From NCBI GenBank assembly GCA_038078835.1, contig JBBTQI010000009.1, positions 3,714-67,713 of the forward strand: a stretch of DNA of 64,000 nucleotides, in the 5' to 3' direction. Both the position numbers and the translations under genes were made by a program. Position 1 is the stretch's first letter. The number at the start of each line of letters is the position of its first letter. This stretch comes from Patescibacteria group bacterium. GTDB lineage: Bacteria; Patescibacteriota; UBA1384; XYA2-FULL-43-10; 1-14-0-10-43-13. This document shows positions 1-64,000 of this stretch, one piece after another. Under the pieces are notes generated by a model. That model saw nothing but the letters and a program-made list of their open reading frames with translations, did no database searches and was not told the origin of the DNA.

Positions 1-46
1 CTGACGTCGCCCTTTCGGGCATCATCGTATCTTGTTATAATGATAG

Positions 47-1882
47 TTGAATATTGTGGCAAAAAAACAAGAGAAAAGAAAAATACCGTCCAGCCTGAAG
101 AAGACGGGCAAGATTTTGTTACTTGTCTTTGTTTTGTTTGTATCACTCCCCTTAATTGCCCTGGGAACTTACTCGGCACTTAACGCCAATCACATCTATG
201 CCAATCAGTACGTCGGCGAGATCAATTTAGCCAAGCGAACCCGGGCCGACGCAACGGCAATTCTGACCAAGATGGCCGGCGACTACAATGCGCTGGAGAT
301 TCCGCTCCAATATCGTTTCGAAAATGAGGAGAGGAGTTATAGCATCAAGCCGGCGGAGATCGGGGTGCACTTTGATATCGAGGCGACGGTGAATGAACTC
401 TGGCAGGTCGGCCGGGACGACAACTTCGATCAAGCGATGAAGCAACAGGCGCGCTCCATCTTCCGCCCCACGGTTCATCAAATGGTCTATCGCTATAATG
501 AAGAGGCGCTGGCAAGCAAAATCCGCACTCTTGCCAAGGAGTTGGAGATACCCGAGAAGGACTTCTCTCTCTATTACAAGAATGGTCGTTTCGGGTTGAC
601 AGTTGATCGCGAACCGGGTCGCCGCATTCCTCGAGAGGAGATCATCTCCAGGATTAAAACCAATATCGGCGGTTTGAAAACCGAGACGATTAGTTTTTCA
701 TCCCAAGCCAGTCAACCGGCTGTCTTGCCGGAAAAGGCCGAGGCGCGTCTGGCCGAGGCCAATCGCATTATTGAATCGGGTGATCTTGTTCTGGAGCACG
801 AGAGCCAGTCTTTCACACTGGACAACGAGACGATCGGCGGTCTGATTAAGTCAAAAACCAATGGTGACAACCTGGAGATTTACTTTGATGACGGACGCTT
901 AAACACCTTCGTCAATTCGATCGCCGCCGCCCTCAACGTTGATCCGGTCAACGCGCGGCTCAAGATTGAGGGCGGGCGGGCGACCGTCTTTCAGACGGCT
1001 CAGGCCGGAAAAACGCTTGATGTCGACAAAACCAAGTCGGCTGTTATTAGCGCTCTCCTAACCCGGATTGATGACAGTGCCGAGATTGCCCGGCCACAGA
1101 AGATTGCCTTGGTTGTGCAAACAAGGGAGCCGGAGATTAAGGAGGCCGATATCGGCAATCTGGGTATAGTCGAGTTGGTCGGCAATGGCGTAACGGACTT
1201 TAAGGGCTCACCCTCAAATCGGGTTCACAACATTCAAACGGGTGCGGCCGCTCTCAACGGCATTCTGCTGGCGCCGGACGAGACCTTCTCGACGCTGGCC
1301 AAACTGGGCGAGATAAGTGACAAATCGGGCTATCTGCCCGAGCTGGTTATTAAGGAGAATAAGACTATCCCCGAATTTGGCGGCGGTCTCTGTCAAGTCT
1401 CTACCACCCTTTTTCGGGCGGCACTGAACGTCGGCATGGAGATTGTGGGCCGTCAAAATCATAAGTATCGCGTCAGCTACTACGAGCCGCCCGTTGGTAT
1501 GGATGCAACGATCTATGATCCGGCGCCCGACTTTAAATTTAAAAACAACTATGTCAGCCACATTCTAATTCAGTCCAAAGTTGAGGGGACCAAGATCACC
1601 TTTGAATTCTACGGGACCAAAGACACGCGCCAGGTTGAGATTGGCGAGCCGGAGACCTGGGGCGAGGTCTCGCCGGGCAACCCGGTAGTGACTGAGACGG
1701 ATACCTTGCCGCCGGGCGAGCGAAAACAGATCGAGAAGGCCCACGCCGGCATCTCGGCCAAGTTTCATTACAAAGTCAGTCGCGAGGGCGAGATACTGCA
1801 GGAGACTGATTTCCGCTCCAAATACGTTCCCTGGCCGGAGAAGTGGCTGGCGGGGAAACAATCAACACCGCCACAGCAATAA
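47..1882 (+). CDS. VanW-family protein (N-terminal TM anchor, peptidoglycan-binding-like region, C-terminal VanW domain)
   Basis: 611 aa ORF. The C-terminal 'GGGLCQVSTTLFRAALNVGMEIVGRQNHKYRVSYYEPPVGMDATIYDPAPDFKFKNN' matches the VanW domain signature from memory. The N-terminus has a hydrophobic segment. Confidence 0.55.
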   Translation: MNIVAKKQEKRKIPSSLKKTGKILLLVFVLFVSLPLIALGTYSALNANHIYANQYVGEINLAKRTRADATAILTKMAGDYNALEIPLQYRFENEERSYSIKPAEIGVHFDIEATVNELWQVGRDDNFDQAMKQQARSIFRPTVHQMVYRYNEEALASKIRTLAKELEIPEKDFSLYYKNGRFGLTVDREPGRRIPREEIISRIKTNIGGLKTETISFSSQASQPAVLPEKAEARLAEANRIIESGDLVLEHESQSFTLDNETIGGLIKSKTNGDNLEIYFDDGRLNTFVNSIAAALNVDPVNARLKIEGGRATVFQTAQAGKTLDVDKTKSAVISALLTRIDDSAEIARPQKIALVVQTREPEIKEADIGNLGIVELVGNGVTDFKGSPSNRVHNIQTGAAALNGILLAPDETFSTLAKLGEISDKSGYLPELVIKENKTIPEFGGGLCQVSTTLFRAALNVGMEIVGRQNHKYRVSYYEPPVGMDATIYDPAPDFKFKNNYVSHILIQSKVEGTKITFEFYGTKDTRQVEIGEPETWGEVSPGNPVVTETDTLPPGERKQIEKAHAGISAKFHYKVSREGEILQETDFRSKYVPWPEKWLAGKQSTPPQQ

Positions 1883-2050
1883 ATCCCAAATAAAAATCCG
1901 ACAGCCGGCGGACCAAATCACAAATAAACAACAAATTCGAAATAATGAAATTTCAAGCACTGGATCGTTGGTATTTGGAAATTGGAATTTATTTGTGGTT
2001 TGGTATTTGAGATTTGAATTTTTCCCGCCGAAGGCGGGGTGGAGGGGTAA

Positions 2051-4690
2051 GTGAGGGAGAGTTGGCATAGTTGGTCGGTTTCTGAGATTGAGCGCCATTT
2101 TGAGGTGGAGGCAAGTTTAGGCTTGTCTGAGATTCGCGCCAAGCATGGTTTGACCAAGTACGGACCCAACTCTTTTGTTCAGCTGAGAGAGGCTGGTTTC
2201 TGGGGCATACTTCTTAGTCAGTTTAACAACTTCTTTATCTTCCTCTTGGCGGTTGCGGCGGCTATCTCTTATTACGTTGACGGTCTGATTCAGGCGTTAA
2301 TTCTGATTGCGATTATTACCATTAATATCGCACTTGGTTTTTTTCAGGAATATAAAGCCGAAAGGGCTCTGGCCGAGCTAAAGCGGTCTTTCTTGGCCAA
2401 GAGCAAGGTTTTACGAGCCGGACATATTAAGGAGATATCCAATGAATTCCTGACCTTGGGTGATGTTGTTCTGGTTGAGGCTGGCAACAAGGTTCCGGCT
2501 GATTTGCGTTTATTTGAGGAGGAGTCGCTTCGGGTGGATGAGTCGGCGCTAACCGGAGAGTCGGTGCCGTCAAGTAAGAGTGTTGCGCCTCTGTTGAAAG
2601 AGACACCGCTGGCCGATCGTCACAATATTCTCCACGCCGGATCTCTGGTGGCCGCCGGCCGTGGCCATGGTATTGTGGTTGCAATTGGCCGGGGGACTGA
2701 ATTTGGCCGGATCGCCGATCTGGTTCAACAGGGCGAAGAGAAAACTCCTCTTGAACGCCAGATTGCTTATTTAGGCAAAATCATCACTCTTTTTTCGATC
2801 CTTTTCTCTCTGGCGGTCTTTGCCCTTGGGTTTTGGCGGGACTTTGAGGTCTTGCCGCTTTTGACCTTTACTATTGCCCTTCTTATCGCGGCCGTCCCGG
2901 AAAGCTTGCCAACAGCAATTACGCTGGCTTTGGCTGTCGGCGTGATGCGGATGGCCCGCCAGAAGGCGATCGTGCGCAAGATGGCGGCAATTGAAACGTT
3001 GGGCACGGTTAATATTATTGCAACTGACAAGACCGGCACCCTAACTGATAACCATCTGACGGTCGGCCTTATCTCTCTCTGGGAGCGGGGCAGTTGGGAG
3101 AGAGTTGATTTTCACGCTAAGGCGAGGATCGATCGCGAGATCCGCGATCTTCTGGTGCGGGCTATTGCTTGCTCTAACATTAATACTAAAGAAAGCGGCG
3201 GTTTTATTGGCGATCCGGTCGAGGTGGCGCTGGCGGAACGGGCAAAGATGAGCGCCGGGGGAGTTCTGGCCGACGCCAAACGCTGCCATCGTCTCTTTGA
3301 GATTCCCTTTGATTCCGACAGGAAATATATGGCGGTGCTTTGCCGCCGCCGCGGCGTTAGCGAGTTGATTGTCAAGGGGATGCCGGAGCGCGTGATCTCC
3401 TTTTGCAACTTAAGTCTTCGGGGCAGGGAGAAGGCTCTTTTGGAGGCGGCAGATTTGAGCCGGGCCGGTTACAAGGTAATCGCGCTGGCACGGCGGCAAG
3501 GCGGTGTCCGTCCTAAAGCGCTGGCCAGTATGGAGCTTTTGGGTCTCTTTGCTCTGGTGGATGAACCTGCTTCGGGTATCCGCGAAGTCATTCAGCGGGC
3601 AATGCGCGCGGGAATTCGCCCCGTAATGGTCACCGGCGATCATCCCGAAACCGCTCGTTTCGTGGCCAACTCAATCGGCCTTGCTGTGGCTGATGACGAG
3701 ATAATTATCGGCACAAAGATGGATCGGATGACTAAGGCTGGTTTGCGGCGGGCGCTCCAGCGGGTTAAGATCTTTGCCCGGGTGACGCCGGAGGATAAGA
3801 CCAGAATAGTCAGGTCATTCCAAGAGTCGGGCTACACCATCGCGATGGCCGGCGATGGCATTAATGATGCTCCGGCGATTAAAGAGGCGGAGGTGGGAAT
3901 CGCGATGGGGATTAAGGGAACAGACGTCGCCAGAAGTGCTTCTGATATTGTTTTGGCCGATGATCGCTACAAAACAATCGTTGCGGCCGTAGAGTACGGC
4001 CGGACAATTTTTGACAACATCAAAAATGTCATTGTTCACCTGCTTGCCGGTAATTTTAACGAGATGCTGTTGGTGGGATTTGCCTTTCTGGCTAACTTGC
4101 CTTTGCCGATTACGACGATTCAGCTCCTCTGGGTTAATCTGATTACAGACTCCTTCCCGGCCCTGGCGCTGAGTTTTGAGAAGCCCTCCCGTCAGGTTCT
4201 CTTGGAGCCGCCGCGTTCCAGTTCGGTTAAGTCGCTTCGCCGCTCCCTTGCCTACACCGTCGCTCTCTCTCTGGTCTCCTTCATTATCTGTTTGGGGCTC
4301 TATTTATCAAATCTGGACAAATCTCCCGAGCGGGCCCGAACCATCACCTTTACCTTCTTTGTTTTAGTGCAACTAGTACTTTGTTTTTCAATTCGCTCCA
4401 AGAAAAGGATTTGGCAGGAGCCAAAAGGTTTTCTTGAGAACAAGCCCCTGTCTTGGGCCGTTCTGCTCTCGCTTGTCCTTCAGGCGGCACTTTTCCTCCC
4501 GCCGTTTCGAAGCGCCTTTGGCCTGGTCTTACTTACTCCCAGCGAGATAATACTGATGATTGTGCTGGCACTGTTTGCTTTTGCTCTGGCGGAGGTGATT
4601 CGTTACTGCTTTGATCGTTATTATGACTACAATATGATAAAAAGGGAGACGATTATAGCAAAAGTGCTCGCGCTGCCGGCCAAACATTAA
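2051..4690 (+). CDS. Cation-transporting P-type ATPase (E1-E2, type IIA-like Ca/Mg)
   Basis: 879 aa. It has the phosphorylation motif 'DKTGTLT', the hinge 'GDGINDAPA', and a 'VPESLP'-type TM4. Ten predicted TM segments. Confidence 0.88.
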   Translation: MRESWHSWSVSEIERHFEVEASLGLSEIRAKHGLTKYGPNSFVQLREAGFWGILLSQFNNFFIFLLAVAAAISYYVDGLIQALILIAIITINIALGFFQEYKAERALAELKRSFLAKSKVLRAGHIKEISNEFLTLGDVVLVEAGNKVPADLRLFEEESLRVDESALTGESVPSSKSVAPLLKETPLADRHNILHAGSLVAAGRGHGIVVAIGRGTEFGRIADLVQQGEEKTPLERQIAYLGKIITLFSILFSLAVFALGFWRDFEVLPLLTFTIALLIAAVPESLPTAITLALAVGVMRMARQKAIVRKMAAIETLGTVNIIATDKTGTLTDNHLTVGLISLWERGSWERVDFHAKARIDREIRDLLVRAIACSNINTKESGGFIGDPVEVALAERAKMSAGGVLADAKRCHRLFEIPFDSDRKYMAVLCRRRGVSELIVKGMPERVISFCNLSLRGREKALLEAADLSRAGYKVIALARRQGGVRPKALASMELLGLFALVDEPASGIREVIQRAMRAGIRPVMVTGDHPETARFVANSIGLAVADDEIIIGTKMDRMTKAGLRRALQRVKIFARVTPEDKTRIVRSFQESGYTIAMAGDGINDAPAIKEAEVGIAMGIKGTDVARSASDIVLADDRYKTIVAAVEYGRTIFDNIKNVIVHLLAGNFNEMLLVGFAFLANLPLPITTIQLLWVNLITDSFPALALSFEKPSRQVLLEPPRSSSVKSLRRSLAYTVALSLVSFIICLGLYLSNLDKSPERARTITFTFFVLVQLVLCFSIRSKKRIWQEPKGFLENKPLSWAVLLSLVLQAALFLPPFRSAFGLVLLTPSEIILMIVLALFAFALAEVIRYCFDRYYDYNMIKRETIIAKVLALPAKH

Positions 4691-4875
4691 ACCCGGCGGT
4701 TTCCTCTTTCTTGTTTCTGGCCTATCTGCTTGCGGCCGCCTACCGCCCCGCCCCCTTGAACCGCAAGTGGGGTGTCGTTCTCATCACCCTCTATATTATC
4801 TTCGTTTTTGTGGAGATTGCCTGATCTGGACAAAAAATGCCGCTTGTAATATATTAAAACCGGATAATTTTCGGT

Positions 4876-5382
4876 TTGTCGATGAAACAGCTCTCTTTTT
4901 ATAAAACCAAGCGGACTCACGTCGCCATTATGCGGCAGTCTTTGGGTGTGCTGGAAAAGATCATTTTCGGCGAGAAAACGATAGAGACGCGCTGGTATAA
5001 GAATCGATCTCAGCCCTGGGACGCGATCGAGCCGGGTGATGTTGTCTATTTTAAAAATGCCGGCGAGCCGGTGACCGCTCAAGCGACAATTGGAGTGGTC
5101 CGGCAGTTTGAGGATTTGACGCCGGCAAAGATCAGGGCCATTCTTGAGGAGTATGCCGATCGGATCGGTATTGACCCGGGAAACATTGATGATTTTTGCC
5201 AGCGCCATCGGGATAAAAAATATTGCTTACTAATCTTTCTGCAGAATCCCCTGGCAGTTAAACCTTTCGAGATCAACAAAACCGGTTTTGGCAATCAGAC
5301 TGCCTGGCTCGTCATCGATAATATCGATAAAATCAAAAAAACTACCGTAACTCAACCCAAGCTCCTTGGCCGCAAACAGTGA
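4876..5382 (+). CDS. ASCH-domain protein (PUA-like fold)
   Basis: 168 aa. 'GEKTIETR' fits the ASCH GxKxxExR motif. Confidence 0.4.
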   Translation: MSMKQLSFYKTKRTHVAIMRQSLGVLEKIIFGEKTIETRWYKNRSQPWDAIEPGDVVYFKNAGEPVTAQATIGVVRQFEDLTPAKIRAILEEYADRIGIDPGNIDDFCQRHRDKKYCLLIFLQNPLAVKPFEINKTGFGNQTAWLVIDNIDKIKKTTVTQPKLLGRKQ

Positions 5383-5500
5383 TTTCGTACAGCTATTTTT
5401 GCTGCTGGGTTTTTGTTTAGCCAACTCTTGACAATTTAGGGAACTGGAGTACAATATTGTCATCCGCAAGGGAGGCGGTTGTGGTTTAGGGGGTGTTGTA

Positions 5501-5840
5501 ATGGTTACGGCAATTGTCGTCGGTAACGCCGGTGTGATTACGACCGGCGATGAGTTCGTAGAAACAATCCTGCCGCGGCTGCGGCAGGCCGTTTGCCACC
5601 TCGCAGATCTTGGTGTCCGGCGCATCATCATAGATATGGCGGAGGTCCAAGATTTTCGACGAGGAGGGAGGCGGTGCGTTGATCTGGGCCTACCAGGCGG
5701 CTCAGAAGCACGGTGTCGAGCTGTGCCTCAACCCGCCCGCAGCGCCCGCGCCGCGGCTTGGCTGGATGTACCTCTCCGCCTTTATTCCCTTTGTGGATTT
5801 GGCGGAGTTTCTTGGAACCGCGCACTAGGCGCGGCGCAGC
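5501..5840 (+). pseudogene. STAS-domain (anti-sigma-factor antagonist-like) gene split by a +1 frameshift at a T4 run
   Basis: Frame A gives '...LADLGVRRIIIDMAEVQDF'. Frame B continues 'DEEGGGALIWAYQAAQKHGVELCLNPP...FVDLAEFLGTAH*'. Together these form a SpoIIAA-like STAS domain. The shift maps to 'tttt' at 5654-5657. The segment is GC-rich. Confidence 0.4.
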
Positions 5841-6321
5841 ACTCCCGGGATACACCGGGCGCCCCGATATAGGGCGCCTTTTTGTGAGTATTTAGTTCTT
5901 TGCTGCTGTTGCCTGAGATTCCGGTGCCGGTTATTAACGCCGGTGAGACCTTGGCAGCCCGCTTTGATATTCCCCGTTCATAATGACGGATAACTAAGGC
6001 ATCGGCATAGTTGCTGATAACTCGAGCCGTGTCCTCGATTGTTTCGCCTTTAGCAGCCGAACTAAACTCCTTGGCATTCTCAGAGGAGATAACTGAGCCA
6101 CCAAGTTTCAGTGCGGCCGTTTCAAAAGAAAGACGTGTTCGTGTGCTCGGTTCATAAAAAAGACAAGCGACAGCTTTGTTTTTAAGCGATTGAGGAAGTT
6201 TGTCCTTCTGGTCCAACCGCTCAAGTTCCTTTGCTAATATAAAAAAATTCTCAATCTCCGCCGCATTCGAGAATTGTTGGGTGCTAATCAAGTGTTTTAT
6301 CACATAACCTCCTTTCTGCAA
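5782..6321 (-). pseudogene. pyrB: Truncated aspartate carbamoyltransferase (N-terminal carbamoyl-phosphate domain only)
   Basis: The ~150 N-terminal residues include 'FYEPSTRTRLSFETAALKLGG' (STRTR motif) and 'DALVIRH'. There is no HPxQ or Asp-binding half. The reading frame runs into a GC-rich unrelated segment at ~5500-5900. It is adjacent to pyrG. Confidence 0.5.
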
Positions 6322-6408
6322 CCATTATATTGATTGGTTCAAAAAGATCAAGGCACTGGACCAATCCACTGGGTTGTTCTCGGGTATCTTTGTGTGTAGA
6401 ATCGAATC

Positions 6409-6759
6409 ATGAGAGTGATAAAAGCTCGTCAAAAAATAACCCTGACTGAGATCGAGGAGATGGCCGGGAAAATGTTCGGCGATTTGGTTAAGGGTGTTAT
6501 TGATATTGAAAAAGAGATAATCGCGCTCGATACGGAGATGCATGTTGATGAAGAAGTCTTGCTTCTTGAACAGGGATCGGGACAGGGCGACTTATGGGGC
6601 ATCAATCTCTATCCGGAACTTTATGGCAGTGATGATTTCATTGAATTTGACTCGATGATAAACCTGCGACCGTCACAGAATAATCGCTCTCGTGGTGTAG
6701 AGAGTAAAGAGATTCAAACGAGGATTAGAAAAATTATCGAGAAGGTCATTAAAAAATGA
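6409..6759 (+). CDS. Hypothetical protein
   Basis: 116 aa ORF. Its stop overlaps the next ORF start (ATGA), which suggests translational coupling. Confidence 0.4.
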   Translation: MRVIKARQKITLTEIEEMAGKMFGDLVKGVIDIEKEIIALDTEMHVDEEVLLLEQGSGQGDLWGINLYPELYGSDDFIEFDSMINLRPSQNNRSRGVESKEIQTRIRKIIEKVIKK

Positions 6760-7091
6760 ATCTGATCCATCACAAAAACCTTGGTCCCAACCGCTGGTTT
6801 GCTGAGTCTCTTTCCTGGCAGATGGCCAACATTGGCAGTGAAGTTCATCGAACAATTTCTTGGCGCGAGAAGGGCAATAATGAATATGCCAATCTGGCGT
6901 TTGAGCGGGCACTGGAACTGATTGATCTTACTATTGAAGATCCTAAAAACCGCCGCCGCTCGCGGGAGATACTTAAGTTTAGAGAGCTCTTTACCGACTG
7001 GTATCTTGGAGAGGGGAACTATATCGTTTCGGGGGAATCATTAGATAAATATTTTTTACCCTTTACTTTCGCCGCCCGCTTGGGGAGATAA
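6756..7091 (+). CDS. Hypothetical protein
   Basis: 111 aa ORF coupled to the upstream ORF. Confidence 0.4.
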   Translation: MNLIHHKNLGPNRWFAESLSWQMANIGSEVHRTISWREKGNNEYANLAFERALELIDLTIEDPKNRRRSREILKFRELFTDWYLGEGNYIVSGESLDKYFLPFTFAARLGR

Positions 7092-7115
7092 GTTCATTTT
7101 TGGTTTCGGATGAGG

Positions 7116-8852
7116 TTATCGCGCCGGAGTTGGGGTGGCGAGAAGTTTGCCCTTGGCTTTTTCAACATCCTTGCTCCGGCTGGCAGCAGAGATGAAGGCC
7201 ATGAAGAGAGGATGAGGGCGGAGTGGACGGGATTGGAGCTCTGGGTGGAACTGAGTGCCGACAAAGAAGGGGTGACCCTTGATTTCAATGATCTCAACCA
7301 AATTACGCTCAGGGTTGATGCCGGCGATAACCAGTCCCGCCTTTTCCAGCTGGTCACGATATTTATTATTGAGCTCATAGCGGTGGCGGTGACGCTCGAT
7401 AATCGTTAAAGGCTCGAGGCTTAAGGCCGAAGGCAAATCATTGTCTAGCCTTCGACCTTCGGCCTTTGGCGTCTGTCTGTAGGATTTATATGAAATAGTT
7501 CCTTCCTTGAGCTTACAGGCATATCCCCCTAAACGCATTGAGCCGCCGTAATCTCGCATCTCCAGCTTCTTTTTCTGATCCGGCATAATATGTATGACAG
7601 GGTATGAAGTTTTAGGATTAATCTCCTCGGTGTGAGCACCCTTCCAACCGCAGACATTGCGGGCGAATTCGATCGTGGCAATTTGCATACCGTAGCAGAG
7701 ACCAAAATAAGGAATCTTATGTTCTCGACAATAGCCGGCGACGGCAATCTTGCCCTCAATCCCGCGGGCACCAAATCCGCCCGGCACAATCACGCCATCG
7801 TAGTTCTTAAGATTACCTAACCGAGCCTGATTCTTTTCGTATTCTTCGGAGTTAAGCCAGGTTAACTTGGGTTTTAAATTCTGACTCCAGGCGGCGTGCT
7901 TGACCGCCTCAATGACGGAGATGTAGGAATCGGCCAGGAGATAATCGCCGGTACCAAAGTATTTACCAACGATGCCGATTTTCACCTCCCGACCGCCGTT
8001 ATGAGCGTGATGGGCCAGTTCTTTCCAAGCCGAGAGGTTAGAAGGCTTTTCCGGCAAGCCAAGGTGGTGGAGGATCTTGTTACCAAAGTTTTCACTTTCA
8101 AAATTTAGGGGGATGTCATAAATCGAATCGACATCCGGCGCCGAGATGGCGTTCTCCGGTGCGATACTGCAAAAGATCGCCAGTTTTTCGCGGCGCTTGC
8201 TATCGATCGGTTTTTCGGAGCGGCAGAGAATAAAATCAGCCTGAATGCCGCAGGAGTTCAGTTCTCGTGAGGCGTGCTGAGTCGGCTTGGTCTTCATCTC
8301 GCCAACTTTGGAGGGGATGGGCAGATAGGAAACAAGAACAAAGATAACATCCTTGGGGTTTTTCAGTTTCATCATCCGGGCTGCTTCCAAAAAGAGGAGG
8401 TTTTCGTATTCGCCCACCGTGCCGCCGATCTCAATAATGGTGATGTCCGCTTTGGCCTCCTTTGTGGCGGTTTTGATCCGGCGGATAATCTCCTCAGGAA
8501 TGTGCGGCACAACCTGGACGCACTTGCCGTCATACTCCAGATTGCGTTCACGATTGATAACCGTCTGGTAGACCCGTCCCGTTGTCATATAGTTGATTTT
8601 AGTGATATTTTCATCCAAAAAGCGTTCATAGTTGCCGCAATCCTGGTCGGTCTCATCACCATCGACGGTGACAAAGACCTCGCCGTGCTCCGTTGGATTC
8701 ATGGTGCCGGCGTCAACATTAATATAAGGGTCAGCTTTCATGGCCGTGACACGGTAACCCTTGCTCTTTAGGATAGTGCCGATTGAGGCGGCAGCGATTC
8801 CCTTGCCGACCGAGGACATCACACCGCCCACCACGAAAATGTATTTGGACAT
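7116..8852 (-). CDS. pyrG: CTP synthase
   Basis: 578 aa. The N-terminus 'MSKYIFVVGGVMSSVGKGIAAASIG...' is the synthetase domain. The C-terminal glutamine amidotransferase domain contains 'GLCYGMQ'. Confidence 0.95.
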   Translation of the reverse strand: MSKYIFVVGGVMSSVGKGIAAASIGTILKSKGYRVTAMKADPYINVDAGTMNPTEHGEVFVTVDGDETDQDCGNYERFLDENITKINYMTTGRVYQTVINRERNLEYDGKCVQVVPHIPEEIIRRIKTATKEAKADITIIEIGGTVGEYENLLFLEAARMMKLKNPKDVIFVLVSYLPIPSKVGEMKTKPTQHASRELNSCGIQADFILCRSEKPIDSKRREKLAIFCSIAPENAISAPDVDSIYDIPLNFESENFGNKILHHLGLPEKPSNLSAWKELAHHAHNGGREVKIGIVGKYFGTGDYLLADSYISVIEAVKHAAWSQNLKPKLTWLNSEEYEKNQARLGNLKNYDGVIVPGGFGARGIEGKIAVAGYCREHKIPYFGLCYGMQIATIEFARNVCGWKGAHTEEINPKTSYPVIHIMPDQKKKLEMRDYGGSMRLGGYACKLKEGTISYKSYRQTPKAEGRRLDNDLPSALSLEPLTIIERHRHRYELNNKYRDQLEKAGLVIAGINPERNLVEIIEIKGHPFFVGTQFHPELQSRPLRPHPLFMAFISAASRSKDVEKAKGKLLATPTPAR

Positions 8853-8916
8853 TCACCTCCTTTAAAAAAATAGTTCTTTTTAGTGTTTTTCTTTATTGTA
8901 ATGATTCCCAAAATGG

Positions 8917-9765
8917 TTGGCAAGTAGAGTCAGTGTTGATTTAATGATATCAGTGGATAAAATCAACAGGCATTATTTTGGAAGAACTCGAAGAATTTGC
9001 GCCATTTTGCAAATGGTTCCCTTTTTGCGTTGCCTGATTTTAAACGGCTCGCTGGCCCAGGGGAAAGCCAGGCCGGATTCCGATATCGATATTTTAGTGA
9101 TCGGCCGGGACGGCCGGATCTTTACGGCCCGGTTTTTTATTCTTTTACTCTCGACCTTGCTGGGTGTCAAGCGCTCAAGCGATGATGCCAAAAGTCATGC
9201 CGGCAAGTTTTGTTTTAACTATTTTATGACGACATCATACTTAAAGATCCCCGCCGGCCGCGGGACGGCGATGGATCGATATTGCGCCGAGAATTATTCG
9301 AAAAGCGTTTTGGTCTGGGGCGATAAAAAAACTTTCCGGCGATTTTTTGAGGAAAACGAACGCTTGTTTGCCTTAGCTCAAAAGTCAAAAGACAAAGACC
9401 AAAACCACGGGTTAAAAATTGGTATGAATGAGATTTGCGCAAATATTCTTCGAACAAACTTAAAGCGAGTGAGAAGCTCTCGGCTGATAGGTTTTACTTC
9501 AAACAATACCAGCCGGTACAAACCCCATCAAGATTTTCCGATCTATACCACAATGGTGCGATTGATCGGAATATTTGGCGAGATGATGCTAGGGGGGCGA
9601 TTTGGTGATTGGGTGGAGAGAATCCTAAAAAAGATTCAAATTCGGCGGATCGAGCGCGATCCGCGAACGGCACGACATCCGAATTTAATTGTCTACAACG
9701 ACCAAGAACTGCTCTTCCACCCGCCCGGGAGGAGCCCCGGGAGGAGCATTGACAGTCAAAGGTAA
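8917..9765 (+). CDS. Nucleotidyltransferase-domain protein
   Basis: 'LILNGSLAQGKARPDSDIDILVIG' fits the minimal NTase motif GS-x9-13-DxD. The start codon is uncertain. Confidence 0.5.
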   Translation: MASRVSVDLMISVDKINRHYFGRTRRICAILQMVPFLRCLILNGSLAQGKARPDSDIDILVIGRDGRIFTARFFILLLSTLLGVKRSSDDAKSHAGKFCFNYFMTTSYLKIPAGRGTAMDRYCAENYSKSVLVWGDKKTFRRFFEENERLFALAQKSKDKDQNHGLKIGMNEICANILRTNLKRVRSSRLIGFTSNNTSRYKPHQDFPIYTTMVRLIGIFGEMMLGGRFGDWVERILKKIQIRRIERDPRTARHPNLIVYNDQELLFHPPGRSPGRSIDSQR

Positions 9766-9849
9766 TTTTGGTACGCTTAAAATGCTAAAACGCCCTGTGA
9801 GGTCGAAAGACATTTGCAGGGCCTTTTTGTTTGTGCTATTATATTTTTA

Positions 9850-10398
9850 ATGAAACAGGAGAGGGTGCTATTATTAATTGACGGCAGTAATTTCTATTTC
9901 AAGTTGAAGAGCTTGGATTTGCAAGATCTGCTCTATTTTGATTTCCATCGTTTTGCACGTTATTTGGCAAGGTCAAGTAAGCTTATCAGATCCTGTTATT
10001 ATGTTGGGAGGATTAGGCAAGATGGAACCAAGAAAACAAGGATATTGTTCGATGGACAACAAAAATTAATCGGGCTTCTAAAGAAATGCAACTTTCATTA
10101 TAGCCTTGGTTATTTGCTTAAGAATGATGGTGTTTACCATGAGAAAGGTGTAGATGTTCAAATTGCTACCGATATTTTGGTTGCAGCATATGAAGATATT
10201 TGCGATCGAATAATTCTTGTCTCTTCTGACACGGATTTGTCTCCAGCGATCAAAAAGGCTCAAGAAAAAGAGAAAGCGGTCGAGTATATTGGCTTTTCTC
10301 ATCAGCCAAGCGTGGCTATGGTTTCGGTTTGTAAAGAGTCTAGACTTCTGTCCAGGGAGGATGCAGAGCAATTCATAAAAACAGATAGAAAAGGCTGA
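9850..10398 (+). CDS. NYN/LabA-like (PIN-like) domain protein
   Basis: 'LLLIDGSNFYF...GVDVQIATDIL...IILVSSDTDL' is the LabA/NYN pattern. Start chosen at 'MKQERV', downstream of the terminator that overlaps the longer ORF. Confidence 0.6.
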   Translation: MKQERVLLLIDGSNFYFKLKSLDLQDLLYFDFHRFARYLARSSKLIRSCYYVGRIRQDGTKKTRILFDGQQKLIGLLKKCNFHYSLGYLLKNDGVYHEKGVDVQIATDILVAAYEDICDRIILVSSDTDLSPAIKKAQEKEKAVEYIGFSHQPSVAMVSVCKESRLLSREDAEQFIKTDRKG

Positions 10399-10460
10399 AT
10401 GGCGATAATTAAGATGATTGGCACTGGCATATTGATACTTAATTTAATAAAAGGCGGCAG

Positions 10461-10863
10461 ATGGAGGAGCGGGTACAAAAAATTACAACAAAAGGATTGA
10501 TCTCAAAGGAAGGTAAAATATTAATGGTTCGCGACAAGATCGGAAATTGGGAATTACCTGGTGGTTGTATTAAATTTTGGCGAAGAACCTAAAAGCGCTC
10601 TTATTAGGGAATTAAAAGAAGAATTAAATGCCACCAAAATTACTGTTGATAAATTGGTTGACGTACTAAATATTTGCCAAGTCCAGCACGACAAGAGCTC
10701 CTATCAATATATTGTTTTAGTGTTTAATTGCGATCTCGATTTGTCCGAATTAAAACTGAGTGATGAGCACACGGAGTATGACTGGATAAATCCCGCTCAA
10801 TTTGCTGAATTACCTATGAAAAAACCGTACCGTGAATTTTTCGCACAGAATGCGCAGGGTTGA
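10461..10863 (+). pseudogene. NUDIX hydrolase with a +1 frameshift at a T4 run
   Basis: Frame 1 reads 'GNWELPGGCIKFWRRT*'. Frame 2 reads 'FGEEPKSALIRELKEELN...', which is the Nudix box GX5EX7REUXEEXGU split across frames. The shift is at 'tttt' at 10565-10568. Confidence 0.6.
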
Positions 10864-11105
10864 CATTAAGTGTGACTTAAGCTAGGATAAGGGTGAGTGG
10901 TGGATGCGTTTCCCCCCCTTGCGCGCCACCGCTCAAAAAAGATCCGAAATCCGATATTCTGCCGGAGCGGGCGATCGGACTTCGGATTTTTTTGTCCCCC
11001 AAAGACTTGACCCCGTTAGACATATTGTTAAATAACATCATGACCAATTATCAAGCACAGTGCTACATTAATAATTATCCAACTGTGGCGGTAATGTCTA
11101 ACGGG

Positions 11106-11140
11106 GTTGACAAAATGTAAAGGATGCTTTACATTTCTCT
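11106..11140 (+). promoter_or_regulatory. groES promoter with an overlapping 10-bp perfect inverted repeat (operator-like; not a CIRCE consensus)
   Basis: TTGACA, a 17-bp spacer, then 'tacatt'. The palindrome 'aaatgtaaag-gatg-ctttacattt' overlaps the spacer and -10. Confidence 0.45.
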
Positions 11141-11172
11141 TTAGATTAGTAGTAATTAGAGTGGAGGTTGCT

Positions 11173-11454
11173 ATGTTCCAACCACTGGGAGATCGAGTTC
11201 TGGTTAAGCCGCTGCCCGCCGAAACAAAATCTAAGGGCGGCATTTATATTCCCGACACGGCCAAAGAAGCGCCGGCCGAGGGTGAAGTTGTTGCTTTGGG
11301 CAACGGTAAACTAAGGGAGGGTAAAACGCATACCTTTTCCGTTAAGAAGGGGGACAAGGTGCTCTATGCCAAATACGCCGGTGACGAGATCAAAATCAAC
11401 GGCGAAGAGTACAAGGTTGTAAAGGAAGAAGAAATTTTAGGAATACTAGGTTAA
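11173..11454 (+). CDS. groES: Co-chaperonin GroES
   Basis: 'MFQPLGDRVLVKPLPAETKSKGGIYIPDTAKE...' with RBS GGAGG upstream. Confidence 0.92.
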   Translation: MFQPLGDRVLVKPLPAETKSKGGIYIPDTAKEAPAEGEVVALGNGKLREGKTHTFSVKKGDKVLYAKYAGDEIKINGEEYKVVKEEEILGILG

Positions 11455-11491
11455 TAGTGTGAGAGTGTGAAAGTTCTAAGTACTAAGTTGA

Positions 11492-13231
<1,740 letters not shown>

Positions 13232-13234
13232 TTT

Positions 13235-13258
13235 AAAAAGGCCCTTTCGGGCCTTTTT
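13235..13258 (+). terminator. Rho-independent terminator after groEL
   Basis: 'aaaaaggccctttcgggccttttt' forms a hairpin followed by a T-run. Confidence 0.8.
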
Positions 13259-13381
13259 AAATTACCTTGAACGGATATGTGCATCGTTAATCGGTTACGA
13301 AACCCGTATCGTTTAACGGTTACGTTAGACGTTTGACGCAACCGAAACGGGCATCGTTACCGAAAAACGTTACCGTTTAAA

Positions 13382-13918
13382 TCAAGCGGCCTCTGCTTCC
13401 AGGGCGATATCGGCGGCGAGAGAGGCGAACTCGAAATCATCCGAAATAATAATTTTGCGTCCCTCAAATTTGGTAATGACCGAAACAGGAATAATGCGCT
13501 CGTAAAAAAGAGTTTGAATATATAATTTAGTAATAGTGAGATCGGTTGAAGAGATGAGATAATCAAAAACCCAACCAATCCTCTTACCCGACCGGGTGAT
13601 GACCTTCTGATGCAGGCCGTGATAACCCTGATGAATCGCCTCGCTCAGGCGAACAACATCACCAAGCGACACAAGCGAACCGGCGTTGTTTATCACCACA
13701 CCCTCCGGGTTCACCTCCAGAATGTCGGAGGCGACGACGACCCTTGGTCTGTCGATTAATTTATTTGTTTTAACCAAGAGACCGGAGACCGAGAGATCGC
13801 TTTTCTTGATCACTACGTCAAAAACGGTTCCGAGTTTGGCCTGATTTCGGATTTCCAAAAGAGGTGTCCCCATTATTTTAGAATAAGGAATGAGCATATC
13901 TTTTATACAGTATAGCAC
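13382..13918 (-). CDS. PRC-barrel domain protein (two PRC-like repeats)
   Basis: 178 aa. Two ~80-aa segments share a glycine-rich PRC-barrel-like pattern. Confidence 0.45.
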   Translation of the reverse strand: MLYCIKDMLIPYSKIMGTPLLEIRNQAKLGTVFDVVIKKSDLSVSGLLVKTNKLIDRPRVVVASDILEVNPEGVVINNAGSLVSLGDVVRLSEAIHQGYHGLHQKVITRSGKRIGWVFDYLISSTDLTITKLYIQTLFYERIIPVSVITKFEGRKIIISDDFEFASLAADIALEAEAA

Positions 13919-14042
13919 ACTCCCCGTGCTTGCCCGTCAATGCAATCAAACCGGGTTTCCTCATTTGACAAAAAGCGGCCTCGGCTTTTAAAATAAAAGA
14001 AGGATTAGTTAATAGGCTCTATGAGCATGGAAGGAGAGGATC

Positions 14043-14342
14043 ATGGGTGAGACAATGGCGCCCGAAGTTCCCGCCGAAAAGCTGGATAAGACTGGCGAGA
14101 TGGTTGACGCGGCTATGACTGCACCGGGAGCACCAGACTTGACGGTACCAAAAACACCGGCCGAATCCAAAAACGCACTCAATGAGGAGGCGGTTCTGGC
14201 GGCGGCTCAAAAAAAGGTAGAAGAAGCCGTGGCGCCAGATGTTGAGGCTACTCCGGCTCCGGCCACATCGACTGAGGAGGAGAAGCCGACAGAACCGGCA
14301 AAGAAGCCGTCTTGGTTGGGGCGATTGTTTGGCGCCAAGTAG
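14043..14342 (+). CDS. Small low-complexity (Ala/Pro/Glu-rich) hypothetical protein
   Basis: RBS 'ggaaggagagg'. A bidirectional terminator follows at 14363-14396. Confidence 0.3.
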   Translation: MGETMAPEVPAEKLDKTGEMVDAAMTAPGAPDLTVPKTPAESKNALNEEAVLAAAQKKVEEAVAPDVEATPAPATSTEEEKPTEPAKKPSWLGRLFGAK

Positions 14343-14362
14343 AGCTCAACTGAACAGTGAAA

Positions 14363-14396
14363 CAAAAAATTGCCTTCCTGGCAATTTTTTGTTTTA
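14363..14396. terminator. Bidirectional rho-independent terminator between convergent genes
   Basis: 'aaaaaattgccttcctggcaattttttg' forms a hairpin flanked by A and T runs. Confidence 0.7.
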
Positions 14397-14960
14397 GTTG
14401 GCACGTTCAAGGTAGGAGCCGTCGCGGGTGTCAATCAGGATTCGGTCGCCCTCTTTGATGAAAAGGGGCGTGTTCAAGTCGGCACCGGTCTCGATTGTCA
14501 CTTTCTTGGTGACGGTGCCGGCGGAGTTGCCTTTGACGCCCGGCGGAGCGGAGATAACAGTGAAAGCCATCTTAATCGGCAATTCCAGATTGATCGGCTC
14601 GTTATTAAAGTAGAGAGCATCAACGGGAGCGCTCTCGACAAGATATTTCTTGCTTTCGCCGACCTTAGTTAACGCGATCTCAAATTGCTCGTAACTTTCT
14701 TCATCCATAAAGTAGGCGTTTTGTTCGTCGGCATAAAGAAAAGTCGCTCGTTTTTTAGTTAACACGGCCTCCGGTACTCGATCGGCACCCTGAAAGGTTT
14801 TGTCGATCACGGTGCCGGTGCGGAGATTCTTGAGCCGGGTTTTAACTACGGCGCCGCCTCGCCCCATCTTGGAGTGAGTGTACGACAAAACAACCCAGGG
14901 ATTATTTTCAAGGGTAATTTTAGTACCGGTTTTGAGATCGGTGATGGAAAGCACGACCAC
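14394..14960 (-). CDS. efp: Elongation factor P
   Basis: '...KTGTKITLENNPWVVLSYTHSKMGRGGAVVKTRLKNLRTGT...' matches the EF-P KOW/OB domains. Confidence 0.92.
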   Translation of the reverse strand: MVVLSITDLKTGTKITLENNPWVVLSYTHSKMGRGGAVVKTRLKNLRTGTVIDKTFQGADRVPEAVLTKKRATFLYADEQNAYFMDEESYEQFEIALTKVGESKKYLVESAPVDALYFNNEPINLELPIKMAFTVISAPPGVKGNSAGTVTKKVTIETGADLNTPLFIKEGDRILIDTRDGSYLERAN

Positions 14961-15060
14961 TGTCTCCTACAAAATTACAAATTCAACGAAACTACAAATC
15001 CTACAAATGATTTGTAATATTCGTAATTTCGATAGATTTGTAAATTTGCAGGAGATTGAA

Positions 15061-15303
15061 TTACTCTGTAACAAATGGTAGTAGTGCCAAGTGGCGGGCA
15101 TGTTTGATCGCCAAAGTAGTCTGGCGTTGGTGCCGGGCACAGTTGCCGGTACGAGCGGCGGACTCGATCTGATTCCAGCGGTTAAGATAGCGTTGAAGCA
15201 GGGCGACATTCTTGTAATCCACCTCTTGTACCTTCGCTTTGCAGATCATACACTTTTTTGGTCCCCGAACAATTTCCCGTGGTTCTTTTTTGTAATAAGG
15301 CAT
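15061..15303 (-). CDS. rpsR: 30S ribosomal protein S18
   Basis: 'MPYYKKEPREIVRGPKKCMICKAK...RYLNRW...TGNCARHQRQ...' with RBS AAGGAG upstream of the internal Met. Confidence 0.85.
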   Translation of the reverse strand: MPYYKKEPREIVRGPKKCMICKAKVQEVDYKNVALLQRYLNRWNQIESAARTGNCARHQRQTTLAIKHARHLALLPFVTE

Positions 15304-15452
15304 TTGACTCCTTTTGGTCGCAATAATCAAGAAACAAGAAATAATAACCAAACCACCATTTTGGGCGGGACTCCATTCAGGGTAGTAATCATTTCCCTAT
15401 CTTTTATACCTTGTCTCTTGTATCTTGATTATTCTTTTTAATCACGTGGTGA

Positions 15453-15923
15453 TTAAAAAGGAATTTCATCTATATCAATCTCATCCTCACTCTTTTTGTT
15501 GCCGTCGTGGGTTTTCTCGTCAGCTTTGACTTCGCCATGATCGGCGATCTCTTCGATAACGCCCGGTCCGGCCGGCGCATAGTTGCCGCCGCGGCTCGAG
15601 AGGACGATGATAGTGTCGGCAACAATCTCTGTCTTATAACGCTTAACACCGTCTTGACCCTCCCAGTTTCGGGTTTGGAGCCGTCCCTCGACGTAGACGG
15701 GTCCGCCCTTTTTGAGCATAGGGGTGAGGGTCTCGGCTTGTTTGCCCCAGACAACCACGTCGTGGTATTGGGTATCCTCGCCGTCGGGTGCGCCATCGCG
15801 CCCCTTCCATTTGCGGTTAGTGGCAACGGCGAATGAGGCTACGGCCTGGCCGTTGGGGGTAAAGCGCATCTCGGCATCGCGGGTTAAGTTGCCCAGTATC
15901 TGGGCTCGATTTAGATTCAACAT
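15453..15923 (-). CDS. ssb: Single-stranded DNA-binding protein
   Basis: 'MLNLNRAQILGNLTRDAEMRF...' is an OB fold. The acidic C-terminal tail ends 'DIDEIPF'. RBS AAGGAG. Confidence 0.88.
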   Translation of the reverse strand: MLNLNRAQILGNLTRDAEMRFTPNGQAVASFAVATNRKWKGRDGAPDGEDTQYHDVVVWGKQAETLTPMLKKGGPVYVEGRLQTRNWEGQDGVKRYKTEIVADTIIVLSSRGGNYAPAGPGVIEEIADHGEVKADEKTHDGNKKSEDEIDIDEIPF

Positions 15924-16061
15924 CAGACTCCTTTGGAGCAAGCTCCAAGTTACAAGATACAGGAACCAAACAATATCTAAATCTCAACTCTCAAGTATCC
16001 CAATTTGAGTTTTGGTTATTGTGATTTGTTTGGGATTTGTATCTTGGTGTTTGGTTATTAC

Positions 16062-16748
16062 TTAAAGATCCTCTTTAAGCAGATTATCCAACTCTTCATC
16101 CAACTTGGCAAGACGGTCGGATTCACTCATCGCAACTTTCTTGCGGCGGACTTTGGGTTTAGTCTCGGTTGAACTCTCCGTTTTCTTGAGACCAGCCGAT
16201 TTTGACTCAACTTTTTCTGCCGCGGGTTCTGCCTCTGTCGGGGCTTCTGTCTCCAGTGCCGGCCTAGCTTTCTTTACTTCGGTCTCGGGTTTGGCCAATT
16301 CAGGAGCTTTCTCCTCCTCTTCCTTCTCGCGGATCGCTTGAAAATCTCGGCTTTCCTCTGTCTCGCCCTCGACTACTTCGAAGCTTCTCTTGCCGCCAAT
16401 AGCCTTCTCGATTTCTGCTGTATCGGCGATCTCTGCGGCGGTTAAGGTGATTTTCTCGTTGCCCGTCTCCCGAACGATCAAAAGGTGGCGGATAATCTCC
16501 GGGGCAAGTTTGATCTGATTTTCAAGCTCCCGGATATTTTCACCCGGCAATTCAAAGTTTAGAGTAATATAGGTGGCGTACTCCTGCTTTTTGATCGGAT
16601 AAGCCAATTTGCGGCGCTTCCAAATCTCCTCTTTGGCGATCTTGCCCTCAAGTTCGGCAATAAAGCCGCCGATCTTGCCGGTGACTTTGTTAATATCAGC
16701 ATCAGGGACCTTATCGGAGATAAGGTACGTCATTTCGTACTGTCGCAT
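16062..16748 (-). CDS. rpsF: 30S ribosomal protein S6 with a long acidic/low-complexity C-terminal extension
   Basis: The N-terminal ~95 aa are S6-like. It sits in the classic rpsF-ssb-rpsR order. The C-terminal ~130 aa are E/K/A/T-rich. Confidence 0.8.
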   Translation of the reverse strand: MRQYEMTYLISDKVPDADINKVTGKIGGFIAELEGKIAKEEIWKRRKLAYPIKKQEYATYITLNFELPGENIRELENQIKLAPEIIRHLLIVRETGNEKITLTAAEIADTAEIEKAIGGKRSFEVVEGETEESRDFQAIREKEEEEKAPELAKPETEVKKARPALETEAPTEAEPAAEKVESKSAGLKKTESSTETKPKVRRKKVAMSESDRLAKLDEELDNLLKEDL

Positions 16749-16900
16749 CTCAAATATCCTTTCCGGTGCCGGTTGGTCTCAAGAGTGAGCCGGCCCCCCG
16801 TTCGCCAACTGGCGGATCAGGGGAAAGTTCTAATTTTACCTCGTTATCTTAACACAAGAGCAAGGAGATTGCAATAATAGTGACGATACTGAGGACACCC

Positions 16901-18064
16901 TTAGTGCTTAATGTTAAAACGGAACATTGCCACGTCGCCGTCCTGCATCACATACTCTTTGCCCTCGGTTCGGACTAAGCCGTGAGTTTTGGCCCCGCCC
17001 CATCCCTCTTGAGCATAGAGATCTTGCCAGGGAATGATTTCGGCGGCGATAAAACCCTTCTCGAAATCGGTGTGGATCACCCCGGCCGCCGCCGCCGCTT
17101 TGGCGCCTTTCTTAACTGTCCACGCTCGCGTCTCTTTCTCGCCGGAGGTAAAGAACGTCTGAAGTCCTAATAGTTCATACGCTTTCTTAATTAGTATGTT
17201 AAGCCCGGTTTCCTTCATATCTAGAGCCTCAAGGTACTCTTTCTTCTCTACCTCTCCTAGATCATTTAATTCAGACTCAATCCTGGCAGAAATCTTAATA
17301 AACTCCTCACCCCCACCCTCTCCTCTTGGAGGAGAGGAGGTATTAGAATTCCCTTGTCCTTGTAAAGAGAGAGCCCCTCCGCCTTTCCCTCGCCCCTGTG
17401 GGGAGAGGGTTAGGGTGAGGGGTAGTTGTTTTTCTGAAACATTAGCAATATAGAGAACTGGCTTCATAGTGAGAAGCGAGAGCCCCCCAACAACATCCTT
17501 TTCCTGATTATCTAGTTTGGCCTCCCGGGCGTTGCGGCCGCTATTTAGGATATCCTTAATCTTTTGGAGGGCGGAGTGGGCGACCTCCGACTCTTTGCTG
17601 TGGGCTTTTAGCTCTTTTTCGGCCGCATAAAGACGTTTTTCGACTGTCGAAAGGTCGGCTAACTGCAGTTCGGTTTCAATGGTTTTGATATCATCAAGCG
17701 GATCAATTTTATTTTCAGTGTGGACGATGTTAGGATCATCAAAAAACCTCACCACCATAGCAATGGCATCACACTCTCTGATGTGCGCCAAAAACTGGTT
17801 GCCCAACCCCTCGCCTTTGGAGGCACCGCGAACCAGGCCGGCAATATCGACAAATTCAATAGTGGTCGGCACAATCTTGGCCGACTTGGAGACCTCGGCC
17901 AAGGGTTTTAGCCGCTCGTCCGGTACAAGGACCACGCCAACATTAGGATCAATAGTGCAAAAGGGATAATTAGCCGCCTCCGCCTTGGCACCCTTAATTA
18001 GAGCATTAAATAAAGTGCTCTTTCCGACATTTGGCATGCCGACAATTCCGATTTGAAGTGACAT
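16901..18064 (-). CDS. ychF: Ribosome-binding ATPase YchF, with a ~50-aa in-frame insertion encoded by a GC-rich palindromic element
   Basis: G1 'GIVGMPNVGKSTLFNAL', a TGS domain, and 'HTDFEKGFI'. The inserted segment is 'LTLTLSPQGRGKGGGALSLQGQGNSNTSSPPRGEGGG', which corresponds to the long inverted repeat at ~17305-17425. Confidence 0.9.
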   Translation of the reverse strand: MSLQIGIVGMPNVGKSTLFNALIKGAKAEAANYPFCTIDPNVGVVLVPDERLKPLAEVSKSAKIVPTTIEFVDIAGLVRGASKGEGLGNQFLAHIRECDAIAMVVRFFDDPNIVHTENKIDPLDDIKTIETELQLADLSTVEKRLYAAEKELKAHSKESEVAHSALQKIKDILNSGRNAREAKLDNQEKDVVGGLSLLTMKPVLYIANVSEKQLPLTLTLSPQGRGKGGGALSLQGQGNSNTSSPPRGEGGGEEFIKISARIESELNDLGEVEKKEYLEALDMKETGLNILIKKAYELLGLQTFFTSGEKETRAWTVKKGAKAAAAAGVIHTDFEKGFIAAEIIPWQDLYAQEGWGGAKTHGLVRTEGKEYVMQDGDVAMFRFNIKH

Positions 18065-18255
18065 AAAATTCCTGAATTATGAATTAAGAATCATGAATTA
18101 TGCGCCAAACCATAATACCTAGTTCCTACTTCCTAATTCCAATGAATTTTACCAGATTCACCCTCATTTGTCGAACGGGATGGAATTTCAGATTTAATAG
18201 TTATGGTGATGGCAAATTGATTCTTTCTTATTTTGCCCGTATTATTAATCTAATA

Positions 18256-19716
18256 ATGGATGAAGAGCAGTTAATAAAATTACTTATTGAGTTATCGGAA
18301 TTGCCCGCTGAAACAGAATGGGTTGAATTTAAGGTTAATCGTTTTAATCCTGAAGAAGTTGGAAGATTGATATCAGCTCTTTCTAATAGTGCCAATCTAT
18401 GTGGTAAGCAATTTGGTTACCTGATTTTTGGTGTTAAAGACGACAACCATGAGATTGTTGGAACAAGTATTAAACCTAAGATAATAAAGGAGGGAAATGA
18501 GGAAATTGAAAATTGGATAATGAGGGGACTTCGTCCTCATCTTGATTTCAAGATTTATGAATTCAATTGTGATAAAAACACAAGGGTCGTTTTATTTGAA
18601 GTGCCTTCGGCTACAGACTTGCCTGTTTCTTTTATGGATAAGGCATACATAAGAATTGGGAGCTATACGAAGGAATTGTCGGATTATCCGGATAAGGAGA
18701 GACAGATATAGAACAATCCCTCTCATAAAAGCTTTGAAACAGAACCAGCTCAAATTAACGTATCAGACGATAAAGTTTTAGAGCTACTTGATTATCCTGG
18801 TTATTTTGATTTAGTTGCTCAACCTCTTCCGTCGGATAAAGCTCAAATAATTCAAAAAATGGGAGAGGACGGCCTTATCACTAGAAGAAGAGGAAGTTTC
18901 GATATAACGAATCTGGGCGCTATCCTTTTTGCAAAGGATATCGGACTTTTTGAAACAATCAGAAGAAATGCCCCACGAGTAATAATTTATGATGGAAGTA
19001 GCCGGATAAAAACAAAATTTGAGAAGGAAGGGACAAAGGGTTATGCAACAGGATACAGAGGTCTAGTCAGTTATATTAATAGTCAATTGCCAATGAATGA
19101 GGAAATAAAGCAGGCATTAAGAACTGACAATAGGATGTATCCCGAAATTGCAATAAGGGAATTGATAGCTAACGCCCTTATACATCAAGATTTCTCCATT
19201 AGGGGTTCGGGTCCAATGGTCGAGATATTTAATGATAGGATTGAAATAAGTAATCCGGGCAAACCTCTAATTAGTGTTGATAGGTTTATCGACCACTCGC
19301 CCCAATCGAGGAATGAATGTATTGCTGCTCTGATGCGCCGGATCAAAATATGTGAAGAGAGAGGGAGTGGAATTGATAAGGTTATTTTTTGGATAGAAGT
19401 TTTTCAATTACCAGCCCCGATGTTTGAGGTTTCAGAAAATTCGACTAGAGTGACGCTCTTTGCTTATAAGAGTTTAAGGGAGATGGAAAAAACAGACAAA
19501 ATTAGAGCATGTTATCAGCACTGTTGCTTGAAATATGTTTCGAAGGAGAAAACGACGAACACTTCCCTTCGGAACAGATTCAAGATTAAAAATGAAAACT
19601 ACTCGATCGCATCAAGAATTATTGGCGACACGATCGACGCTAAATTAATTAAACTATATGACCCCGAAAAAAGTGGATCGAGAAAGCACTCCAAATACGT
19701 TCCCATTTGGGCTTGA
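18256..19716 (+). pseudogene. AlbA_2 (Schlafen-like) + HATPase_c_4 putative transcriptional regulator, split by an in-frame TAG
   Basis: The N-terminal part has 'EWVEFK...ALSNSANLCGKQFGYLIFGV' (AlbA_2/PF04326-like). The C-terminal part has 'IRELIANALIHQDFS...IEISNPG...RNECIAALMRRIKICEERGSGIDKV' (HATPase_c_4-like). The two ORFs are in the same frame, separated only by TAG at 18709-18711. Confidence 0.55.
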
Positions 19717-20062
19717 TAATTTTATGTGACTCGAATAGTTTTAATGTTATGAAATTTATCAATTATTAAGTTCAGAGAATAACAAATTTATGTGATAACT
19801 AAGATTTTAGGAGGTTTATGCACCTTGTCGTTTTTAAAATGGAAACATTATTGGATTTTTTGTTTACGTTAGTCAAACGAAAGTAAACATAAGATTAAAA
19901 GTTATTTTGGGAAATTACTTTAGCAAAGTACTTTGCTAATCGAGTTCACATCATTAGATTTACCCCCATTTGTCGAACGATTGGTATTGCATTTAAAGAA
20001 AATTAAAATCCCCGCCGGTGAGGACGGGGGTGGGTGGGACTGTTGCTCTACAGCCTCTGCCG

Positions 20063-20473
20063 TCAGGAAATGATGACCTGGATCTGCTTGAGCCAGGTCG
20101 AGCATTGCTCGGCCGCCTCGGTCGGAGCGGTGGTGTCGAGCTTCTTCTTGCGAAACAGGCTTCGACGCTTCTGGGCATCATTTCGCAGGGCGCAGATGGC
20201 CCTGACGAGTGCTTCTCTTGCCAGGCCAAAAGCTTGCCGTCTTGTCTGATCGGAGACATCACTCTGGGAAATGGCTACTGCCAGATCGCGGCAGACCTGG
20301 CAACCCACAACCAGGCGTCTGATCCAGTCAGGCGTCATCACCGATGCGTCGCCATCCTCATCGTGTCCCGAATTAAGGGTGGCGTTTTCAGCTTCGCGAT
20401 TCACCCCATCACTCAGCAGGACTAAGAGCGCTTGCGCGTTCTCCCGTTTGTACACCAGATTTAACCTGACCAT
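20063..20473 (-). CDS. Hypothetical protein (GC-rich island)
   Basis: 136 aa with no recognisable motif. GC content differs from the flanks. Confidence 0.35.
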   Translation of the reverse strand: MVRLNLVYKRENAQALLVLLSDGVNREAENATLNSGHDEDGDASVMTPDWIRRLVVGCQVCRDLAVAISQSDVSDQTRRQAFGLAREALVRAICALRNDAQKRRSLFRKKKLDTTAPTEAAEQCSTWLKQIQVIIS

Positions 20474-20611
20474 CGGCCTCTCTCCTTTCGCCGGTCGTAT
20501 CTAGATATACGCTTTAATGATAACTCAGTCAATGTTATTTGTTTTGGTTGACAAAAGAGCGCAAGGAGTTTAAAAATAAGTTGGTCCTACCGGGTGAAGA
20601 TTGGAGGAGAA

Positions 20612-21145
20612 ATGAGATACTATTTGAGCGCGCTTCTGCCGGAGCCGCTGGCGCAAAAGCTGGCCGTGATCAAACGCCGCTGGCTTGGGGAGATCGCCTC
20701 GCCGCCACACCTGACGCTCCTGCCGCCGCGATCGTTGGCGCCAGAGCGAAGTGAGAGCGAGCTGGTCGGGATCTTAAGTAAGGATCTCTCGGCGGTAGCG
20801 GCGTTTCCGGTTGTTATGACCCGACTCGGAAGTTTCCGCCGGATGTCTAACATCCACATCCGAGTCGAACGCACACCGGCGTTGGTGTCTTGCCATCAAA
20901 CGATCGCTCTGGCGGTTCAGGGAATACTGTTGCCGGCTGAGGGCGACTTTGGCCACCTGCCCAGTCCCCACATCTCGTTGGCCCGGGGCAAGGACGCCTG
21001 GCGGGCGCTCCGAGGCGAGGACTTTGCCGACCGCTTCCTCTGCCAAACCGTTCATCTCTGGGGCAAGGAGAACACCGGCGAACGCTGGCGGCAGATCGGC
21101 GTCTTCCATCTGCACCGGAACAAGGATGGTCAATCTCCAGCTTAA
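20612..21145 (+). CDS. 2H phosphoesterase superfamily protein (LigT/2'-5' RNA ligase-like)
   Basis: Two HxT/SxL motifs, 'PPHLTLLPP' and 'SPHISLARG'. RBS GGAGGA. Confidence 0.55.
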   Translation: MRYYLSALLPEPLAQKLAVIKRRWLGEIASPPHLTLLPPRSLAPERSESELVGILSKDLSAVAAFPVVMTRLGSFRRMSNIHIRVERTPALVSCHQTIALAVQGILLPAEGDFGHLPSPHISLARGKDAWRALRGEDFADRFLCQTVHLWGKENTGERWRQIGVFHLHRNKDGQSPA

Positions 21146-21271
21146 CCCCACCAAGATTTTCCTATTCCGCCTCTTGGGTGGAATAAGGAGAGTGGGTGTT
21201 GATTGTTTGCAATTGACATCTCTGGTGTGAATATGTTAAGTTCGAGCGGTCAGCGGAAAGGAGATAGGGAC

Positions 21272-21634
21272 ATGCAACAGGGTGAAACGAAAGATCTTGT
21301 TCGCGGAAACAGCGAGCGGGTTGTCACTATCCACTGGGATCCAGAGGACTTGGTGCTTCTGCCTTGCCATACCAGTTACGATCCGGCGCTGGAGAAACAA
21401 GTTCGCGTTCCGCGACGGGTTGAGTGGCTCGATGGCGAGGAGTGGAAGCCCTATCCGGTTGTTGCTTGGCACGATGGCGTCTTCTCTGATCTTCAGCTTC
21501 AGACAGTCGCCATCATCGTGAAGACCAACGAGTCGGGTGTCCATATTATGGCCTCGGCGGACGGGGTTCCGGATGGCGTCTTGATGTTGGTAGCCGAGCA
21601 GGCTGGCATCTACGTCGAGACATACGACGGCTGA
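21272..21634 (+). CDS. Hypothetical protein
   Basis: RBS 'ggaaaggag'. Followed by terminator hairpins at 21695-21722 and 21742-21780. Confidence 0.35.
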   Translation: MQQGETKDLVRGNSERVVTIHWDPEDLVLLPCHTSYDPALEKQVRVPRRVEWLDGEEWKPYPVVAWHDGVFSDLQLQTVAIIVKTNESGVHIMASADGVPDGVLMLVAEQAGIYVETYDG

Positions 21635-21792
21635 AACTCATCAGGAGCGGCGGGAGTGTCGCCGTCCCTGGCTGGAGCAGGTTCCCAAGCCGTAGCAATG
21701 CTGCGGCTTTTTATGTTTTTGAATGCTTACTAAAAAATACTCACTTGCTTCCGATCGAACATAAGCAAGTATTTTTTTAAGAGCAAAGAAAA

Positions 21793-21822
21793 AGCGGGAC
21801 GTCCCACAGGGGTCGTCCCGCT
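21793..21822 (-). terminator. Rho-independent terminator for the minus-strand gene 21856..22556
   Basis: 9-bp stem 'agcgggacg...cgtcccgct', followed on the minus strand by a T-run. Confidence 0.6.
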
Positions 21823-21855
21823 CACTGCTCGCTCCAAGTAATCGTGGCCGCCGCA

Positions 21856-22556
21856 CTAGGAGCGAGCGGCAACACTCGAGTAGGTCTGCCGCGTCCTCTC
21901 CATAGCCGCGGCGATTCTCGCCCTCTCGCGAGCGGCGGCGTCTTGCTGCGCAACGGGTCGCTCCGTCGCCTTCTTCTGCTCCCCGATGATCCCGCGGGTC
22001 TCTGCGAGGATCTCGGAGCAGCCTTGGCCGGCGCGGTCCCAGTGACCGCCGGCCAAGGCGACGCGAGCCTCGTGGAACCGCCGCCGTAGCTCTTGGTAGC
22101 GGGCGTGATTCCGGACGCCCTTCAGGGCATCCTTAGTCTTATCAAGCATCCGGAGGGCGGGCGGAATCTGCTTCTCCGCCATGCAACAGGTGCCGCGGAC
22201 AACCGAGGTGTGGCTCTCGACCTCCGTCCACTCGCTATCCTCGGCGGCGGTTCTGGCTTGCGCCAAGCTTTCGTCAAGGCGAGGCAGGAGGTCAGGGCAA
22301 ACGTGTCCCCAAGCCCTTGCCAGCCGATTTCGTGCATCCAAGGCGGCCAGAATCCGCTGATTGGCCAGCTCAATGTTGACAACGCCGAGCAAGTGCTTGA
22401 TCTCCCTGAAGCCCTCCTCTAAATCTTCCTCGACAGTCTCAATGATCTTGAGGAGGACGCTATCCTCCAGTCGAGTGCTCGGGTGGAGCCTGCCATTCAG
22501 GCGCTCGAGGAGCGCCAAGAGACCGTTGAAACCGGTGTTTGCCGCCATCATCTTCC
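21856..22556 (-). CDS. Hypothetical protein
   Basis: RBS GGAGGG before 'MMAANTG'. Charged, helical composition. Confidence 0.4.
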
Positions 22557-22698
22557 CTCCTTCAAGTCGAACAACTCGGCCCACGATCAGAGTAACATCG
22601 TTAACTCTTCGCGGCGCCAAGGATTCGACTCGGGAGAGCAATAGGTTAAAAGTCATAGCCAAAATAACTCAATATAATAGCACTATAATCTTATATTG

Positions 22699-23001
22699 TC
22701 AAGAGAAAAATTCGACAATGGCGCCGGTGACAAAGCGGATAATAAAGTAAGAAAGAACGATAATAACTATACCGATAATAACGTTAATAAAAGCCCGCTG
22801 AGCTCGCTGGGCTTGCTCATTGTTGCCACCGGCCGTGATGTAAAGAACGCCGGCATAAATGAGATAAATAAAGGCGATCAGGCCGGCTACGATCAAAAAC
22901 AGATTGGCAATTTGCGCCGCCAGCTCCTCCAGGGTCGGGGCTTCTTCCGGCCGGACGATGGTGATTAAATCCCGCAAATCTTCCGCATCAATCATAAGCA
23001 T
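22699..23001 (-). CDS. Small two-TM membrane protein (pilin/VirB2-like topology; speculative)
   Basis: 100 aa with two long hydrophobic segments separated by 'TAGGNNEQAQRAQRA'. Confidence 0.35.
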   Translation of the reverse strand: MLMIDAEDLRDLITIVRPEEAPTLEELAAQIANLFLIVAGLIAFIYLIYAGVLYITAGGNNEQAQRAQRAFINVIIGIVIIVLSYFIIRFVTGAIVEFFS

Positions 23002-23134
23002 CCTTTCAGCTCCTCCATCTTAAGTTTAGCAGGTCTTGCCAAATTTCCCGATTATGATAAGCTGGGGTGCCTCCTAGCCGGGTTTCGGCTTGGTTGGGAG
23101 CACAATCGCGTCTATCGAAAGGGAGGGAAAGAGG

Positions 23135-23842
23135 ATGCGCGCCAGCTTGCTGGTCACGGCATTTGTGTGCTTGTTGGCTGTGTGCACCGATTCGGTTTTG
23201 GCAGACCAAAGCGGCAACTTGAGTTCGCGCGGCGGTCCGTCTCCGGGCCGGCCCATTACGGTTTATGACGAGGAGAGGCGGCCAATACTCATCCTTGAGC
23301 CGGAACTGCGTGTTCGAGAAGCTGTTCCGCCGCGACGGCACCGGGCGAAGCCGCGGCCGACCGGTCAGATCAGGCGGGCCGGGGTGCCGGCGCAAAAACC
23401 AAGAGCGGCTCCGCCGCCTCGAGTGGATGTCGGCCGGATCACCGCCGAGGTGAGAGAGAGACTGCGGCAGGACGAGAGTTTCCAGCAGAACCTGGCGAAA
23501 GTGGTCAAAGACGAGCTCCTGGCCGACAACAATTTCCGGGAAACTTTGGCGGAGGCGGCAGTCGACCGGATTGTCAATCAGCTCAAATCGCCCCAAAGCG
23601 AGATCGGCCAAGCAGTGGAGAGGGCGGCGGCCCGGGCGCTTAGATCCGCTCTGCCGCAAATCAGGCCGGGGCGGGCAATTGTCCCAGTCTGGCTCTTTGC
23701 CCTCCTCGTGCTTGCTCTGCTGGCGATAGCGGTTCTCCTGGCGATGTCGGCCATCATTCCTGTCGCCTTGCGGGTGGCGATTATCGCCATCTTCGTTGTC
23801 CTGGCCGTTCTGCTTGTCTGGCAGACAGTGTTTCTGGGGTGA
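23135..23842 (+). CDS. Secreted or membrane-anchored hypothetical protein (signal peptide + C-terminal TM)
   Basis: 'MRASLLVTAFVCLLAVCTDSVLA', a Pro/Arg-rich linker, and a C-terminal hydrophobic anchor. RBS GGAGGG. Confidence 0.4.
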   Translation: MRASLLVTAFVCLLAVCTDSVLADQSGNLSSRGGPSPGRPITVYDEERRPILILEPELRVREAVPPRRHRAKPRPTGQIRRAGVPAQKPRAAPPPRVDVGRITAEVRERLRQDESFQQNLAKVVKDELLADNNFRETLAEAAVDRIVNQLKSPQSEIGQAVERAAARALRSALPQIRPGRAIVPVWLFALLVLALLAIAVLLAMSAIIPVALRVAIIAIFVVLAVLLVWQTVFLG

Positions 23843-23992
23843 CGAAGTGCATCTCCGGTTGTCCCGGCAAGTGTCGGGACAACTTTTTCTCTTGCATCAT
23901 CCGGGTGACTTGATACAATGATCTGCCGTCCCGATTCGGTTGGGACGACGTACCTTTGAAAATTCACGCAGGTAGGATGCGAGGAGGAGAGG

Positions 23993-24940
23993 ATGACCAT
24001 ACGGTCATGGCGGTTCGTTGTCACCGGTCTGGTACTTCTGAGTGGTTTTGCTGTGCGGGCGGGGGCCGAGGAGGCAGATATTCTCGCGACAACGCCTTTG
24101 CCCCCAGACAGTGCTGTCGAGGTTGTTTCTGATCAACCGCCGGTTTTGCCAACGGTTGAAGAGCGTCTGGCGCTCCTGGAGCAACAGGGAGTGGTAATCC
24201 GTCAGTTGCTTGCCGCCTCAGAGAAGCGCGAGACGGACCGAGAGCTGGCTCTGGAGGCCTCGACCCGCTGGCAGATCAGTGAGCAGATGAAAGTCGAGCG
24301 CGAGAAGCTCGAACGATTGCTTGCCGACTACATCAGCCGGGTTGATGATGCCGAGAGCCGGTTCTTAGCGGCGGCCGCTCACGATCAAGCGCAGGACAAG
24401 ATTCTGACTTACTTGAGGGTAGAGAAGGCCGCAGTCAGATATCGGCTGAGCCGCTATGAGGCCCAACAGGCCAATGCCGGTAGCCAACTTCCCCGGCAGG
24501 TTAGCTTCAGGGAGTGGGTCGGAGGTATGACGAGCGAATCCTTCGGCCAGCTTGTCCAAGCACTCGGCAAGGTCTTTGTTACTGAGGAGCGGGCCCGCGA
24601 GGTGGCGCGCGAGGAGCTTCGCCACAACGGTGAAGCAAATCAACTTCAGGCAAAGGCCGCAAGCCGGAAGCCCTTCTTGCCGCTAGGTGAAAGTGGGGAG
24701 AAGAAGGCGGTGGCAGGAGAGCCATTTTCCCGTGAGATGGTGCTGCTCTTGCTCCTGCTCTCGGGGTTATCCTGGGGCGTTTCCTATTACGCCCTCGATC
24801 CGGGGCAGGACAGGTCCGAAAAGATGCCGCCCTGGCGGCGGCAGGTACAGCAGTGGTTGGGGGAAAAGCGCAACCGGGCGGCGGCCGCCTGTGTCTCGAG
24901 CTTTCTTCTAACCATCCTCGTTCATGCCATCGCCACATAG
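23993..24940 (+). CDS. Secreted coiled-coil hypothetical protein
   Basis: Signal peptide 'MTIRSWRFVVTGLVLLSGFAVRAGA', heptad-rich middle, C-terminal TM. Confidence 0.4.
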   Translation: MTIRSWRFVVTGLVLLSGFAVRAGAEEADILATTPLPPDSAVEVVSDQPPVLPTVEERLALLEQQGVVIRQLLAASEKRETDRELALEASTRWQISEQMKVEREKLERLLADYISRVDDAESRFLAAAAHDQAQDKILTYLRVEKAAVRYRLSRYEAQQANAGSQLPRQVSFREWVGGMTSESFGQLVQALGKVFVTEERAREVAREELRHNGEANQLQAKAASRKPFLPLGESGEKKAVAGEPFSREMVLLLLLLSGLSWGVSYYALDPGQDRSEKMPPWRRQVQQWLGEKRNRAAAACVSSFLLTILVHAIAT

Positions 24941-24949
24941 GCGAACTCC

Positions 24950-24988
24950 GCCCCGTGCCGGGCCCAGTCCGGCACGGGGATTTTTTTA
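24950..24988 (+). terminator. Strong rho-independent terminator
   Basis: 'ccccgtgccgggcccagtccggcacgggg' followed by 'atttttttatt'. Confidence 0.8.
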
Positions 24989-25048
24989 TTATTACTTGGT
25001 GCTGACTTGAAAATTAATATAAGGCCATAACTTTATTTAACCAAACCC

Positions 25049-25540
25049 TTGACAATTTATGGCCAAATGCATTAAAATAGTTTAATTATCCTAAATCAGA
25101 GCTCTACTCGGTTTAGGACAGAGCCTTAAAAAGATAATTGCTTGTTCTCGGAGGGGCAAGAGTGAGATGGGAGGAACCCCGATCAGCCCGTCGGGGTGAC
25201 GGAAGATGTGATATCAATCGATAAAATAAACGGTTGCCCACATCTTCCGCCCAGCTCATTCTTGCTGCAAACATTCGGAAATAAAAAAAGCAAGAAGAAA
25301 TCAGCCCTAAACCACAAAGGGTTCAGGGCAAGGAGGGAGCAAAAAGACGTCTTTTGCTAGATAAAAATCTAGTAAGGGATGTTACAACCTCCGTCGAAAG
25401 ACGGATCTTGCAACTCCGCTTATGGGCGTAAGTTGATGTGACCGGGCAATAATTAAAATAATTTGTTCCCGACCAGTTCACAAATCACTTGCGTCCTACA
25501 AAAACCCTGCTTAAGAAATTAAACAGGGTTTTTGTTTTTG
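25049..25540 (+). ncRNA. Candidate ~450-nt structured ncRNA or long leader (sigma70-like promoter to intrinsic terminator, no ORF)
   Basis: TTGACA at 25049, then 17 bp, then 'ttaaaat'. Several hairpins follow: 'ggaagatgtg...cacatcttcc', 'ccccga...tcgggg', and 'agcaaaaagacgtcttttgct'. It ends in the terminator 'aaccctgcttaagaaattaaacagggtttttgttttt' (25499-25538). Confidence 0.35.
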
Positions 25541-25629
25541 GATAAGTCACCCCTCGAGACATTGGCGCTGGTTCCCGGTTGGGATAGAGTGGAGAGCATA
25601 GCGCAACGCGCTCAGAAAGAGGGGGGACA

Positions 25630-25966
25630 ATGTCATGTATTCTGATGCTCGACGACGACCCCAACCAGATCGATATCCTTGGCCTTATCTTTGAGGGTCA
25701 AGGCCACAAAGCTTTTCTTGCCTTTAGTCCGGAAAGGGCGATCGAGATCATCGGGGCGGGGGGGGGTTGAGGGCGCCATCCTCGATTATTGCTGTCCTTA
25801 CGTCGGGGATGGCCTTAAGGTCGCCCGCCGGCTGGTCGAATGCGGTGTGCCGGCGGAGCGCATCCGCATTGTCACCGGCAGTGACGACACCGGATTACAA
25901 ACCTGCGGCTTCATCGTTATGCGAAAGCCGGTTGACATCAGCCAACTTCTGGCGGTCTTCAAATGA
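25630..25966 (+). pseudogene. Single-domain response regulator (CheY-like receiver) split by a frameshift in a 9-G homopolymer
   Basis: Frame 1 reads 'MSCILMLDDDPNQIDILGLIFEGQGHKAFLAFSPERAIEIIGAGGG*'. Frame 2 continues 'VEGAILDYCCPYVGDGLKVARRL...RIVTGSDD...IVMRKPVDISQL'. Deleting one G in the tract at 25729-25737 restores a ~110-aa receiver. Confidence 0.55.
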
Positions 25967-26041
25967 CCGCCCCTGACAGGGTGTCCCGGGGTCCTTTCGC
26001 CTCGGGACACCGTTCATTTAGTGGAAGGATTACAGACGGAG

Positions 26042-26428
26042 ATGAGACAAACTATCGGTCTTTTGGCCGTGGACAGAAGTGATTGTGTCCTGTTCGTTAA
26101 GAAACAGAAATGGTGGATTCTTCCCGGTGGTAAGCCAGAGGGTGGAGAATCGGAGGAGGAATGTCTCCGGCGGGAGATCGGCGAGGAATTGCCCGGCGTG
26201 ACAGTCTCGGACGCAACGAGACTTGGCAGCGTTTGCGGTGTTTCTCCCATCACCCGGAGTGATATTGAACTTGTTGTTTATGGCGGCAAGATCATCGGGC
26301 CGGTTCGCCCGGCCGCCGAGATACAGGAGGCGCGGTGGGTTCCGTTAGATCGTGTTGATGAGTACCATCTTTCCGACCTGACAAGGGCGGCAATTGGTCG
26401 GTTTCTGCTCAGCCGACAAGATAGCTGA
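26042..26428 (+). CDS. NUDIX hydrolase
   Basis: 'LPGGKPEGGESEEECLRREIGEELPG' is the Nudix box. Confidence 0.65.
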   Translation: MRQTIGLLAVDRSDCVLFVKKQKWWILPGGKPEGGESEEECLRREIGEELPGVTVSDATRLGSVCGVSPITRSDIELVVYGGKIIGPVRPAAEIQEARWVPLDRVDEYHLSDLTRAAIGRFLLSRQDS

Positions 26429-26522
26429 TGAACATAGGCCCCGCGGCGTGTTCGCCCGGGGCTTTTCGTATTTTGGCAGGGTTGATAGAATGAGCAAGTG
26501 TATAGAGCATAGGACATAGAGC

Positions 26523-28643
26523 ATGGGTGATGATTTGTTGGAAGATCTAAATGATCAGCAAAAAGAGGCGGTTCTGGCAACCGAGGGGCCTGTTTTGGTG
26601 CTCGCAGGCGCTGGAAGCGGGAAAACAAAAGCGTTAACTCACCGGCTGGCTTATCTGGTCAAGGAGAAGGGTGTCTCGCCCTTCAATATTTTGGCAGTGA
26701 CTTTTACTAATAAAGCAGCTGGGGAGATGGCGTCAAGAGTGAGTACGCTCTTGGCCCAAGGCCAAAGGCCCAAGGTCCAAGGCCAGGATGACAGTTTTGT
26801 CTCCGACCCTCGGCCTCAATCCTTCGGCCTCCGATTGCCCTGGCTGGGCACTTTTCACTCCGTCTGCGTCCGGATTTTACGGCGGGAAGCACAACACATT
26901 GGCTACGAGCGCAATTTCACCATTTACGACGATGGCGATCAGCTCTCGATTATCAAGCGGATAATGAAAGATTACGACATCAACCCCAAGCAATTCGCGC
27001 CCCAGGCGGTCAGATCCTTTATCTCCGGCGCCAAGAATGAACTCCTTGATGCCGAGGGTTATAAGAAGTATGCTAATTCGCCGATGGAGGCGGTGGCCGG
27101 CCGGGTTTTTGACCGCTACGAACAGTATCTTAAAGACGCCAACGCGATGGATTTTGACGACCTCATTGTTCAATGCGTCCGCCTCTTCGAGGAGAATCCG
27201 GCGGTGCTTAAGGAGTATCAGGATCGTTTTAGGTACATTTTAATCGACGAGTATCAGGACACCAATCAGGCGCAATACATCTGGGTCAAGATGCTGGCCA
27301 AAAAACACCAAAACATTATGGTCGTGGGGGATGATTTTCAGTCGATTTATTCTTGGCGCGGCGCAAATTTTCGCAACATCTTAAACTTCAACCGCGATTA
27401 TCCCCGGGCTAAGGTAATTAAGTTGGAGCAGAACTATCGCTCGACCCGGACAATTCTCTCGGCGGCGAATGAGGTGATCAAATATAACCGTCAGCGGACC
27501 GATAAAAATCTCTGGACGGAGAATGCGGAGGGCTTGCCAATCACGGTCTATGAAGCCTTGAACGAGAAGGATGAGGCGGAGTTCGTGGCGATGGAAATAA
27601 TGTCGCTGATGAGGCGGAATCAAAAAATAAGTGTCATTTCTCGTCCCGATAGTCATCGGGACGAGAAATCCCGTCAATCCCAAGAGAGATGGGATCTCTC
27701 GTCGCAGGCTCCTCGAGATGACTATAGCCAAGGTCTTGGCTATAGTCATTTTACCGTTCTCTATCGCACCAATGCTCAATCGCGGGCGATCGAGGAGGCT
27801 CTGCTGCGTTTTAATATTCCCTACCGCGTTGTTGGCGGCATTCGTTTTTATGAGCGCAAAGAGATAAAGGATATCGTGTCGTACCTTCGCTTTATTCTAA
27901 ATCCAAATGATAGCGAGGCGTTTGAACGGATTGTAAATATGCCGCTAAGAGGAATTGGCGAAGCAACGATAGCGAAGATGCGCCAATTTCCAATTTCCGA
28001 TTTTCAATTTCCAAATAATGTCCAAATTTCAAATCCCAAAATCCAAAAATTTTTCGTCATGATGCAGGAGATGAGGGAGTATGCGCAAGATATTGATCTG
28101 CCGACCTTGATTGAACATGTGGCGGTAAAATCGGGCTACAAGAACTATTTACTCGACGGTACCCCGGAGGGCGAGGGAAGGTGGGAAAATATTCTTGAGT
28201 TAACGAGCGTAGCTCGGTCACTAACTCAAGAAGTCGAAGGTCAAAGGCTTAAGGCCGAAAGCGATTATAATGATAGCCTTTGGCCTTTGGCCTTTGGCCT
28301 TGAGCTCTTCTTGGAGCGGGTGGCGTTGGTGCAGGATGCGGATAATATCGACAGAAGTGCGGACGCGGTGACACTTATGACTCTCCACTCGGCCAAGGGC
28401 CTGGAGTTTCCGGTAGTCTTTATTGTCGGGGCCGAGGAGGGTCTCTTTCCCCACTCCCGGGCACTTATGGATGAGAGTGAGATGGAGGAGGAGCGGCGGC
28501 TTTGCTACGTTGGCATCACCCGGGCGATGCGGCGGCTCTACCTTATCCATGCCTCCGAGCGCACCTACTTTGGCCGCTTGCAGTGGAACCCCAAATCCCG
28601 CTTTATCGAATCCATCCCCGAGTGTTTGATTGATAAAATATGA
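26523..28643 (+). CDS. uvrD: ATP-dependent DNA helicase UvrD/PcrA, with several low-complexity in-frame insertions
   Basis: Walker A 'AGAGSGKTKALTHR', and 'VLYRTNAQSRAIEEAL'. Inserted tandem repeats 'ggccaaagg'xN lie at 26754-26788, with the inverse 'cctttggcc'xN at 28275-28305. A 'ccaaat/ccaaaa' repeat lies at 27983-28050. Confidence 0.9.
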   Translation: MGDDLLEDLNDQQKEAVLATEGPVLVLAGAGSGKTKALTHRLAYLVKEKGVSPFNILAVTFTNKAAGEMASRVSTLLAQGQRPKVQGQDDSFVSDPRPQSFGLRLPWLGTFHSVCVRILRREAQHIGYERNFTIYDDGDQLSIIKRIMKDYDINPKQFAPQAVRSFISGAKNELLDAEGYKKYANSPMEAVAGRVFDRYEQYLKDANAMDFDDLIVQCVRLFEENPAVLKEYQDRFRYILIDEYQDTNQAQYIWVKMLAKKHQNIMVVGDDFQSIYSWRGANFRNILNFNRDYPRAKVIKLEQNYRSTRTILSAANEVIKYNRQRTDKNLWTENAEGLPITVYEALNEKDEAEFVAMEIMSLMRRNQKISVISRPDSHRDEKSRQSQERWDLSSQAPRDDYSQGLGYSHFTVLYRTNAQSRAIEEALLRFNIPYRVVGGIRFYERKEIKDIVSYLRFILNPNDSEAFERIVNMPLRGIGEATIAKMRQFPISDFQFPNNVQISNPKIQKFFVMMQEMREYAQDIDLPTLIEHVAVKSGYKNYLLDGTPEGEGRWENILELTSVARSLTQEVEGQRLKAESDYNDSLWPLAFGLELFLERVALVQDADNIDRSADAVTLMTLHSAKGLEFPVVFIVGAEEGLFPHSRALMDESEMEEERRLCYVGITRAMRRLYLIHASERTYFGRLQWNPKSRFIESIPECLIDKI

Positions 28644-28770
28644 GATGGCACCGAATCGTGTTTGTTGTATACACATATTCAGTTTGACTAACTGCCCCCA
28701 CTCCCTATTGCAAGATGCAATGAAGGACTTGCTCTGCGACATAATGCTCTCTATAATGGTTGTTAATGCT

Positions 28771-29772
28771 ATGCGCAAGATCAACAAGTATATTTTAGCG
28801 GGAGTAGCCCTGCCGGCGGTATTCCTCGGCACTCTCTACTCTCAGGCGAACACAAGCGAGCGAAACCAAAGTGTGGTCGGGAGGGACGAATCCCGGCCCT
28901 ATTTGATTGAAGTGTTTGCACCGAACGGGGAAAAGGCGTCAACAGCGAGGGGAAACAGTTTGGCCAAAACCCCGTTTTTTGTTGCCGTTGACTTGGGGAT
29001 AAAACCCCATGAGAAGGACCGTTTTGAGATGTTTCCGCCGATTGAAATGAGTCTGGGCGGCAAGATTACTCTGTATGAGACGCCAGCGTATGAGATTACC
29101 GATGGCCGGAAAAAGTTAACCGCCCGAAGTTGGGCAAAAACCGTGGGTGAGTTGTTGGCCGAGAACAAGCTGGAGATCGGTGTCGACGATAAGATCAACT
29201 TTTCGCCGGACACCGTCCTGGTACCGGGTATGAAAATTATTATCATCCGCGTGGCCAAGACAACAGTCTTTGAGACGGAACCGATTAATTTCAAAACCAT
29301 CAAAACCGATGATCCGACCCTGGATCAGGGTAAGACAAGGGTGACGGAGCGGGGGCAGAAAGGCGAGAGGAGGTATGCCTACGAGGTGACACGGGAGGAT
29401 GGCGTCGAGGTTTTAAGGGTGCTCAAAAAAACCGAGGTGACTCGCGAGCCGGTGACGGAGCGGGTCCTGGTCGGGACGAAGCCGGCCATACACACCGCCT
29501 GCCGCTTTAACGACACGGTCATTGCCGCCGCCATTAAACATAATCTCGATCCCAACTCGCTTTGCATTCGAATGATGAAGGAGAGCCGGGGCAATCCCAA
29601 CTCCGATGGCGGGCAGTGGAAGGGTTTATTCCAATACGAAGAGGGGCTGTGGCAGTCGGTCTCCGCCAAAGCCGGCTATGCCGGCGCCAGTATTTGGGAC
29701 CCGGAGGCCCAAATCCACGTCACTGCCTGGGCCTGGACGCATGGCTACCGCGGCAGATGGCCGGGGAGTTAG
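28771..29772 (+). CDS. RpfB-like cell-wall protein (DUF348 + G5 + C-terminal transglycosylase-like domain)
   Basis: N-terminal TM/signal 'MRKINKYILAGVALPAVFLG'. A G5-like segment 'KTRVTERGQKGERRYAYEVTREDG...'. The architecture resembles resuscitation-promoting factor B. Confidence 0.45.
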   Translation: MRKINKYILAGVALPAVFLGTLYSQANTSERNQSVVGRDESRPYLIEVFAPNGEKASTARGNSLAKTPFFVAVDLGIKPHEKDRFEMFPPIEMSLGGKITLYETPAYEITDGRKKLTARSWAKTVGELLAENKLEIGVDDKINFSPDTVLVPGMKIIIIRVAKTTVFETEPINFKTIKTDDPTLDQGKTRVTERGQKGERRYAYEVTREDGVEVLRVLKKTEVTREPVTERVLVGTKPAIHTACRFNDTVIAAAIKHNLDPNSLCIRMMKESRGNPNSDGGQWKGLFQYEEGLWQSVSAKAGYAGASIWDPEAQIHVTAWAWTHGYRGRWPGS

Positions 29773-29906
29773 AACGGGATTGTTTAAATGATCAATGATC
29801 AAGTATCAATGATTAATTAATTATCAAATATCAATTGTTTAATAATTGAAACCTTGAACCTTAATTGACTATTGACCATTGATACTTGAAACTTGGAGCC
29901 TGAAAC

Positions 29907-30140
29907 ATGAGACAATCGAATACAAAAATTCAACCAGGCATCTACCGCCACTACAAGGGCGGCACTTATCGTGTTTTGGGCGTAGCCAAACACTCCGAAA
30001 CACTTGAGGAGATGGTTATTTATGAAGCGCTCTACGATAATCCGATCTCTAAGCTTTGGGCCAGACCGTTATCGATGTTCCTTGATGAGGTTGAATGGCA
30101 GGGGAAGAAGGCAAAGAGATTCACTTTTGTGGTAAAATAA
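29907..30140 (+). CDS. DUF1653-domain protein
   Basis: 'GIYRHYKGGTYRVLGVAKHSETLEEMVIYEALY' is the DUF1653 signature. Confidence 0.6.
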   Translation: MRQSNTKIQPGIYRHYKGGTYRVLGVAKHSETLEEMVIYEALYDNPISKLWARPLSMFLDEVEWQGKKAKRFTFVVK

Positions 30141-30154
30141 GATAAAATGAGAGC

Positions 30155-30568
30155 ATGGAGATAAAAATTCCCCAAAATTCAATCCGGAAATTAAAATCCC
30201 TTGGCGTCGGAGTCGTTTATTTATTCGGTTCGGAGGCACAAGGAACGACTCACTTTGACAGCGATATTAATATCGGTGTCGTTTTTCTCGATCCCGCAAA
30301 ACTTGAGGATACCGGGCGAAGACTCAAACTTTACAATGAGCTGGATGATATTTTTACTGAGGCTATTCCGTACCGGCATATTGATACTGTCCTTTTGCAG
30401 ACTACATCTTTATCGCTTCAGTATGAGGCTATTCGGCCAGGTAAGGTTATTTATGAAACTTCCCCGGAATTCAGGGGTAACTACGAGGAAGCCTTGACAA
30501 AATTTTATCTTGATTTTAAGCCTCTTCTCGACATTCAACATCGAGCTGTGCTGGAAAGGATAAAATGA
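30155..30568 (+). CDS. Minimal nucleotidyltransferase (MntA-like antitoxin)
   Basis: 'VYLFGSEAQGTTHFDSDINIGV' (GS...DxD). Confidence 0.65.
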   Translation: MEIKIPQNSIRKLKSLGVGVVYLFGSEAQGTTHFDSDINIGVVFLDPAKLEDTGRRLKLYNELDDIFTEAIPYRHIDTVLLQTTSLSLQYEAIRPGKVIYETSPEFRGNYEEALTKFYLDFKPLLDIQHRAVLERIK

Positions 30569-30843
30569 TAAAAATACCGTTAAACCAAGAAATGTTAACA
30601 GAACGGCTGATTGATATAGAAAAGAGTATTGATGAATTAGAGAGAATGGGGACACTTACTAAGACTGAATTTTTAAGTTGGACACGGATCGCGAAGCTGC
30701 ATTGCGAGAGATTACCACTTTTAATTTAGAAGCAAGATACGACGATTACAAGGAACGTTTCTATGTTAAAGCAAATGAAAACTATACAAGTGAATGGAAT
30801 GAGAAAGCCAAGGAGTTGTACGAATGGCTCAGAGAGCTAATAT
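30565..30843 (+). pseudogene. Degraded HEPN-domain toxin remnant between two nucleotidyltransferase genes
   Basis: 30565-30717 'MIKIPLNQEMLTERLIDIEKSIDELERMGTLTKTEFLS...' resembles a HepT/HEPN N-terminus. A second frame ending at 30843, '...EARYDDYKERFYVKANENYTSEWNEKAKELYEWLREL', resembles a HEPN C-terminus. No intact ORF remains. Confidence 0.4.
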
Positions 30844-31153
30844 AAGTCCTAAAATTTACCAGCAAGCCAAGAAATACGAGGAGATCCTGAAAAAGAACGG
30901 TATACAAATAACCTCCATGTATGTTTTTGGTTCGTGGGTTAAGGGTACGGCGCATGCCTGGAGCGATATCGATATCGCTGTTGTGTCGCCTAATTTTAGC
31001 GAAGACAGGCAGGCCGAGAGAGTAAGATTAATGTACTTAAGCGAAAAAGTTGATAATGCCATTGAGCCTCACCCTTTCCGGCCGGAAGATTTTGACGATT
31101 TCTATTATCCACTGGCTAATGAAGTTAAGAAAACAGGTGTTAGGTTAGATTAA
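30824..31153 (+). CDS. Minimal nucleotidyltransferase (second MNT-family antitoxin-like gene)
   Basis: 'MYVFGSWVKGTAHAWSDIDIAVV'. Confidence 0.65.
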   Translation: MAQRANISPKIYQQAKKYEEILKKNGIQITSMYVFGSWVKGTAHAWSDIDIAVVSPNFSEDRQAERVRLMYLSEKVDNAIEPHPFRPEDFDDFYYPLANEVKKTGVRLD

Positions 31154-31285
31154 ATATATCCTAAACCGAAAGCATGCAATCCGCACCAGGCGGATTTTTT
31201 ATGGTAAAATCTATTCATGGATCTAGCTAACCGCCAACAATTAATTAAAGCCAATAAGCCGGTCAGCAAGTAAGCGGGTAAGCCG

Positions 31286-32287
31286 ATGGCAGACTTAACC
31301 GACAAAAAGCAACTAATTCGTTTTTTGCAACAGCACGGGCTTTATACCAAGAAGAAGCTGGGGCAGAATTTTTTAGTTGATAGGGCTGCGCTCGATAAGA
31401 TTGTCGATGCCGCCGGATTATTAAAAGACGATTGTGTTATCGAGATTGGGCCGGGGTTGGGGGTTTTGACAGAGGAGTTAGTGAAGAGAGCTGGAAAAGT
31501 AGTGGCGGTGGAGCTGGACGCGGCTCTGGCCGAGATTTTAGAAGTTAGATTTTCGAAGTTAGAAGAAAATCAAAAACCTCTAAAATCTAAAATCGATATT
31601 CTAAAATCTGATATTCTTCGTATCAACCTTAGTGAAACCACCAAGGATTGTTCGAGTTATAAAGTCGTTGCCAATATTCCTTACTACATCACATCGAAAA
31701 TCCTACGCTTTTTCTTGGAGGCGGAGAAGAAACCGGAATTGATAGTATTGCTAACGCAAAAAGAGGTAGCCGAAAGAATAGTAGCTAAGCCGGGCGAGAT
31801 GTCGATTCTGTCAGTCTCGGTTCAATACTACGGCCGGCCGGAGATTATAGATATTGTGCCTGAAACATCGTTCTTTCCCATGCCGGAAGTTGATAGTGCA
31901 ATATTAAAAATATCGAATATCCATACCCCCTCTAACTCCCCCTTACTAAGGGGGAGAAATCTAAATAATAGTTCCTTCCTTAAAATAGGGAATATTCCCT
32001 CTGATTCCTCCCCTAAGATAGGGGAGGTTAGGTGGGGTATGGAAAATACCGATGTAAAGGAATTTTTCCGCTGTATTCATATCGGTTTTTCGTCAAGGCG
32101 AAAAACATTACTAAATAACTTATCTGCCGGTTACCATCTGGATAAAAAAACAACGCTTGATATACTGGAAAAAGTGGGCTTGACGGAGAGGACAAGAGCG
32201 CAGGAACTATCAATCGGGAAATGGCAGGAGTTATGCCGCCAGTTGCCGGATTGGGACAGGAAAGACAATGAACGAAGCGGGAGCTAG
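31286..32287 (+). CDS. rsmA: 16S rRNA (adenine1518/1519-N6)-dimethyltransferase RsmA/KsgA, with in-frame repeat and palindrome insertions
   Basis: 'KKKLGQNFLVD...IEIGPGLGVLTEEL'. Insert 1 (31586-31625) is a 'tctaaaatc' repeat. Insert 2 (~31925-32045) carries three palindromes and encodes '...SPLLRGRN...SDSSPKIGEVRWGM'. Confidence 0.9.
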   Translation: MADLTDKKQLIRFLQQHGLYTKKKLGQNFLVDRAALDKIVDAAGLLKDDCVIEIGPGLGVLTEELVKRAGKVVAVELDAALAEILEVRFSKLEENQKPLKSKIDILKSDILRINLSETTKDCSSYKVVANIPYYITSKILRFFLEAEKKPELIVLLTQKEVAERIVAKPGEMSILSVSVQYYGRPEIIDIVPETSFFPMPEVDSAILKISNIHTPSNSPLLRGRNLNNSSFLKIGNIPSDSSPKIGEVRWGMENTDVKEFFRCIHIGFSSRRKTLLNNLSAGYHLDKKTTLDILEKVGLTERTRAQELSIGKWQELCRQLPDWDRKDNERSGS

Positions 32288-35057
32288 ACAAGTTGAAGTT
32301 GAATCAAGAACCGAAAGGCAACAATTTGCCGAGGTTTTAGGTTGGCAGCTTTTTGAGGATAAGGGGCAAAGCAAGAAGATATCACTCAATCGACAGAGCC
32401 GAGAAGTTGTCATTAATCCCGAATTATATCCCGATTCGATTCGAGCTCAAGTTGCCGCCGCTATGGCGGTGATGAAAGAATCTGAAGCTGAAAACATATT
32501 GCGCTTGGAGAGTAAAGATGAAATCAGGGCAATAGTTGAAGGCGACACTGTGGCGGTTGCTGATGTTATGTTGTGGAGTTCGGCCGGTAGACTTAAGGAG
32601 ACCGAAAAGCAGACTCTTGACGCACTCTTAAAAAGCCTATCCCAGACTGAAAGCTATACTCAAGAAGTGAAAAACGCTTGTTTTTCTTATATCGCCACCG
32701 GTTCGTATCCTAATTTGTCTCCAGAGTTAAAACCGTTTTTTGATAATTTACCGATCAGTCGTCAAACCGGTCAGAATCCGATCAGCGCCATTGCCGATAG
32801 TGCAGTCGCTACCGAACGCCGGCTTGAGTATTATGAAAGATTTATTCAGCCAATTATCCAACAAGCCAAAGAGTTGGATCGCCAATTAGAAGATACAATG
32901 GGTGAGTCTTTTAAGCCCTCCACCGACGACAGTGAAGGCGAACCGCTTGAGGAAAACGAGATATTACAAAGAGTTTCGCCTTTTTATGGCGGTTACTACC
33001 GTGAAAGAGTTCTTGATGCCGTTGATTGGGAAAATATGGAGATGGTTGCGACACCGCAACCGGCCGAGATAGACAATGGTGTTGAGATTGAAGAAGCAAC
33101 AGAAGTTAAACAGTATCTTTTCTTTGGTCTGGACGGAAAAAATCTGGCACAAGGGCCAGTATCAATTCCGTTATTGGCACGAGCCAGGATTATTAAAGAC
33201 AGTTTGAGCCCTATCGGTCTAGTTGTTAAAAGAGACACCAAGGGAATCCACTTTCTTTCTCTTGATCAAAAAACCGGCACTAATGCTCCGATTGGAGAGT
33301 ATCAATTAAAATTTATTCTTGAGCCTGGCATTTCTGACTTTATGGCCGCTTTGCCGACGGAGGAAGAAAGTTCGCGCGTTGCGCCGGACGTTCTATTCTC
33401 ACCTGAAACTGTCGAAAAACTTCTTGAGCTTGAACAATTAGAAATTTCCGACACAGCTAAAGCAAAAAGGATTGCTGGTCAAATCCGCCGGGAATTAACC
33501 TATGTCAACGACAGTCAAGTTGGCGAAGCTCTCAAAGTTGCCGGCCGGAATTACTTTAAAGAACTCGAAAGCACCGAGAAAGCGGATTGCGATGTTTCAA
33601 ACTTCTACTTGATCGCTCAACTGCGCTCGATCGGCATCCCCGCTCGCATGGTTAGAGGTTATTATCCGACCGATCAAAGATTCGGTTTTACTCCGCTGAA
33701 GGGGACGACCATGCATGCCTGGACGGAGTACTGGGATGCCGGCGCCAAGTGTTGGAAGATGATTGATGCAACTCCCCCTAAGAAAGAGGAGGAACAGGAA
33801 GAGGGAGAAAAACAGGAGGGAAGCGGTGGCAATCAAGCAATGATTGCACAGCAGGAAGAGGGCAAAATCAGTTTTGAGGGCGAAACAGACGACGAAGGTT
33901 TAGAACTTAATGATGAACAGCTTGAAAAATTCAAAGAGTTATTTAAGCAGAAGTATAACGAAATTACTGGCAGGAAAGATCAAACCGAACAGATTCGTCG
34001 AGATGATTTCCTTAAAGAGTACGGTATCACTCCCGAAGAGTGGGAGAAAATTGAACGATTTGTGAATTCAGTAGATCAGACCGTCATTCCTAAAGAGTAT
34101 ACGATTGGCCGGGCAGATGACTCAACTTTGGGCGAGGAGTGGGATAAGTTTTTCGAGATGTTTTTGGTTGCCTATCGTTTGCCGGCTAAAACCGAGAGAA
34201 CGCTAACCCGCCAGAGTTTAGGAGATGATTTAGTTGATCCCAGCTCAACCGTCACTGACCTTTTGGCCGGAAGCGATGATCCTTTCGGCTTTGAGCGGGT
34301 TAAGCGAGGCGAGCAGGAAATTAAACTGCCAATCGATTTTTCTAATGATTTCCTGCTTGATCTGACTTCCTCAATGGAAGCGGCCGATCGTTATGGCAAT
34401 ACGCTCAGAGAGCATCAAAAAAGATTTGTCATGGAGGCATTATATCATGGCTGGAAGATAAACCAGGGAATTAAAAATCATGAAGGTGAACTGCAGGGCG
34501 AACTCCCATTTATAAGCAACCATCTACTCTCGATTCATGGCAATAATCAATATCGGGAGCTGACATCGGGGCAGAAGGAAATTGCCATGACCCAGCTCTC
34601 AGAGGTAATGAAATTGCTTGATGAGACAGAGCAAGGCGCCGGCAATATGATTGGAGCGCTGGAGCAATATCGAAATGCTTTATTAGCCCAACCCGAAGTC
34701 ATACAAAAAATCCGATCCGGACAAATGGTCAAAACCCTAACCATATTGAGTGACGGCAATATGTGGTGCAGTGCTTGCGGCAAAGAATCCTGTTCGTATA
34801 GTTTAAGCACCGAGGAAGCGGCGAAATCAAAAAGATTGGTTGAAGAGTTGCGAAGAATAGGAGTGATCGTCAACGCCATCGGTTTTACCGGTAATTCACG
34901 TCATGTTATAGATATTTTTGACGACAAAACGGATCCGGGCAGAGCCATTGTGGCCGATAATGTCGAACAAGCAGTTGTAATGCACCACAAGCAACTGGTA
35001 AAATCTTGGCAGGTAATTGAAAAAGCGGCCGAATATCGACAGTTCAGCTTAGCGTAA
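32268..35057 (+). CDS. Large transglutaminase-like (Cys-His-Asp core) + von Willebrand factor A domain protein
   Basis: 929 aa. Its start overlaps the ksgA stop. 'CDVSNFYLIAQLRSIGIPARMVRGYY...TTMHAWTEYWDAGAKCWKMIDAT' is the transglutaminase-like core. The C-terminal 'LLDLTSSM...TILSDG' is vWA MIDAS-like. Confidence 0.6.
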   Translation: MNEAGARQVEVESRTERQQFAEVLGWQLFEDKGQSKKISLNRQSREVVINPELYPDSIRAQVAAAMAVMKESEAENILRLESKDEIRAIVEGDTVAVADVMLWSSAGRLKETEKQTLDALLKSLSQTESYTQEVKNACFSYIATGSYPNLSPELKPFFDNLPISRQTGQNPISAIADSAVATERRLEYYERFIQPIIQQAKELDRQLEDTMGESFKPSTDDSEGEPLEENEILQRVSPFYGGYYRERVLDAVDWENMEMVATPQPAEIDNGVEIEEATEVKQYLFFGLDGKNLAQGPVSIPLLARARIIKDSLSPIGLVVKRDTKGIHFLSLDQKTGTNAPIGEYQLKFILEPGISDFMAALPTEEESSRVAPDVLFSPETVEKLLELEQLEISDTAKAKRIAGQIRRELTYVNDSQVGEALKVAGRNYFKELESTEKADCDVSNFYLIAQLRSIGIPARMVRGYYPTDQRFGFTPLKGTTMHAWTEYWDAGAKCWKMIDATPPKKEEEQEEGEKQEGSGGNQAMIAQQEEGKISFEGETDDEGLELNDEQLEKFKELFKQKYNEITGRKDQTEQIRRDDFLKEYGITPEEWEKIERFVNSVDQTVIPKEYTIGRADDSTLGEEWDKFFEMFLVAYRLPAKTERTLTRQSLGDDLVDPSSTVTDLLAGSDDPFGFERVKRGEQEIKLPIDFSNDFLLDLTSSMEAADRYGNTLREHQKRFVMEALYHGWKINQGIKNHEGELQGELPFISNHLLSIHGNNQYRELTSGQKEIAMTQLSEVMKLLDETEQGAGNMIGALEQYRNALLAQPEVIQKIRSGQMVKTLTILSDGNMWCSACGKESCSYSLSTEEAAKSKRLVEELRRIGVIVNAIGFTGNSRHVIDIFDDKTDPGRAIVADNVEQAVVMHHKQLVKSWQVIEKAAEYRQFSLA

Positions 35058-35070
35058 CTTTGGATATAAC

Positions 35071-37914
35071 ATGAGTGAGACAGAAACACCAACAAATCTA
35101 GCCGGAACGCAGACTCAAGCAGAAACATTTGAGGCCAGTTCTGGTAACGCTGAAAAACCGGTTTATGAGCGCAGGCCGCACCATCCTCTTTCTGCAGCTC
35201 CCCGTTTAATCTTGCGGACTCTTCATCGTTATCGGACCGATATCGAAGCATCTAATAACCAGGCGGATTTAACTCAAGATCAAATTAGCGTCATGATTCT
35301 GGAGGCGATGGCCTTAGCCGATGAATTTCTGGTCCGTCCTACAACTGTTTCTGCCGAGGAGCAGCAAAGGAAAAGGATAGAGGAAAACGAACTCTTTCAT
35401 GGAAAAAGCGGAACAAAATTGGCGGATGCTTTTTTGCAACAGTTGGTGCAGGGAGAAGAGACAGCGTTGTCGGAAGGAGAAAAGGTTGGAACCGAGGAAA
35501 AGATAGAAAGAAACATCGCTGAAATCCTCTCTCACAAACAGGTTAGGAATGAAATTCTGGAAATATTCAAACGGGAATATTCCGTGCGAAAAAATACACA
35601 CGCCAAAATTTCGGAATTAGTTGGTATCGAAAATGCCATTGACACTGCTCGTGCCAGATACAGGCAACTTCAGAACGAACCGAGAGGTATTGATTCTGAG
35701 AGCACAGCTTTGCCAACCGGTATATTACAATCAAATCTCCATAAATACCTTGAGATCATCAGTCAACTTGAGCGAAGAATCAGATTAAAGGAGGCAAGGC
35801 TTAAACCTGAAGAATCAGGGTTGCTTGAAGCATCGCGCCTTCTCAAAATGAAGCGCCAGATGAGAGAGTACGGCTTTGCTATGACCGAATCGCGCCAAGC
35901 GCTTTTTGACCGGATCAGCGAACTGGCCAGCCAAGGATACAAAATATTCTTGGGCGGTCCGACCGGCACGGGCAAAACATCATTGGCTGTTTTTGCCATG
36001 CGCCAGATTATCGGTGACGAAAACAGGTTTGAAGTCGTCTCTTGGTCGCCCGAGACAACCACTCGGGATTTATTCGGCAAACCGATCATTAAAGCAACCG
36101 AGGAAGGCAATATCGAGAGTTCAATGCAAAAGGGGCCTTATGCCAGAATCTTAACCGGCGAAACAAGGGGTATTATCAACGATGAATTCACCGCCGGAAC
36201 GACAGCTTCCCAACTTTCATTGAAGAGAATTTATCAAGCGCACGCCGGCGAAGAGATTAATCTGCCTGGTTTTAACGGCACAGTCTTCACTAAGGAAAAT
36301 TACCTTGAGATTTCGACGGGCAATTTACGCTCCAAGCAACACAAAGAAAGAAGCGAGATGGACCCGGCCGTTGCCAGAGAATTCGTTTCTCTAAGCGTCC
36401 CCTTTATGAATAGCGAGGAGGCGGAGAAGGTAATGTTGTCCAGCCTTATTCATGAAACCGGCTTCTTGCCAATATCTAGAACCGAAGCAGAGATGGTAAA
36501 TCAACTTTGCCGAGCGGCCGAGTTTAGCCAAAAAGCGTTTGAAGACGAATTTACTCCCGAAGAAAAACAGAGCGATCTGTATAAGCAGATCGACCCAAGC
36601 GGTGCCGGGGTTCACTTAACTAAAACATTTTTCGATCCGGCCACGCTTTTTAGACTGGTCGACGGAATTTCCGGAAGACCATTCAAGGAAAATCTGCGGG
36701 TAAATTTAGAAAGGGAAATCAACGAGAGTCCTCATCTTAAAACTTTGCCGCACGAGAAAGAAGCTTTTCTTAAAATTCTTAAAGCTTTCGGTTTTAATCT
36801 TAAGGCAGGGAAGCCGGAAGATTTCTATAGACCAAAATCAACACCTTCGGGGAGTCAAAAACCGTATATACTTCCTTCAGAGCAAGGATTCTTATCAACT
36901 GTCGAAAAAATAACCGAGGATCAATTTGAGGGAGCCGGCCAAGCGGGAAGCTCTGGCGCGGAAAGAGTCGGAGACGGAGAGTGGCCATTTAAGGAAGAGG
37001 AGATGAGCCAGGAAAAAATCGCTGAAATTTACGATCGCTATGCCCGAGTTTATGAACAAGAGGGCATTGTCGAGAACGGCCGGATTGCTCCAAGCCTCAT
37101 TTCGACCGAGGTCAGACAACTCGGTTTGGATTTTGCTATGCCGACCAGAGAAGAGTTTCTGCAATTTATTGCCGAACATTCAGAGAAGGAGAAAAGGTTA
37201 ATTGGTCTTGGTTTGATTGAACCGGTCATTGTACCGGTAGCCGCCGACTTAGGCGAAGCTATTCCTGTAACGGCCAGTGAAGAGTACCGCTATAGCGGTT
37301 TGCTTGATATTGTCGCCGCCAAAATCAAAGAACTGGGAGAGGCCGGCCAGCTTCTTGGCAGTGACGGCACGCAAATTACTTGTAATCCCAAATGGCCGAT
37401 CTATGTTAATGATTTATACAAAAAGCTGCGTTTTATGCTCCAAAAAAAAGACGGCACTTTGCAAGGCGGGTTAACGCAAAAGACTTATATCGAAGAGCAG
37501 CAAAAAGACGGCCACCCCTTCCCGGGCTGGGCAATTTACTTTAAGGAAAGGGGCAATATATTGCCTCGAAACAGAGACAGCCAGCCGGATTTAACTGATA
37601 TGACGGCCGATAAAGAGTTATCAAAATATATCGAGGCACTCCATGATCCCAATAAATTAAATATGACCGGCTCCTCGGTTCATCTTGAACTCATGCTTCT
37701 CCTCGAGTCGCTTATCAGAGACAAGAAAGTAACGCGCGACTGGAACAATAATCAAGATGCCGGAGCGGTTCTTGGTGCCAACACCTTTGAAGGTTCCGGC
37801 CGCGTGCCGTTCTACGCCTGGCGTCGCGGCGCTGGCCAGTTAGACCTGAACGCCTACTATCCCGACAATCACTTCTCTGATGTTGTCGGTGTGCCTGCCG
37901 GTGAGATCAGCTGA
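35071..37914 (+). CDS. Large AAA+ ATPase (MoxR/AAA_5-like) with a hypervariable C-terminal region (DGR variable repeat)
   Basis: 947 aa. Walker A 'LGGPTGTGKTSLA' and Walker B 'GIINDEF'. The last ~38 codons are the variable-repeat partner of a template repeat 310 nt downstream. Confidence 0.6.
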   Translation: MSETETPTNLAGTQTQAETFEASSGNAEKPVYERRPHHPLSAAPRLILRTLHRYRTDIEASNNQADLTQDQISVMILEAMALADEFLVRPTTVSAEEQQRKRIEENELFHGKSGTKLADAFLQQLVQGEETALSEGEKVGTEEKIERNIAEILSHKQVRNEILEIFKREYSVRKNTHAKISELVGIENAIDTARARYRQLQNEPRGIDSESTALPTGILQSNLHKYLEIISQLERRIRLKEARLKPEESGLLEASRLLKMKRQMREYGFAMTESRQALFDRISELASQGYKIFLGGPTGTGKTSLAVFAMRQIIGDENRFEVVSWSPETTTRDLFGKPIIKATEEGNIESSMQKGPYARILTGETRGIINDEFTAGTTASQLSLKRIYQAHAGEEINLPGFNGTVFTKENYLEISTGNLRSKQHKERSEMDPAVAREFVSLSVPFMNSEEAEKVMLSSLIHETGFLPISRTEAEMVNQLCRAAEFSQKAFEDEFTPEEKQSDLYKQIDPSGAGVHLTKTFFDPATLFRLVDGISGRPFKENLRVNLEREINESPHLKTLPHEKEAFLKILKAFGFNLKAGKPEDFYRPKSTPSGSQKPYILPSEQGFLSTVEKITEDQFEGAGQAGSSGAERVGDGEWPFKEEEMSQEKIAEIYDRYARVYEQEGIVENGRIAPSLISTEVRQLGLDFAMPTREEFLQFIAEHSEKEKRLIGLGLIEPVIVPVAADLGEAIPVTASEEYRYSGLLDIVAAKIKELGEAGQLLGSDGTQITCNPKWPIYVNDLYKKLRFMLQKKDGTLQGGLTQKTYIEEQQKDGHPFPGWAIYFKERGNILPRNRDSQPDLTDMTADKELSKYIEALHDPNKLNMTGSSVHLELMLLLESLIRDKKVTRDWNNNQDAGAVLGANTFEGSGRVPFYAWRRGAGQLDLNAYYPDNHFSDVVGVPAGEIS
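37792..37905 (+). repeat. DGR variable repeat (VR1) at the 3' end of the AAA+ gene
   Basis: ~114 nt. It is ~88% identical to 38225-38328. 13 of 15 mismatches fall where the downstream copy has adenine (the downstream copy has AAC/AAT codons; here they read CGC/TTC/TAC/TAT/GCC). Confidence 0.65.
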
Positions 37915-38224
37915 CCTTGAGCTTTGATCTTTAAATTTTCTTTTGACTTTGTTTTTGAACTTTGGGATAATGTTATTGGCCAGCGAAACGATCCTGCCGC
38001 AAGACAAGGGCCGCTGGCATTTGTGCCGGCAAATGATCTGTTGCAAAGAGCCTTGTGCTTAGTTTGGACAGAGTGCCGCCACCGTCTAAAAAGTGTTTTC
38101 TCACGTTTGAGTCCTGCCTACCTGGCCTTACTGAAAGAGCCAGGTGTAACAAGCAAGCCAATGCATTGTTAGGAGTTTGCGAACTTTTAACACATCACGG
38201 ACGGACGGGATCAACTTGGGTTCC

Positions 38225-38328
38225 GGCAACGTGCCGAACTGCGAATGGCATCGCGGCGCTGGCCAGTTCAACCTGAACGCCAACAATCCCGACAATCACT
38301 ACTCTGATGTTGTCGGTGTGCCTGCCGG
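38225..38328 (+). repeat. DGR template repeat (TR1), the adenine-rich cognate of VR1
   Basis: It encodes 'GSGNVPNCEWHRGAGQFNLNANNPDNHYSDVVGVPAGE'. The VR encodes 'GSGRVPFYAWRRGAGQLDLNAYYPDNHFSDVVGVPAGE'. Confidence 0.65.
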
Positions 38329-38589
38329 TGAGGAGGCACTTTTTAATTGAGCGACTTGAGCCAGCCGCCAAGCTGTTGTCCTGTTTCACTTATGACTGCT
38401 TGGGCTTGGAATATTTTAGTTGTGTTAGCCAGGTTGAGTTCGAGTAGCAGTCTTAACTTAAGGGCGACAATCTCCAAATGACTTTGGGCGACGACAAGAT
38501 AGCCGGATTTTAGCGGCTTGAGATTTTTCCAACGGGGCGCCGATTGAAAAGACGAAACTGGTATCGCGCGATAAATCGTTTGTCAGAGA

Positions 38590-38773
38590 AGAATTATTCA
38601 AGCTACCACGGATTGGTTAAACAGCATTGCAATTACAAAAAAAGACGGTATTTCAACTGGCTCCTTGGATAAAAAACTAGTGCTTGGTATACTGGTATCG
38701 GTTGGATTGAATGACAAAACTCGGGCGCAGGAATTGCCGGTTAACAAGTGGGAGCAACTTTGCGAAAGATTTT
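38590..38773 (+). pseudogene. Diverged duplicate of the ksgA 3' end (remnant/displaced copy)
   Basis: It translates to '...SLDKKLVLGILVSVGLNDKTRAQELPVNKWEQLCERF*'. The ksgA C-terminus is 'HLDKKTTLDILEKVGLTERTRAQELSIGKWQELCRQL'. Nucleotide identity is roughly 60-65%. Confidence 0.5.
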
Positions 38774-38774
38774 A

Positions 38775-38892
38775 GAATCTAGATTTTGGATTTTAGAATT
38801 AATATTGAGAGCAGAATTAAATGATTAATTCCTCACTCTAGCTTCACTCTAAAATCTATATTCTAACATCTAAAATCTAACAGGTGAGGGGA
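38775..38892. repeat. MITE-like inverted-repeat element built from 'gattttagaat'/'ctaaaatct' units
   Basis: The left arm 'gattttagaatctagattttggattttagaatt' and right arm 'ctctaaaatctatattctaacatctaaaatctaac' are near reverse complements. The same unit occurs in-frame in ksgA (31586-31625). Confidence 0.45.
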
Positions 38893-38893
38893 A

Positions 38894-40366
38894 ATGGACT
38901 CAAATTTTTATAACTGGCAAGGAACCGGCGAAGAGAAAGAAACGAAACTCCTAACGCTCTCCGAATTTCGACGCGAGCTCGGTATTCCGCTGGTTCTGGC
39001 AAAAAAAATGATCGTCTGGGGAATTGTCGGGGCCTATACGACTGTTGACGGAACAATCAGAATTACCGAGGGGGAGCTGCTCAAGACAAGGGAACTGTTA
39101 AAGGATCCCCGGAAGAAGATTAAACTTTTTGCCCGCTCGCTCGGTCCCGGTTTTATTACCGGAGCCTCAGATGACGATCCCTCCGGCATTGCCACATATT
39201 CAGCCGTCGGAGCTAAATTTGGTTTCTCCCTGCTCTGGATGTGCCTTTGGACGACGCCGATGATGCTGGCAATTCAGGAGACATGCGCCCGGATCGGAGT
39301 GGTGGCCAACAAGGGCTTGGCCGGAGTCCTGCAGAAACACTACAGCCGCAAGATTGTAATATCGGTTGTAGCCTTACTAATTATCGCTAATACGGTCAAC
39401 ATCGGGGCTGACATCGGGGCGATGGCGGCATCTTTGCGATTGCTGGTTGATATTAACTTTTTTCTTGCCGCTATTATTTTTACCGCTCTAATAGTTGTTA
39501 TAGAGGTATTTGTGCCCTATTGCGCTTATGTCAAGGTCTTAAAATGGCTGACGGTCTTTATCTTTGCTTATATTGCCACGGGAATTATCGTCCGGCCCGA
39601 TTGGTTGGTGGTTGTCCGGGAAACCTTCACGCCCGAATTGCGTTTTGATGATGATTACATCTTTGCCGTTGTCGCTTTTTTGGGGACGACCATTACGCCC
39701 TACCTCTTTTTCTGGCAAACCTCGGAGGAGGTCGAGGAGAATATTCTGGCAAACGGCAATAAAGTGCTCACGCCCTACAAACGGACACAGCGTATCGCCC
39801 GGATGCGTACCGATGTTAAGGCCGGCATGATTCTCTCCAATCTGGTGGCCTTCTTTATTGTTTTAACAACCGCCTCGGTTCTTTTTAAGCACGGCGTTAC
39901 CAATATTGAATCGGCCGAGCAGGCGGCCGAAGCACTTAGGCCGTTGGCCGGAGAGTACGCCTATCTTCTCTTCGCCTTGGGAATTATCGGCACGGGTTTG
40001 TTGGCCGTACCGATACTGGCCGGCGCGGGCGCTTATGCTTTGAGTGAAGTAATGAATTGGCGCGAGGGCTTGGGCCAGAAGTTTTCTAAGGCCAGGGGCT
40101 TCTACATTATTATCATTCTTTCGATTATTGCCGGTATGGCACTCAACTTTATTGGCATAAACCCGATTGTCGCTCTCTACTACACCGCCTTCTTGAACGG
40201 GGTAATTGCCGTTCCTCTCCTGATCGTAATTATGATAGTCGGGAACGATCCAAAAATAATGGGTCAGGAAACTCATCCGAAGTGGGTTAAGTTTTTTGGC
40301 TGGTTGGCTGTGGTCTCAATGGCGCTGGCCGTGTTTTTGTCCCTTGGCCTTAATTTTGTGGTATAG
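38894..40366 (+). CDS. mntH: NRAMP-family divalent metal transporter with an N-terminal ~70-aa extension
   Basis: 'GPGFITGASDDDPSGIATYSAVGAKFGFSLLW' is an Nramp-like signature. There are ~11 TM segments. The N-terminal extension 'LSEFRRELGIPLVLAKKMIVWG' looks HTH-like. Confidence 0.7.
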   Translation: MDSNFYNWQGTGEEKETKLLTLSEFRRELGIPLVLAKKMIVWGIVGAYTTVDGTIRITEGELLKTRELLKDPRKKIKLFARSLGPGFITGASDDDPSGIATYSAVGAKFGFSLLWMCLWTTPMMLAIQETCARIGVVANKGLAGVLQKHYSRKIVISVVALLIIANTVNIGADIGAMAASLRLLVDINFFLAAIIFTALIVVIEVFVPYCAYVKVLKWLTVFIFAYIATGIIVRPDWLVVVRETFTPELRFDDDYIFAVVAFLGTTITPYLFFWQTSEEVEENILANGNKVLTPYKRTQRIARMRTDVKAGMILSNLVAFFIVLTTASVLFKHGVTNIESAEQAAEALRPLAGEYAYLLFALGIIGTGLLAVPILAGAGAYALSEVMNWREGLGQKFSKARGFYIIIILSIIAGMALNFIGINPIVALYYTAFLNGVIAVPLLIVIMIVGNDPKIMGQETHPKWVKFFGWLAVVSMALAVFLSLGLNFVV

Positions 40367-40391
40367 TACTCTTGTTAATGGAGAGTTATCA

Positions 40392-41189
40392 ATGAATGAG
40401 AGATCAGGCACACTTTTTATCGTTGCCACGCCGATCGGCAACTTGGAGGACATTACGCTTCGGGCGATTCGGGTCTTGCAGGATGTTGACCTGATTGCTT
40501 GCGAGGATACGCGAGTGACGCGGCATCTCTTAGATCACTTTGAGATCAAAACACCAACAGTGTCATATTTTCAGCACTCTAAATTATCGAAGATCGACTA
40601 CCTGATATCGGAGCTGCGGTCGGGCAAAGATATCGCCTTAATTTCCGATGCCGGCACACCGGCAATCAGCGATCCGGGACAGGAGTTAATTGCTAACATT
40701 CGTCAGGCTTGTCATTCTGAACCCTTCGGCCTTACTCAGGGTAAACTCCGTGAAGAATCTAGGTCGCCAAAGGCGACCGTAAATAAGAGTGCGGCTTCGC
40801 CTAGATCCTTCGCTAACGCTCAGGATGACATCAGGGTGGTGCCCATCCCCGGCCCGTCGGCTTTGACGGCGGCGGCGAGTGTCTCCGGTATGATCGAGAA
40901 AGAGTTTTACTTTGCCGGGTTTTTGCCCAAGAAAAAGGGCCGGCAGACAGAATTAAAGAAACTATCGAAGCTCGATGTGCCGATTATAATGTACGAATCA
41001 ACTTTAAGGTTAGAGCGAACGCTTGCCGATATTAAAACGTATTTTGATGACAAGACCGAAGTCTTTGTTGCTCGAGAAATGACCAAAATGTTTGAAGAGT
41101 ATTGGGGCGGGAAGATAGATGAAGTCTTAAACGATCTCAAGAGTCACAAGTTAAAAGGTGAGATTGTGTTGGTGGTCAAGAAATTATAA
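40392..41189 (+). CDS. rsmI: 16S rRNA (cytidine1402-2'-O)-methyltransferase RsmI, with a ~40-aa in-frame insertion
   Basis: 'GTLFIVATPIGNLEDITLRAIRVLQDVDLIACEDTR...' and 'VVPIPGPSALTAA'. The insertion 'CHSEPFGLTQGKLREESRSPKATVNKSAASPRSFANAQDDIR' at ~40710-40835 contains the hairpin 'ctaggtcgccaaaggcgacc'. Confidence 0.8.
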   Translation: MNERSGTLFIVATPIGNLEDITLRAIRVLQDVDLIACEDTRVTRHLLDHFEIKTPTVSYFQHSKLSKIDYLISELRSGKDIALISDAGTPAISDPGQELIANIRQACHSEPFGLTQGKLREESRSPKATVNKSAASPRSFANAQDDIRVVPIPGPSALTAAASVSGMIEKEFYFAGFLPKKKGRQTELKKLSKLDVPIIMYESTLRLERTLADIKTYFDDKTEVFVAREMTKMFEEYWGGKIDEVLNDLKSHKLKGEIVLVVKKL

Positions 41190-41223
41190 GTCGTATAGGA
41201 CATATAAGACGTATAGGGTGTAT

Positions 41224-41742
41224 ATGTACAAAGATTTGAAAACTTACCAGAATACAGTAATCATCCATGACTTTACCGTTGAGTTTTGCCGGCGATATGT
41301 TGATTACAAATCCCGAACGAAAGATCAGATGGAGCAGGCGGCCAGATCCGGCAAACAGAACATTACGGAGGGGTGTGAAGCTTCCCGAACTTCCAAAAAA
41401 ACCGAGTTAAAGCTGCTTGGTGTTGCTTATGCCTCGCTGAAAGAGTTGCTGGAAGATTATGAGGATTATCTTCGCCAGCATAATTTAGCTCTTTGGGTCA
41501 AAGATTCAGAGCCAGCCAAGGCTGTCCGAGCCTTGGCATATACGACTCATAAGTCTTATATGACCTATAAGTCGTATATGGAGAAACCGGAAGAAGCTTG
41601 CAACGCGATGATATGTCTCATAAGCCAGACCACTTACATGCTGAGTAACCAAATTAAATCTCTAAAGGAGGCGTTTTTACAGGAAGGTGGTTTTACAGAA
41701 AACCTCTACAAAGAGCGTTCGGAAAGGCGAGGGCGAAAATAA
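41224..41742 (+). CDS. Four-helix-bundle protein (23S rRNA intervening-sequence protein family), flanked and interrupted by 'tataagNcgtata' repeats
   Basis: '...TYQNTVIIHDFTVEFCRRY...ARSGKQNITEGCEASRTSK...' resembles PF05635. The repeats lie at 41176-41220, 41536-41581 and 41741-41780. Confidence 0.55.
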   Translation: MYKDLKTYQNTVIIHDFTVEFCRRYVDYKSRTKDQMEQAARSGKQNITEGCEASRTSKKTELKLLGVAYASLKELLEDYEDYLRQHNLALWVKDSEPAKAVRALAYTTHKSYMTYKSYMEKPEEACNAMICLISQTTYMLSNQIKSLKEAFLQEGGFTENLYKERSERRGRK

Positions 41743-41781
41743 GACCTATAAGACATATACGTCCTATAAGTCGTATAATTA

Positions 41782-42444
41782 GTGGAAAAAAGTATGGTTA
41801 CAAATTTAATCGACATCTTAGCCAACTTTGTGGTTAACACCATCGACATGATTGGCTACTTTGGCATTTTTATTCTGATGCTGGTGGATTCGGCCGGGAT
41901 TCCTATGCCCTCGGAAGTTATAATGCCCTTTTCGGGCTTTCTGGTGGCCGACGGCCGGATGAATTTTTGGGCAGTTGTCCTGATTGGGACACTTGGCAAT
42001 CTTGTTGGCTCCCTCTTGGCGTATTGGGTTGGCTGCAAGGGCGGGCGACCGTTGATTGAAAGGTACGGCAAGTATATTTTGATCTCCAAACACGACCTTG
42101 ACTTGGCTGACCGCTGGTTTAAGAACTACGGTAACGCGACAACTTTTTTCGGCCGCGTCTTGCCGATTGTCCGGACATACATCTCCTTTCCGGCTGGCAT
42201 CGCCCGGATGAATATTTGGAAATTCTCGCTCTACACCTTTTTGGGCGCCCTGCCCTGGTGTGCCGCCCTGACATATGCCGGAGTCAAGATGGGTAGTAAT
42301 TGGGAGTTAATCCGCGAGAAACTCCATAACTTTGATCTCTTAATCGCTGTCCTCATCATCGCCTTTGTCGCACTCTGCGTCTGGCGACACATCAACACGA
42401 AAAATCGTGCAAAAAACCTTGACAGAAGCGATAAAACAGTGTAA
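41782..42444 (+). CDS. DedA/SNARE-associated family membrane protein
   Basis: 'FGIFILMLVDSAGIPMPSEVIMPFSGFLV...FFGRVLPIVRTYISFPAG' is the DedA signature. Confidence 0.8.
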   Translation: MEKSMVTNLIDILANFVVNTIDMIGYFGIFILMLVDSAGIPMPSEVIMPFSGFLVADGRMNFWAVVLIGTLGNLVGSLLAYWVGCKGGRPLIERYGKYILISKHDLDLADRWFKNYGNATTFFGRVLPIVRTYISFPAGIARMNIWKFSLYTFLGALPWCAALTYAGVKMGSNWELIREKLHNFDLLIAVLIIAFVALCVWRHINTKNRAKNLDRSDKTV

Positions 42445-42561
42445 TATATTGACCAGTTGGCTCATGTGAGCCTGATTGCCTCGCCTTGCACCGTGCTTAG
42501 CGCTGGTGTAAGGCGAGCATCGTTCGTACGAGGAGGCGTACCTCTCAAACGCAGAAATGGG

Positions 42562-43246
42562 ATGACGACGATGGCAAAGACCATTGATCGCGTTCTCGAC
42601 GAAGTCAAGCCGAAGGCCAGCCAGATCGGAGATCTGGCGATGCACGGCGCTCTTAAGAGTGGCTTGTCCGCAGAAGACCTCCAGCGCGTCATCGAACGCG
42701 GCGGGGAGTTCCAGGACGCCATCCAGCCGATCCTTTGGCGCCTCGGTGCCGCTGTAACCCTGGTGGACTCCGATCTGCTTCAGCCGGTCACGTTCGTGCC
42801 GGTCGAGGGCACCGAGTCCTTCAAGGCTGGCGAGCACTTCAAGCGGGGCACCACCGACAGTGTAGTCATAGGCTACGTCGGATCGAACTTCGAGGCCGCG
42901 TTCGGGGGCAAGGTGGAGACCAACATCCCGAAGGCAAACTTGCGCATCCACCGGCTTCGCCAGAGCAGCATCGACGCCCCGATCATTGCTGGGCTCGGCG
43001 GCGAGGCGCAGGTCGAAAACCAGCCTGGCCCACCTCTGGGAGCTGCTGAAGCTCCAGGGCCACGGGCAGGAAGGTGTCCTGCTCACCAACGGGTGGGCGA
43101 ACATCTTCTACATCCGCGACTCGAACGGGATCCTCTGGGCGGTCTACTGCTGCTGGTACTCCGGCGCCGGCTTCTGGTGCGTCGAAGCCAATCCGGTCAC
43201 GTATCCGTTCAGGTGGGGCGATGGCTGCCGGGTCGTCTCCCGCTGA
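42562..43246 (+). CDS. GC-rich hypothetical protein carrying a DGR variable repeat at its C-terminus (probable frameshift at an A4 run, 43016-43019)
   Basis: Frame 1 is protein-like up to '...GGEAQVEN'. Frame 2 is protein-like from 'SLAHLWELLKLQGHGQEGVLLTNGWANIFYIRDSNGILWAVYCCWYSGAGFWCVEANPVTYPFRWGDGCRVVSR*'. Deleting one A merges them. The start codon is uncertain. Confidence 0.5.
43135..43243 (+). repeat. DGR variable repeat (VR2)
   Basis: 109 nt, collinear with 43610-43718. All 17 nucleotide differences fall where the downstream copy has adenine: TAC/TGC/TTC/GGC/TAT/CGG here versus AAC/GAC/AAT/CAG downstream. Confidence 0.75.
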
Positions 43247-43298
43247 TTCTTAGCGCTTTGAGCCTAGTGCTCTGGCGCTCTGAATCTTTAACTCTCTC

Positions 43299-43315
43299 CG
43301 CCGCGAAGCGGCGGT
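43299..43315 (+). promoter_or_regulatory. GC-rich hairpin downstream of VR2 (candidate DGR homing-enhancing stem-loop)
   Basis: 'ccgccgc-gaa-gcggcgg' is a 7-bp GC stem with a GAA loop, ~55 nt after the VR. It is analogous in form to the hairpin that follows Bordetella phage DGR VRs. Confidence 0.4.
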
Positions 43316-43609
43316 CGACACAGGTGGCTCTTCCCAGCTCTCTTTGGAGGGTAGCGGAAGGGCCACCTTTTCTGTTAATGTGAGTGCAGGAATCGTAAAG
43401 CGCAACGGCTACGGCTTTTGCCTACGTTCTTAAGTCTTTATTCTCCCAGAATTGCTTCGGGCACGCCTTAAGCAAGAGCGGTTACTAAGGATTTTCAAAA
43501 AATGAAATGAATCGGTGCTAACTATTGGCAGACTTTTAGGTCTCAAATAAAATACAGCAAAGCGAAGCAATTTGTTTGCGGTGATTACAGAGGATAGTTA
43601 GTACATTAT

Positions 43610-43718
43610 CTGGGCGGTCAACTGCAACTGGAACTCCGACGCCGGCAACTGGAACGTCGAAGCCAATCCGGTCACGAATCCGAACAGGTGGAACGATGGC
43701 AACCAGGTCGTCTCCCGC
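43610..43718 (+). repeat. DGR template repeat (TR2), adenine/AAC-rich
   Basis: It encodes 'WAVNCNWNSDAGNWNVEANPVTNPNRWNDGNQVVSR'. The VR encodes 'WAVYCCWYSGAGFWCVEANPVTYPFRWGDGCRVVSR'. Confidence 0.75.
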
Positions 43719-43980
43719 AACTCATTTCTTTTCTTCCACTCCGGTGGAAGTTTTTGATATCAAACCTTTTCGCCAACCCCCAACCATTCTGCCAATCTCG
43801 TTAAACTGTTCAGAGACGGCAATGTATTTTTTGTTATCCAGCGCTTTGATTTCCCAAGCAACCAGTCAATCATATTCGGGTTTGCTGGGGCATGGCAATG
43901 GCTATAAGATTGGGTAAAAAATTGATTTGAGGGTAAAGCGCTTATTGTAGATTAAGCCTGATTTTGATAGGATTTCATTA

Positions 43981-45549
43981 ATGAGCAAGAAATATTATAT
44001 TACAACCCCAATTTATTACGTTAATGATGTCCCGCACGTCGGTCATGCTTACACCACTATTGCGGCGGATGTTTTGGCGCGGTATCACCGGGAAAAAGGC
44101 GAGGAGGTCTTTTTTTTGACCGGCACGGACGAGCATGGGGCCAAGATTGCCGAGGCGGCGGAGAAGGCCGGCAAAGAGCCTAAGGCTTTTGTCGATGAAC
44201 TGGCGCCGAAGTTCCAAGAGGTTTGGAAGAAATTAAATATTAATTATTCCGAATTTTTTAGAACGACCAATCCCGAGCACGAGAGGCTGGTGCAGGAGTT
44301 TATCGGGCGGGTTAATAAGGCCGGTTACATCGAGAAACGGCAATACACCGGACTCTATTGCATTGCCTGCGAGCGGTATTATCGCGAGGATGAGTTAATC
44401 GACGGCAAGTGTCCAGATCACAAGCGCGAGCTCGTCAGGCAATCAGAGGAAAATTATTTCTTTCTTTTATCCAAATTTGGAGATCAATTACTGGAAAAGA
44501 TCGAATCTGGTGAGATGGAGATCGGGCCGGAGACGCGCAAGAATGAGATCGTCAGCAAGATAAAACTGGGTCTGGAGGATATCAGTATTTCCAGAGCTAA
44601 TGTTAAGTGGGGCATTCCTTTTCCCGGAGACGAATCTCAAACTATTTATGTCTGGTTCGATGCACTGCTAAATTATTGGACGGCGACGAAGATCTACGGC
44701 CAAGATAAGGGGGACAGTCCCCAGGCTGCAAAGGGGACAGTCCCCGGACCGGAATGGCCGGCGGATTTGCACTTGATGGCCAAGGACATTTTGTGGTTTC
44801 ATGCCGTGATTTGGCCGGCGATGCTCCTTGCGGCCGGTGAGGCTGTGCCTAAAAAGGTCTTTGCTCACGGCTTCTTCACTATCAACGGTCAAAAGATGAG
44901 CAAGACACTGGGTAATGTCATTAACCCCAACGAAGTCGTCGACAAATTCGGCGCCGATGCCGTTCGCTACGCCCTTCTGCGCGAATTCCCCTTTGGCGAA
45001 GACGGCGATATCTCGGTGGAGAAGATCGGCGAGCGCCATAAAGAGCTGGCGGATACCTTGGGGAATTTACTTCAACGTACTGTCGTGATGATTAATAAAT
45101 ATCAAGTCCATACCACCTCTAGCCCCTCCTACCCTAGGAGGGGAAATGGGGAGATTGACCCAACCCATTCTTCCCTCCCTAAGATAGGTAGTCTATCTTC
45201 CGATTCCTCCCCTAAGATAGGGGAGGCTAGGTGGGGTATGAGTATTAACTTAGATATTGAATCATCGCAATTTTCTCGCGCTTTGGAGAAGATCATGACT
45301 TTTGCGGCGAAGCAGAACCAATTTATTAATGAGAAAGCGCCGTGGGTTTTAGCCAAAGAAGGCAAAACGAATGAAATTAAAGAGGTTTTAAGTGCAGTTT
45401 ATGGTAACCTTATGATAATATCGGAACTTTTCATACCCTTCATGCCCGAGACGGCTAAAAAGATGAAACAGCAGTTGGAATCATTGAAACCCGAGCCGTT
45501 ATTCCCCAGAATCGACTTAGATAAAACACAGATGATGAAAGCAGATTAA
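43981..45549 (+). CDS. metG: Methionyl-tRNA synthetase (short form), with a ~45-aa in-frame palindromic insertion
   Basis: 'PIYYVNDVPHVGHAYTT' (HIGH) and 'KMSKTLGNV' (KMSKS). The insertion at ~45115-45245 encodes 'SSPSYPRRGNGEIDPTHSSLPKIGSLSSDSSPKIGEARWGM'. Its 41 nt at 45201-45241 are nearly identical to ksgA 32000-32040. Confidence 0.9.
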   Translation: MSKKYYITTPIYYVNDVPHVGHAYTTIAADVLARYHREKGEEVFFLTGTDEHGAKIAEAAEKAGKEPKAFVDELAPKFQEVWKKLNINYSEFFRTTNPEHERLVQEFIGRVNKAGYIEKRQYTGLYCIACERYYREDELIDGKCPDHKRELVRQSEENYFFLLSKFGDQLLEKIESGEMEIGPETRKNEIVSKIKLGLEDISISRANVKWGIPFPGDESQTIYVWFDALLNYWTATKIYGQDKGDSPQAAKGTVPGPEWPADLHLMAKDILWFHAVIWPAMLLAAGEAVPKKVFAHGFFTINGQKMSKTLGNVINPNEVVDKFGADAVRYALLREFPFGEDGDISVEKIGERHKELADTLGNLLQRTVVMINKYQVHTTSSPSYPRRGNGEIDPTHSSLPKIGSLSSDSSPKIGEARWGMSINLDIESSQFSRALEKIMTFAAKQNQFINEKAPWVLAKEGKTNEIKEVLSAVYGNLMIISELFIPFMPETAKKMKQQLESLKPEPLFPRIDLDKTQMMKAD

Positions 45550-45590
45550 CACAGATAATTATCCGCGTGTATTTGCGTTTGTGATTTGCG

Positions 45591-46469
45591 ATGTTATCTA
45601 CGTTAATTAGTGTTACCCCGGAGGGATTAATGTTAACAGTTCTCTTTGCTTCGATCGGTTATGCTGGAGCGGTTGTCACCGATAAGGTCATCTTAAGCAA
45701 AAATAGGGTGCCGGTAATGCGTTTTATCCCGCTCCTCTTTATCTTGTTGGCAGTTATCACCGCCCTGCTTCTGCCTCTTTTTGGCTCAATCGACTGGGCC
45801 GGTTTTCTTTCAATTAAATATTTAGCGTTCTTTACCTTAATGATCGTTGCGGCGGTAACGTGGAATGTTTTTTATTATCAGGGAATCCAAAAAGAGAATT
45901 TGACCGAATTTGAACTCATTATGCTCTTCTCGCCGCTGGCGACCGTGATGCTGGCCAGTATTTTTTTGCCGGCAGAGCGGGATTGGTCAACGCTTGGTGC
46001 CGGAGTTTTGGCTTCAGTTGCTTTGATTGGTTCGCGTTTCCGCCGTCACCACTGGGAAGTTTCACGCGCCGCTAAACGAACCATTTTGGCGATGATACTC
46101 ATGTCCTTTGAGTCAATTTTAATTAAAGAGGTACTGGCCGTGATGTCGCCGGTGATGCTGTATTTTATCCGAACAACCGTCATTGCCATCGTCTTTCTTG
46201 TGCTGTACCGGCCAAAGCTTAGTGCGCTCTCGCCAACGGCATACGGTCTCATAATTATCACGGCGATCTTTAGCACGGCAATGATGGTCCTTAAATTTTA
46301 CGGCTTTAGAGACCTGGGTGTTGTGGAAACAACCACCGTTCTTCTGTTGGGACCTTTATTTGTGTATCTTTTCTGCTATCTTTACTTTAAGGAGAGGTTG
46401 TACAAGCGCGATCTGCTGGCCGTGGCCGTTATAGTTTTATCGATATTGTACGTTCAATTCTGGCAATAA
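45591..46469 (+). CDS. Polytopic membrane protein (DMT/EamA-like permease; tentative)
   Basis: 292 aa with ~10 TM segments. No strong motif. Confidence 0.4.
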   Translation: MLSTLISVTPEGLMLTVLFASIGYAGAVVTDKVILSKNRVPVMRFIPLLFILLAVITALLLPLFGSIDWAGFLSIKYLAFFTLMIVAAVTWNVFYYQGIQKENLTEFELIMLFSPLATVMLASIFLPAERDWSTLGAGVLASVALIGSRFRRHHWEVSRAAKRTILAMILMSFESILIKEVLAVMSPVMLYFIRTTVIAIVFLVLYRPKLSALSPTAYGLIIITAIFSTAMMVLKFYGFRDLGVVETTTVLLLGPLFVYLFCYLYFKERLYKRDLLAVAVIVLSILYVQFWQ

Positions 46470-46478
46470 CCAAAGCAC

Positions 46479-46605
46479 AAATGGATAACGAATTATCCAA
46501 TTTTATCAAGCACGTTAGCGCATTAGCAGGTTAGCAAGATAGCTAGCTTGCTAGGATGCTAATTTGCTAGCAAGCTAGTGCAATTAGAGCAATTAGTCAT
46601 CCATT
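46479..46605. repeat. Compound palindromic element upstream of tatD
   Basis: The outer arms are 'cacaaatggataac' and 'gtcatccatttatg'. Inside are 'ctagcttgctag' and 'ctagcaagctag' with repeated 'ttagca'. Confidence 0.4.
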
Positions 46606-46611
46606 TATGTT

Positions 46612-47397
46612 ATGTTTATCGATACCCATTGTCATCTTAACTTTCCCGATTTTAAGAATGAGGTCTCGGCGGTGCTGGGTCGGGCGATTGAAGCTCACGT
46701 CGAGCGGATTATTAATGTTGGCGCCGATCTTGACTCCTCCAAGCGGGCTCTGGAGATTGCCAGGCGACACCCGGAGCTCTATGCCACGGTTGGCCTCCAT
46801 CCTCACTGCTCGCTTGATCTTAATATTGAGACCAGGGGGGAGCTTGTGACGCTGGCTAATCACAACAAGGTGGTGGCGATCGGCGAGATCGGTCTGGATT
46901 ACTACTATTTAAAACGCTCATCCCAGTTTGCGCGCTATCCCGGCCGCGAGGAGCAGATGTTTTGTTTTGAGCAGATGCTCGATCTGGCTCTCGAGACCAG
47001 GTTGCCGGTGATTATTCACAACCGCGAAGCCGACGCCGATGTTTTAGCCATTCTCAAAAGCTACAGCACCGGCACATTGACGGGAGTTGTGCACTGCTTT
47101 TCCGGCGATTATGATTTAGCCGAAAAGATTCTTGATCTTGGTTTTGCGATCTCCTTTACCGGCAATATCACCTATAAAAATCCGCCCATCGAGGTGATCC
47201 GGCGAATCCCCTTAGGTTCAATGATGATTGAGACAGACGCGCCCTATTTGACGCCGGAGCCGTATCGGGGCAAGCGCAACGAGCCGGCTTACGTCGTCGA
47301 AGTGGCTAAAAAAATCGCTCTTATTAAGAAGCGGAGTCTGGCTGAAGTGGAACAGGATACGACCCGCAAAGCCCAAAAACTTTTTGGTCTAAGGTAG
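46612..47397 (+). CDS. tatD: TatD-family metal-dependent hydrolase/DNase
   Basis: 'MFIDTHCHLNFPDF...' is the TatD signature. Confidence 0.9.
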   Translation: MFIDTHCHLNFPDFKNEVSAVLGRAIEAHVERIINVGADLDSSKRALEIARRHPELYATVGLHPHCSLDLNIETRGELVTLANHNKVVAIGEIGLDYYYLKRSSQFARYPGREEQMFCFEQMLDLALETRLPVIIHNREADADVLAILKSYSTGTLTGVVHCFSGDYDLAEKILDLGFAISFTGNITYKNPPIEVIRRIPLGSMMIETDAPYLTPEPYRGKRNEPAYVVEVAKKIALIKKRSLAEVEQDTTRKAQKLFGLR

Positions 47398-47493
47398 ATT
47401 ATTGCATTGACAGGAAAATTGAGACAAGATATTCTTATCTATATTACACCCGATTACACCTACACCAGAGGTTAGGGTAATAAAGGAAAAGCT

Positions 47494-47766
47494 ATGGATC
47501 ACAAACATGAAAAGACACTGATTAATTTCAAGAAAGCCAAAAGCCACATCGACAAGATTGTTAAAATGTTGGAGGAGGGCGAGTATTGTATCGATATTAT
47601 GCAGCAGAACCTGGCGGTGATGGGATTGCTCAAATCGGCCCACCAGCAGTTAATGGAGGGCCACCTTGATACCTGTTTTAAGGATGCTATGAAAACCAAC
47701 AACGATGAACGCAAGCAAAAGATGATTCAGGAGATCCTGCGTGTTTCTAAGATGGCCAACAAGTAG
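47494..47766 (+). CDS. csoR: CsoR/RcnR-family metal-sensing transcriptional repressor
   Basis: 90 aa. 'EGEYCIDIMQQNLAVMGLLKSAHQQLMEGHLDTCF' has the conserved Cys-His-Cys. It sits upstream of the copper ATPase cluster. Confidence 0.7.
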   Translation: MDHKHEKTLINFKKAKSHIDKIVKMLEEGEYCIDIMQQNLAVMGLLKSAHQQLMEGHLDTCFKDAMKTNNDERKQKMIQEILRVSKMANK

Positions 47767-47776
47767 TTCTACTTAG

Positions 47777-49240
47777 ATGTCGAAAAAAAAGAAAAAATTC
47801 CAACCTCCAAAAACCGAGGAAAATCACGGCGGCAGGGCCAGCCAAGCAGGCAAAATTACCGTTCCGATTAAGGGGATGCACTGCCGTTCCTGTGAAATCT
47901 TGATTAGTGAAAAGCTGGCCGAGGTTGCCTCGGTTAAAAATGTCCACATCAGTTATAAAAAAGGCCAAGCCGAAATTTATTCCAACGGCCCGCTTGATAT
48001 GGAGGCGGTCGCGGCGGCGGTTGCCTCAGCCGGATACGAAGTCGGAATTGATGACTCGAGGGCCTGGATTACCTCTGATCCCAAGAAGTATAAAGACTTA
48101 GCCGCAGCCCTTGCCATTCTTCTGGCGCTCTACTTTATTGCGAAAAATCTTGGACTCACCAGCATTAATGTCGGCGGCTCCGGCGGCAATCCATCAAACT
48201 TAATGGTCGTTCTTGTTATCGGGCTGACTGCCGGCATTTCAACCTGCATGGCACTGGTTGGCGGTCTGGTTCTCGGTGTCTCGGCTCGTTTTACAGAAAA
48301 GCATCCCGAAGCAACACCGGTTCAGAAGTTCCGTCCCCATCTCTTTTTTGTGGTCGGCCGCACTGTTTCTTACTTTATTCTCGGCGGTGTCATCGGTTTG
48401 GCGGGCAAAGCATTTCAGCTTTCCGGTCCGAGTTTGGGCGTTTTAACTATTCTGGTCGGTGTGGTTATGTTGGTTCTTGGCGCTCAGCTTACGGAGGTCT
48501 TCCCAAGATTGTCGAGCGGCGGCTTAACATTGCCCTCTGGTATCAGTCGGTTTTTGGGCTTAAGAAAACGCCACCACAAAGAGTACAGCCACACCAATGC
48601 GCTCATCACGGGGGCGTTGACCTTTTTCCTGCCCTGCGGCTTTACTCAGGCGATGCAGTTATACGCTATGAGTACCGGAAGCTATTGGTCCGGGGCAATG
48701 ATTATGGGAGTCTTTGCGCTGGGAACCGCGCCCGGACTTCTTGGTATCGGCGGCCTAACCTCGGTTATACAGGGTGCTTTTGCTAAAAATTTTTTCAAGT
48801 TCGCCGGACTTCTGGTTATTGCTTTGGCATTTTTTAATCTGTCGAACGGCTGGAGCCTGACAGGATGGAGGTTTCCCAACCCACTACGAAATTACACATC
48901 GAACAAAAGTACAAATATTACAAATTCTACAATCCAAGAGAAAAATGGTGTGCAGGTTGTTAATATGACCCAGGATTTATACGGCTATGCACCAGACAGC
49001 TTTACTGTCCGGCGGGGCGTGCCGGTCAAGTGGATCATTAACTCAACCGACAATCGGTCATGCGCCGCCAGTATTATATTTTCTAAATTTGGCATCAGAA
49101 AAATACTCAAGACCGGGGAGAATGTTATCGAGTTCACGCCAAACGAAACCGGTGATTTCCGCTTCTCCTGTTCAATGGGAATGTACCGCGGCGTCTTTCG
49201 GGTCATTGAAGACTCTGGTAAAGCGCTCTCGCAACGATAG
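47777..49240 (+). CDS. HMA-domain + DsbD_2-like polytopic membrane protein with a C-terminal Met-rich cupredoxin-like domain
   Basis: 'GMHCRSCE' is the heavy-metal-associated motif. Membrane-embedded 'ISTCMALVGG' and 'FFLPCGF'. C-terminal 'FSCSMGMYRGVF'. Confidence 0.5.
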   Translation: MSKKKKKFQPPKTEENHGGRASQAGKITVPIKGMHCRSCEILISEKLAEVASVKNVHISYKKGQAEIYSNGPLDMEAVAAAVASAGYEVGIDDSRAWITSDPKKYKDLAAALAILLALYFIAKNLGLTSINVGGSGGNPSNLMVVLVIGLTAGISTCMALVGGLVLGVSARFTEKHPEATPVQKFRPHLFFVVGRTVSYFILGGVIGLAGKAFQLSGPSLGVLTILVGVVMLVLGAQLTEVFPRLSSGGLTLPSGISRFLGLRKRHHKEYSHTNALITGALTFFLPCGFTQAMQLYAMSTGSYWSGAMIMGVFALGTAPGLLGIGGLTSVIQGAFAKNFFKFAGLLVIALAFFNLSNGWSLTGWRFPNPLRNYTSNKSTNITNSTIQEKNGVQVVNMTQDLYGYAPDSFTVRRGVPVKWIINSTDNRSCAASIIFSKFGIRKILKTGENVIEFTPNETGDFRFSCSMGMYRGVFRVIEDSGKALSQR

Positions 49241-49286
49241 TCGTCCGCCCTCATTTGCGAACAAGAGTGGAATCTTGACAACTCCT

Positions 49287-49320
49287 AATAATACCTATAC
49301 CATAGGTGTAGGTATTATTA
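49287..49320 (+). promoter_or_regulatory. Candidate CsoR operator (ATACC-N-GGTAT pseudo-palindrome) upstream of copZ-copA
   Basis: 'taatacctataccataggtgtaggtattatta'. It is followed by two related hairpins at 49335-49357 and 49402-49441 with 'ggtttct' loops. Confidence 0.4.
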
Positions 49321-49456
49321 CAAGAGAGCGAATACCCTGCGGTTTCTACCGCCAGGGATGAAGCGATATAAATAGTGTCGCCGCAGGCGACCACAGAGCG
49401 CAACAAAACACCCTGTGGTTTCTGCTGCAGGGTGTTTTGTTAGCGAGAGGAACTTT

Positions 49457-49666
49457 ATGGTTATCATCAATTTTTCTTTGACCGGCGCTTTTGAGTGTCA
49501 GGCTTGCACCAAACTGGTAAGTATGGAGCTGGAGGAGATTCCCGGAGTTAGGAGTGTCGAGGTTAATCTGGACGGGGCTGTCCGGATTGAATCCGACCGG
49601 GAGATCGATCTCGCGGAGATTGCCGATGCGCTTAAAGGCACGGATCATTCTTTGGCGAAGGAGTAA
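49457..49666 (+). CDS. copZ: Copper chaperone (HMA domain, CopZ-like)
   Basis: 'MVIINFSLTGAFECQAC' is a variant MxCxxC motif. RBS 'gagagg'. Confidence 0.6.
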   Translation: MVIINFSLTGAFECQACTKLVSMELEEIPGVRSVEVNLDGAVRIESDREIDLAEIADALKGTDHSLAKE

Positions 49667-49681
49667 TTCTGAAGGGCGACG

Positions 49682-52156
49682 ATGAAGAACAATGAATCTA
49701 AAAACATCTCTCTCTCGATCTCCGGAATGCACTGCTCTTCCTGCGCGGGCATCATTGAGAGAGCGCTTAAAAAGACGCCGGGAGTAAAATCGGCCAATGT
49801 TAACTTTGCGGCCGAAAAAGCCCTTATCCACCTCAACGAAAAAGGCGCTTCTCCCCTAGATCTTATTGGCGCTGTGAAAAAAGCCGGCTACAAGGCCCAG
49901 CTTATTGACAGAAATGATACCGAGCATGAATCAGCTAAGCGTCAAAGAGAGACTGTTGCTCTCTGGAAAAAGTTCCGCTTCAGTTTCACGCTAAGCCTCC
50001 CTATGCTCTACTTTATGCTGCTTGATTTTTTTAAGTGGCTGCCGGGCGCCGAGCTGTTGCCGCCCTATTTTGGCGTTATTTCCTTTCTTCTGGCTACACC
50101 GGTCCAATTCATCGTCGGCGCCGGTTTCTATAAAGGGATGTGGTCAAGTCTTCGTATGAAGACATTTAATATGGATTCCCTGATTGCTATTGGTACTTCG
50201 ACGGCTTATCTCTACAGTTTGGTTAATTTCTTTATATTTATGGCGCAGAACGGAACATTGCTCGGTTTGGCCGGAGAAAAGATTCCCGAACTTTACTTTG
50301 AAACTGCCGCTTTTCTCATAACCTTTGTTGGGCTTGGCAAATGGTTGGAGGCGCGGGCAAAGGGCCGAACATCGGAAGCGATCAAGAAATTAATGGGGTT
50401 GCAGGCTAAGACGGCTCGTGTTATTCGGAATGGTGTGACCTCGGATATTCCAATCGACGAAGTTGTAACCGGCGATATTATTCTGGTTCGCCCCGGTGAG
50501 AAAATCCCGGTTGACGGTAAGATCGTCAAGGGCTCATCTGCCATTGATGAGTCAATGATTACTGGCGAATCCTTGCCGGTTGAGAAAAATGTTGGTGATG
50601 GTGTTGTCGGTGCTACAATTAACAAAACCGGCTCATTCGAATTTGAAGCCACTCGTGTCGGTTCGGAAACGACTTTGGCTCAGATCATTCGCCTGATTGA
50701 AGAAGCCCAGGGTTCCAAGGCGCCAATTCAAGCGTTTGCCGACCGCATCTCGGCTTACTTTGTGCCAATTGTGATCGCATTAGCCATCTTGACATTTATC
50801 GTTTGGTTTTTGATACTTGGTGAAAGTTTGTCTTTCGCCCTTATGGCTTTCACTGCCGTCATTGTTATAGCCTGTCCCTGCGCTTTGGGCCTGGCAACAC
50901 CGACAGCAATTATGGTTGGCACCGGCAAGGGCGCCGAGCATGGCATTCTTGTTAAGGGCGGCGAACCGCTTGAAAAAGCCTGCAAGATAAACACAGTAGT
51001 TTTTGATAAAACCGGAACATTGACCAATGGTAAACCGGTTGTGACTGATATTTTGACTCTGAGCGATGTGGATGAAGATGAAGTTTTAGCAATTGCGGCC
51101 AGTCTGGAAAAATCCTCAGAACATCCTTTGGCTGAGGCAATTTACACTTATGCCAATAAAGAGTCCATCGCCCTGGAAGATGTCGTCAATTTCAAAGCAA
51201 TCCCCGGCCATGGAGTCGAGGGCAATATTGGCAAGACTAAATATTATTTTGGTAACCGGCGGCTTATTGAAACGATTGGGCTGGATACTCAGCTTCAAGT
51301 TTCAAGTTTCAAGCTTCAAGAACTAGAGGAGCAGGGTAAGACTGCCATGATTCTGGCGACGAAAGAAAAAATTGTCGGCATCATCGCCGTCGCCGATACA
51401 GTTAAAGAAACTTCCAAGGAAGCTGTGGCTAAATTACAAGCAAGGGGCATTACTGTCTATATGATCACCGGCGACAATGAACGCACTGCTAAAGCCATTG
51501 CCAAGGAGGTTGGCATTACTAACGTCCTGGCAGAAGTTCTACCCAAAGATAAAGCCGCTGAAGTCAAAAGGCTTCAGAATGACCAGCCGCCGGGAGACAA
51601 TAACCAAACAAAGACATCTGGCAATTTGAGAATTGGAACTCGGAATTTATTTGGTTTTTGGAGTTTGGTATTTGGTGTTTCCACAACTCGTCAAAAACGA
51701 GTTGTGGCCATGGTTGGCGACGGTATTAATGATGCTCCCGCTCTGGCTCAGGCCGATCTGGGCATTGCCATGGGTAGCGGCACGGATGTAGCTATGGAAA
51801 CGGGCGGCATTGTTATCATTAAAAATGACCTAAATGATGTCGTAAATGCTATTCAGTTGTCCATGGAAACAATGAGTAAAATCAAGCAAAATATGTTCTT
51901 TGCTCTCTTCTATAATGTTGCCGGCATTCCGATTGCCGCCCGGGTTTTTGCCGGCGCCGGCCTGATTTTAAAACCGGAGTTGGCCGGCTTGGCTATGGCT
52001 CTCTCCTCTGTCTCGGTTGTAACCAACTCTCTTTTGCTTCGCCGCTATCAGCCAAACCGCAGAAACTGGCTTTCCCTCATTGCTCCCCCTGTAATGATCG
52101 TGTTCTTCTTCCTTCTTTTTCTTGAATTTGCCCGCTTGAGCACGGAGATGAAGTAA
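49682..52156 (+). CDS. copA: Copper-translocating P1B-type ATPase CopA, with a ~40-aa in-frame insertion
   Basis: 'GMHCSSCAG' (HMA), 'CPC', 'DKTGTLT' and '[10 protein letters not shown]'. The insertion '[41 protein letters not shown]' at ~51585-51700 contains the perfect palindrome 'ccacaactcgtcaaaaacgagttgtgg' and a 'tttgg' repeat. There is also a 'caagtttcaagtttcaagcttcaag' tandem at 51294-51320. Confidence 0.92.
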
Positions 52157-52180
52157 GGGCAACTGGCAGAAAGGAGAACA

Positions 52181-52708
52181 ATGAATAAGACCGGACGCGA
52201 CCCCACAATGTTAATTGCTTTTATTGTCGGCGCTATTCTCTTTGCCGCTCTCGTTATCTTTGTTTTAATTGCTTCCAGATCGGAAGATGGAAAGAGAGCG
52301 GCGGTTCAGACATATTCGGGCGCCGCCGAAGATGCTCCCCGGGTGGTTTTGAGTCAGGACTATTTTAATTATGGTCCCCTGAAAAACAAGTTTGATATTA
52401 TCACTCACAGTTTTACTATTACCAATGAAGGAAAGTCCGACCTGTTTGTGTATAAACTGACCACCTCCTGCCACTGTACCACGGCGCAGTTAATTTATAA
52501 TAATGAATCAAGCCCGAAGTGGGGTATGACCTCAAGCCAACTCTGGTACGTGCCGATCAAGCCGGGTGAGTCTGCGACAGTCGTCATAGAATATGATCCG
52601 AAGCAGATGATTAATGACGGCCTTATTCAGAGGGCGATTTATATCGGCACAAATGATCCCGAGAGTCCGGAGTTAACCTATAAGTTTGATGCGGAGAACA
52701 ACCTTTAA
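52181..52708 (+). CDS. DUF1573-domain protein with an N-terminal TM anchor
   Basis: 'TSCHCTTA' matches the DUF1573 SCxCT motif. Confidence 0.55.
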   Translation: MNKTGRDPTMLIAFIVGAILFAALVIFVLIASRSEDGKRAAVQTYSGAAEDAPRVVLSQDYFNYGPLKNKFDIITHSFTITNEGKSDLFVYKLTTSCHCTTAQLIYNNESSPKWGMTSSQLWYVPIKPGESATVVIEYDPKQMINDGLIQRAIYIGTNDPESPELTYKFDAENNL

Positions 52709-53949
52709 TGGAGTGGTCTCGTTTCTTTAACCTGAAATTGCCGCACGGATTCCGGAGCAATGTCGGAGCGCTAGCTCTCGGGTTGGCGACCCTGCTTTTA
52801 GTAAACGTAAAAATTACTTTGGCCGAGGAAGCGGCAACGCTTTATTACAACAAGGCGTGTGGTGACTGTCAGATTTATGTCGAACAGGAGCTTGTTCCGG
52901 CACTGGCTGAATCCGGCATTGTTTTAGAGATTAAGGATTATCTTAATGAGCCGAAGTACCGGACCGAATTATATGCCAAAAACCAGGAACTGGAGGTGCC
53001 AACCGACCTTCAGGATAATCTAACCGTCTTCTTCCCCAACGGCTTAATCACCGAGGGTCACGTCCCATTAGAGTTAATAAAAGAGGCGCTGCAACCAGAG
53101 AATAGGTCAAAGTATGACAAACTCATACTTTACCAGCCGGAGATGCATAAGGATATTAAATCTTACAAGATCCAGAAGAATGACTATGCGGTCAGAGATA
53201 TGCGAATGTCTGATTCGCTCTCAAGTGTGCTGTCAGAAAAGTTACTCTGGAATATTAAAGCTGATTCTAAAAAAAGCGTCTTATACCTGACAATAATCGG
53301 TGGTCTGGCCAATAGTATCCACCCTTGTTCGATCGCTGTGCTACTTCTACTGCTTGGATTTCTTTACTCAATTAAACAATCTCCAAAGCGTATCCTTTTA
53401 CTTGGTTTCACTTTTATTCTCGGTGTTTTCCTGGTCTATCTCGGTATCGGCTTTGGCATCTTAAAGGCAGTTAGGATTTCAAGTAATCCCTTCTTTGCCG
53501 CCGAGGTTGCAGCGATCGGCTTAGCTGTTCTTGGGCTAATCAACATCAAAGATGTTTTTTGGCCTCATTTGCCAATTCATATTAGGATGCCATCATTTAC
53601 CGATAAGGTTTACGATTTGGTAGCAACAAAAGCCACAGTGCCTCTAACTTTACTGCTGGGTGCTGCCGTTGGATTGTGCGCATTCCCCTGTACGGGCGGA
53701 ATCTACACTGCCATCATCACTACGCTTGCCACCACCAAGCAGCTTTCATTTGTTCTTTACCTATTCTTGTATAACTTCCTCTTCATATCACCTTTGATTT
53801 TAATTACGGCGCTTTCCGGCAACGAGAAAGTTTTCGAGAGATTCCTTGATTTCCAGGCCAAAAACTCCCGACGTGCCCGCTTTTTGATCGGGCTGGCGAT
53901 GGTTGCGATTGCTCTGTTGGTCTGGCTATGGTTGGGGAGTATGAGATGA
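52708..53949 (+). CDS. CcdA/DsbD-like thiol:disulfide interchange membrane protein with an N-terminal CxxC domain
   Basis: 'YYNKACGDCQ' (CxxC). Membrane-embedded 'SIHPCSIAVLLLLLG' and 'CAFPCTGG'. Confidence 0.5.
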   Translation: MEWSRFFNLKLPHGFRSNVGALALGLATLLLVNVKITLAEEAATLYYNKACGDCQIYVEQELVPALAESGIVLEIKDYLNEPKYRTELYAKNQELEVPTDLQDNLTVFFPNGLITEGHVPLELIKEALQPENRSKYDKLILYQPEMHKDIKSYKIQKNDYAVRDMRMSDSLSSVLSEKLLWNIKADSKKSVLYLTIIGGLANSIHPCSIAVLLLLLGFLYSIKQSPKRILLLGFTFILGVFLVYLGIGFGILKAVRISSNPFFAAEVAAIGLAVLGLINIKDVFWPHLPIHIRMPSFTDKVYDLVATKATVPLTLLLGAAVGLCAFPCTGGIYTAIITTLATTKQLSFVLYLFLYNFLFISPLILITALSGNEKVFERFLDFQAKNSRRARFLIGLAMVAIALLVWLWLGSMR

Positions 53950-54854
53950 GGAGAGTTGTCCTCGCGGCGGCAATATTTAGCTTTGTCGGATTGGCTGCTT
54001 TCGGCCAGATTAAATTCATCATCGAAATACTGGCTCCGGGCAAAAGACCAAACAACGTTATTAACCGGAATAAACAATCAGGCATTAATGATGAAAATAC
54101 TAATTTAATGAAAGTCGTTTTGCCGGCCGGCGGCGTTGAGGCGCCCATAAAGTGGGAAGATCTCGGCAAACAGTTGGTTGGTAATGGTGTTATCAATCAG
54201 GCTAAGCTTGAAAATCTCCACAGAGAACGAGGCGAGTTTGATGAGGAGGCGAAGCGGTTAATTGAGTCGACGGTTAATGATCCAATCACCGTGACCGAGA
54301 GTAGCGCCGGTGTTATCTTAAACCTCCTCTGGGCTTTTGGCCTGGCCAATAAAAATCCAATTTTAGAAAATGGTCAAATGGCTGATCCTCGCTATGGCGG
54401 CGTTGAAAAATTTGCTTCGACCGGCGGTTGGAATCTGGCCAGAGGCAATGCTATGGATCATTACTCTAAGTATGAGTTTGTGAAACTAACCACAGAACAA
54501 CAAGCATTGGTTGAAAAGATTTCTAGTAATATTTATCGCCCATGTTGTGATAATCCTACGGATTTCCCCGACTGTAATCATGGCATGGCTATGCTTGGAC
54601 TCCTGGAGTTGATGGCCGCTAATGGCGTTGGTGAGGATCAGATGTATAAGGTGGCGCTTCAAGTCAATTCTTACTGGTTTCCGGGATACTATCCGGTCAT
54701 CGCCGAGTACTTCAAAACACAGGGTACTGATTGGGATAAAGTTGATCCGAAAGAAGTATTAAGCAAAAAATATTCCAGCGCTTCGGGCTATAAGCGTATC
54801 GAGGCAAAGATTTCGCCATCCAACAATGGCCGAGGAAGCAGCTGTGGAACATAG
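53946..54854 (+). CDS. Secreted hypothetical protein with a Cys-rich 'CCDNPTDFPDCNHG' motif
   Basis: Signal-peptide-like 'MRRVVLAAAIFSFVGLAAFG'. Confidence 0.4.
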   Translation: MRRVVLAAAIFSFVGLAAFGQIKFIIEILAPGKRPNNVINRNKQSGINDENTNLMKVVLPAGGVEAPIKWEDLGKQLVGNGVINQAKLENLHRERGEFDEEAKRLIESTVNDPITVTESSAGVILNLLWAFGLANKNPILENGQMADPRYGGVEKFASTGGWNLARGNAMDHYSKYEFVKLTTEQQALVEKISSNIYRPCCDNPTDFPDCNHGMAMLGLLELMAANGVGEDQMYKVALQVNSYWFPGYYPVIAEYFKTQGTDWDKVDPKEVLSKKYSSASGYKRIEAKISPSNNGRGSSCGT

Positions 54855-55086
54855 TAAATTTTCCGGTTGCACCATTCACAAACATAGGTAAAAGTGTTAT
54901 ATTACACCAATTGGCTCGCAGTCTGAGCACATTTTTATTTTGCGCTTACACTGCGTGCCGATTCTGGCCGCAACATCACTCTGACAGCTCGTTTTCGGGA
55001 TGATTTGGTATATAAAATCAAATGGAAAGTTGATATGATGTGGTTATGGTTCGATAATTTGCCAAAAGTGATTTAGGAAAAAGACC

Positions 55087-55749
55087 ATGAATTACAAAAT
55101 TATTAAAGTAGCGCTGGTCATGTTATTTTTCATGTCTATAATATCTTTCCAGTTTGCAAATAACCAGACAGTGATCCTAGCATCGGATTCTTCAACTGCA
55201 GCCGATGAAGCGTCCGGCAAGGCTGTGTGGGAAAAGCTGCAAAATAAAACAGCCGAATGCAAAGATTTGTCCAATGATGATTTCGATGCGCTTGGCGACT
55301 ATTACATGGGCCAGATGGCCGGCAGTTCCCATCAAGCAATGGACAAAATGATGGCCTGGCGTCTCGGCGAAGATGGCGAACGGCAGATGTATATTGCCAT
55401 GGGCAAGCGGCTTTCCGGCTGCGACCCCAATGCGGCCTATCCGGATCAAGTTGCCGGTTTTTGGCCGATGATGGGAGGAGGTGGGCATCTGATGATGGGT
55501 TATAATTGGGACAATATGATGAATGGTTTTTGGGGCTATAATTGGTTTGGAGTTGTTATGATGATATTGTTTTGGATTTTAATAATTGCCGGCATAATTT
55601 GGCTGGTGAGATACCTAGGCGGATCCTCAAATGTTGTTGGAATAAATACCGGCAGAGAAAAATCGCCGATGGATATTCTCAAGGAACGTTATGCCAAGGG
55701 CGAGATTAATAAGGAAGAGTTTGAAGAAAAGAAAAAGGACTTGGTCTAA
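55087..55749 (+). CDS. Met-rich membrane protein with a C-terminal SHOCT domain
   Basis: 'ILKERYAKGEINKEEFEEKKKDL' is the SHOCT pattern. The central region 'WPMMGGGGHLMMGYNWDNMMNGFWGYNW' is Met/Gly/Trp-rich. Confidence 0.55.
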   Translation: MNYKIIKVALVMLFFMSIISFQFANNQTVILASDSSTAADEASGKAVWEKLQNKTAECKDLSNDDFDALGDYYMGQMAGSSHQAMDKMMAWRLGEDGERQMYIAMGKRLSGCDPNAAYPDQVAGFWPMMGGGGHLMMGYNWDNMMNGFWGYNWFGVVMMILFWILIIAGIIWLVRYLGGSSNVVGINTGREKSPMDILKERYAKGEINKEEFEEKKKDLV

Positions 55750-55987
55750 ATTTCGCGAACTAGTACCGTTACATCTTGATTTCAGTGCAGTTTCTCCAAA
55801 CTCTAACACACCGGTTTTAAAAGGGACTGTGCTGCGTCAAAACTATGATGTAACGGTACTAGTGGCGGCATATCTCATCGAACAAGGCAAAAGTCCAGCA
55901 AAAGCTGTTGAGTTCATTAAAACAAAACGTCCATCGGTTCACCTACGGGACGCTCAAAAAGAAGTCTTATATGAATTCTCACAATAA
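55691..55987 (+). pseudogene. Possible remnant of a dual-specificity phosphatase C-terminus (no catalytic CxxGxxR loop)
   Basis: 'VTVLVAAYLIEQGKSPAKAVEFIKTKRPSVHLRDAQKEVLYEF' resembles a DSP C-terminal helix. A 17-bp perfect inverted repeat (55761-55777 and 55848-55864) lies in the region. Confidence 0.25.
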
Positions 55988-55998
55988 TCGGGAGGGGT

Positions 55999-57111
55999 TT
56001 GTCTCTTATTGCACTCAAAAACCTACTTCAAGAAAGAACTAAGTTGGCTATCTGTATTGGTGGCGTAGCTTTTTCTGTTCTCCTTATCCTGATTATGAAC
56101 GGTCTTTATCAGGGCTGGAGCGTTAAAATGGGAGCCTATCCCGAAAGCATTCCGGCCGATCTTTGGGTGGAGCAAGCCGGAGTTGGCGACATGTATCATG
56201 CACTCTCGTTTTTGCCGGACAATCTCTCCGCTAAATTAGAGAGTATCGAAGGGGTAAGGAGCGCCAACAAATATCTTGGCCGGCAGGCGATGTTTGATTA
56301 CAACGGCAAAGACCGATCTCTTTTTTTGGTTGGACTTGATACAAAAACCGGCACAACAAAGCCGTACAAAATGAAGGAGGGCAGTTGGCAGAATTTGAAA
56401 GACGGAGAGATAATTATCGATCAAGTATTTGCCAAAGATACAAGTTTGAAAATTGGCGATACTTTAGACATTAACGGCGAAAAACTAAGAATCGCCGGCA
56501 TCTCTGACGGCGGCAACATAATCACTTTCTCTTTTGCTTTCGTCACCATGCAACAGGCGGCCAAAATGTTCAATTTGGGCGAAAAGGTTAATTTCTATCT
56601 CTTAAATATTGACTCTGCCGCAGATTTGTTAACTGTTAAGAATCGTGTCGAAAAAGAAATATCCGGATCAAAGGTTCTGACTAAGACCGAGTATGTTACA
56701 ACTTCGAAGAAGGTTATCACCGACACATTTCTCCCAATTATTGCAGTATTGGTTGTTATCGCACTGGCGGTTGGCATTGCCGTTATCGGACTGACTACCT
56801 ACTCGGCCACAATTGAGAAAGCCCGCGAGTATGGGGTATTAAAAGCTATTGGCCTCAATAACCTTCAACTTTTCAAGACTGTTATTATCCAGGCGCTAAT
56901 TTCCGGTTTAATCGGCTACGTGGTGGGTGTTGGATTAGCCTATCTTGTCGGATATATTGCCACGAATATAGTATCTGCTTTTGTGACCCTAATTCGTCCG
57001 GTTGATCTGCTTTGGGTTTTTGGGGCTACGGTTCTAATGTCTTTAATTGCCGCCTATATCCCGATGAAAAGAATTTTTTCTATTGATCCAGCAGAGGTGT
57101 TTAAGTCTTAA
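55999..57111 (+). CDS. ABC transporter permease (FtsX-like/MacB-type)
   Basis: N-terminal TM, a large extracytoplasmic domain, then three C-terminal TMs. Confidence 0.75.
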   Translation: MSLIALKNLLQERTKLAICIGGVAFSVLLILIMNGLYQGWSVKMGAYPESIPADLWVEQAGVGDMYHALSFLPDNLSAKLESIEGVRSANKYLGRQAMFDYNGKDRSLFLVGLDTKTGTTKPYKMKEGSWQNLKDGEIIIDQVFAKDTSLKIGDTLDINGEKLRIAGISDGGNIITFSFAFVTMQQAAKMFNLGEKVNFYLLNIDSAADLLTVKNRVEKEISGSKVLTKTEYVTTSKKVITDTFLPIIAVLVVIALAVGIAVIGLTTYSATIEKAREYGVLKAIGLNNLQLFKTVIIQALISGLIGYVVGVGLAYLVGYIATNIVSAFVTLIRPVDLLWVFGATVLMSLIAAYIPMKRIFSIDPAEVFKS

Positions 57112-57113
57112 CT

Positions 57114-57833
57114 ATGAGCATATTAGAAATCAATAATTTATCAAAGGTCTATGGCTCGGGCCACACGCAAGTTAAAGCAGTGGATGATATTTCGTTGCAG
57201 ATCAATGAAAGTGAGATTATTTTGGTTATGGGGCCAAGCGGCAGCGGCAAAACAACATTTTTGACGATGATCGGAACCTTACTCAAGCCGACTTCGGGAC
57301 AGATTTTGTTTGATGAAAAGAATCTGGCTAAGATGTCCGAGAGGGATTTACCAAAGTTCAGGCTGGATAATCTGGGCTTTGTTTTTCAGTCGTTTAATCT
57401 TTTGTCGTCTCTGACAGCACTGGAGAATGTCGCTATTCCATTAATTGCCGCCGGAGTTAAAAAGGGTGAAGCACTTAGGAGAGCCAAAGATGCCTTGGAA
57501 AAATTGGAGCTCGGCCAACGATTGAGCAATCTCCCCCGCGACCTCTCCGGTGGTGAGAAACAGCGCGTCTCTATCGCCAGAGCCTTAGTCAACAATCCCA
57601 AAATTATTCTGGCTGATGAGCCGACGGCTAATCTTGACTCTAAAATCGGCCACGAGGTCATGACCCTTTTTTGTTCCATTGGTTGTGAACAGCAAAAAAC
57701 TGTCATCATTGTTAGCCATGATGAACGGATCAAAGAGGTCGCGCACAGAGTACTCTACATTGAAGATGGCAAATTGATCCGGGCAGAAAAAGGCCGCCAC
57801 GCGGAAACGTGCCTGATGAAGGGTCGCCACTGA
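57114..57833 (+). CDS. ABC transporter ATP-binding protein (LolD/MacB-type)
   Basis: 'GPSGSGKTT', 'LSGGEKQRVSIARAL', 'ILADEPTANLD'. Confidence 0.9.
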   Translation: MSILEINNLSKVYGSGHTQVKAVDDISLQINESEIILVMGPSGSGKTTFLTMIGTLLKPTSGQILFDEKNLAKMSERDLPKFRLDNLGFVFQSFNLLSSLTALENVAIPLIAAGVKKGEALRRAKDALEKLELGQRLSNLPRDLSGGEKQRVSIARALVNNPKIILADEPTANLDSKIGHEVMTLFCSIGCEQQKTVIIVSHDERIKEVAHRVLYIEDGKLIRAEKGRHAETCLMKGRH

Positions 57834-57903
57834 CAAGCCAGAGGCGCTTAGGCATTGAAATATATCGTCATTAGCGATATATTTTTTAAGCACAAGGAAA
57901 AAA

Positions 57904-58713
57904 ATGGCAAAGATACTTGACGGTAAGAAAATCAGGGATGAGATACTGGCTGGTCTCAAAGAGAGTCTTGCAGCTCGGGGAACCAAACCGACTTTGGCGG
58001 TTATTCTGGCCGGCGACGATCCGGTTTCAGCGGCTTACGTCGGCTTGAAGCAGAAGATCGCCGAAAAGATCGGTGTCGGTTTTGAATTGTATCGGTATAG
58101 TCAGAATGCCTCGGAGAATGAGATTTTAACTAAGATCCGGTCATTAAATAATAACCTCGGTATTAATGGAATTATGGTTCAAATTCCCTTGCCATCCGGT
58201 TTTGACCGCGATAAATTGATCGAGGCAATTTCGCCGGACAAAGATATCGACGGCCTGCGCTACTGTGTAGGTCTCTCCTCTGATTTTTTCCCGCCCGTTG
58301 TCTTGGCCGTCGCCAGAGCACTGGAACTCTCCGGAACAAACCCGGCGCGATCAGATGTTGTCATTATCGGCCGAGGCTTTCTGGTGGGTGATCCGCTTTG
58401 TCGATATTTTGAGGGTAAGATCAAAAAGCTAGTAGTCGCCGATTCATCAACACCTGATTTAACCTCAATCATAAGACAGGCGAATGTGGTCATTTCTGCC
58501 GTCGGGCGGGCCGGCATCATCACCGCGGAGATGGTCAAGGAGAGTGTCGTGCTAATCGATGCCGGCACGAGCGAGGCGGGCGGCGAGATTAGGGGTGATA
58601 TTGACCCCAAGGCACATGCTAAAGCTTCATTTTATACTCCCGTCCCCGGCGGTATCGGCCCGGTGACAGTAGCAATGCTGATACAGAATTTAGTTAGTAC
58701 TGTATTGACATAG
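57904..58713 (+). CDS. folD: Bifunctional 5,10-methylene-THF dehydrogenase/cyclohydrolase
   Basis: 'MAKILDGKKIRDEI...GIMVQIPLP...DKDIDGL...VVIIGRGFLVGDPL' is the FolD pattern. Confidence 0.9.
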   Translation: MAKILDGKKIRDEILAGLKESLAARGTKPTLAVILAGDDPVSAAYVGLKQKIAEKIGVGFELYRYSQNASENEILTKIRSLNNNLGINGIMVQIPLPSGFDRDKLIEAISPDKDIDGLRYCVGLSSDFFPPVVLAVARALELSGTNPARSDVVIIGRGFLVGDPLCRYFEGKIKKLVVADSSTPDLTSIIRQANVVISAVGRAGIITAEMVKESVVLIDAGTSEAGGEIRGDIDPKAHAKASFYTPVPGGIGPVTVAMLIQNLVSTVLT

Positions 58714-59069
58714 TTTTAATAAAATATTAAGGTTTGCTCTTGGCGGGGACCAGTTTATTCTCTATAATAGAATAGAACTAATAATATTCGCGTTTCGGAG
58801 GGAGCCATTTGGCGTTTCTAAAGCGGTTTAGAGATGTTTTGAGGTTAAACAAGAGGGGGAACTCTTTTCGCGTGTCTGTTTCAGTATCCACCTCGAAAGT
58901 GAATGCGCCCAAACACCTTCGAGGTGAAATGGTCTCGGAAGTTGTCTGTCTTCATCCGCGCCACTCAAAACCTCGACTTAAAAGTTTAAGTAAGGCTCAT
59001 TCTTATCTTTGCGCCAAGTCGCCTCGCTATCACGCTTGGCATCATCATCCCCACCATCAGAAGATTCAC

Positions 59070-62000
59070 ATGGGTGTTTTAACAACGACCATTGTTCTCT
59101 TGGTGTCCGTGATAGTCCAGACTTTTCTAGGTGGAATGAATGCTCAGGCCGCCACCAATACCTGGAACTTTGGCAGTTCGGCCGATTATACCTATAGTGA
59201 TTCCTCTGTCGAAGTAACCTCCAACACGGCCAGGCTGAAGGCGGGTCAATATGCCGATGACGCTAACACCCAGGCTCTCTGGCACTTTGACGAGAGCTCC
59301 GGCACGGCGGCCGACTCAGCCGGCAACTCCAATACAGCCACACTGCAAAATAGCGCAACTTACGCCGCCGCCCGCGCCGGCAACGGCCTTTCTTTAAACG
59401 GCAGCAAACAGTACGCCTCGGCCGGCGATTCGGCGACGCTCTCATTGTCATCAAACTTAACTCTGGAGGCCTATACCAAATTCAGCAGCGCCTTTGACGC
59501 CACCGACGACATCAGTCAATACATTGTAGATAAGGGCAACTACAAGCTCTACTTTGACCAGTCCGACGGTAAGTTGAAATTTGAACTCGAGAACAATACC
59601 GCCAAAAGCTGGGACAAGGTCGGCGAGGATGTTAACAGCAGTTGGGTTGGCAGCGGCCTTGGTCGATCCCAGGTTTTTGCCGAATATGGCGGCAGTTTGT
59701 ATGTTGGTCTTTACGCTAATCCGAATGGGGCAAGGGTTTACAAGTACAGCGGCAGCGGTGCGGCTTGGACCAAAGTTGCCGGCGACGGTGTTAATGGTTC
59801 CTGGATGAGTGCAGGTTATGAGGGTGTCTTTGCTCTGGAGCCTTATAACAGTCAACTTTGCGCCGGTTTAGGTGACATTGCCGCCGGCGCCAGCGAGGTT
59901 TGGTGCTGGAATGATACCGCCTGGACAAAAATCGGCGGAGACGGTGTTAATGGCTTGCCGGCAGGACTAGAGGGTGTTCAGAGTCTGGAGAGTGATGGAA
60001 CATATCTTTATGCCGGAGTGGGACGCGATGCTGATGAAGGAGATGTTTGGCGTTGGAACGGCACGACTTGGACTCAGATTGGCGGCGACGGCTTAAATTC
60101 CAGTTGGGATACAAGCTATGAGTTTGCCTATTCGCTGGTTTACGCTGGCTCAACTCTCTATGCCGGTCTTGGTAGCTCCGCTGGCGATGCCGAGGTTTGG
60201 TCCTGGAACGGCACGACTTGGACTCAGATTGGCGGCGACACCCTGAAATTTTCCTGGGCCAACAGTACTTATGAGCAGGTTGCTTCGCTAGCCTCCGATG
60301 GTACTTACCTTTATGCCGGTCTTGGTAGCTCCGCTGGCGATGCCGAGGTCTGGCGCTACACTATTGCCACCGACACCTGGGGCGGGGCATTGATTGGCGG
60401 CGACGGCACCGGCTGGACCAACTCAACTTACGAACAGGTTCTCTCGCTCAATATTATCAGCGGGACGCTTTATGCTAGTTTGGGTACCAGCGCCGGCGAC
60501 GGCGAGGTCTGGTCCTGGAACGGCACGACTTGGACTCAGATTGGCGGCGACACCCTTAACTCCGGCTGGGACGCTAACTCAAGCAAGGAGAGTGCTTATT
60601 TGGGTACTTCCGGCAGCAGTTTGGTCGCCGGCACCGGCTCGGGTACCAATGACGCCGAAACCTGGCTTTGGAACGGCTCGGCTTGGAGCTGGATTGGCGG
60701 CAAAGATTGGACATCCTGGGGAGCAGCTATGCCGAGCATTGTCCAAGCTATGGCCATTAATGACGGTAAACTCTATGTTGGTTTAGGCGGAGCAAGTAAA
60801 GAGGCGACTGTTTGGGAGTATAACGGCTCAACCTGGGCGCACGTGGGGGGCAATTATAATTCAAGCTGGGACGACAGCATTGAATATGTCTACAGTTTAG
60901 CTTCATATAATAATAAGATTTATGCCGGCTTAGGCAACTCCGCTGGCGATGGCGATCTGTGGGAGTACAACGGCAGCAACGACTGGACGCAAATCGGCGG
61001 CGACGGTTTAAACTCCGGTTGGGCGGCCGCTATTTACGAAGCGGTCCTGACAATGACGGTTTACCAGAGTGAGCTTTATGCCGGTTTGGGCATAAGCGAC
61101 AGCGCTGATGCCGAAGTCTGGAAATATAACGGCAGTGCCTGGGCCAAGGTCGGCGGTGATAGTACAAATTCCAGCTGGGCTGGCGGCCAGAGAGTCAATT
61201 CGCTTGTCGCCGACGGTACCTACCTTTATGCCGGTCTAGGTACGGAAGCGGTGAACTATGCTTACTCGGCTCAAGTCTGGCGCTGGGACGGCGCAACCTG
61301 GACCATCATCGGTGGCAGCCACTACAACAACAGCTGGGCCAAAGCATACTTATGGGAAGCGTACACCGCGGCGGTTTTTAATAACAAGGCTTACTTTGGT
61401 TTTGGTTATTTTACTGGGACTAACAGCGCTGTTGTCTGGGAGTATGATGGCACGAATTGGCAGGCGATCGGCGGCAACGGTCTTAACTCCTCCTGGACGG
61501 TCAATACCTATGAAGTCGTTCTATCAATGGCCTCTAACTCAAACTATCTGTATGTTGGACTTGGCTCGAATGCCGGTGACGCCGAAGTCTGGCGCTACAA
61601 CGGCACAACCTGGAGTAAGATCGGCGGTGACGCTCTGAATTCCAGCTGGGCCGACAGCACCTATGAGAGTGTTTACAGCCTGGCGGCCAATGATACGACC
61701 CTCTATGCCGGTTTGGGCAATAGTGCTGATGACGGCGAGGTCTGGTCCTGGAACGGCTCAAGCTGGAGCCAGATTGGGGGGGATAGTTTGAATTCCGGCT
61801 GGACTGATGCCGACAACATCACTGGCGTTGGCTCGCTCCTTCTCTCCGGTTCAACGCTTTATATTGGTACCGGTTGGAGCACTGGCACGGCGGATGTCTG
61901 GTCATGGAACGGCTCAAGCTGGAGCCAGATCGGCGGTGACACCTTGAAATCTTCCTGGGCAAGCAGTACGTATGAAGGAGTTTATAATTTGGTTACCGAT

Positions 62001-64000
62001 GGTACTTACCTTTATGCCGGTCTTGGTAACAGCGGCGGCGACGCCGAGGTCTGGCGCTATAACATTGCCACTGATACCTGGGGCGGGGCGCTCATTGGTG
62101 GCGACGGCACCGGCTGGGCGGCGGCTACTTATGAGGCTGTCTGTGATTTGGCTGTTTCCGGTTCGACTCTCTATGCCAGCTTGTGCTTTAGCGCCAATGA
62201 CGCCGAGGTCTGGTCATGGAATGGGACAACATGGACGCAGATCGGCGGCGATAGCGTTAACTCCTCATGGGGTGCGGGCTATGAGTACGCCCGGTCGCTT
62301 TTGGTTTGGGGCTCTAATCTGTATGTCGGTCTTGGCAATAGTTTTACTGATGCTAGAATTTGGCGTTGGAACGGCACGACCTGGACTCAAATCGGCGGCA
62401 CTGGCGCTTACGCCGGCCCGGATGATCTTTCCAGTATTGATCAGGTAACCGCTCTGGCGATTAATCAGGGTCTGCTCTATGCCGGTCTTGGTAACAGCGG
62501 CGGCGACGCCGAGGTCTGGTCCTGGAACGGCACGACCTGGACTAAGGTCGGCGGCGATAGCCTGAACTCCAGTTGGACGGTTGATTATGAATATATTACT
62601 TCAATGACCAGTTATAGCGGCCTGCTTTACGTTGGTCTTGGCAACAATAGTGGCGACGCCGAGGTTTGGTCTTGGAATGGCACCATCTGGACTCAAATCG
62701 GCGGCGACAGTCTTAACTCCGGTTGGACTAGCGGCTATGAAACGGTTTATGCTATGGCTGTCTACAGTGGCAAACTCCACATTGGCACCGGCACCACCGC
62801 CGGCGACGCTGAGGTGTGGGCTTATGGCGCCAACTCTGTTTTGGCTTCGACCACCTCGAGCTGGACGACCGGCTGGTACCACGTAGCGGCAACTTACGAT
62901 GGCTCGACGATGAGGCTTTATGTCAACGGGACAGAAGAAGCGTCGCTGGTTGTTTCGATTTCGCTAGCCGATTTATCCACGCCGCTTTATGTCGGTTCGG
63001 CTTTGGGCAACGCCAATATGGCCGAGCCTCTGCCGCTCTTTACCGGTACCATAGACGAGGTGCGCATCTCCAATACCGCTCGGAGCAGCTTTACGATAGC
63101 GCCTTACGCCAGCACCCGTGTAACCATCCAACCCAACAATTCTCTGGATGATGCCGATGTTTTGGCTTGGAGCGGTTTTGCCGTCTCTGAGACCGTAAAC
63201 GGCGGGACGATCACTTATCGTTTATCGGACGATGCCGGCACGAGCTGGAAATATTATACCGCCGGCGCCTGGACCGCCTCGTCAAGCACAACTCAGGCGA
63301 ATACGGCGGCTGATGTCAATACTAACATCGGCTCTCTTACCGTTACTAACGACGGCGTCCTTTGGCAGGCCGTGCTTCTGGGCAGCGGCGACCAGGTTGT
63401 AACCCTAAACAGCGTGGCCATTACTTACACTGAAGATACCGATAATCCAACCAATCCAACCACAATATCAGCTTTAAATGCTTCCGGTGGTTCGACTACG
63501 CTCACCACAAGCAACTGGTATAGTTACGCTACCCCTTATTTCTCCTGGAGCGGGGCAAGTGATGGCGGTTCTGGTATTGAGGGCTACTGGGTTTACTTTG
63601 GGACATCATCAAGCGCCGATCCGCGGACGGCCGGAACTTGGCAAACTGGCGCTACTTACACCGCCTCGAGTTTGTCTGACGGCTCGACCTACTATCTGCG
63701 CGTTTTAGCCAAAGACAAGGCCGAGAACTATCCGGCTGCGGCTTGGGATGCCTTCACCTACAAATATGACGGTACGGCCCCAACCCCGCCGGCCTTTGTC
63801 TCTGTCTCGCCCTCGGGTTACTCCACCAGCCAAAACTTCACCTTCCTCTGGCCCGGTTCGGGTAGCTCCGCCGCCTCAGATACAGGTTCCCCGACGACCG
63901 GTTCGGGTGTGGCCAGCTATCAGTACAAAACGGGAGCGGCGTCGGGAAGTTATTCCTCTTGGTCAACCGCCACAACAGAGACACAGATTGCTTTAACTAG
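59070..64000 (+). CDS. Giant secreted or surface protein (partial, >1640 aa; continues past the window) with ~25+ tandem ~50-aa repeats plus LamG/ConA-like and FN3-like domains
   Basis: Frame 0 is open from 59070 to the window end, confirmed by spot translations at 60180, 61260, 62460, 62820 and 63900. Signal peptide 'MGVLTTTIVLLVSVIVQTFLGG'. Repeat unit '...LYAGLGNSAGDAEVWSWNGTTWTQIGGDxLNSSW...'. A LamG-like segment 'WYHVAATYDGSTMRLYVNG...IDEVRISNTARS'. All the ORF-track entries in 59-64 kb are shadows of this gene in other frames. Confidence 0.7.
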   Translation, partial: MGVLTTTIVLLVSVIVQTFLGGMNAQAATNTWNFGSSADYTYSDSSVEVTSNTARLKAGQYADDANTQALWHFDESSGTAADSAGNSNTATLQNSATYAAARAGNGLSLNGSKQYASAGDSATLSLSSNLTLEAYTKFSSAFDATDDISQYIVDKGNYKLYFDQSDGKLKFELENNTAKSWDKVGEDVNSSWVGSGLGRSQVFAEYGGSLYVGLYANPNGARVYKYSGSGAAWTKVAGDGVNGSWMSAGYEGVFALEPYNSQLCAGLGDIAAGASEVWCWNDTAWTKIGGDGVNGLPAGLEGVQSLESDGTYLYAGVGRDADEGDVWRWNGTTWTQIGGDGLNSSWDTSYEFAYSLVYAGSTLYAGLGSSAGDAEVWSWNGTTWTQIGGDTLKFSWANSTYEQVASLASDGTYLYAGLGSSAGDAEVWRYTIATDTWGGALIGGDGTGWTNSTYEQVLSLNIISGTLYASLGTSAGDGEVWSWNGTTWTQIGGDTLNSGWDANSSKESAYLGTSGSSLVAGTGSGTNDAETWLWNGSAWSWIGGKDWTSWGAAMPSIVQAMAINDGKLYVGLGGASKEATVWEYNGSTWAHVGGNYNSSWDDSIEYVYSLASYNNKIYAGLGNSAGDGDLWEYNGSNDWTQIGGDGLNSGWAAAIYEAVLTMTVYQSELYAGLGISDSADAEVWKYNGSAWAKVGGDSTNSSWAGGQRVNSLVADGTYLYAGLGTEAVNYAYSAQVWRWDGATWTIIGGSHYNNSWAKAYLWEAYTAAVFNNKAYFGFGYFTGTNSAVVWEYDGTNWQAIGGNGLNSSWTVNTYEVVLSMASNSNYLYVGLGSNAGDAEVWRYNGTTWSKIGGDALNSSWADSTYESVYSLAANDTTLYAGLGNSADDGEVWSWNGSSWSQIGGDSLNSGWTDADNITGVGSLLLSGSTLYIGTGWSTGTADVWSWNGSSWSQIGGDTLKSSWASSTYEGVYNLVTDGTYLYAGLGNSGGDAEVWRYNIATDTWGGALIGGDGTGWAAATYEAVCDLAVSGSTLYASLCFSANDAEVWSWNGTTWTQIGGDSVNSSWGAGYEYARSLLVWGSNLYVGLGNSFTDARIWRWNGTTWTQIGGTGAYAGPDDLSSIDQVTALAINQGLLYAGLGNSGGDAEVWSWNGTTWTKVGGDSLNSSWTVDYEYITSMTSYSGLLYVGLGNNSGDAEVWSWNGTIWTQIGGDSLNSGWTSGYETVYAMAVYSGKLHIGTGTTAGDAEVWAYGANSVLASTTSSWTTGWYHVAATYDGSTMRLYVNGTEEASLVVSISLADLSTPLYVGSALGNANMAEPLPLFTGTIDEVRISNTARSSFTIAPYASTRVTIQPNNSLDDADVLAWSGFAVSETVNGGTITYRLSDDAGTSWKYYTAGAWTASSSTTQANTAADVNTNIGSLTVTNDGVLWQAVLLGSGDQVVTLNSVAITYTEDTDNPTNPTTISALNASGGSTTLTTSNWYSYATPYFSWSGASDGGSGIEGYWVYFGTSSSADPRTAGTWQTGATYTASSLSDGSTYYLRVLAKDKAENYPAAAWDAFTYKYDGTAPTPPAFVSVSPSGYSTSQNFTFLWPGSGSSAASDTGSPTTGSGVASYQYKTGAASGSYSSWSTATTETQIALT

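Follow-up and report, generated by a model that had tools for sequence, protein, structure and literature searches.

Probable foreign DNA in the ksgA end of a groundwater Patescibacteria genome, with a substitute gene end, a two-protein module and a DGR without its reverse transcriptase

We propose, with a probability of roughly 60%, that the end of ksgA in this groundwater Patescibacteria genome holds about 6.5 kb of foreign DNA, which would have supplied a substitute gene end together with a two-protein module and a diversity-generating retroelement (DGR) devoid of reverse transcriptase (RT). The window, that is, the whole stretch of DNA that was analysed, is 64 kb long. The first-pass annotation of this window had listed ksgA, a 929-aa ORF, a 947-aa ORF, the template repeat TR1, a ksgA fragment and an inverted repeat in that order. 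All of them were present, the gap between the two ORFs being 13 nt and not 14 nt.

Mosaic ksgA and its displaced native end

The whole ksgA/rsmA gene (31286-32287, + strand; Pfam RrnaAD, E 1.2e-51) consists of two parts. The closest relatives of its native body, codons 1-283 (31286..32134, +), are L094 and L016. The tail, predicted to be island-borne (32135..32287, +), comprises the conserved codons 284-317 and an extension of 16 codons, which reaches into the next gene. The last 34 conserved codons exhibited 81% nucleotide identity to L093 versus 68% to L094, and 19 of 20 amino acids in the distal part were the same as in L093. Informative sites split likewise: in the body (residues 110-283), 67 agreed with L094 and 37 with L093, versus 6 and 20, respectively, in the tail (Fisher p = 2.8e-4 for body versus tail, based on a 102-nt tail and three relatives, with a breakpoint picked after data inspection). 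At the sequence level, the intact ksgA is a mosaic, with a body of the L094/L016 type and last 34 codons of the L093 type.

A second ksgA end, 36 codons plus stop ('SLDKK...WEQLCERF*'), lies downstream at 38662..38775 (+). It showed 50% identity to ksgA over 44 aa (BLASTP, E 6e-12) and scored 29.1 bits against the ksgA-family HMM, the maximum of 300 shuffles being 3.6 bits. The extra 3' copy reported in the first-pass annotation is real but shorter than the 38590-38773 then given, as the HMM found no ksgA-like signal in 38590-38661. The 34 codons of the fragment group with L094 and L016 (72% and 70% nucleotide identity), it terminates in 'RF*' as does ksgA of L094, and its homology begins at codon 284, precisely where ancestry switches in the intact gene. 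In five relatives lacking the island (L094, L093, L039, L040, L041), ksgA is directly followed, after 22-105 nt, by the gene of an Nramp transporter. In the window, this gene (38894..40366, +; Pfam Nramp, E 9e-83), by synteny the ancestral downstream neighbour of ksgA, stands outside the island, 120 nt after the fragment. Since ksgA directly precedes Nramp in these five genomes, the fragment occupies the place of the native ksgA end. Moreover, because tail and body differ in ancestry and the fragment matches the body type, the inserted DNA most likely brought a replacement tail. Hence, the empty sites and the mosaic ancestry bear out the earlier view that the displaced copy is the native gene end, left behind by an insertion that carried its own 3' end. 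The junctions were the same in five contigs from five runs, with 0-2 SNPs, and are thus not assembly artefacts.

Another way to obtain two ksgA ends would be an insertion that duplicated 36 resident codons, through a long target or a local tandem duplication, the downstream copy having decayed afterwards and no foreign tail being involved. The two tails are recognisably homologous, as this would predict, and no function would keep the fragment conserved. However, they are only 63% alike in nucleotides, versus 81% for the intact tail and L093, 72% for the fragment and L094 and 70% for the fragment and L016. They are thus less alike than each is to relatives, a pattern that sister copies would not show. 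Besides, the fragment has kept an open frame over its 36 codons and the ending it shares with L094, and the switch of ancestry in the intact gene falls at the same point. Judging from these alignments, such a duplication is disfavoured and appears very improbable.

The spacer between the native ksgA tail and Nramp contains a palindromic 'GATTTTAGA' element, a predicted hairpin (38767..38878), with 54-nt arms that are 74% complementary, an RNA fold z-score of -4.3 and no match in Rfam. A second, shorter copy of this inverted repeat (31533-31612) is one of two in-frame repeat-element insertions in the ksgA body, the other being at about 31932-32041.

Proposed entry and origin of the inserted DNA

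The reading that we favour, entry of foreign DNA, would have the segment at about 32135-38661 (6.5 kb) break into native ksgA at codon 284. Its left end would functionally replace the final 34 ksgA codons and continue straight into the two-gene module, and the native tail, pushed downstream, would still stand beside Nramp. On its right, the inserted DNA would end in a filler of unassigned origin between an avd fragment and the native tail (38518..38661), which has neither ksgA-HMM signal nor ORF. In complete cassettes elsewhere, the order is TGase-vWA protein, MoxR AAA+ protein with a variable repeat (VR), TR, avd on the opposite strand, and RT. The cargo would be the left part of such a Patescibacteria-type DGR cassette, ending mid-avd, with the RT lost. 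We infer that entry took place by a single crossover or by homology-facilitated illegitimate recombination, from a related lineage in which ksgA already stood beside the module. No donor with a ksgA-TGase linkage was found, and L093, the closest relative of the tail, is itself an empty-site genome.

The first-pass annotation had proposed an integrative element carrying a replacement 3' end. The replacement end is supported by the mosaic tail and the empty sites; an integrase and a clear att core are missing. Such an element could have targeted the 3' end of ksgA site-specifically, with an attP that carries the gene end and an integrase that either was lost with the RT in the deletion truncating avd or acts in trans. 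The layout is the classic B-O-P' ... P-O-B', in which the intact gene bears a foreign tail and the native one is displaced, and in both ksgA copies the duplicated stretch starts at the same codon. Furthermore, in L016 a DGR RT truncated at its 5' end lies between ksgA and Nramp, as another DGR-derived insertion that arose independently. Yet its insertion point differs, being located after the stop and inside the palindrome, and no integrase was found in the island or beside homologous cassettes, including the complete ones in L006 and L096. The module also occurs in unrelated contexts elsewhere. As a candidate core, the only stretch common to both ends is the 14-nt GCTTG[A/G]TATACTGG at 32155-32168 and 38682-38695 (13/14 match). 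Because it sits within conserved codons and also occurs in L093, L094 and L016, its presence at both ends does not have to reflect a recombination core. Finally, a plain toxin-antitoxin pair in L016 exhibits a like gene-end duplication at the 5' end of ksgA, which favours a general recombination route. We regard site-specific integration as possible, though clearly less probable than the reading that we favour.

The two proteins and the DGR remnants

The first gene of the module (32268..35057, +), whose ATG overlaps the ksgA stop by 20 nt, encodes a 929-aa transglutaminase-like + vWA protein. Pfam detected Transglut_core at residues 394-497 (E 7e-11), and the residues C441 (33588), H483 (33714) and D500 (33765) of or near this core (33447-33758, +) are invariant across eight homologues. 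An acidic linker separates it from the vWA domain (about 34329-35012, +). Pfam makes no vWA call in this protein, but the domain is upheld by an invariant MIDAS-like D698xT700xS702...D829G830 (D698 at 34359), by resemblance to the Pfam-VWA protein of locus L014 (tblastn, E 2e-5) and by Foldseek matches to many vWA domains, including that of NorD (TM up to 0.71). The protein has no TM segment and no signal-like N-terminus.

The second gene (35071..37914, +) encodes a 947-aa MoxR-class AAA+ ATPase. Its AAA_5 score of 22.2 bits is just at the Pfam threshold. Within the AAA core (about 35878-36900, +), Walker A (35956-35979) and Walker B (E372 at 36184) are invariant among homologues, and in structure the protein comes closest to NorQ and CbbQ, both MoxR ATPases (E 6e-10, TM 0.70-0.79). 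The invariant motifs and structural matches, with the Pfam calls for the TGase and AAA+ domains, confirm the MoxR, vWA and TGase assignments made at first. No homologue was detected for the C-terminal 328 aa, and the VR-bearing C-terminal domain was modelled with a pLDDT below 50 and has no Pfam match.

A diversifying C-terminus had been suggested for this ATPase, and a DGR variable repeat, VR1, does form the last 38 codons of its gene (37792..37905, +). VR1 differs from TR1 (38219..38332, +) by 13 mismatches, of which 11 are at template adenines (chance about 1e-6) and two are not. We add to the earlier description that TR1 is followed by the 3' end of avd on the minus strand (38352..38517), a pseudogene of about 55 C-terminal codons ('...ISETGQQLGGWLKSLN*') lacking a start codon, and that the window has no RT: RVT_1 was absent from the large ORFs, and no YxDD was found in an RT context. 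The avd remnant matches Avd of L006 and L096 (tblastn, E 0.03 and 0.009) and is conserved in nucleotides with the avd 3' ends of L006 and L014. With the RT gone, VR1 would be frozen. As a matter of fact, VR1 was identical in five assemblies, and the DGR therefore looks dead and no longer diversifying. Its activity may have been recent, given that all 17 differences between the nearby VR2 and TR2 are at adenines.

An RT may be encoded elsewhere in the genome, the window covering 64 of the 179 kb of the contig. TR1 and TR2, together with the avd antisense sequence that flanks each of them, might then be satellite template units of a living DGR, served in trans by RT and Avd. Both orphan TRs keep an avd 3' end immediately downstream, VR2/TR2 show adenine-specific changes without drift, and a good promoter-like site precedes TR1 (37943-37971). 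Nevertheless, VR1 and VR2 were both unchanged across independent assemblies of a near-clonal population, the target gene of VR2 is frameshifted, VR1/TR1 include the two non-adenine differences, and avd coding is sufficient to explain conservation downstream of the TRs. We consider a DGR still served in trans quite unlikely.

Proposed function and comparison with known systems

Other Patescibacteria also have the TGase-vWA/AAA pair, with complete DGRs and different neighbours, the TGase protein always adjoining an AAA protein of 790-950 aa. A complete DGR (VR, TR, bAvd, RVT_1) follows the pair in L006 and L096, and L014 combines a VWA-only partner with a DGR. Upstream neighbours include AbiEii (twice), tyrS, an uncharacterised 79-aa ORF beside a sigma-70 gene on the other strand, and other small ORFs. 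Linkage to ksgA was seen in the present genome only and is not a property of the module. No relatives were found in viral contigs.

Both proteins would be cytoplasmic, and by analogy with DGR-linked MoxR-vWA systems they may form a sensor, immune-like or for conflict, that is now limited to a single specificity. The ATPase would presumably assemble into a MoxR-type ring, with ligand binding by the C-terminal domain that the DGR used to diversify. Remodelling powered by ATP would then act on the MIDAS/vWA domain of its partner, as NorQ does on NorD and CbbQ on CbbO, and control the domain that is the likely effector, a transglutaminase-like thiol peptidase or cross-linker. We infer these sensor and effector roles, and a physical interaction of the two proteins, from that analogy. 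The conflict or defence role put forward in the first-pass annotation is so far an analogy: PADLOC gave no significant defence-family match, the ATPase having one sub-threshold P-loop match (E 0.008) and the TGase-vWA protein none.

This lack of a PADLOC match, together with NorQ/NorD and CbbQ as closest structures, would also suit a housekeeping pair of chaperones, of the NorQD, CbbQO or RavA-ViaA type, that matures some complex or inserts metal into it, the link to ksgA reflecting a role in ribosome or protein maturation. Moreover, L013 has a TGase-AAA pair without VR or DGR, and in L097 a distant homologue pair brackets an eight-gene operon without DGR, perhaps a sign of a non-immune role. 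On the other hand, five syntenic relatives lack the pair, which is thus dispensable, its distribution is patchy and its contexts variable, with AbiEii among them, and the ksgA linkage is restricted to this genome. VRs are found on the ATPase or adjacent paralogues in L006, L009, L014, L015 and L096, and hypermutation targeted in this way typically marks proteins that recognise ligands rather than dedicated chaperones. A housekeeping pair thus seems unlikely to us.

The locus resembles islands at gene 3' ends (tRNA/tmRNA-type and protein-gene-targeting) in its intact gene with a foreign tail, its displaced native tail at the far end and the empty site of relatives; it differs in that an integrase and a clear identical core are absent and the cargo is a truncated DGR cassette. 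With NorQ-NorD and CbbQ-CbbO, the module shares adjacent genes, the MIDAS motif and the best structural matches for ATPase core and vWA domain. Unlike them, it has no known client, is dispensable and horizontally mobile, and possesses an extra TGase core, a long coiled-coil N-terminus and a hypervariable C-terminus.

The commonest DGR target in the Candidate Phyla Radiation (CPR) is AAA-CLec, according to Paul et al. 2017 (summarised in PMC10907252). Like these AAA-fused proteins, the ATPase has a Patescibacteria host, an N-terminal AAA domain and a C-terminal variable region, and its complete relatives L006, L014 and L096 have the TR beside oppositely oriented avd and RT. Here, in contrast, the RT is missing, avd is truncated and no CLec fold was recognised in the VR-bearing domain. 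In the literature searched, we found no description of the TGase-vWA (or vWA) partner gene that is conserved upstream.

DGR-linked MoxR-vWA ternary systems with VMAP, in which transglutaminase-like peptidases are rare effectors (Kaur, Burroughs, Iyer, Aravind 2020, PMC7159879) and the ATPase is viewed as a signal transducer (Dore et al. 2024, PMC10907252), likewise combine a MoxR-class AAA+ protein with a vWA co-chaperone, a DGR-diversified ligand-binding domain, a peptidase effector and predicted cytoplasmic sensing. The present module has two genes instead of three and no VMAP protein; its variable domain is fused to the ATPase and not to the vWA protein, which bears the peptidase-like domain, and its host is a small-genome CPR member, not a multicellular bacterium, with an RT clade that is presumably CPR. 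It is a CPR two-gene variant of the known DGR-linked MoxR-vWA systems, with a putatively similar function.

The two proteins and their occurrence as a pair

In the window, ksgA (31286-32287; RrnaAD, E 1e-51) was followed by a 929-aa ORF (32268-35057), whose start lies 20 nt before the ksgA stop codon, and then by a 947-aa ORF (35071-37914). This bore out the gene order and the ATPase proposed in the first-pass annotation, with a correction of the gap between the two large ORFs from 14 to 13 nt. Given the 20-nt overlap, co-transcription of ksgA with the two genes is plausible. The 929-aa protein was encoded identically on contigs of five runs/assemblies of groundwater metagenomes, with sample names containing 'Hain_H43', and one 179-kb contig (ENA ERZ1292638 NODE_18) contained the window. 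In NCBI, the proteins are assigned to a 'Patescibacteria group bacterium' MAG. The five contigs showed 0-2 positions differing from the window over up to 22.8 kb and spanned every junction discussed here. An assembly artefact is excluded for all structures discussed.

[quoted passage not shown] Pfam returned a Transglut_core match at residues 394-497 (E 7e-11), all eight members compared had the same domain, and the C441/H483/D500 triad was invariant in the eight homologues. The top Foldseek match of the central part was TgpA, itself transglutaminase-like. Although the Pfam VWA model gave no match in the 929-aa protein, its C-terminal part is a von Willebrand factor A (vWA) domain with a MIDAS. 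Indeed, the last 230 residues exhibited the invariant MIDAS pattern D698-x-T700-x-S702 ... D829-G830 and aligned to the Pfam-VWA protein of L014, a locus of another genome (tblastn 2e-5). The AlphaFold model had a pLDDT of 59 overall and 55-80 in the vWA part, for which Foldseek retrieved numerous solved vWA structures (TEM8, CMG2, integrin I domains and NorD); the target TM reached at most 0.71.

The 947-aa protein is a MoxR-class AAA+ ATPase. The Pfam AAA_5 cut-off was barely reached (22.2 bits for a cut-off of 22); Walker A (GPTGTGKT), the Walker B residue E372 and R427 were invariant, and R436 nearly so. The AAA+ core, modelled with a pLDDT of ~80-90, had NorQ and CbbQ as its top Foldseek matches (E 6e-10, TM 0.70-0.79). 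NorQ and CbbQ naturally partner the vWA proteins NorD and CbbO. The transglutaminase, vWA and MoxR/AAA assignments made at first pass thus agreed with Transglut_core, with the MIDAS and Foldseek results, and with the Walker motifs and the NorQ/CbbQ matches, respectively. The N-terminal two thirds of the ATPase were ~60% identical to relatives, and its last 328 residues had no homologue among all fetched sequences, indicating that this C-terminus is modular as well as mutagenised. Residues 614-947 had an AlphaFold pLDDT <50, no Pfam match and no homologue, and the model did not permit a fold call (CLec or Ig). A hydrophobic segment or signal-like N-terminus was found in neither protein, and neither PADLOC, which covers known defence families, nor NCBIfam gave a significant family assignment for either.

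In other genomes, the neighbour of the 929-aa-protein homologue was always an AAA protein of 790-950 aa. The conserved unit in eight loci consisted of these two genes, and there was no third conserved gene. Several loci also carried the variable repeat (VR) and template repeat (TR) of a diversity-generating retroelement (DGR). L006, from a Berkelbacteria MAG, and L096 had the order TGase-vWA, AAA with VR, small second VR protein, TR, bAvd (on the opposite strand) and reverse transcriptase (RT). L014 had a plain 638-aa VWA protein, then an 809-aa AAA_5 protein with VR, TR, bAvd and RT, and L013 had the two genes but neither a VR/TR pair nor DGR genes. Upstream neighbours varied by genome, namely AbiEii, an unknown 79-aa ORF adjoining an opposite-strand sigma-70 gene, tyrS, or small ORFs, and in none of those loci was a ksgA fragment found beside the module. 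In L097 (1-12874), a 925-aa AAA_5 protein was separated by eight unknown genes from a distant TGase-vWA homologue (36% identical) further downstream, and no DGR genes were called; that pair may belong to a larger uncharacterised operon. An exhaustive phmmer search for the 929-aa family returned 29 cluster representatives at E <1e-30 and 107 at E <1e-10, and the family is modest in size, not tiny. No relatives of either protein family occurred in IMG/VR, and a phage origin of the module was rejected on this ground.

Remains of a diversity-generating retroelement

VR1 (37792-37905) spans the final 38 codons of the ATPase gene and is repeated 427 nt downstream as TR1 (38219-38332). Of the 13 positions at which the two repeats differed, 11 were template adenines (chance ~1e-6), and this pattern is the signature of a DGR. 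The two non-adenine differences suggest drift. Directly after TR1, on the minus strand, tblastn with L006 and L096 Avd queries, together with conservation at the nucleotide level, revealed an avd remnant (38352-38517). It comprised the last ~55 codons and had no start codon.

The homologous cassettes of L006, L014 and L096 contain an RT. In the 64-kb window, the Pfam RVT_1 model had no match in the scanned ORFs of at least 120 aa, motif scans of the six frames revealed no YxDD with RT context, and tblastn with three DGR RTs found no reverse transcriptase. The presence of an RT within the window was rejected on these three results. VR1 was identical, as consensus sequence, in five contigs from five runs. 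The first-pass annotation had described the C-terminus as diversifying; with the RT absent and VR1 invariant in five assemblies, ongoing diversification is unsupported, and the DGR at this locus is a torso.

Some Logan contigs ended in the VR (L003/L004 and L007/L008), which might have been read as VR diversity. That reading was rejected, since the contigs stop exactly at a 31-nt block common to VR1 and TR1 and VR1 is identical everywhere; their ends are an assembly-graph effect.

A second degenerate DGR locus lay 5 kb downstream (42457-43856). VR2 (43134-43243) and TR2 (43609-43718) differed at 17 positions, all at template adenines. The VR2 target gene was frameshifted, with the N-terminal part in the frame of 42457 and the VR part in an ORF at 42986-43246. 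Only the last ~30 avd codons were left (43767-43856, minus strand), and there was no RT. This locus was absent from the related genome L016, in which VTT was directly followed by metG.

Entry of the island into the end of ksgA

The first-pass annotation had reported an extra copy of the ksgA 3' end. This copy was real (BLASTP E 6e-12; ksgA HMM 29 bits, against at most 3.6 bits for shuffles), but the homology was limited to 38662-38775, that is, 36 codons, and not 38590-38773. A longer remnant reaching out to 38579 through a frameshift and a stop, conceived as an element-borne 'P arm', was rejected because there was no ksgA HMM signal upstream of 38662.

Comparing synteny with related genomes, as proposed at first pass, we found ksgA directly followed by Nramp, after 22-105 nt, in L094 (whose Nramp is 83% identical to that of the window), L093, L039, L040 and L041. 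The order in L016 was uvrD-G5-DUF1653-polB-ksgA ... Nramp-rsmI-VTT-metG, with a different insertion of 2.7 kb in the ksgA-Nramp gap. In the window, it was the fragment that lay 120 nt upstream of Nramp, and it ended in 'RF*', as in L094. Synteny settles the identity of the fragment, which is the native ksgA tail, displaced. We had also considered the intact tail as native and the fragment as foreign, from ~80% protein identity to L016, and this assignment was reversed by L093, L094 and the informative nucleotide sites.

Over the last 34 codons, nucleotide identity was 81% between the intact gene and L093, and 70-74% among the fragment, L094 and L016; the two copies of the window were the least alike (63%). 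At informative sites in the body of the gene (codons 110-283), the intact gene agreed with L094 at 67 and with L093 at 37, versus 6 and 20, respectively, in the tail (Fisher p = 2.8e-4; against L016, p = 0.01). The ancestry of the intact gene thus switches at codon 284, which is the start of the duplication. Since both copies are closer to other genomes than to each other, a simple in-place duplication does not account for the pattern. The island DNA (~32135-38661) arrived with a ksgA tail of its own, displacing the resident one. The 'replacement 3' end' suggested at first pass was therefore upheld by the mosaic ancestry, the nucleotide groupings and the empty sites in relatives.

Both tail copies contained a promoter-like TGGATA-16 nt-TATACT with an upstream TG (32139-32166 and 38666-38693), a weak match (9/12). 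The native copy may contain a putative promoter of Nramp, and this would account for the retention of the fragment.

How the island entered could be explained in two ways. The main rival is a degraded site-specific element, such as the integrative element of the first-pass annotation. Such an element would displace the native gene end and put a foreign one in its place, with relatives retaining an empty site, and all three features are present. However, no recombinase domain was found in the island, in the flanking 10 kb or beside the complete cassettes, and identical att core repeats were lacking; an integrase-type element is thus not upheld. The stretch shared between the tails was 14 nt long (13/14 match) and corresponded to conserved codons present in all relatives. 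In L016 (7387-8087), the first ~31 codons of ksgA were duplicated (72 nt, 75% identical) on either side of a 608-nt insertion. The absence of a recombinase and of viral relatives, the 14-mer as sole shared stretch and the 5' duplication of L016 together favour recombination with DNA of a related lineage, either through single crossover of a fragment that had circularised or through homology-facilitated illegitimate recombination. Incidentally, the L016 case is a mirror image, at the 5' end, of the 3'-end case of the window, and by sequence inspection the two small ORFs of its insertion resembled a Phd/RelE-type toxin-antitoxin pair.

In the ksgA-Nramp gap of L016 (9060-11730) we found a gene with an NYN domain, an HExxH-containing ORF of 171 aa, a truncated RT, and a nucleotidyltransferase that preceded a HEPN-like stretch (motif only). 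The RT (10295-11026) was of the DGR type and 5'-truncated; it shared 49% identity with the RT of L006 across residues 95-320 and had kept LGNLTSQ and YADD. Because its insertion point differs from that of the window, the hot spot appears to have been hit a second time, independently, by DGR-derived DNA. A bolder proposal, which we regard as improbable, is that DGR cassettes in this Patescibacteria clade land preferentially at the ksgA-Nramp junction, where the window has the left half of a cassette and L016 a truncated RT of the same family. Under this proposal, the cassettes or their retroelement machinery would move by replacing gene ends without a conventional integrase, and orphan TR-plus-avd-antisense units could possibly still be used by a distant RT. 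On the other side of ksgA, DUF1653 and two nucleotidyltransferase (Pol-beta/MNT-type) genes lay between the G5-domain gene and ksgA (29907-31153). In the more distant L039-L041, G5 adjoins ksgA, suggesting that both ksgA flanks are insertion-prone.

The native ksgA-Nramp spacer carried a palindrome with 54-nt imperfect arms (38767-38878), predicted to form a long hairpin (z -4.3). A riboswitch in this spacer was rejected, as Rfam gave no match. As to the MITE-like character noted at first pass, only two copies of the palindrome occurred in the window, one in frame within ksgA, and target-site duplications were not identified. The ksgA copy (31533-31612), a shorter version of the 'GATTTTAGA' palindrome, lay in the N-terminal domain, and L016 and L093 had larger, different insertions at the same site. 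A multi-palindromic element of ~110 nt was present in frame in ksgA, between its two domains (31932-32041), and in metG (45131-45240), with a single base difference in a 39-nt core; it resembles the in-frame palindromic elements of Rickettsia. In an rsmI-like methyltransferase gene (40296-41189), TP_methylase matched in two stretches, and the ~45-residue insertion ('CHSEPFGLTQGKLREESRSP...AQDDIRV') resembles a further repeat element that is translated. A very large gene composed of ~150-nt repeats (59500-64000; motif WxWNGxxWxxIGGD, at least 15 copies) ran off the window end.

Proposed function and relation to known systems

Kaur et al. (PMC7159879) and Dore et al. (PMC10907252) have described MoxR-vWA conflict systems linked to DGRs; by analogy with these, and with NorQ/NorD and CbbQ/CbbO, we infer a mode of action in which the ATPase would form a ring and its variable C-terminal domain would bind a cytoplasmic ligand. 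ATP-driven remodelling would then act on the partner protein via the MIDAS/vWA domain, the transglutaminase-like thiol-peptidase core of the partner being the putative effector. A housekeeping chaperone role of the pair is a possible alternative.

As related by Dore et al. (PMC10907252), Paul et al. 2017 had AAA-fused targets as the commonest DGR architecture in CPR bacteria. In the literature, with Paul et al. 2017 known through Dore et al., we found no paper linking AAA-fused DGR targets to a vWA or transglutaminase partner. Our observations tie this commonest type of Patescibacteria DGR target to a conserved vWA or TGase-vWA partner gene. Such targets may represent, instead of lone binding proteins, two-component MoxR-vWA machines in which a thiol-peptidase or cross-linking effector is built in, and this offers a testable model for intracellular DGR target function in ultra-small symbiotic bacteria. 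In addition, both the arrival and the decay of such a cassette can be read cleanly from this natural example: it inserted into the end of an essential gene and supplied a substitute for the tail, relatives have empty sites, and RT and avd were then lost while the target genes were retained, their specificity now frozen. The interest of the locus, which is moderate, lies mainly in its conserved vWA/TGase partner and its clear insertion history.

A close comparison is with the VMAP ternary systems, which comprise three genes, including VMAP, and bear the variable domain on the vWA protein. Here, in contrast, a two-gene system lacks VMAP, the ATPase carries the VR, and the host is a CPR bacterium; hence, the locus is not a VMAP ternary system as defined. 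It introduces no new principle, and its value lies in the extension of known systems to CPR bacteria and in a clear evolutionary reconstruction. Collectively, the locus represents a known kind of system, in a CPR variant that has decayed.

Follow-up and report, generated by a model that had tools for sequence, protein, structure and literature searches.

The DGR of Bordetella phage BPP-1 has the gene order mtd-avd-TR-brt. In CPR bacteria, the B3 arrangement, TR-(avd)-RT, accounts for 90% of DGRs (Wu et al. 2018, PMC5758913), and the RTs of CPR B3 DGRs fall in clade 2 of Roux et al. 2021 (PMC8144416). According to a passage in PMC10907252, which cites Paul et al. 2017, the commonest target architecture of CPR DGRs is the fusion of a CLec domain with an AAA ATPase, and the targets called 'UVR4' match the Midasin AAA domain (PMC5758913). 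Here we analyse a 64-kb stretch of DNA (the window) that contains a target of this kind next to a template repeat. With a probability of roughly two in three, we consider the locus to be the remains of a CPR-type (B3) DGR that acted on the CLec-like domain of an AAA+ ATPase; this DGR is now non-autonomous, and its variable repeat is most likely a frozen relic.

Results

A variable repeat and its template at the 3′ end of an AAA+ gene

As the original prediction held, 3′-end codons of the AAA+ gene recur downstream, in an ungapped 114-nt direct repeat (repeat family D12) whose two copies, VR1 and TR1, are offset by 427 nt and separated by 313 nt (Table 1). The downstream copy had been located correctly, but its proposed limits (38225-38328) were a few bases too narrow. 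Exact tabulation across the 114 nt gives 13 mismatches, 11 of them at TR1 adenines, rather than 13 of 15; the adenine bias itself stands (hypergeometric p=1.3e-7), because TR1 has only 23 A in 114 nt. Mismatches are concentrated at these adenines, and an even spread over the four bases is excluded. The two non-A differences are exactly those described before, at 37814 (tAc in the gene, tGc in TR1) and 37842 (ttA in the gene, ttC in TR1). At its 3′ end (37875-37905), VR1 is identical to TR1 over 31 nt with 61% GC, slightly longer than the ~25 nt first noted, and divergence sets in immediately after. Because these final 31 nt match in both copies, IMH and IMH* are indistinguishable here, as reported for some DGRs by Wu et al. 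(PMC5758913). No GC-rich hairpin was found directly 3′ of VR1; the sole inverted repeat, with a stem of 7 bp, lies 74 nt further on.

The substitutions change the protein. Ten of the 38 codons differ between VR1 and TR1, all ten non-synonymously, and eight of them owe the difference to A-site changes, five in AAY codons of TR1. TR1 itself is intact, and where VR1 departs from the Cys and Phe codons of the family consensus, TR1 retains them; this is unexpected for a long-dead, neutrally drifting TR and counts against a relic. Promoter-like and terminator-like sites flank TR1 on both sides, and the former, by its consensus match, could drive a TR1 transcript. An Rfam scan of 30-47 kb returned nothing relevant. 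GTDB genomes and JGI metagenomes, collections that do not include the source MAG, yielded 0 matches to patterns made from TR1 with each adenine replaced by N.

Table 1 Features of the two cassettes and their surroundings (window coordinates)
Feature	Position	Strand	Description
Partner gene, 929 aa	32268..35057	+	Transglutaminase-like (papain-fold) core, residues 394-497; Pfam Transglut_core E=7.1e-11
DGR target gene, 947 aa	35071..37914	+	AAA_5 ATPase in N-terminal ~620 aa; CLec-like C-terminal 335 aa
C-terminal domain, residues 613-947	36907..37911	+	Predicted divergent C-type-lectin/FGE-like fold; VR1 in final strands
VR1, variable repeat	37792..37905	+	Codons 908-945 of 947-aa ORF 35071-37914; ORF ends 2 codons later
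Promoter-like site	37943..37971	+	TTGACT-17-tgGATAAT; between target gene and TR1; 10/12 consensus positions, consensus match only
TR1, template repeat	38219..38332	+	23 adenines, 7 AAY codons; encodes GSGNVPNCEWHRGAGQFNLNANNPDNHYSDVVGVPAGE; homologous to TR peptide of the complete L025 DGR
avd pseudogene, 3′ ~45%	38346..38582	-	Stop 11 nt past TR1 end; no start codon, N-terminal part gone
Terminator-like hairpin	38501-38528	+	
Possible RT tail, ~20 codons	38583..38642	+	SEKNYSSYHGLVKQHCNYKK; compared with CPR RT C-terminal motif QSYLGlLKHCrgyk
ksgA 3′-end pseudo-copy	38657..38773	+	SLDKKLVLGILVSVGLNDKTRAQELPVNKWEQLCERF*; repeat D17, 72% identical to 32139-32206; from translation and alignment
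VR2	43134..43243	+	17/17 mismatches at TR2 adenines
TR2	43609..43718	+	Template of VR2 in the neighbouring cassette
Second avd remnant	43725..43865	-	Avd residues ~85-115; tblastn E=6.8e-6; Avd HMM E=7e-9; Pfam bAvd profile
RT 3′-end remnant, second cassette	43855..43911	+	QATSQSYSGLLGHGNGYKI; motif HMM E=3.1e-4 over six-frame window (significant)

The AAA+ target and its partner

The target had been described as an AAA+ NTPase whose C-terminus is a sensor-like domain; a match to Pfam AAA_5 (E=1.6e-4, 22.2 bits, cutoff 22) supports this, and published CPR DGR targets are of the same kind. It carries a Walker A motif (GGPTGTGKT, 295-303) and a Walker B-like motif (IINDE, 368-372), with invariant residues taken from alignment A1. 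PF07728 is precomputed on most of its homologs, which some sources name 'MoxR-like ATPase'; by these Pfam assignments and homolog names, the protein qualifies as a MoxR-clade AAA+ ATPase. We found neither an N-terminal signal peptide nor a convincing TM segment in the 947 aa. We take the ATPase to be MoxR/midasin-like and cytoplasmic. Since these proteins lack export signals, a defence-like function inside the cell, as sensor/effector, is suggested over one in host attachment. PADLOC gave no defence-family match for the target or partner protein, an NCBIfam scan gave nothing useful, and PDB sequence searches with the AAA and partner profiles gave either no match or the transglutaminase core only.

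The C-terminal domain of this sub-family, which earlier had no fold assignment, is modelled as a divergent CLec domain (AF2, pLDDT 90.2), in keeping with the C-type-lectin/FGE-like fold that had been suggested, and the model places VR1 in its last strands. Single-sequence AF2 was unusable (pLDDT 36), and Foldseek searches against PDB and BFVD gave no match with E<0.3. Homologs of these 335 aa were sought by a full HMMER scan, a word-index search having returned 0 sequences, not even the query protein itself; a search for related loci with the C-domain alignment found no relatives. The domain and its counterpart in the closest AAA homologs are of different sub-families, the window type ending in ...P.GEL/I and the homologs in ...GVSFSRSQ.

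For the adjacent gene, predicted to encode a transglutaminase-like plus vWA protein, the transglutaminase core is secure (E=7e-11), but the vWA part appears only as motifs and a sub-threshold match to Pfam VWA_3 (E=0.13). The C-terminal ~250 aa contain the vWA-like motifs DLTSS (698-702), TLTILSDGN (823-831) and VNAIGFT (868-874), and four homologs show the corresponding MIDAS-like patterns DxTxS, T..DG and VNxxGFT without variation; a PDB sequence search with the partner profile recovered the transglutaminase core, with no match for the vWA-like part. At this motif level, the partner possibly bears a vWA domain. The same gene immediately precedes the AAA gene in loci L001, L004, L018 and L021, and no further conserved neighbour common to the window, L001, L018 and L021 was found.

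Remnants of avd and of a reverse transcriptase

Next to TR1, the VR1 cassette has a 3′ fragment of avd in place of an intact accessory gene. Its recognisable part (38349-38498, approximately Avd residues 68-116 in a six-frame reading) was detected by tblastn with the Avd of L001 (E=0.027), by an Avd HMM (E=5.5e-7) and by Pfam bAvd PF22296 (E=1.1e-3, covering positions 53-106 of the 107 in the profile), and was compared by blastp with four intact Avds. The candidate RT tail that follows has exactly the position and strand predicted from L001, L018 and L021; neither an RT HMM (E=2.8) nor an HMM of the C-terminal motif built from 93 CPR DGR RTs (E=8.6) is significant alone, and the assignment of these codons to the end of a lost RT gene is suggestive only. 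The original prediction had left the RT to be sought in the genome. No DGR-clade RT gene adjoins TR1 in the window, which has no YxDD or IGxxxSQ motif and yields only short C-terminal stretches by tblastn and HMM, and no RVT_1 gene occurs at source contig positions 62115-138777 (76 kb). The 7982 CPR-type RTs recovered by a homolog search carry no locus tags and are therefore not assignable to the source MAG. With the RT absent and avd cut to its 3′ ~45%, the VR1 cassette cannot act alone. On the right, the edge of the inserted partner-AAA-DGR segment is given by a ksgA 3′ pseudo-copy. A 194-aa four-helix-bundle gene at 41158-41742 was rejected as the missing Avd; it encodes a TIGR02436/TIGR04258 protein, not bAvd.

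The DGR-like pair noted at 43 kb is real, and every VR2/TR2 mismatch lies at a TR2 adenine. The reading frame of its target is split at 43016-43019 (frameshifted), and the cassette is truncated in the same way as the first. With an identity of only 29% between their avd remnants, the two cassettes come from different DGRs. A third relic at 55.9 kb was considered and rejected, its RT-like stretch being weak, with no VR/TR nearby.

Related loci and the source population

An intact B3 layout is present in L001, L018, L021, L015 and L025, and L001, L018, L021 and L025 have the complete set of partner gene, AAA-CLec gene with VR, TR, reverse-strand avd and RT. In L001 (Berkelbacteria), the order is TGase, AAA with VR, a second VR target, TR, avd(-) and RT, with 18/18 and 19/21 mismatches at A sites; L018 has the same layout (23/27 and 17/18). 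The AAA protein of L021 (Paceibacterota) is 38% identical to that of the window, and 12/12 mismatches are at A sites. L025 combines a vWA/CobT_C partner, here clearly vWA (CobT_C E=5e-17, VWA E=4e-5), with an AAA_5 protein bearing the window-type C-domain, a VR/TR pair (19/21 at A), bAvd and RT. Together with the A-specific mismatches, the 3′ position of the VR and the CLec-like fold, these four loci bear out the prediction of a DGR-type TR/VR pair. RT and avd lie directly beside the TR in every relative with sufficient flanking sequence; in the window, TR1 and the reverse-strand avd remnant occupy their B3 positions and the RT is missing. The VR-to-TR and post-TR DNA proved on alignment too divergent across loci to show whether an RNA element is conserved.

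The complete DGRs compared here have 0-4 non-A mismatches per VR/TR pair, the same rate as VR1/TR1. The two non-A mismatches are therefore no sign of age, as had been proposed, and the pair carries no age signal. The suggestion that this DGR is 'older or less active' keeps its direction on other grounds, namely the missing RT gene and the truncated avd.

Seven contigs carry the target gene, with an identical protein and the same VR1, so that the C-terminus called hypervariable in the prediction is invariant among them. They differ by 0-2 SNPs in 8-22 kb and represent one clonal population from one well, which makes the absence of VR1 variants among them uninformative. The 90% protein cluster of the target has a single member.

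Discussion

We propose that a past RT, either in the present lineage or in the donor from which the inserted segment came, copied TR RNA to cDNA with random bases opposite adenines, and that the mutagenised cDNA replaced VR1 and re-coded eight codons on what would be a ligand-binding surface. A later internal deletion spanning the divergent avd/RT junction would then have removed the RT, leaving the cassette non-autonomous and VR1 most likely frozen. The AAA-CLec protein itself is probably an intracellular sensor, with a CLec surface to which a ligand derived from an invader or partner would bind; binding would lead to ATP-driven remodelling, and the signal would pass to the transglutaminase-like thiol peptidase encoded next door. 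That the AAA-CLec protein is the sensor and its partner the effector is probable, wholly by likeness to MoxR-vWA and STAND-CLec conflict systems. The proposed kinship with NTP-dependent conflict systems is supported as a resemblance to MoxR/STAND systems (PMC10907252, PMC5758913, PMC7159879).

Less probable, although the strongest competitor, is that the VR1 cassette is still an active 'satellite', with TR1 (plus ~200 nt downstream) and TR2 transcribed and RT and Avd supplied in trans from elsewhere in the ~1-Mb genome. The preservation of TR1 and its AAY codons, the flanking promoter-like and terminator-like sites, the non-A mismatch rate shared with complete DGRs, the strictly adenine-directed divergence of VR2 and the retention of TR and 150-240 nt downstream in both cassettes are what such a system would show, and several DGR loci are frequent in CPR genomes (PMC10907252). 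Against it, no RT occurs within 76 kb, relatives with enough flank all keep RT and avd beside the TR, target 2 is frameshifted and VR1 is the same in all seven contigs. Moreover, given the divergence of the avd remnants, RNAs of two different DGRs would need to be recognised by a single foreign RT-Avd. We are more doubtful still of the specific version in which TR1 and TR2 are satellite templates of one RT/Avd elsewhere and the kept antisense-avd and RT-tail fragment is the recognised RNA element.

Two other explanations fare much worse. The VR/TR repeats of DGR loci can mislead short-read assemblers, and a true genome with avd and RT after TR1 might have been collapsed or mis-joined in the contig. 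This is very improbable, because at least three samples, assembled independently (L005, 179 kb; L006, 23.7 kb; L007, 8.2 kb), have the same junctions with 0-2 mismatches against the window, the avd remnant, ksgA pseudo-copy and Nramp gene follow one another unbroken, and an avd 3′ fragment left in place is not expected from a mis-join. Least credible is that the pair arose from the gene 3′ end by ordinary segmental duplication, or as a gene-conversion tract, without reverse transcription. Such an origin would accommodate the 2 of 13 differences lying outside downstream-copy adenines, but both the mismatch tabulation and the bAvd fragment 3′ of the downstream copy refute it, and it is at odds with the same layout with intact RT in four related loci.

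The window shows decay or dependence of DGRs, with neighbouring cassettes of different lineages that both lack the avd 5′ end and keep VR and TR; near-total RT loss is demonstrable in one cassette and apparent in the other. If VR1 is still varying, the locus would offer a natural example of DGR mutagenesis in trans, and if the satellite arrangement holds, one reverse transcriptase would drive several unrelated template repeats. More broadly, the AAA-CLec target family and a transglutaminase-like (possibly vWA-bearing) partner make up a two-gene module that is conserved in CPR lineages as distant as Berkelbacteria and Paceibacterota. The module probably extends to Wildermuthbacteria, where the AAA homolog only was seen, on a contig too short for neighbours.

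Comparison with known systems

Among described systems, the BPP-1 DGR shares VR/TR repeats with A-to-N mutagenesis and a GC-rich identical 3′ end as in IMH/IMH*. By contrast, the window differs in avd orientation and gene order, in having no GC-rich hairpin directly after VR1 and in its missing RT, and its target is a cellular cytoplasmic ATPase rather than a phage tail fibre.

The STAND NTPase-CLec targets of clade 5D DGRs (Dore et al. 2024, PMC10907252) likewise place a C-terminal DGR-varied CLec after an NTPase, and the logic proposed for them, from sensor to NTPase switch to effector, may apply here. In contrast, the window ATPase is AAA_5/MoxR-like and not STAND/NACHT, the RT clade is that of CPR, and the effector would be encoded by a separate neighbouring gene. 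The MoxR-vWA VMAP ternary (Kaur et al. 2020, PMC7159879; Dore et al. 2024, PMC10907252) is similar in joining a MoxR-clade ATPase, a vWA protein (in the window, a candidate one) and a peptidase-type effector, with cytoplasmic components and, by analogy, a DGR-varied CLec as the presumed sensor. In the window, however, the varied CLec is on the ATPase, whereas the varied FGS/CLec of VMAP systems is on the vWA protein; there are two genes instead of three, a VMAP domain was not found, and the host is an ultra-small CPR bacterium whereas VMAP hosts are multicellular bacteria. The vWA co-chaperone is clear in the L025 partner but only motif-level in that of the window, and transglutaminase-like peptidases are rare in VMAPs.

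Close matches are CPR AAA-CLec and 'UVR4' targets, which by their description share the N-terminal AAA_5 domain (dynein/midasin/MoxR-related) and a VR in a C-terminal CLec-like domain. The conserved transglutaminase-like partner may be a difference, since we found no mention of it in the cited literature. Compared with CPR B3 DGRs, the window lacks the RT gene and retains only the 3′ ~45% of avd, but has the same 3′ VR in the target, same-strand TR 300-400 nt downstream, opposite-strand avd ending at the TR, adenine-specific substitutions and groundwater CPR host. The VR1 cassette is thus a system of a known type that has become disabled or dependent.

A variable C-terminal domain on an AAA+ ATPase

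The 3′ end of the 947-aa AAA+ gene has a single repeat copy downstream, and base-by-base tabulation of the two (variable repeat VR1 in the gene, template repeat TR1 downstream) gives 13 mismatches, 11 of which lie where TR1 has adenine (hypergeometric p = 1.3e-7, given 23 A per 114 nt in TR1). The original prediction, which had called for this tabulation, correctly recognized the pair but was slightly off in placing the downstream copy at 38225-38328 and counting 13 of 15 differences at adenines. Its two non-A differences are present, at positions 37814 (TAC in the gene, TGC in TR1) and 37842 (TTA versus TTC), and the identical 3′ tail is 31 nt long (61% GC, with abrupt divergence beyond) rather than ~25 nt. 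Ten of 38 codons are changed, every one non-synonymously; A-site changes account for eight of these, and five of the eight fall in AAY codons belonging to TR1.

The encoded protein has exactly the sequence of AAB360_02715, which is annotated as hypothetical in a Patescibacteria (CPR) MAG. Residues 1 to ~620 contain an ATPase of the AAA_5 type (dynein/midasin/MoxR-related) whose Walker motifs are intact, and similarity to the closest homologs is confined to this part, their C-termini belonging to a related but different sub-family. The lack of a signal peptide or credible membrane helix in this protein and its upstream partner suggests that both are probably cytoplasmic. A full HMMER scan with the C-terminal 335 aa found 11 relatives, mostly stand-alone proteins of 350-370 aa in tandem arrays, and one (P0071) fused to another AAA_5 ATPase. 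Their alignment has a conserved scaffold (..VTRD.., G..C.W.R..G, P.GEL) and is highly variable in the region matching VR1. An AlphaFold2 model based on this alignment is confident (pLDDT 90.2, pTM 0.89); Foldseek searches with it of PDB and BFVD gave no match. On short Logan contigs (L008, 5368-8207; L009, 1-4921), three to five stand-alone homologs of the domain lie in tandem as paralogs, with no TR visible.

Complete elements at related CPR loci

Four related loci carry complete diversity-generating retroelements (DGRs). In L001 (Berkelbacteria), a transglutaminase-like gene is followed by an AAA homolog with a VR, a 298-aa stand-alone C-domain paralog with a VR, the TR, bAvd on the opposite strand and the reverse transcriptase (RT). 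L018, from another Patescibacteria MAG, has the same layout, and mismatches fall at TR adenines in 18/18 and 19/21 cases in L001 and in 23/27 and 17/18 in L018. L021 (Paceibacterota) has a transglutaminase-like gene, an AAA gene (only 38% identical) with a VR, a TR 379 nt downstream, minus-strand avd and the RT, with 12/12 mismatches at TR adenines. In L025, an AAA_5 protein with a C-domain of the window type carries the VR, the TR lies 413 nt downstream (19/21 at adenines; its peptide, GLVPNAYWNRDNQQANVNNANPDDANQNDGVRSAVRI, and the TR1 peptide are homologous), and minus-strand bAvd and the RT follow. The layout is that of architecture B3, TR-(avd)-RT, described earlier as making up 90% of CPR DGRs, and AAA/Midasin-type targets have likewise been reported for CPR DGRs (PMC5758913). 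VR1/TR1 is a genuine DGR pair, and its target belongs to a class already known from CPR bacteria; what sets it apart is the absence of the retroelement's RT and of most of its avd.

Coordinates of the repeat pairs, remnants and neighboring features in the window
Feature	Position	Strand	Remarks
ksgA	31286-32287		overlaps partner gene start
Partner gene	32268-35057		929 aa
AAA gene	35071-37914		947 aa
VR1	37792-37905		114 nt, ungapped versus TR1
Promoter-like site	37943-37971		
TR1	38219-38332		114 nt, offset 427 from VR1
avd fragment	38349-38498	-	recognizable part; matches Avd residues ~68-116 of ~119
Terminator-like site	38501-38528		
Possible RT tail SEKNYSSYHGLVKQHCNYKK	38583-38642	+	directly beyond avd fragment
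ksgA 3′ pseudo-copy	38657-38773		last ~38 codons; DNA 72% identical to 32139-32206
Four-helix-bundle protein	41158-41742	+	194 aa
Second target gene	42560-43246		split
VR2	43134-43243		pairs with TR2
TR2	43609-43718		pairs with VR2
Second avd 3′ fragment	43725-43865	-	after TR2; E=7e-9
Second RT tail QATSQSYSGLLGHGNGYKI	43855-43911	+	last ~19 codons of an RT
RT-like stretch	55884-56024	+	
70-nt element	31972-32041; 45171-45240		copies 84% identical
~49-nt T/G-rich family	1968-2016; 16005-16053; 37916-37964; 51626-51674		intergenic, just after genes
Giant repeat protein	~59070-64000		continues past window (L013, 11167-18057)

Two cassettes truncated alike

A minus-strand avd reading frame ends 11 nt past TR1 and lacks the start codon and N-terminal half (tblastn E=0.027; Pfam bAvd E=1e-3; four-sequence Avd HMM E=5.5e-7). 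The RT motifs YxDD and IGxxxSQ are absent from all six frames of the window, tblastn with the L001 RT found no match there, and an HMM of 60 CPR RTs found short C-terminal stretches only. Gene tables for positions 62115-138777 of the source contig (179,340 bp, Hainich groundwater well H43; the window is its positions 70065-134064) list no RVT_1 gene. The stretch beyond the avd fragment resembles the highly conserved C-terminal motif QSYLGlLKHCrgyk of the same RT clade; alone it is non-significant (E=2.8 and 8.6), and position and strand are what make it a possible RT tail.

The second cassette, near 43 kb, is also RT-less. All 17 differences between VR2 and TR2 fall at TR adenines, and its RT tail scores significantly with an HMM of the motif built on 93 RTs (E=3e-4). 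The avd fragments after TR1 and TR2 share only 29% identity, so these matching truncations affected two distinct DGRs. At an A4 run (shift near 43016-43019) the second target gene passes from one reading frame into another, and only its short downstream part is in frame with VR2. All Hainich contigs have this sequence; it is an apparent frameshift or pseudogene, or conceivably a programmed shift.

Between the cassettes lies a four-helix-bundle protein with odd YKSY/YKTY repeats that contains the TIGR04258 domain ('four helix bundle suffix', E=7e-20). It is a member of the 23S-rRNA-IVP superfamily and related to Avd; we rejected it as a bAvd. Elsewhere, one stretch looks like the last ~47 residues of RTs from CPR DGRs (E=0.019 with the full RT HMM), without motif-only HMM support and with no VR/TR pair or avd fragment nearby, and may be a third relic or chance.

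Origin and present state of the cassette

The downstream ksgA pseudo-copy, whose counterpart in the real gene is 32139-32287, together with the overlap of the real ksgA with the partner gene, makes the segment comprising partner, AAA gene, TR, avd remnant and possible RT tail look like an insertion or replacement carrying its own ksgA 3′ end. The transglutaminase/AAA/DGR segment seems to have entered by insertion at, or recombination with, the ksgA 3′ end; the RT could have been lost afterwards, or the segment could have arrived already truncated. Both ksgA and metG have an in-frame insertion of a 70-nt element whose core, TTCCTCCCCTAAGATAGGGGAGG, is an exact palindrome; each protein thereby gains ~23 residues (..SDSSPKIGE.RWGM..). 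The element recalls the palindromic elements of Rickettsia.

We consider the window DGR a non-autonomous and probably inactive remnant (probability roughly 0.65-0.7). The twin truncations and the split second target favor DGR decay in this genome. Several features argue against a relic that died long ago: TR1 is intact; it still has the Cys and Phe of the family consensus at positions where VR1 encodes Tyr and Leu; promoter-like and terminator-like sites flank it; and the non-A mismatch fraction of 2/13 is equalled by complete DGRs. Service of the TR1/VR1 cassette in trans, with which such preservation would be compatible, appears unlikely. The identical AAA protein occurs in seven contigs from several Hainich samples, with 0-2 SNPs over 8-22 kb, and is thus uninformative on VR1 activity.

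The ~49-nt family has a TTTGA/TTTGG periodicity; its copy after the AAA gene contains a promoter-like TTGACT-17-tgGATAAT, and L001 and L018 have a comparable motif after their VRs. Most direct-repeat families in the window stem from a giant protein, 2296-2383 aa long and composed of ~50-residue units (..VW.WNGT.W..IGG..); its fn3 matches are weak.

A putative two-gene sensor-effector module

The partner had been predicted to combine transglutaminase-like and vWA domains. The transglutaminase-like core is recognized (E=7e-11); of the vWA domain we find MIDAS-like motifs, invariant in four homologs, in a C-terminal region not statistically recognized as vWA. In L025, an ATPase of the same kind is paired with a proven vWA protein encoded upstream of it (CobT_C, E=5e-17). 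Together, these motifs and this pairing point to a MoxR-vWA-type couple. The module matches no PADLOC family. We propose that the ATPase would detect a ligand through its DGR-varied C-type-lectin (CLec) surface, with the thiol-peptidase-like partner as a possible effector. Such logic would be analogous to that of the VMAP ternary and STAND-CLec systems (PMC7159879, PMC10907252). This module departs from those systems in carrying the varied domain on the ATPase, in its limitation to two genes and in its CPR host.

Follow-up and report, generated by a model that had tools for sequence, protein, structure and literature searches.

Introduction

In the prototype diversity-generating retroelement (DGR), that of Bordetella phage BPP-1, changes between the template repeat (TR) and the variable repeat (VR) are adenine-specific and fall at the 3' end of a target gene of C-type-lectin-like fold; the two repeats end in a GC-rich, identical stretch associated with the initiation of mutagenic homing (IMH), a GC-rich hairpin follows the VR, and an Avd-family accessory gene (avd) lies between target and TR. 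According to Guo et al. 2011 (PMC3240598), phage DGR hairpins have GC-rich stems of 7-10 bp with a 4-nt GRNA loop, at a distance of 4-34 bp from the VR.

In the survey by Wu et al. 2018 (PMC5758913), over half of the candidate DGRs were discarded on the grounds of premature stops or truncations, poor TR-VR matches and short contigs, and a high level of inactivated DGRs was remarked upon. Because surveys start from the reverse transcriptase (RT), loci that have lost nearly the whole RT remain uncatalogued.

Here, we describe such a locus in a 64,000-nucleotide (64-kb) stretch of a 179-kb Patescibacteria contig, hereafter the window. An earlier note on this DNA recognized a repeat pair of the DGR type without an RT, implying a DGR that works without one or far from it. 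We find a DGR of an already known kind, inactivated: it is very probably a CPR-type DGR that lost its RT core and most of avd by deletion, and whose target gene was frameshifted. CPR-type DGRs correspond to clade 2 in the classification of Roux et al. 2021 (PMC8144416). The locus resembles BPP-1 in its A-specific changes at the 3' end of the target, in a predicted target fold that is distantly C-type-lectin-like, in its IMH-like GC-rich identical 3' end, in the GC-rich hairpin downstream of the VR and in having an Avd-family gene. Unlike in BPP-1, this gene lies on the opposite strand after the TR, the locus has no phage context, and the element is dead.

Repeat pair, cis elements and target gene

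VR1 (43135-43243, plus strand) and TR1 (43610-43718, plus strand) align without gaps at an offset of 475, the BLAST match being one base longer (from 43134/43609). The earlier note had claimed two collinear copies with A in the downstream one at every mismatch and proposed a tabulation, which we ran and which bore the claim out: TR1 has A at 17/17 mismatches, and there are no non-A mismatches over the 109 nt (P = 2.6e-13, hypergeometric, for 17 mismatches all falling on the 27 A among 109 positions). These 17 of 27 TR1 adenines are replaced in VR1 by 10 T and 7 G, every replacement hitting codon position 1 or 2 of the VR1 reading frame. The two peptides quoted previously agree with our translation of both copies, and VR1 and TR1 do share an identical, GC-rich and IMH-like 3' end, GGTCGTCTCCCGC. 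Together with the GC hairpin downstream, these features mark VR1/TR1 as a genuine DGR variable/template repeat pair.

That hairpin, CCGCCGC-GAA-GCGGCGG, exists as first described, with its GAA loop, although it occupies 43298-43314 (plus strand) and not 43299-43315, one base off. As DNA it folds at -9.9 kcal/mol (z = -2.5; 0/200 shuffles equal), its sequence is the same in the intact relative L004 described below, and it is a candidate DGR target-recognition hairpin; pair 1 has both the IMH-like 3' end and the hairpin downstream of the VR that are expected of a DGR. It is similar but not identical to the phage consensus (PMC3240598), having a 3-nt loop and starting 55 nt past the end of VR1. 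A promoter-like site, TTGGCA-17-TAAAAT (43525-43553, plus strand), lies ~55 nt 5' of TR1 within 117 nt that are 98% identical to L004, and we infer that it marks the start of the TR RNA. Beginning 14 nt past TR1, a second hairpin, CTTCCAC-TCCG-GTGGAAG, is followed by TTTTT (43733-43755, plus strand; z = -3.1) and looks like a terminator, antisense to the 3' end of avd. Rfam gave no match at E <= 0.1 over 30-50 kb of the window, nor did Tandem Repeats Finder over 59-64 kb.

The VR had been thought to lie inside a single gene; instead, two frames are involved. The N-terminal ~150 codons of target gene 1 occupy 42562-43020 (plus strand) in the frame of ATG 42562/42574, which then runs out of frame to 43383 and is annotated as a 270-aa product (AAB360_02745), whereas the C-terminal part bearing VR1 is a +1 frame ORF at 42986-43246 (plus strand, TGA 43244-43246), with a predicted fold that is distantly C-type-lectin-like. 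VR1 and the first ~150 codons are in different frames because of one additional A at 43016-43019 (plus strand) relative to intact homologues, the window reading gtcgAAAAcc where L004 has gttgAGAcc. Once repaired, target 1 is collinear over the shift site with 43 homologues of ~190-300 aa, the majority of 190-240; no Pfam or NCBIfam family matched it. A functional DGR has its VR within an intact target gene, usually where a C-type-lectin-fold domain ends at its C-terminus; the frameshifted target 1 is not intact. The locus is GC-rich, as had been noted, with a GC content of 63.5% in the target, 48.6% in the window and 47.7% in metG.

Remnants of avd and RT beside TR1

The earlier note had found no RT or avd within 20 kb. 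This holds for intact genes: tblastn with three related DGR RTs and a 120-sequence RT HMM in six frames detected no intact RT in the window, the 64 kb of the 179-kb contig that was covered, and no functional avd is present there, only Avd residues ~90-134 at this locus and HMM positions ~55-107 at a second cassette. It does not hold for remnants, as a truncated avd adjoins TR1 and is followed by an RT C-terminal remnant.

The avd remnant (43722-43862, minus strand) comprises the last 45-47 codons (45 of them at 43725-43859) and the stop (43722-43724), the N-terminal ~89 codons being gone. It is 64% identical to residues 90-134 of the L004 Avd (tblastn, E 1e-15) and matches positions 76-106 of Pfam bAvd, 73-104 of NCBIfam DivGenRetAVD and 74-112 of a family HMM (E 2.5e-15). 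In the RT remnant (43855-43932, plus strand), SQATSQSYSGLLGHGNGYKIG*..., some 25 codons from the C-terminal end of the RT survive, and an in-frame stop occurs at 43915-43917. It matches RT HMM positions 314-339 with E 0.16 against the whole window; with the search confined to the predicted interval, E is 1.2e-5, and 0/300 shuffles reach that score. Absent from the window are avd codons 1 to ~89 and approximately 310 codons from the start of the RT gene. The stop of avd is found 4 nt past TR1 and the RT remnant beyond it on the plus strand, which is the CPR-type layout, and metG follows directly, as reported, at 43981.

Two other candidates were rejected. A third RT-HMM match (55884-56018, E 0.05) is K-rich and lies near neither an avd nor a TR; it is probably due to chance. 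We also considered an avd split by inversion, with an upstream ORF (41158-41742) and the minus-strand fragment after TR1 as its halves, because the former aligned to no more than the N-terminal portion of the 23S_rRNA_IVP profile and the latter to the C-terminal portion of bAvd alone. This was ruled out, since the upstream gene is complete (TIGR04258, above cutoff) and intact relatives carry a minus-strand avd directly after the TR. The upstream gene (41224-41742, 172 aa) encodes a four-helix bundle of TIGR04258/TIGR02436, the former being the "four helix bundle suffix domain"; the DGR Avd model gives no match to it.

Intact relatives

The closest intact relative, L004 (GCA_035389625.1, contig DAOOSE010000021.1; L004/L012), contains a target gene (157-747) with its VR (635-744), a TR (1109-1218), avd (1222-1626, minus) and RT (1609-2751, plus). 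Its positions 476-1296 are 91.6% identical to 42971-43796 of the window over 826 bp, a block that spans the 3' part of the target, the VR, the spacer (91.5%), the TR (98%) and the post-TR stretch (96%), up to the 3' end of avd. The two loci have in common the order and orientation of parts, the target family and the post-VR GC hairpin. They differ in that the target is frameshifted in the window and intact in L004, and in that L004 has a full avd and RT where the window has ~120 nt before metG; their flanking genes are unrelated, metG in the window and type IV secretion genes in L004.

Identical layouts, with TR, inverted avd and RT, occur in L004, L006, L009-L015 and L039. In a GTDB survey, avd and RT sequence were both full-length at 7/7 loci that fit a TR-specific pattern, the RT of L011 being frameshifted. 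This collection of GTDB representatives does not include the window's genome, because the window's own TR fits the pattern yet was not returned. A metagenome survey yielded 23 loci, of which three end too near the TR to judge, and in 20/20 others avd and then RT sequence follow. At two of the metagenome loci, L020 and L031, the RT is internally deleted down to its 3' end; in L020 the first ~80 residues are retained as well. Viral contigs scanned with a TR-specific pattern gave no matches.

A second cassette 5 kb upstream

A second cassette with the same layout lies 5 kb upstream. Its target gene (AAB360_02715, 947 aa; 35071-37914, plus strand) is an intact ORF whose N-terminal half contains an AAA_5-type ATPase region. 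VR2 (37792-37905, plus strand) pairs with TR2 (38219-38332, plus strand), differing at 13 positions, 11 of them TR2 adenines (P 1.3e-7), with exceptions at 37814 and 37842. These two cannot be taken as a sign of decay, since 2/14 mismatches are non-A in L006/L014 as well, which is apparently intact.

The stop of an avd remnant (38343-38345) lies 11 nt past TR2. This remnant (38343-38582, minus strand) retains ~53-79 C-terminal codons without a start codon and matches Pfam bAvd positions 53-106, NCBIfam DivGenRetAVD 55-104 and family HMM 55-107 (E 2.8e-5). A possible RT remnant, RLSEKNYSSYHGLVKQHCNYK (38577-38639, plus strand), matches RT HMM positions 311-330 weakly, with E 2.6 for the whole window and 0.05 for the predicted interval; 2/300 shuffles reach its whole-window score of 3.7 bits. 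The cassette's intact relative, L039, has Transglut_core, an AAA_5 target, a TR, a minus-strand avd and a plus-strand RT. Cassette 2 is a second DGR relic, decayed in the same way, with its AAA_5-ATPase target still intact.

Probable inactivation and its alternatives

On present evidence the "no RT" state is one of decay and not a new design that works without an RT. Operation without an RT, or far from one, is not supported, because remnants of both avd and RT adjoin TR1 in the positions and orientations of the intact relatives, and because target 1 is frameshifted and its product identical on 4 contigs.

The ancestral order would have been a target gene with its VR, ~450-475 nt, the TR, avd on the opposite strand and an RT diverging from avd, a layout that probably corresponds to architecture B3 in the survey of Wu et al. 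2018 (PMC5758913). When active, the element would, by the general DGR mechanism, have produced a short TR RNA, probably from 43525-43553 to the hairpin and T-run at 43733-43755, which the adjacent RT with Avd would have reverse-transcribed, miscopying template adenines; the cDNA would then have taken the place of the VR in the 3' part of the target gene, leaving the 17 A-to-N differences. Comparison with the relatives shows what has followed: an internal deletion of ~1.2 kb took away two thirds of avd, from its start, and ~90% of the RT, so that only the 3' ends of both genes were left, back to back, at ~43860, and a one-base insertion at 43016-43019 frameshifted target 1. On this reading VR1 is the product of the final homing event, frozen in place. 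The inactivated DGRs noted in that survey (PMC5758913) likewise have premature stops and component truncations; unlike those cases, the loss in the window can be reconstructed from the remnants and a near-identical intact relative.

The cis-acting parts look undamaged, since VR1/TR1 has no non-A mismatch and since the TR, its promoter-like site and the hairpin that follows TR1 share 96-98% identity with their counterparts in an apparently intact element. This fits very recent inactivation, and it also fits continued use. Both cassettes could, on the latter reading, be non-autonomous TR-VR units that an RT-Avd pair elsewhere still diversifies in trans, the local avd and RT having been redundant and lost. 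That both cassettes show the same loss, that the target 2 ORF is intact and that the RT search was limited to the 64-kb window of the genome are compatible with this. An RT search listed 7,825 matches, none of which could be assigned by name or accession to the window's MAG, and the four named MAG RTs that were checked have accessions unrelated to MEK9156199.1. We consider diversification in trans very improbable, for several reasons. The frameshifted 270-aa product of target 1 is unchanged on 4 contigs, a collection of 15 billion proteins holds no variant of it, and it stands alone in its 90% cluster; the target 2 protein is identical on 7 contigs, again with no variant in its 90% cluster. 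DNA from a second sample is the same across both cassettes: L002 differs from the window at 2/11,930 bases, none in or near VR/TR, and L043, covering cassette 2, at 0/5,844. VR1 and VR2 thus give no sign of diversification in the population at the level of consensus assemblies, from which their invariance was read. In a database of 5.8 billion clusters, the closest RT to that of L004 is 57% identical and no near-cognate RT for TR1 was found. Every other assessable TR of the family is adjoined by avd and RT sequence, and diversification of VR1 would be pointless because target 1 is frameshifted. There is a slim chance that the two cassettes are alive as satellite templates for an RT-Avd pair elsewhere, at least for target 2; if they were, one RT would serve several dispersed TRs, each next to its own target.

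A comparably slim chance is that the DGR was never complete at this site, the 826-bp VR-spacer-TR module having recombined into a pre-existing homologous gene without an RT. Identity to L004 changes abruptly, from 48% upstream of 42971 to 88-98% for 42971-43796 and 45% beyond; the target has a GC content far from that of the surrounding window; and intragenic recombination of DGR target modules has been proposed (Roux et al. 2021, PMC8144416). Against this, although the most conserved ~26 codons of the avd remnant lie inside the module, avd-homologous codons continue for ~20 codons past its right boundary (43797-43859) with family-level similarity only, and the RT C-terminal remnant comes after them; a resident avd-RT pair was therefore once at the site. 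A module exchange may well have taken place at the locus, yet it would leave the absence of the RT unaccounted for. In a metagenome assembly an artefact is also conceivable, be it a duplication that is ordinary or due to chance or an assembly error in which the RT was lost; this is next to excluded by the A-bias, by the same junctions and frameshifted protein on 4 contigs (7 for cassette 2) and by the near-identity of the second sample.

Read as an inactivated element, the locus provides a clean, datable case of CPR DGR death, in which an internal deletion spanning the divergently oriented avd and RT genes, together with a frameshift in the target, preceded any ordinary mutation marking VR or TR. 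Such relics are invisible to RT-anchored DGR surveys, and they call for caution: where an A-specific VR/TR pair has no RT nearby, remnants and intact relatives should be checked before a new mechanism is claimed. The occurrence of an 826-bp module, 92% identical between otherwise unrelated contexts, supports a modular exchange of DGR target ends.

The same parts have been lost from two cassettes of one genome, which could hint at something systematic.

An adenine-specific repeat pair in a frameshifted gene

The variable repeat (VR1, 43135-43243) and template repeat (TR1, 43610-43718) of cassette 1 are two collinear copies, as the earlier note claimed, aligning without gaps at a fixed offset of 475. 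Exactly 17 mismatches separate them, and in 17/17 the downstream base is A, bearing out the adenine specificity attributed to the pair; the probability of 17 mismatches all falling by chance on the 27 A among 109 positions is 2.6e-13. Accordingly, 17 of the 27 TR1 adenines are substituted in VR1, every time at codon position 1 or 2 of the frame closing at TGA 43244-43246, with AAC/AAT/GAC-type codons becoming TAC, TGC, TTC, GGC and similar. Both translations agree with the peptides quoted for the two copies, which share, as described, the 3' end GGTCGTCTCCCGC. The GC hairpin with a GAA loop reported after VR1 is real and has a 7-bp GC stem, but it lies at 43298-43314, one base off the reported position. 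The locus is indeed GC-rich (63.5% GC for target 1, the gene carrying VR1, vs 48.6% for the window), and metG does follow directly, starting at 43981.

Target 1 is split over two frames. The frame from 42562/42574 continues to 43383 and is listed in the NCBI annotation of a Patescibacteria MAG as AAB360_02745, a hypothetical protein of 270 aa, while VR1 sits in the +1 frame, in an ORF at 42986-43246 (+). At the frameshift site (43016-43019), the window has AAAA vs AGA in its closest DNA relative, L004, that is, one extra base. When the frames are joined near 43020, the repaired protein has 227 aa, and 43 homologues (about 190-300 aa, mostly 190-240) align with it collinearly through the join. 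Pfam and NCBIfam hold no family for it, and its AlphaFold model is confident (pLDDT 91). By its predicted fold, target 1 is a variable protein distantly resembling C-type lectins, a divergent one of the kind anticipated for CPR targets by Roux et al. 2021 (PMC8144416).

Remnants of avd and reverse transcriptase

The earlier note saw no reverse transcriptase (RT) or avd gene within 20 kb. There is no intact RT in the 64 kb, but remnants of both genes lie directly 3' of TR1. The last 45 Avd residues are encoded at 43725-43859 (-), detected by tblastn, Pfam, NCBIfam and a family-specific HMM (E 2.5e-15); they are 64% identical to Avd residues 90-134 of L004 (E 1e-15) and match positions 76-106 of Pfam bAvd and 73-104 of NCBIfam DivGenRetAVD. 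Directly beyond, an RT HMM finds a C-terminal RT remnant at 43855-43932 (+), where SQATSQSYSGLLGHGNGYKIG aligns with a C-terminal motif conserved among these RTs (consensus nqslqsylGvlkhckgyki). Its E value is 0.16 over the whole window and 1.2e-5 over the interval between avd remnant and metG only, and 0/300 shuffles reached the interval score. In place of the roughly 1.24 kb of avd and RT present in L004, the window has the ends of these two genes meeting at about 43860 and then metG; the 5' part of avd and the RT core are lost. No other RT signal was found in the 64 kb by tblastn with three related RTs or by a 120-sequence RT HMM in six frames, apart from a weak K-rich HMM match at 55884-56018 (+) (positions 285-329, E 0.05) that has neither avd nor TR nor VR near it and is probably chance rather than a third remnant.

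An intact relative and a proposed history

L004 (GCA_035389625.1, contig DAOOSE010000021.1) is an apparently intact relative encoding the target 1 homologue P0006. It carries target (157-747), VR (635-744), TR (1109-1218), avd (1222-1626, -) and RT (1609-2751, +). Window 42971-43796 and L004 476-1296 are 91.6% identical: 88% in the 3' part of the target, 87% in the VR (differing at A sites), 91.5% in the spacer, 98% in the TR and 96% in the 78 nt after it. Both flanks of the block fall to 45-48%. This sharply bounded 826-bp block, which takes in the 3' part of the target, the VR, the spacer, the TR and the final 26 avd codons, is common to a German groundwater Patescibacterium (the window) and an activated-sludge MAG (L004). 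Because identity of 88-98% gives way so sharply to 45-48%, comparison of the two loci suggests recombinational exchange of VR-TR modules between diversity-generating retroelements (DGRs). The L004 TR has an in-frame TAG at 1201-1203 where its VR has TGG (727-729); an unmutated copy of the TAG adenine in the VR would shorten the target by 4 residues.

Judging by the layout of cassette 1 and the known mechanism of DGRs, a short TR RNA would have started at a promoter-like TTGGCA-17-TAAAAT (43525-43553), set within 117 nt that share 98% identity with L004, and ended at a hairpin plus T5 (43733-43755). This RNA would have been reverse-transcribed with adenine-specific errors, and the cDNA would have replaced VR1, probably with help from the GC hairpin, whose loop size and VR distance are not those of the phage consensus (Guo et al. 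2011, PMC3240598). VR1 has the window-type variants at both non-A differences between the window and L004 TRs, 43697 and 43704, and homing was therefore still operating after these TRs diverged. The element would then have been killed by a ~1.2-kb deletion and the frameshift, an inactivation that appears recent because no ordinary substitutions separate VR1 and TR1.

A second decayed element

Comparison of the window with itself yields only one further A-biased pair, 5 kb upstream. VR2 (37792-37905) lies at the 3' end of a 947-aa ORF (35071-37914) and differs from TR2 (38219-38332) by 13 mismatches, 11/13 at TR adenines (P 1.3e-7). Eleven nt after TR2, 38343-38582 (-) encodes the C-terminal ~53-79 Avd residues (family HMM 55-107, E 2.8e-5; DivGenRetAVD 55-104), and the stretch 38577-38639 (+) weakly matches the RT C-terminal motif seen in cassette 1, suggestive of a possible RT remnant. 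Target 2 (AAB360_02715), whose ORF is intact, is an AAA_5-type ATPase preceded by a transglutaminase-like gene; cassette 2 (35071-38672) is followed by an Nramp gene at 38894. In L039, an intact relative from a Berkelbacteria MAG, the transglutaminase-like and ATPase genes are likewise followed by TR, avd (-) and RT (+), and the TR matches two VRs; the C-terminal ~300 residues of target 2 are unrelated to those of L039. Cassette 2 is a second decayed DGR.

Decay within the TR family

We surveyed the family with a TR-specific pattern requiring unmutated AAC codons, which had no matches in viral contigs. GTDB-representative genomes gave 7 loci, all with full-length avd (-) and RT (+) sequence after the TR and an A-biased VR/TR pair; the RT is frameshifted in one (L011). 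Among 23 metagenome loci, avd and then RT sequence follows in 20/20 assessable cases, three having been left out because their contigs stop no more than about 420 nt past the TR. The RT is internally deleted in two of these 20 (L020 keeps HMM 4-83 and 316-340, L031 only 303-339), and avd is frameshifted in L035. The avd(-)/RT(+) core recurs in two other homologue contexts (L005, L006); L003 and L007 contain target-family members with no DGR nearby. The RT-less state is not typical of this TR family; decay recurs in this DGR type, and the window adds another instance. This agrees with Wu et al. 2018 (PMC5758913), who commented on how frequent inactivated DGRs are and who assign 90% of CPR DGRs to architecture B3.

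In four independently decayed copies (43855-43932; 38577-38639; L020 1282-1380; L031 1705-1863), what remains of the RT is its last ~25-60 codons, with the HMM kept from about 285-316 to the end and differing left deletion ends. This sharing may reflect chance, detection bias or a preferred breakpoint, four copies being too small a sample to choose.

Current activity and alternative explanations

Four contigs encode the 270-aa frameshifted product without any difference, and in a collection of 15 billion proteins its 90%-identity cluster has no other member; since VR1 is read through in another frame, almost any VR1 change would alter this product. Between the window and a 24-kb contig of another Hainich groundwater sample, 2/11,930 bases differ, neither near cassette 1. 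The VR2-bearing protein is identical on 7 contigs, and a contig of a second sample equals the window over 33571-39414. At the level of consensus assemblies there is no sign of VR1 or VR2 diversification now.

An RT elsewhere in the genome could act in trans on orphan TR-VR cassettes, and our view covers 64 kb of a genome outside the searchable genome set. We consider this very improbable, because target 1 is frameshifted, the VR-bearing products are invariant, no RT in the protein database is >57% identical to that of L004, and avd and RT sequence lies beside every other assessable family TR. Import of a VR-TR module without RT would account for the mosaic identity profile but leaves the avd and RT remnants past the module's boundary unaccounted for. 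The A-bias statistics exclude chance or misassembly, as do the 4 contigs that share one frameshifted product (7 contigs for cassette 2) and the near-identical DNA in a second sample. As the earlier note recognised, cassette 1 is the genuine footprint of a DGR, but the element is dead and of a well-known CPR type.

Other repeats in the window

A long GC-rich stretch at 59763-62823 has diverged internal repeats (units roughly 150 nt, 55-90% identical), for which Tandem Repeats Finder reported nothing. Motifs TATAAGTCGTATA and TATAAGACATATA (41180-41790) occur on both sides of and within a 172-aa gene at 41224-41742 ('four helix bundle suffix domain', TIGR04258), including a 13-bp-stem hairpin directly past its stop. 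Finally, a ~70-nt palindrome-containing element (TTCCTCCCCTAAGATAGGGGAGG.TAGGTGGGGTATG) at 31972-32041 and 45171-45240, its two copies 84% identical, lies in frame within two unrelated housekeeping genes, the rRNA adenine dimethylase ORF (31286-32287) and metG, adding the similar peptides SSFLKIGNIPSDSSPKIGEVRWGM and SSLPKIGSLSSDSSPKIGEARWGM; it recalls the likewise in-frame insertions of Rickettsia palindromic elements.

Follow-up and report, generated by a model that had tools for sequence, protein, structure and literature searches.

A giant predicted surface protein of Patescibacteria with a propeller-type repeat array in a split LamG domain, and its association with a MacB-type ABC transporter

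ABC transporters of the type VII superfamily act mechanically on substrates or partners that lie outside the membrane; they do not transport solutes across it. Among the described members, FtsEX-EnvC/PcsB, LolCDE-lipoprotein, MacAB and AatPC-dispersin are similar to the locus analysed here in that a MacB_PCD/FtsX permease is combined with a LolD/FtsE/MacB-like ATPase. With regard to the surface protein itself, two types of fibril are comparable. The sortase-anchored LPXTG fibrils of Gram-positive bacteria share the overall plan: an extended n-region in the signal peptide, a binding head at the distal end, a stalk of Ig/FN3-like domains and, at the C-terminus, an element for attachment. Large bacterial adhesins are said to contain split ‘companion’ domains with projecting ligand-binding domains, and the likeness lies in a binding module that is placed in a β-sandwich loop and projects sideways from a long fibril. 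The adhesins with such split domains are RTX/T1SS proteins of Gram-negative bacteria.

The window analysed here is a 64,000-nt stretch of a contig from the Patescibacteria (CPR), bacteria of ultrasmall size, and its last 5 kb encode the greater part of a giant protein. The earlier note on this DNA had presented the product as a giant surface protein of the kind found in episymbiotic organisms; overall, its observation was confirmed in part and its interpretation supported in part. The origin from a Patescibacteria MAG, the Sec-type N-terminus, the propeller/LamG head and the FN3 stalk agreed with that description, while the implied role in host attachment fared less well. The features of the locus are collected in the table.

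Table. Features of the giant gene and its upstream region. Positions are those of the window; residues called reader aa are numbered from window position 59070.
Feature	Position	Strand	Basis or remark
Promoter-like site TTGGCG-17 nt-TATAAT	58740..58768	+	Between folD and giant gene; consensus scan, 10/12 matches
5′ part of giant gene, codons 1-1690 of 2,343 (72% of coding sequence)	58929..64000	+	Runs past window end
Basic His-rich N-terminal tail, 47 aa (...YHAWHHHPHHQKIH)	58929..59069	+	P0001 sequence
Hydrophobic segment and AxA signal-peptidase-like site (MGVLTTTIVLLVSVIVQTFLGGMNAQA/A, slash marking the site)	59070..59150	+	Hydropathy, family-wide site
Pre-LamG strands and N-terminal part of split LamG jelly-roll (reader aa 28-179)	59151..59606	+	Splice test
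β-Propeller array, 21 blade-equivalents of ~51 aa (reader aa 180-1252)	59607..62825	+	Unit HMM, models
C-terminal part of split LamG (reader aa 1253-1345; WYHVAATYDG...IDEVRISN)	62826..63104	+	Laminin_G_2/Laminin_G_3 matches
β-Sandwich domain directly after LamG, Asp-box SDDAGTSW (reader aa 1386)	63117..63425	+	Fold inferred
Start of FN3/Ig-like stalk	63426..63998	+	Continues ~700 aa past window, ends in conserved amphipathic helix

Gene extent and the N-terminal region

Translation of positions 59070-64000 on the forward strand gave 1,643 codons and zero stops, which bears out the single open frame of ~5 kb noticed earlier. The frame was open already from 58785. A database protein annotated from a Patescibacteria MAG (P0001; 2,343 aa) was 100% identical over the whole query, and according to this protein a further 700 codons of the gene lie beyond the window end. 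The start is most likely the ATG at 58929, 141 nt upstream of 59070, which matches P0001; this choice is supported by the sequence GAGGTG just upstream (58921-58926) and by conservation of the basic, His-rich tail in the closest relatives. The promoter-like site is a pattern match only, from a region that gave two such sites against 0.9 expected.

The tail would be a putative cytoplasmic n-region belonging to an extended signal peptide or to a signal anchor. Comparable tails were present in the relatives (median 44 aa, net charge +8), with a His cluster ahead of the hydrophobic segment in 31 of 115. In the hydrophobic segment, the best 19-mer had a mean Kyte-Doolittle hydropathy of 2.13, and throughout the family an AxA-like site preceded the conserved W[DN]F that starts the mature part. 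The signal peptide proposed previously was thus present as a hydrophobic segment followed by AQA/A, and we infer that it is cleaved. If the N-terminus were instead retained as an anchor, the geometry would be inverted: the head would lie at the membrane, and the tip would be formed by the C-terminal helix.

A propeller array within a split LamG domain

The ~50-aa repeat with the consensus LYAGLG-x4-DAEVWxWNGxxWxxIGGDxLNSxW was present far above chance. The unit HMM found 20 full units (aa 206-1231) with per-unit E values of 1e-12 to 1e-28 and a spacing of 49-55 aa. A C-terminal half-unit (aa 180-196) begins the array and an N-terminal half-unit (aa 1232-1252) ends it, giving the 21 blade-equivalents of the table, fewer than the more than 25 repeats first claimed. 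At the DNA level, the array consisted of direct repeats ~150-156 nt apart with 60-85% identity. Both terminal half-units were β-strands in the models, and one half-unit at each end would be consistent with a closure that unites the two ends of the array.

The choice between a β-propeller and a β-helix, left to structure prediction by the earlier note, came out clearly for the propeller, on the strand count of the units and on the structure matches. AlphaFold modelled the translated sequence of the window with only moderate confidence (pLDDT 74.7), and in this model DSSP assigned four β-strands to each ~51-aa unit throughout. The head of a homologue with 14 blades was modelled at pLDDT 91.3 and pTM 0.90, again with four strands per unit, and superposed on single 7-bladed propellers at 2.3-2.8 Å. 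The best Foldseek matches were tandem 7-bladed propeller proteins. Blade counts in the family were quantised at 14 or 21, with 21 in the window protein and 14 in most relatives. From the blade count and the 14-blade homologue, the array of the window protein is predicted to form three 7-bladed propellers. The seven ‘extra’ blades relative to the 14-blade homologues could not be located, as the unit identity matrix contained no clean 7-unit duplication and the MAFFT gap was scattered.

Searches of Pfam and NCBIfam, and of the PDB with the unit profile, gave no named repeat-family assignment, in line with the earlier note. NCBIfam returned zero matches on the giant protein, and Kelch, BNR, WD40, YD and the other Pfam repeat families did not match at E values up to 1. 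Membership of the Kelch family was rejected, with no Kelch_1-6 match over the whole protein in Pfam (E up to 1) and no Kelch protein of the PDB reached by the unit profile (E up to 10). By eye only, the strand pattern of a hydrophobic A strand, Y-x-G-x-G, V-W-x-W and W-x-x-I has a Kelch-like appearance. A BNR/Asp-box propeller was likewise rejected, as no BNR match was obtained and the 2,343 aa contain just two motifs of the S-x-D-x-G-x-T-W type, one located in a blade and the other in the post-LamG domain. Among solved proteins the unit profile reached only the EPTP (EPTP/EAR) domains of LGI1, in four weak stretches (E 0.0065-0.04, 19.6 bits), and no match of the Pfam EPTP model was reported on the giant protein. 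The repeat may constitute a new β-propeller sequence family.

The LamG-like and FN3-like sequences described earlier were both detected by Pfam; the LamG domain, however, lies on both sides of the repeats and not only after them, with about aa 60-179 forming its N-terminal part and about aa 1253-1345 its C-terminal part. In the intact protein only the C-terminal half was seen, as a Laminin_G_2 match below threshold (20.1 bits, profile 47-125), and the N-terminal part alone matched nothing in Pfam. The isolated C-terminal piece scored 64.6 bits with Laminin_G_3 (profile 67-150), within the 54-65 bits obtained for the same part of the relatives. When the repeats were spliced out (aa 182-1250), Laminin_G_3 (PF13385) matched over profile positions 1-150 of 151 at 84.3 bits (cut-off 27.6), so that addition of the N-terminal piece gained ~20 bits. 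In the model of the homologue, the region equivalent to 59151..59606 was all-β with pLDDT above 90. By these profile matches, the LamG domain appears to be interrupted near profile position 66/67 by a β-propeller insertion of ~1,070 aa (~710 aa in most relatives). No described LamG domain with a comparable insertion was found, and a head with propellers nested in LamG would represent a novel architecture.

The domain directly after LamG had columns strongly conserved in the family (GGxITYRLSxDxGxTWKYW), an Asp-box pattern match and only a faint DUF5643 match in Pfam.

Alternatively, the protein could be an extracytoplasmic glycan-binding sensor or a glycan-processing enzyme, comparable to the GH74 xyloglucanases or to the double-propeller sensors that hybrid two-component systems of Bacteroides have in the periplasm. 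A cleft of the propellers would then bind a polysaccharide chain, and the ABC transporter would carry the related compound out or in, or pass on the signal. Identity to the GH74 and sensor proteins was only 10-14%, however, and WD40 and integrin propellers scored equally well, which points to likeness at the level of the fold. Pfam and NCBIfam returned no glycoside-hydrolase or signalling domain, the overall arrangement fits no solved two-propeller protein (TMq <=0.41), and no MacB-type transporter is a known importer. This reading is accordingly held to be very unlikely.

The stalk, the C-terminal helix and the transporter operon

The head and the domain after LamG are followed by a stalk of roughly ten FN3/Ig-like β-sandwiches spanning ~950-980 aa. 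Inside the window, the sole FN3 match was to an FN3_DSCAM-like model (P0001 aa 1544-1620; 31.4 bits against a cut-off of 39). Over the full length of P0001, mostly past the window, fn3 scored 86.3 bits (cut-off 25) and three stretches matched Pur_ac_phosph_N (60.8 bits). The protein family ends in the motif I.G[KR]A.D.hL.hVh..L..hFGF, an amphipathic helix with four positions conserved at 90% or more. A C-terminal TM segment and a basic tail are lacking, and the sorting pattern [LIV]P.[TSA]G of LPXTG proteins was absent from all of P0001 and from the final 50 residues of 115 relatives. P0001 also contains no GGxGxDxUx pattern of RTX proteins, and neither RTX nor HemolysinCabind was matched in Pfam.

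The stalk measured 945-983 aa in 107 relatives. Such a fixed length, together with strong conservation and one copy per locus, could be expected of an envelope or S-layer-like component that forms a regular coat or a spacer layer of fixed thickness, with the ABC transporter aiding its assembly. S-layers have been reported as widespread among Patescibacteria, and S-layer proteins include some with β-propeller and Ig-like folds (bioRxiv 10.1101/2024.05.28.596244). Against this, the Pfam matches included neither SLH nor another known module for S-layer anchoring. With the patterns used, moreover, the family was detected in at least 283 species-level genomes, only a part of Patescibacteria, and a rod of 2,000 aa with a head would be a more usual shape for a fibril than for a lattice subunit. 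Of the readings weighed here, we consider the S-layer one the least probable.

In three contigs carrying homologues, the giant gene was followed on the same strand by an ABC_tran gene and then a MacB_PCD/FtsX gene; the gaps measured 1-26 nt, and the ATPase and permease genes overlapped by 4 nt. The same order was found in 71 of the 75 relatives’ loci with enough downstream DNA, across distant classes; 14 of 80 loci carry non-CPR labels as recorded (Gammaproteobacteria and others). The transporter pair were the only conserved neighbours of the giant gene in the relatives, every other neighbour being variable. This link had been missed by the earlier note. In the window genome, the pair is expected just past position 64000. 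The possibility that the cognate transporter is the MacB-type pair at 55999-57833, upstream of the giant gene, was rejected: this pair is a paralogue, with a permease that is 22% identical and a reversed gene order, whereas the cognate permeases of the two closest relatives are 68% identical.

The partner transporter resembles MacB/LolC; its periplasmic core domain is complete, and none of the Walker A, signature and IIVADE motifs is disrupted. It was not assignable to LolCDE, FtsEX or MacB proper, as no NCBIfam equivalog cut-off was reached: the scores were 211 bits for LolD (cut-off 307.75), 186 for FtsE (264.85), 81 for lolCE (362) and 79-86 for MacB (966). On these profile scores, the pair falls within the MacB/FtsX superfamily but outside its named systems.

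The conservation of the family bears on the host-attachment role. The giant protein is single-copy per locus set, and median pairwise identity was 56.7% for the head, a value that may be inflated by the consensus-like repeats, 56.2% for the stalk, 50.5% for the ATPase and 47.7% for the permease. As an adhesin of an epibiont, the protein would bind a host molecule through its head, the FN3 stalk would be a passive spacer and the ABC transporter would be unrelated, for example a co-transcribed efflux pump. Giant size, Sec targeting and a mix of LamG, β-propeller and FN3 modules are common in adhesins, and integrin α propellers and the lectin BP39L are among the structural neighbours. It has also been noted that patescibacterial proteins of very large size are preferentially directed to the surface and contain FN3, concanavalin and integrin-like domains (PMC13059738). 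Host-tracking adhesins, however, usually diversify and vary in repeat number, whereas here the stalk is of nearly constant length, the blades number 14 or 21, and both head and stalk are conserved beyond the operon’s own cytoplasmic ATPase. The near-constant link to the transporter amid variable neighbours is a further argument against an unrelated pump.

A cultivated, host-attached epibiont was available for comparison in Southlakia, a Tn-seq-characterised Saccharibacterium. Its gene tables held no counterpart of the giant protein and no Laminin_G_3 match, and no giant gene stood beside the two MacB_PCD permease loci examined. The essential ‘fibronectin III’ envelope protein SEML1_0890 was rejected as an orthologue, being only 195 aa long. 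Given the single copy, the fixed length, the conservation exceeding that of its own transporter and the lack of a Southlakia counterpart in these tables, the host-attachment role is not well supported and we regard it as rather unlikely.

Proposed role and comparison with known systems

The reading preferred here, to which we give an even chance of being correct, is that the giant gene encodes a conserved patescibacterial surface fibril that is handled or anchored by its cognate ABC transporter. Cleavage of the signal would leave the C-terminal helix as the only membrane-proximal element of the protein. On the basis of synteny, the cognate transporter may bind or handle this helix, either holding it as an anchor or extracting and repositioning it; the latter is modelled on the way in which LolCDE and MacB draw amphipathic or lipidic groups out of the outer leaflet. 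The stalk would project the propeller/LamG head a fixed distance, in the order of tens of nm, beyond the wall, where the head may bind a conserved and probably glycan ligand. The permease could transmit ATP hydrolysis in the cytoplasm to the fibril, which would be deployed or actuated in this way.

A bolder version of this proposal, offered tentatively and itself unlikely, is that the three genes form an ATP-driven surface device, in which the transporter grips the C-terminal helix of a rigid fibril of fixed length and extends, retracts, releases or switches its head. If so, mechanotransmission would act on a giant surface protein and not on a small substrate or a hydrolase activator. More generally, the near-constant link to the transporter suggests a surface machine not described before, beyond a plain sticky protein. 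Patescibacteria represent a large share of bacterial diversity, and how they build their envelope and make cell contact is mostly unknown; a large, very conserved and geometrically constrained family tied to one specific ABC transporter offers a well-defined three-gene target. The head is also structurally notable, with two or three predicted 7-bladed propellers in the loop of a lectin-like jelly-roll and a repeat absent from current profile libraries.

A literature search found nothing specific on the giant-protein family or on MacB-type transporters reserved for a giant surface protein, and no precedent for a type VII ABC transporter that has a propeller/LamG/FN3 protein of 2,000 aa as its obligate partner.

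Of the propeller proteins, LGI1 (PDB 5y2z, 5y31) resembles the head in having a 7-bladed extracellular propeller, four repeats of which align on the core Y..L....GD..V.kW.G..F in a match that is marginal; it differs in being metazoan and in combining one propeller with an LRR domain. The tandem 7-bladed proteins Aip1 (1nr0), Elp2 (5m2n), PorZ (5m11), the GH74 enzyme OXG-RCBH (1sqj) and the Bacteroides HTCS sensor BT4663 (4a2l) share only 9-16% identity with the giant protein, and the orientation of their rings is different (TMq <=0.41). None of them is nested in a LamG domain and none carries the repeat consensus given above.

Compared with the adhesins that contain split companion domains, the giant protein has a Sec signal, lacks RTX repeats and is tied to an ABC transporter of the MacB type and not of the T1SS type. 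The operon differs from FtsEX-EnvC/PcsB, LolCDE-lipoprotein, MacAB and AatPC-dispersin in having neither a membrane-fusion protein nor a coiled-coil hydrolase activator. Unlike the LPXTG fibrils, which it otherwise resembles in layout, the giant protein ends in an amphipathic helix in place of the LPXTG motif, TM segment and basic tail. If the transporter does anchor or actuate the fibril, mechanotransmission of the MacB/FtsEX type would be extended to surface display in a wall-bearing bacterium without sortase-type anchoring.

Gene start and N-terminus

Translation of the forward strand from 59070 to 64000 gave 1,643 codons with no stop, as the earlier note had described; the frame was already open from 58785. 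A search of a 5.8-billion-protein collection identified a full-length database protein of 2,343 aa (P0001) that was 100% identical to the window product and carried the NCBI title 'MAG: fibronectin type III domain-containing protein [Patescibacteria group bacterium]'. P0001 starts at an ATG 47 codons 5' of the one previously chosen, with GAGGTG 2 nt upstream of this ATG and a promoter-like site, detected by pattern match only, directly 3' of folD. The residues gained make up a basic, His-rich tail (..YHAWHHHPHHQKIH) that immediately precedes the hydrophobic segment. This tail was also present in the closest relatives of P0001, and database protein P0003 has Phe at the position of the previously chosen Met. 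Based on the GAGGTG, the promoter-like site and the shared tail, the longer form is the likely true N-terminus, in which case the window holds codons 1-1690 of 2,343, and the start at 59070 was abandoned.

N-termini across the family open with a basic tail (median 44 aa, net charge +8), after which comes a hydrophobic segment; the mature part begins at a conserved W[DN]F, and an AxA-type site lies a few residues ahead of it. In 31 of 115 relatives, W/H-rich motifs (WHHNPHH, WHEWxxHxH) stood in front of the hydrophobic segment. We read this region as a predicted cleaved signal peptide with an extended n-region. Other giant surface proteins have extended signal peptides, and the His-rich tail may by analogy be a conserved n-region targeting motif.

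Features of the window (residues numbered from the ATG at 59070)
Feature	Window position	Strand	Residues	Remark
Giant gene	58929 to beyond 64000	+		P0001 start; extra N-terminal residues at 58929-59069
Promoter-like site	58740-58768			TTGGCG-17-TATAAT
C-terminal half-unit			180-196	Unit HMM
20 full units			206-1231	Unit HMM
N-terminal half-unit			1232-1252	Unit HMM
Unit 5	60295-60433		410-461	Atypical longer hairpin (VWRY.IATDTWGGALIGGDGTGW)
Unit 16	61996-62134		977-1029	Same longer hairpin (VWRY.IATDTWGGALIGGDGTGW)
Modelled region	59517-63116		150-1349	Structure prediction
Asp-box SDDAGTSW	63225-63248		1386-1393	Perfect S-D-D-A-G-T-S-W; in post-LamG β-sandwich, outside propeller blades
FN3-like domain	about 63432-63800		~1455-1580	SPYFSW...GSG[IV]xGYxVY...YYLRV.A.D.AGN
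MacB_PCD/FtsX permease	55999-57111	+		Upstream MacB-type pair
ABC ATPase	57114-57833	+		Upstream MacB-type pair
folD	57904-58713			Between upstream pair and giant gene
Metal-handling cluster	47777-52156, 38894-40366, 2051-4690			DsbD_2 + HMA + cupredoxin fusion protein, HMA-type P-type ATPase, Nramp transporter, second cation P-type ATPase
Two adjoining large ORFs	32268-37914	+		929 aa with transglutaminase core; 947 aa, no Pfam match
GC step	18001-24000			35.6% at 18-20 kb vs 57% at 20-24 kb; window average about 48%

A predicted propeller array nested in a LamG domain

An HMM of the repeat unit, built from 17 strict matches, detected 20 full units (per-unit E 1e-12 to 1e-28, spacing 49-55 aa) flanked by two half-units. 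By this profile the array is 21 unit-equivalents and not the more than 25 repeats counted before. The corresponding direct DNA repeats, ~150-156 nt apart, were 60-85% identical, indicating that they are old and diverged and not an assembly artefact. Protein identity between units ranged from 25 to 79%; the sole close pair was units 5 and 16 (79% aa, 83% nt; other pairs 25-68%), whose likeness at a distance of 11 units may stem from gene conversion or a late duplication.

Neither Pfam nor NCBIfam recognised a repeat family on the protein, in agreement with the earlier note. When all PDB sequences were searched with a profile of 51 units, the only match was the EPTP/EAR propeller of LGI1, which is marginal (E 0.0065-0.04) and has the core Y..L....GD..V.kW.G..F in common with the units. 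The strand pattern resembles Kelch by eye only, and no Kelch profile or Kelch protein was matched by Pfam on the protein or by the unit profile against the PDB. The repeat is treated here as a putative, unassigned family of β-propeller sequences, faintly reminiscent of EPTP.

In the intact protein, Pfam returned a sub-threshold Laminin_G_2 match only (aa 1261-1335, profile positions 47-125 of 126). Since this left the first half of the profile uncovered, that half was suspected at aa 60-180, and aa 55-181 were joined to aa 1251-1352. The spliced 229-aa sequence matched Laminin_G_3 over profile positions 1 to 150 of 151 (84.3 bits, E 1.3e-23), while the C-terminal piece alone scored 64.6 bits (positions 67-150) and the N-terminal piece alone matched no Pfam profile. 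The ~1,070-aa array is thus an insertion in a loop of the LamG jelly-roll, which overturns the original domain order with LamG placed after the repeats. The complementary half-units suit such nesting, because closure with strands from both ends would join the entry and exit points.

The structure model, based on an alignment of 42 homologues, was all-β with four strands per unit (mean pLDDT 74.7, pTM 0.68). Its low-confidence stretches corresponded to positions with an alignment depth of 0-7 rows, a drop that arises because 14-blade relatives are unable to span 21 blades. Foldseek against the PDB gave multi-propeller proteins only (LRP2, Trm734, Elp2, DDB1, PorZ, BT4663 and Aip1; E 1e-17 to 1e-10), with tandem 2×7 propeller proteins ranked top at TMq ≤0.41. 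Structural matches also included integrin α subunits (about 300 residues at 2.6-2.8 Å), many WD40 domains, Bacteroides HTCS sensor propellers, GH74 enzymes and the lectin BP39L. Between the β-propeller and β-helix folds that had been proposed for comparison, the model and its matches point to the propeller. From the Foldseek ranking and low TMq, the blades are predicted to form 7-bladed rings in an overall arrangement unlike any solved structure. The 14-blade relatives would comprise two propellers; from the count of 21 blades, three are inferred in the window protein. A role in sensing or processing glycans, on the model of the GH74 enzymes and HTCS sensors among these matches, was considered improbable.

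Stalk, family and constraint

A conserved β-sandwich follows the LamG domain, and the columns around its Asp-box (GGxITYRLSxDxGxTWKYW) are among the family's most conserved. FN3-type domains come next (fn3 at 86 bits, three Pur_ac_phosph_N stretches, FN3_DSCAM-like), in line with the FN3-like sequence noted before. The protein ends in a conserved amphipathic helix, I.G[KR]A.D.hL.hVh..L..hFGF, with a hydrophobic moment of 0.45-0.58 and without TM-grade hydrophobicity. No LPXTG-like motif was found in the whole of P0001 or the C-terminal region of 115 relatives, and a pattern search of P0001 revealed no RTX repeat. From the LamG motif to the C-terminus, 107 relatives span 945-983 aa and P0001 954 aa, or about ten domains.

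A 50%-identity representative library was searched with the non-repetitive segment from the LamG C-part to the first FN3 domains, giving 186 matches with E no higher than 1e-30. Among the top 150, about 23 matched end-to-end; the rest were different giant proteins repeating one FN3-like domain many times. The tabulated FN3-like domain recurs 8-26 times in other giants of this library (P0121-P0123 and P0209; 1,800-4,000 aa and more), and therefore looks like a widely reused stalk module.

The best 120 protein matches all had E = 0. Of these, 109 had 14 blades (13 full and two half units; about 1,900-2,100 aa), and only P0001, P0002 and P0003 (2,343-2,393 aa) had ~20 full units. When one genome per species was scanned by pattern, 283 genomes encoded a relative. 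Among the best 80 loci, 61 were labelled Saccharibacteria, Saccharimonadales, Patescibacteria, Paceibacterota, Microgenomates or WWE3, and five were unclassified. The other 14 (L019, L021, L023, L025, L029, L038, L040, L044, L050, L052, L056, L066, L076 and L078), MAG records labelled Gammaproteobacteria, Bdellovibrionales, Pseudomonadales or Bacillota, are probably mislabelled patescibacterial bins, as their giant proteins and ABC partners are family-typical. At locus L005 (CAZVFH010000003.1), all 1,200 query residues were matched over 3,705 nt, indicating the 21-blade type. Its longest open stretch is 2,121 codons, which would mean an interrupted gene or a shorter stalk; downstream, the locus retains the ABC pair.

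Identity was compared over 60 random pairs drawn from 37 complete 14-blade loci. The median was 56.7% for the head (LamG and blades), where consensus-like repeats may raise the value, and 56.2% for the stalk, which is unaffected by them, compared to 50.5% for the neighbouring ATPase and 47.7% for the permease. The stalk was more conserved than the permease in 60/60 pairs and the head in 50/60. At the level of sequence comparison, this shows strong purifying selection on the giant protein. An ordinary host adhesin, with the transporter unrelated, was judged unlikely: together with the quantised blade numbers and fixed stalk length, this conservation does not look like a host-tracking, fast-diversifying adhesin. 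A scaffold resembling an S-layer was rated slightly below even the sensor or enzyme.

Transporter partnership and interpretation

Three homologue contigs were read individually. In each, an ABC_tran ATPase gene (247-257 aa) lies 1-26 nt 3' of the giant gene and is overlapped by 4 nt by a MacB_PCD/FtsX permease gene (399-405 aa); the upstream genes differ in all three. Both genes occupied this position in 71 of 75 loci with at least 2.1 kb downstream, and at least two of the four exceptions had an interrupted giant ORF. Clustering of all neighbouring ORFs returned this pair (75 and 71 of 81 loci) as the only conserved neighbours. The link was read in relatives, as the window DNA stops inside the giant gene.

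By sequence, the pair falls within the type VII ABC superfamily. In NCBIfam, the ATPase matched LolD, FtsE and MacB best and the permease lolCE, MacB and FtsX, with every score far under the equivalog cut-off. The nearest solved permeases were MacB, Spr0695, YtrF, LolF and LolC, and the ATPase has intact Walker A, signature motif and IIVADE. The MacB-type pair upstream of the giant gene was rejected as the conserved partner and is a paralogue, given its reversed order, the intervening folD and a permease only 22% identical to the partners (between the two closest relatives, the partner permeases share 68% identity).

Elsewhere in the window, the two adjoining large ORFs may encode further envelope or surface proteins, and the segment with the GC step may be acquired. 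A metal-handling cluster was also observed.

The analysis shows a Sec-targeted giant protein with propellers, predicted to be seven-bladed, nested in a LamG head, a fixed-length FN3/Ig stalk and a C-terminal amphipathic helix, and, in relatives, a module of three genes that includes a MacB-type ABC transporter. The earlier finding was real and more interesting than described, with errors in repeat count, domain order and start codon. The superfamily of LolCDE, MacB, HrtBA and FtsEX acts on outer-leaflet amphipathic or lipidic moieties or extracytoplasmic partners. With the signal cleaved, the C-terminal helix would be the membrane-proximal end and could be bound or handled by the transporter, and the head, held tens of nanometres from the membrane, would bind a conserved, probably glycan, ligand. 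This package as a whole was given about an even chance.

Literature searches returned nothing published on this family, nor on giant surface proteins with a dedicated MacB-type transporter, and no counterpart was found in the Southlakia Tn-seq tables. As a general tendency, patescibacterial proteins of very large size are targeted to the surface and carry FN3, concanavalin and integrin-like domains (PMC13059738). The components here, β-propeller, LamG, FN3 and type VII ABC transporter, are all of known kinds. What is new is their combination: a nested head, an unassigned repeat, fixed geometry and an obligate transporter partnership, the last read in relatives. Predicted from sequence and models, it yields a concrete, testable mechanistic hypothesis. 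PMC13059738 also cites work on split companion domains, from which the ligand-binding domains of adhesins project; this is the closest conceptual parallel to the nested LamG-propeller head.
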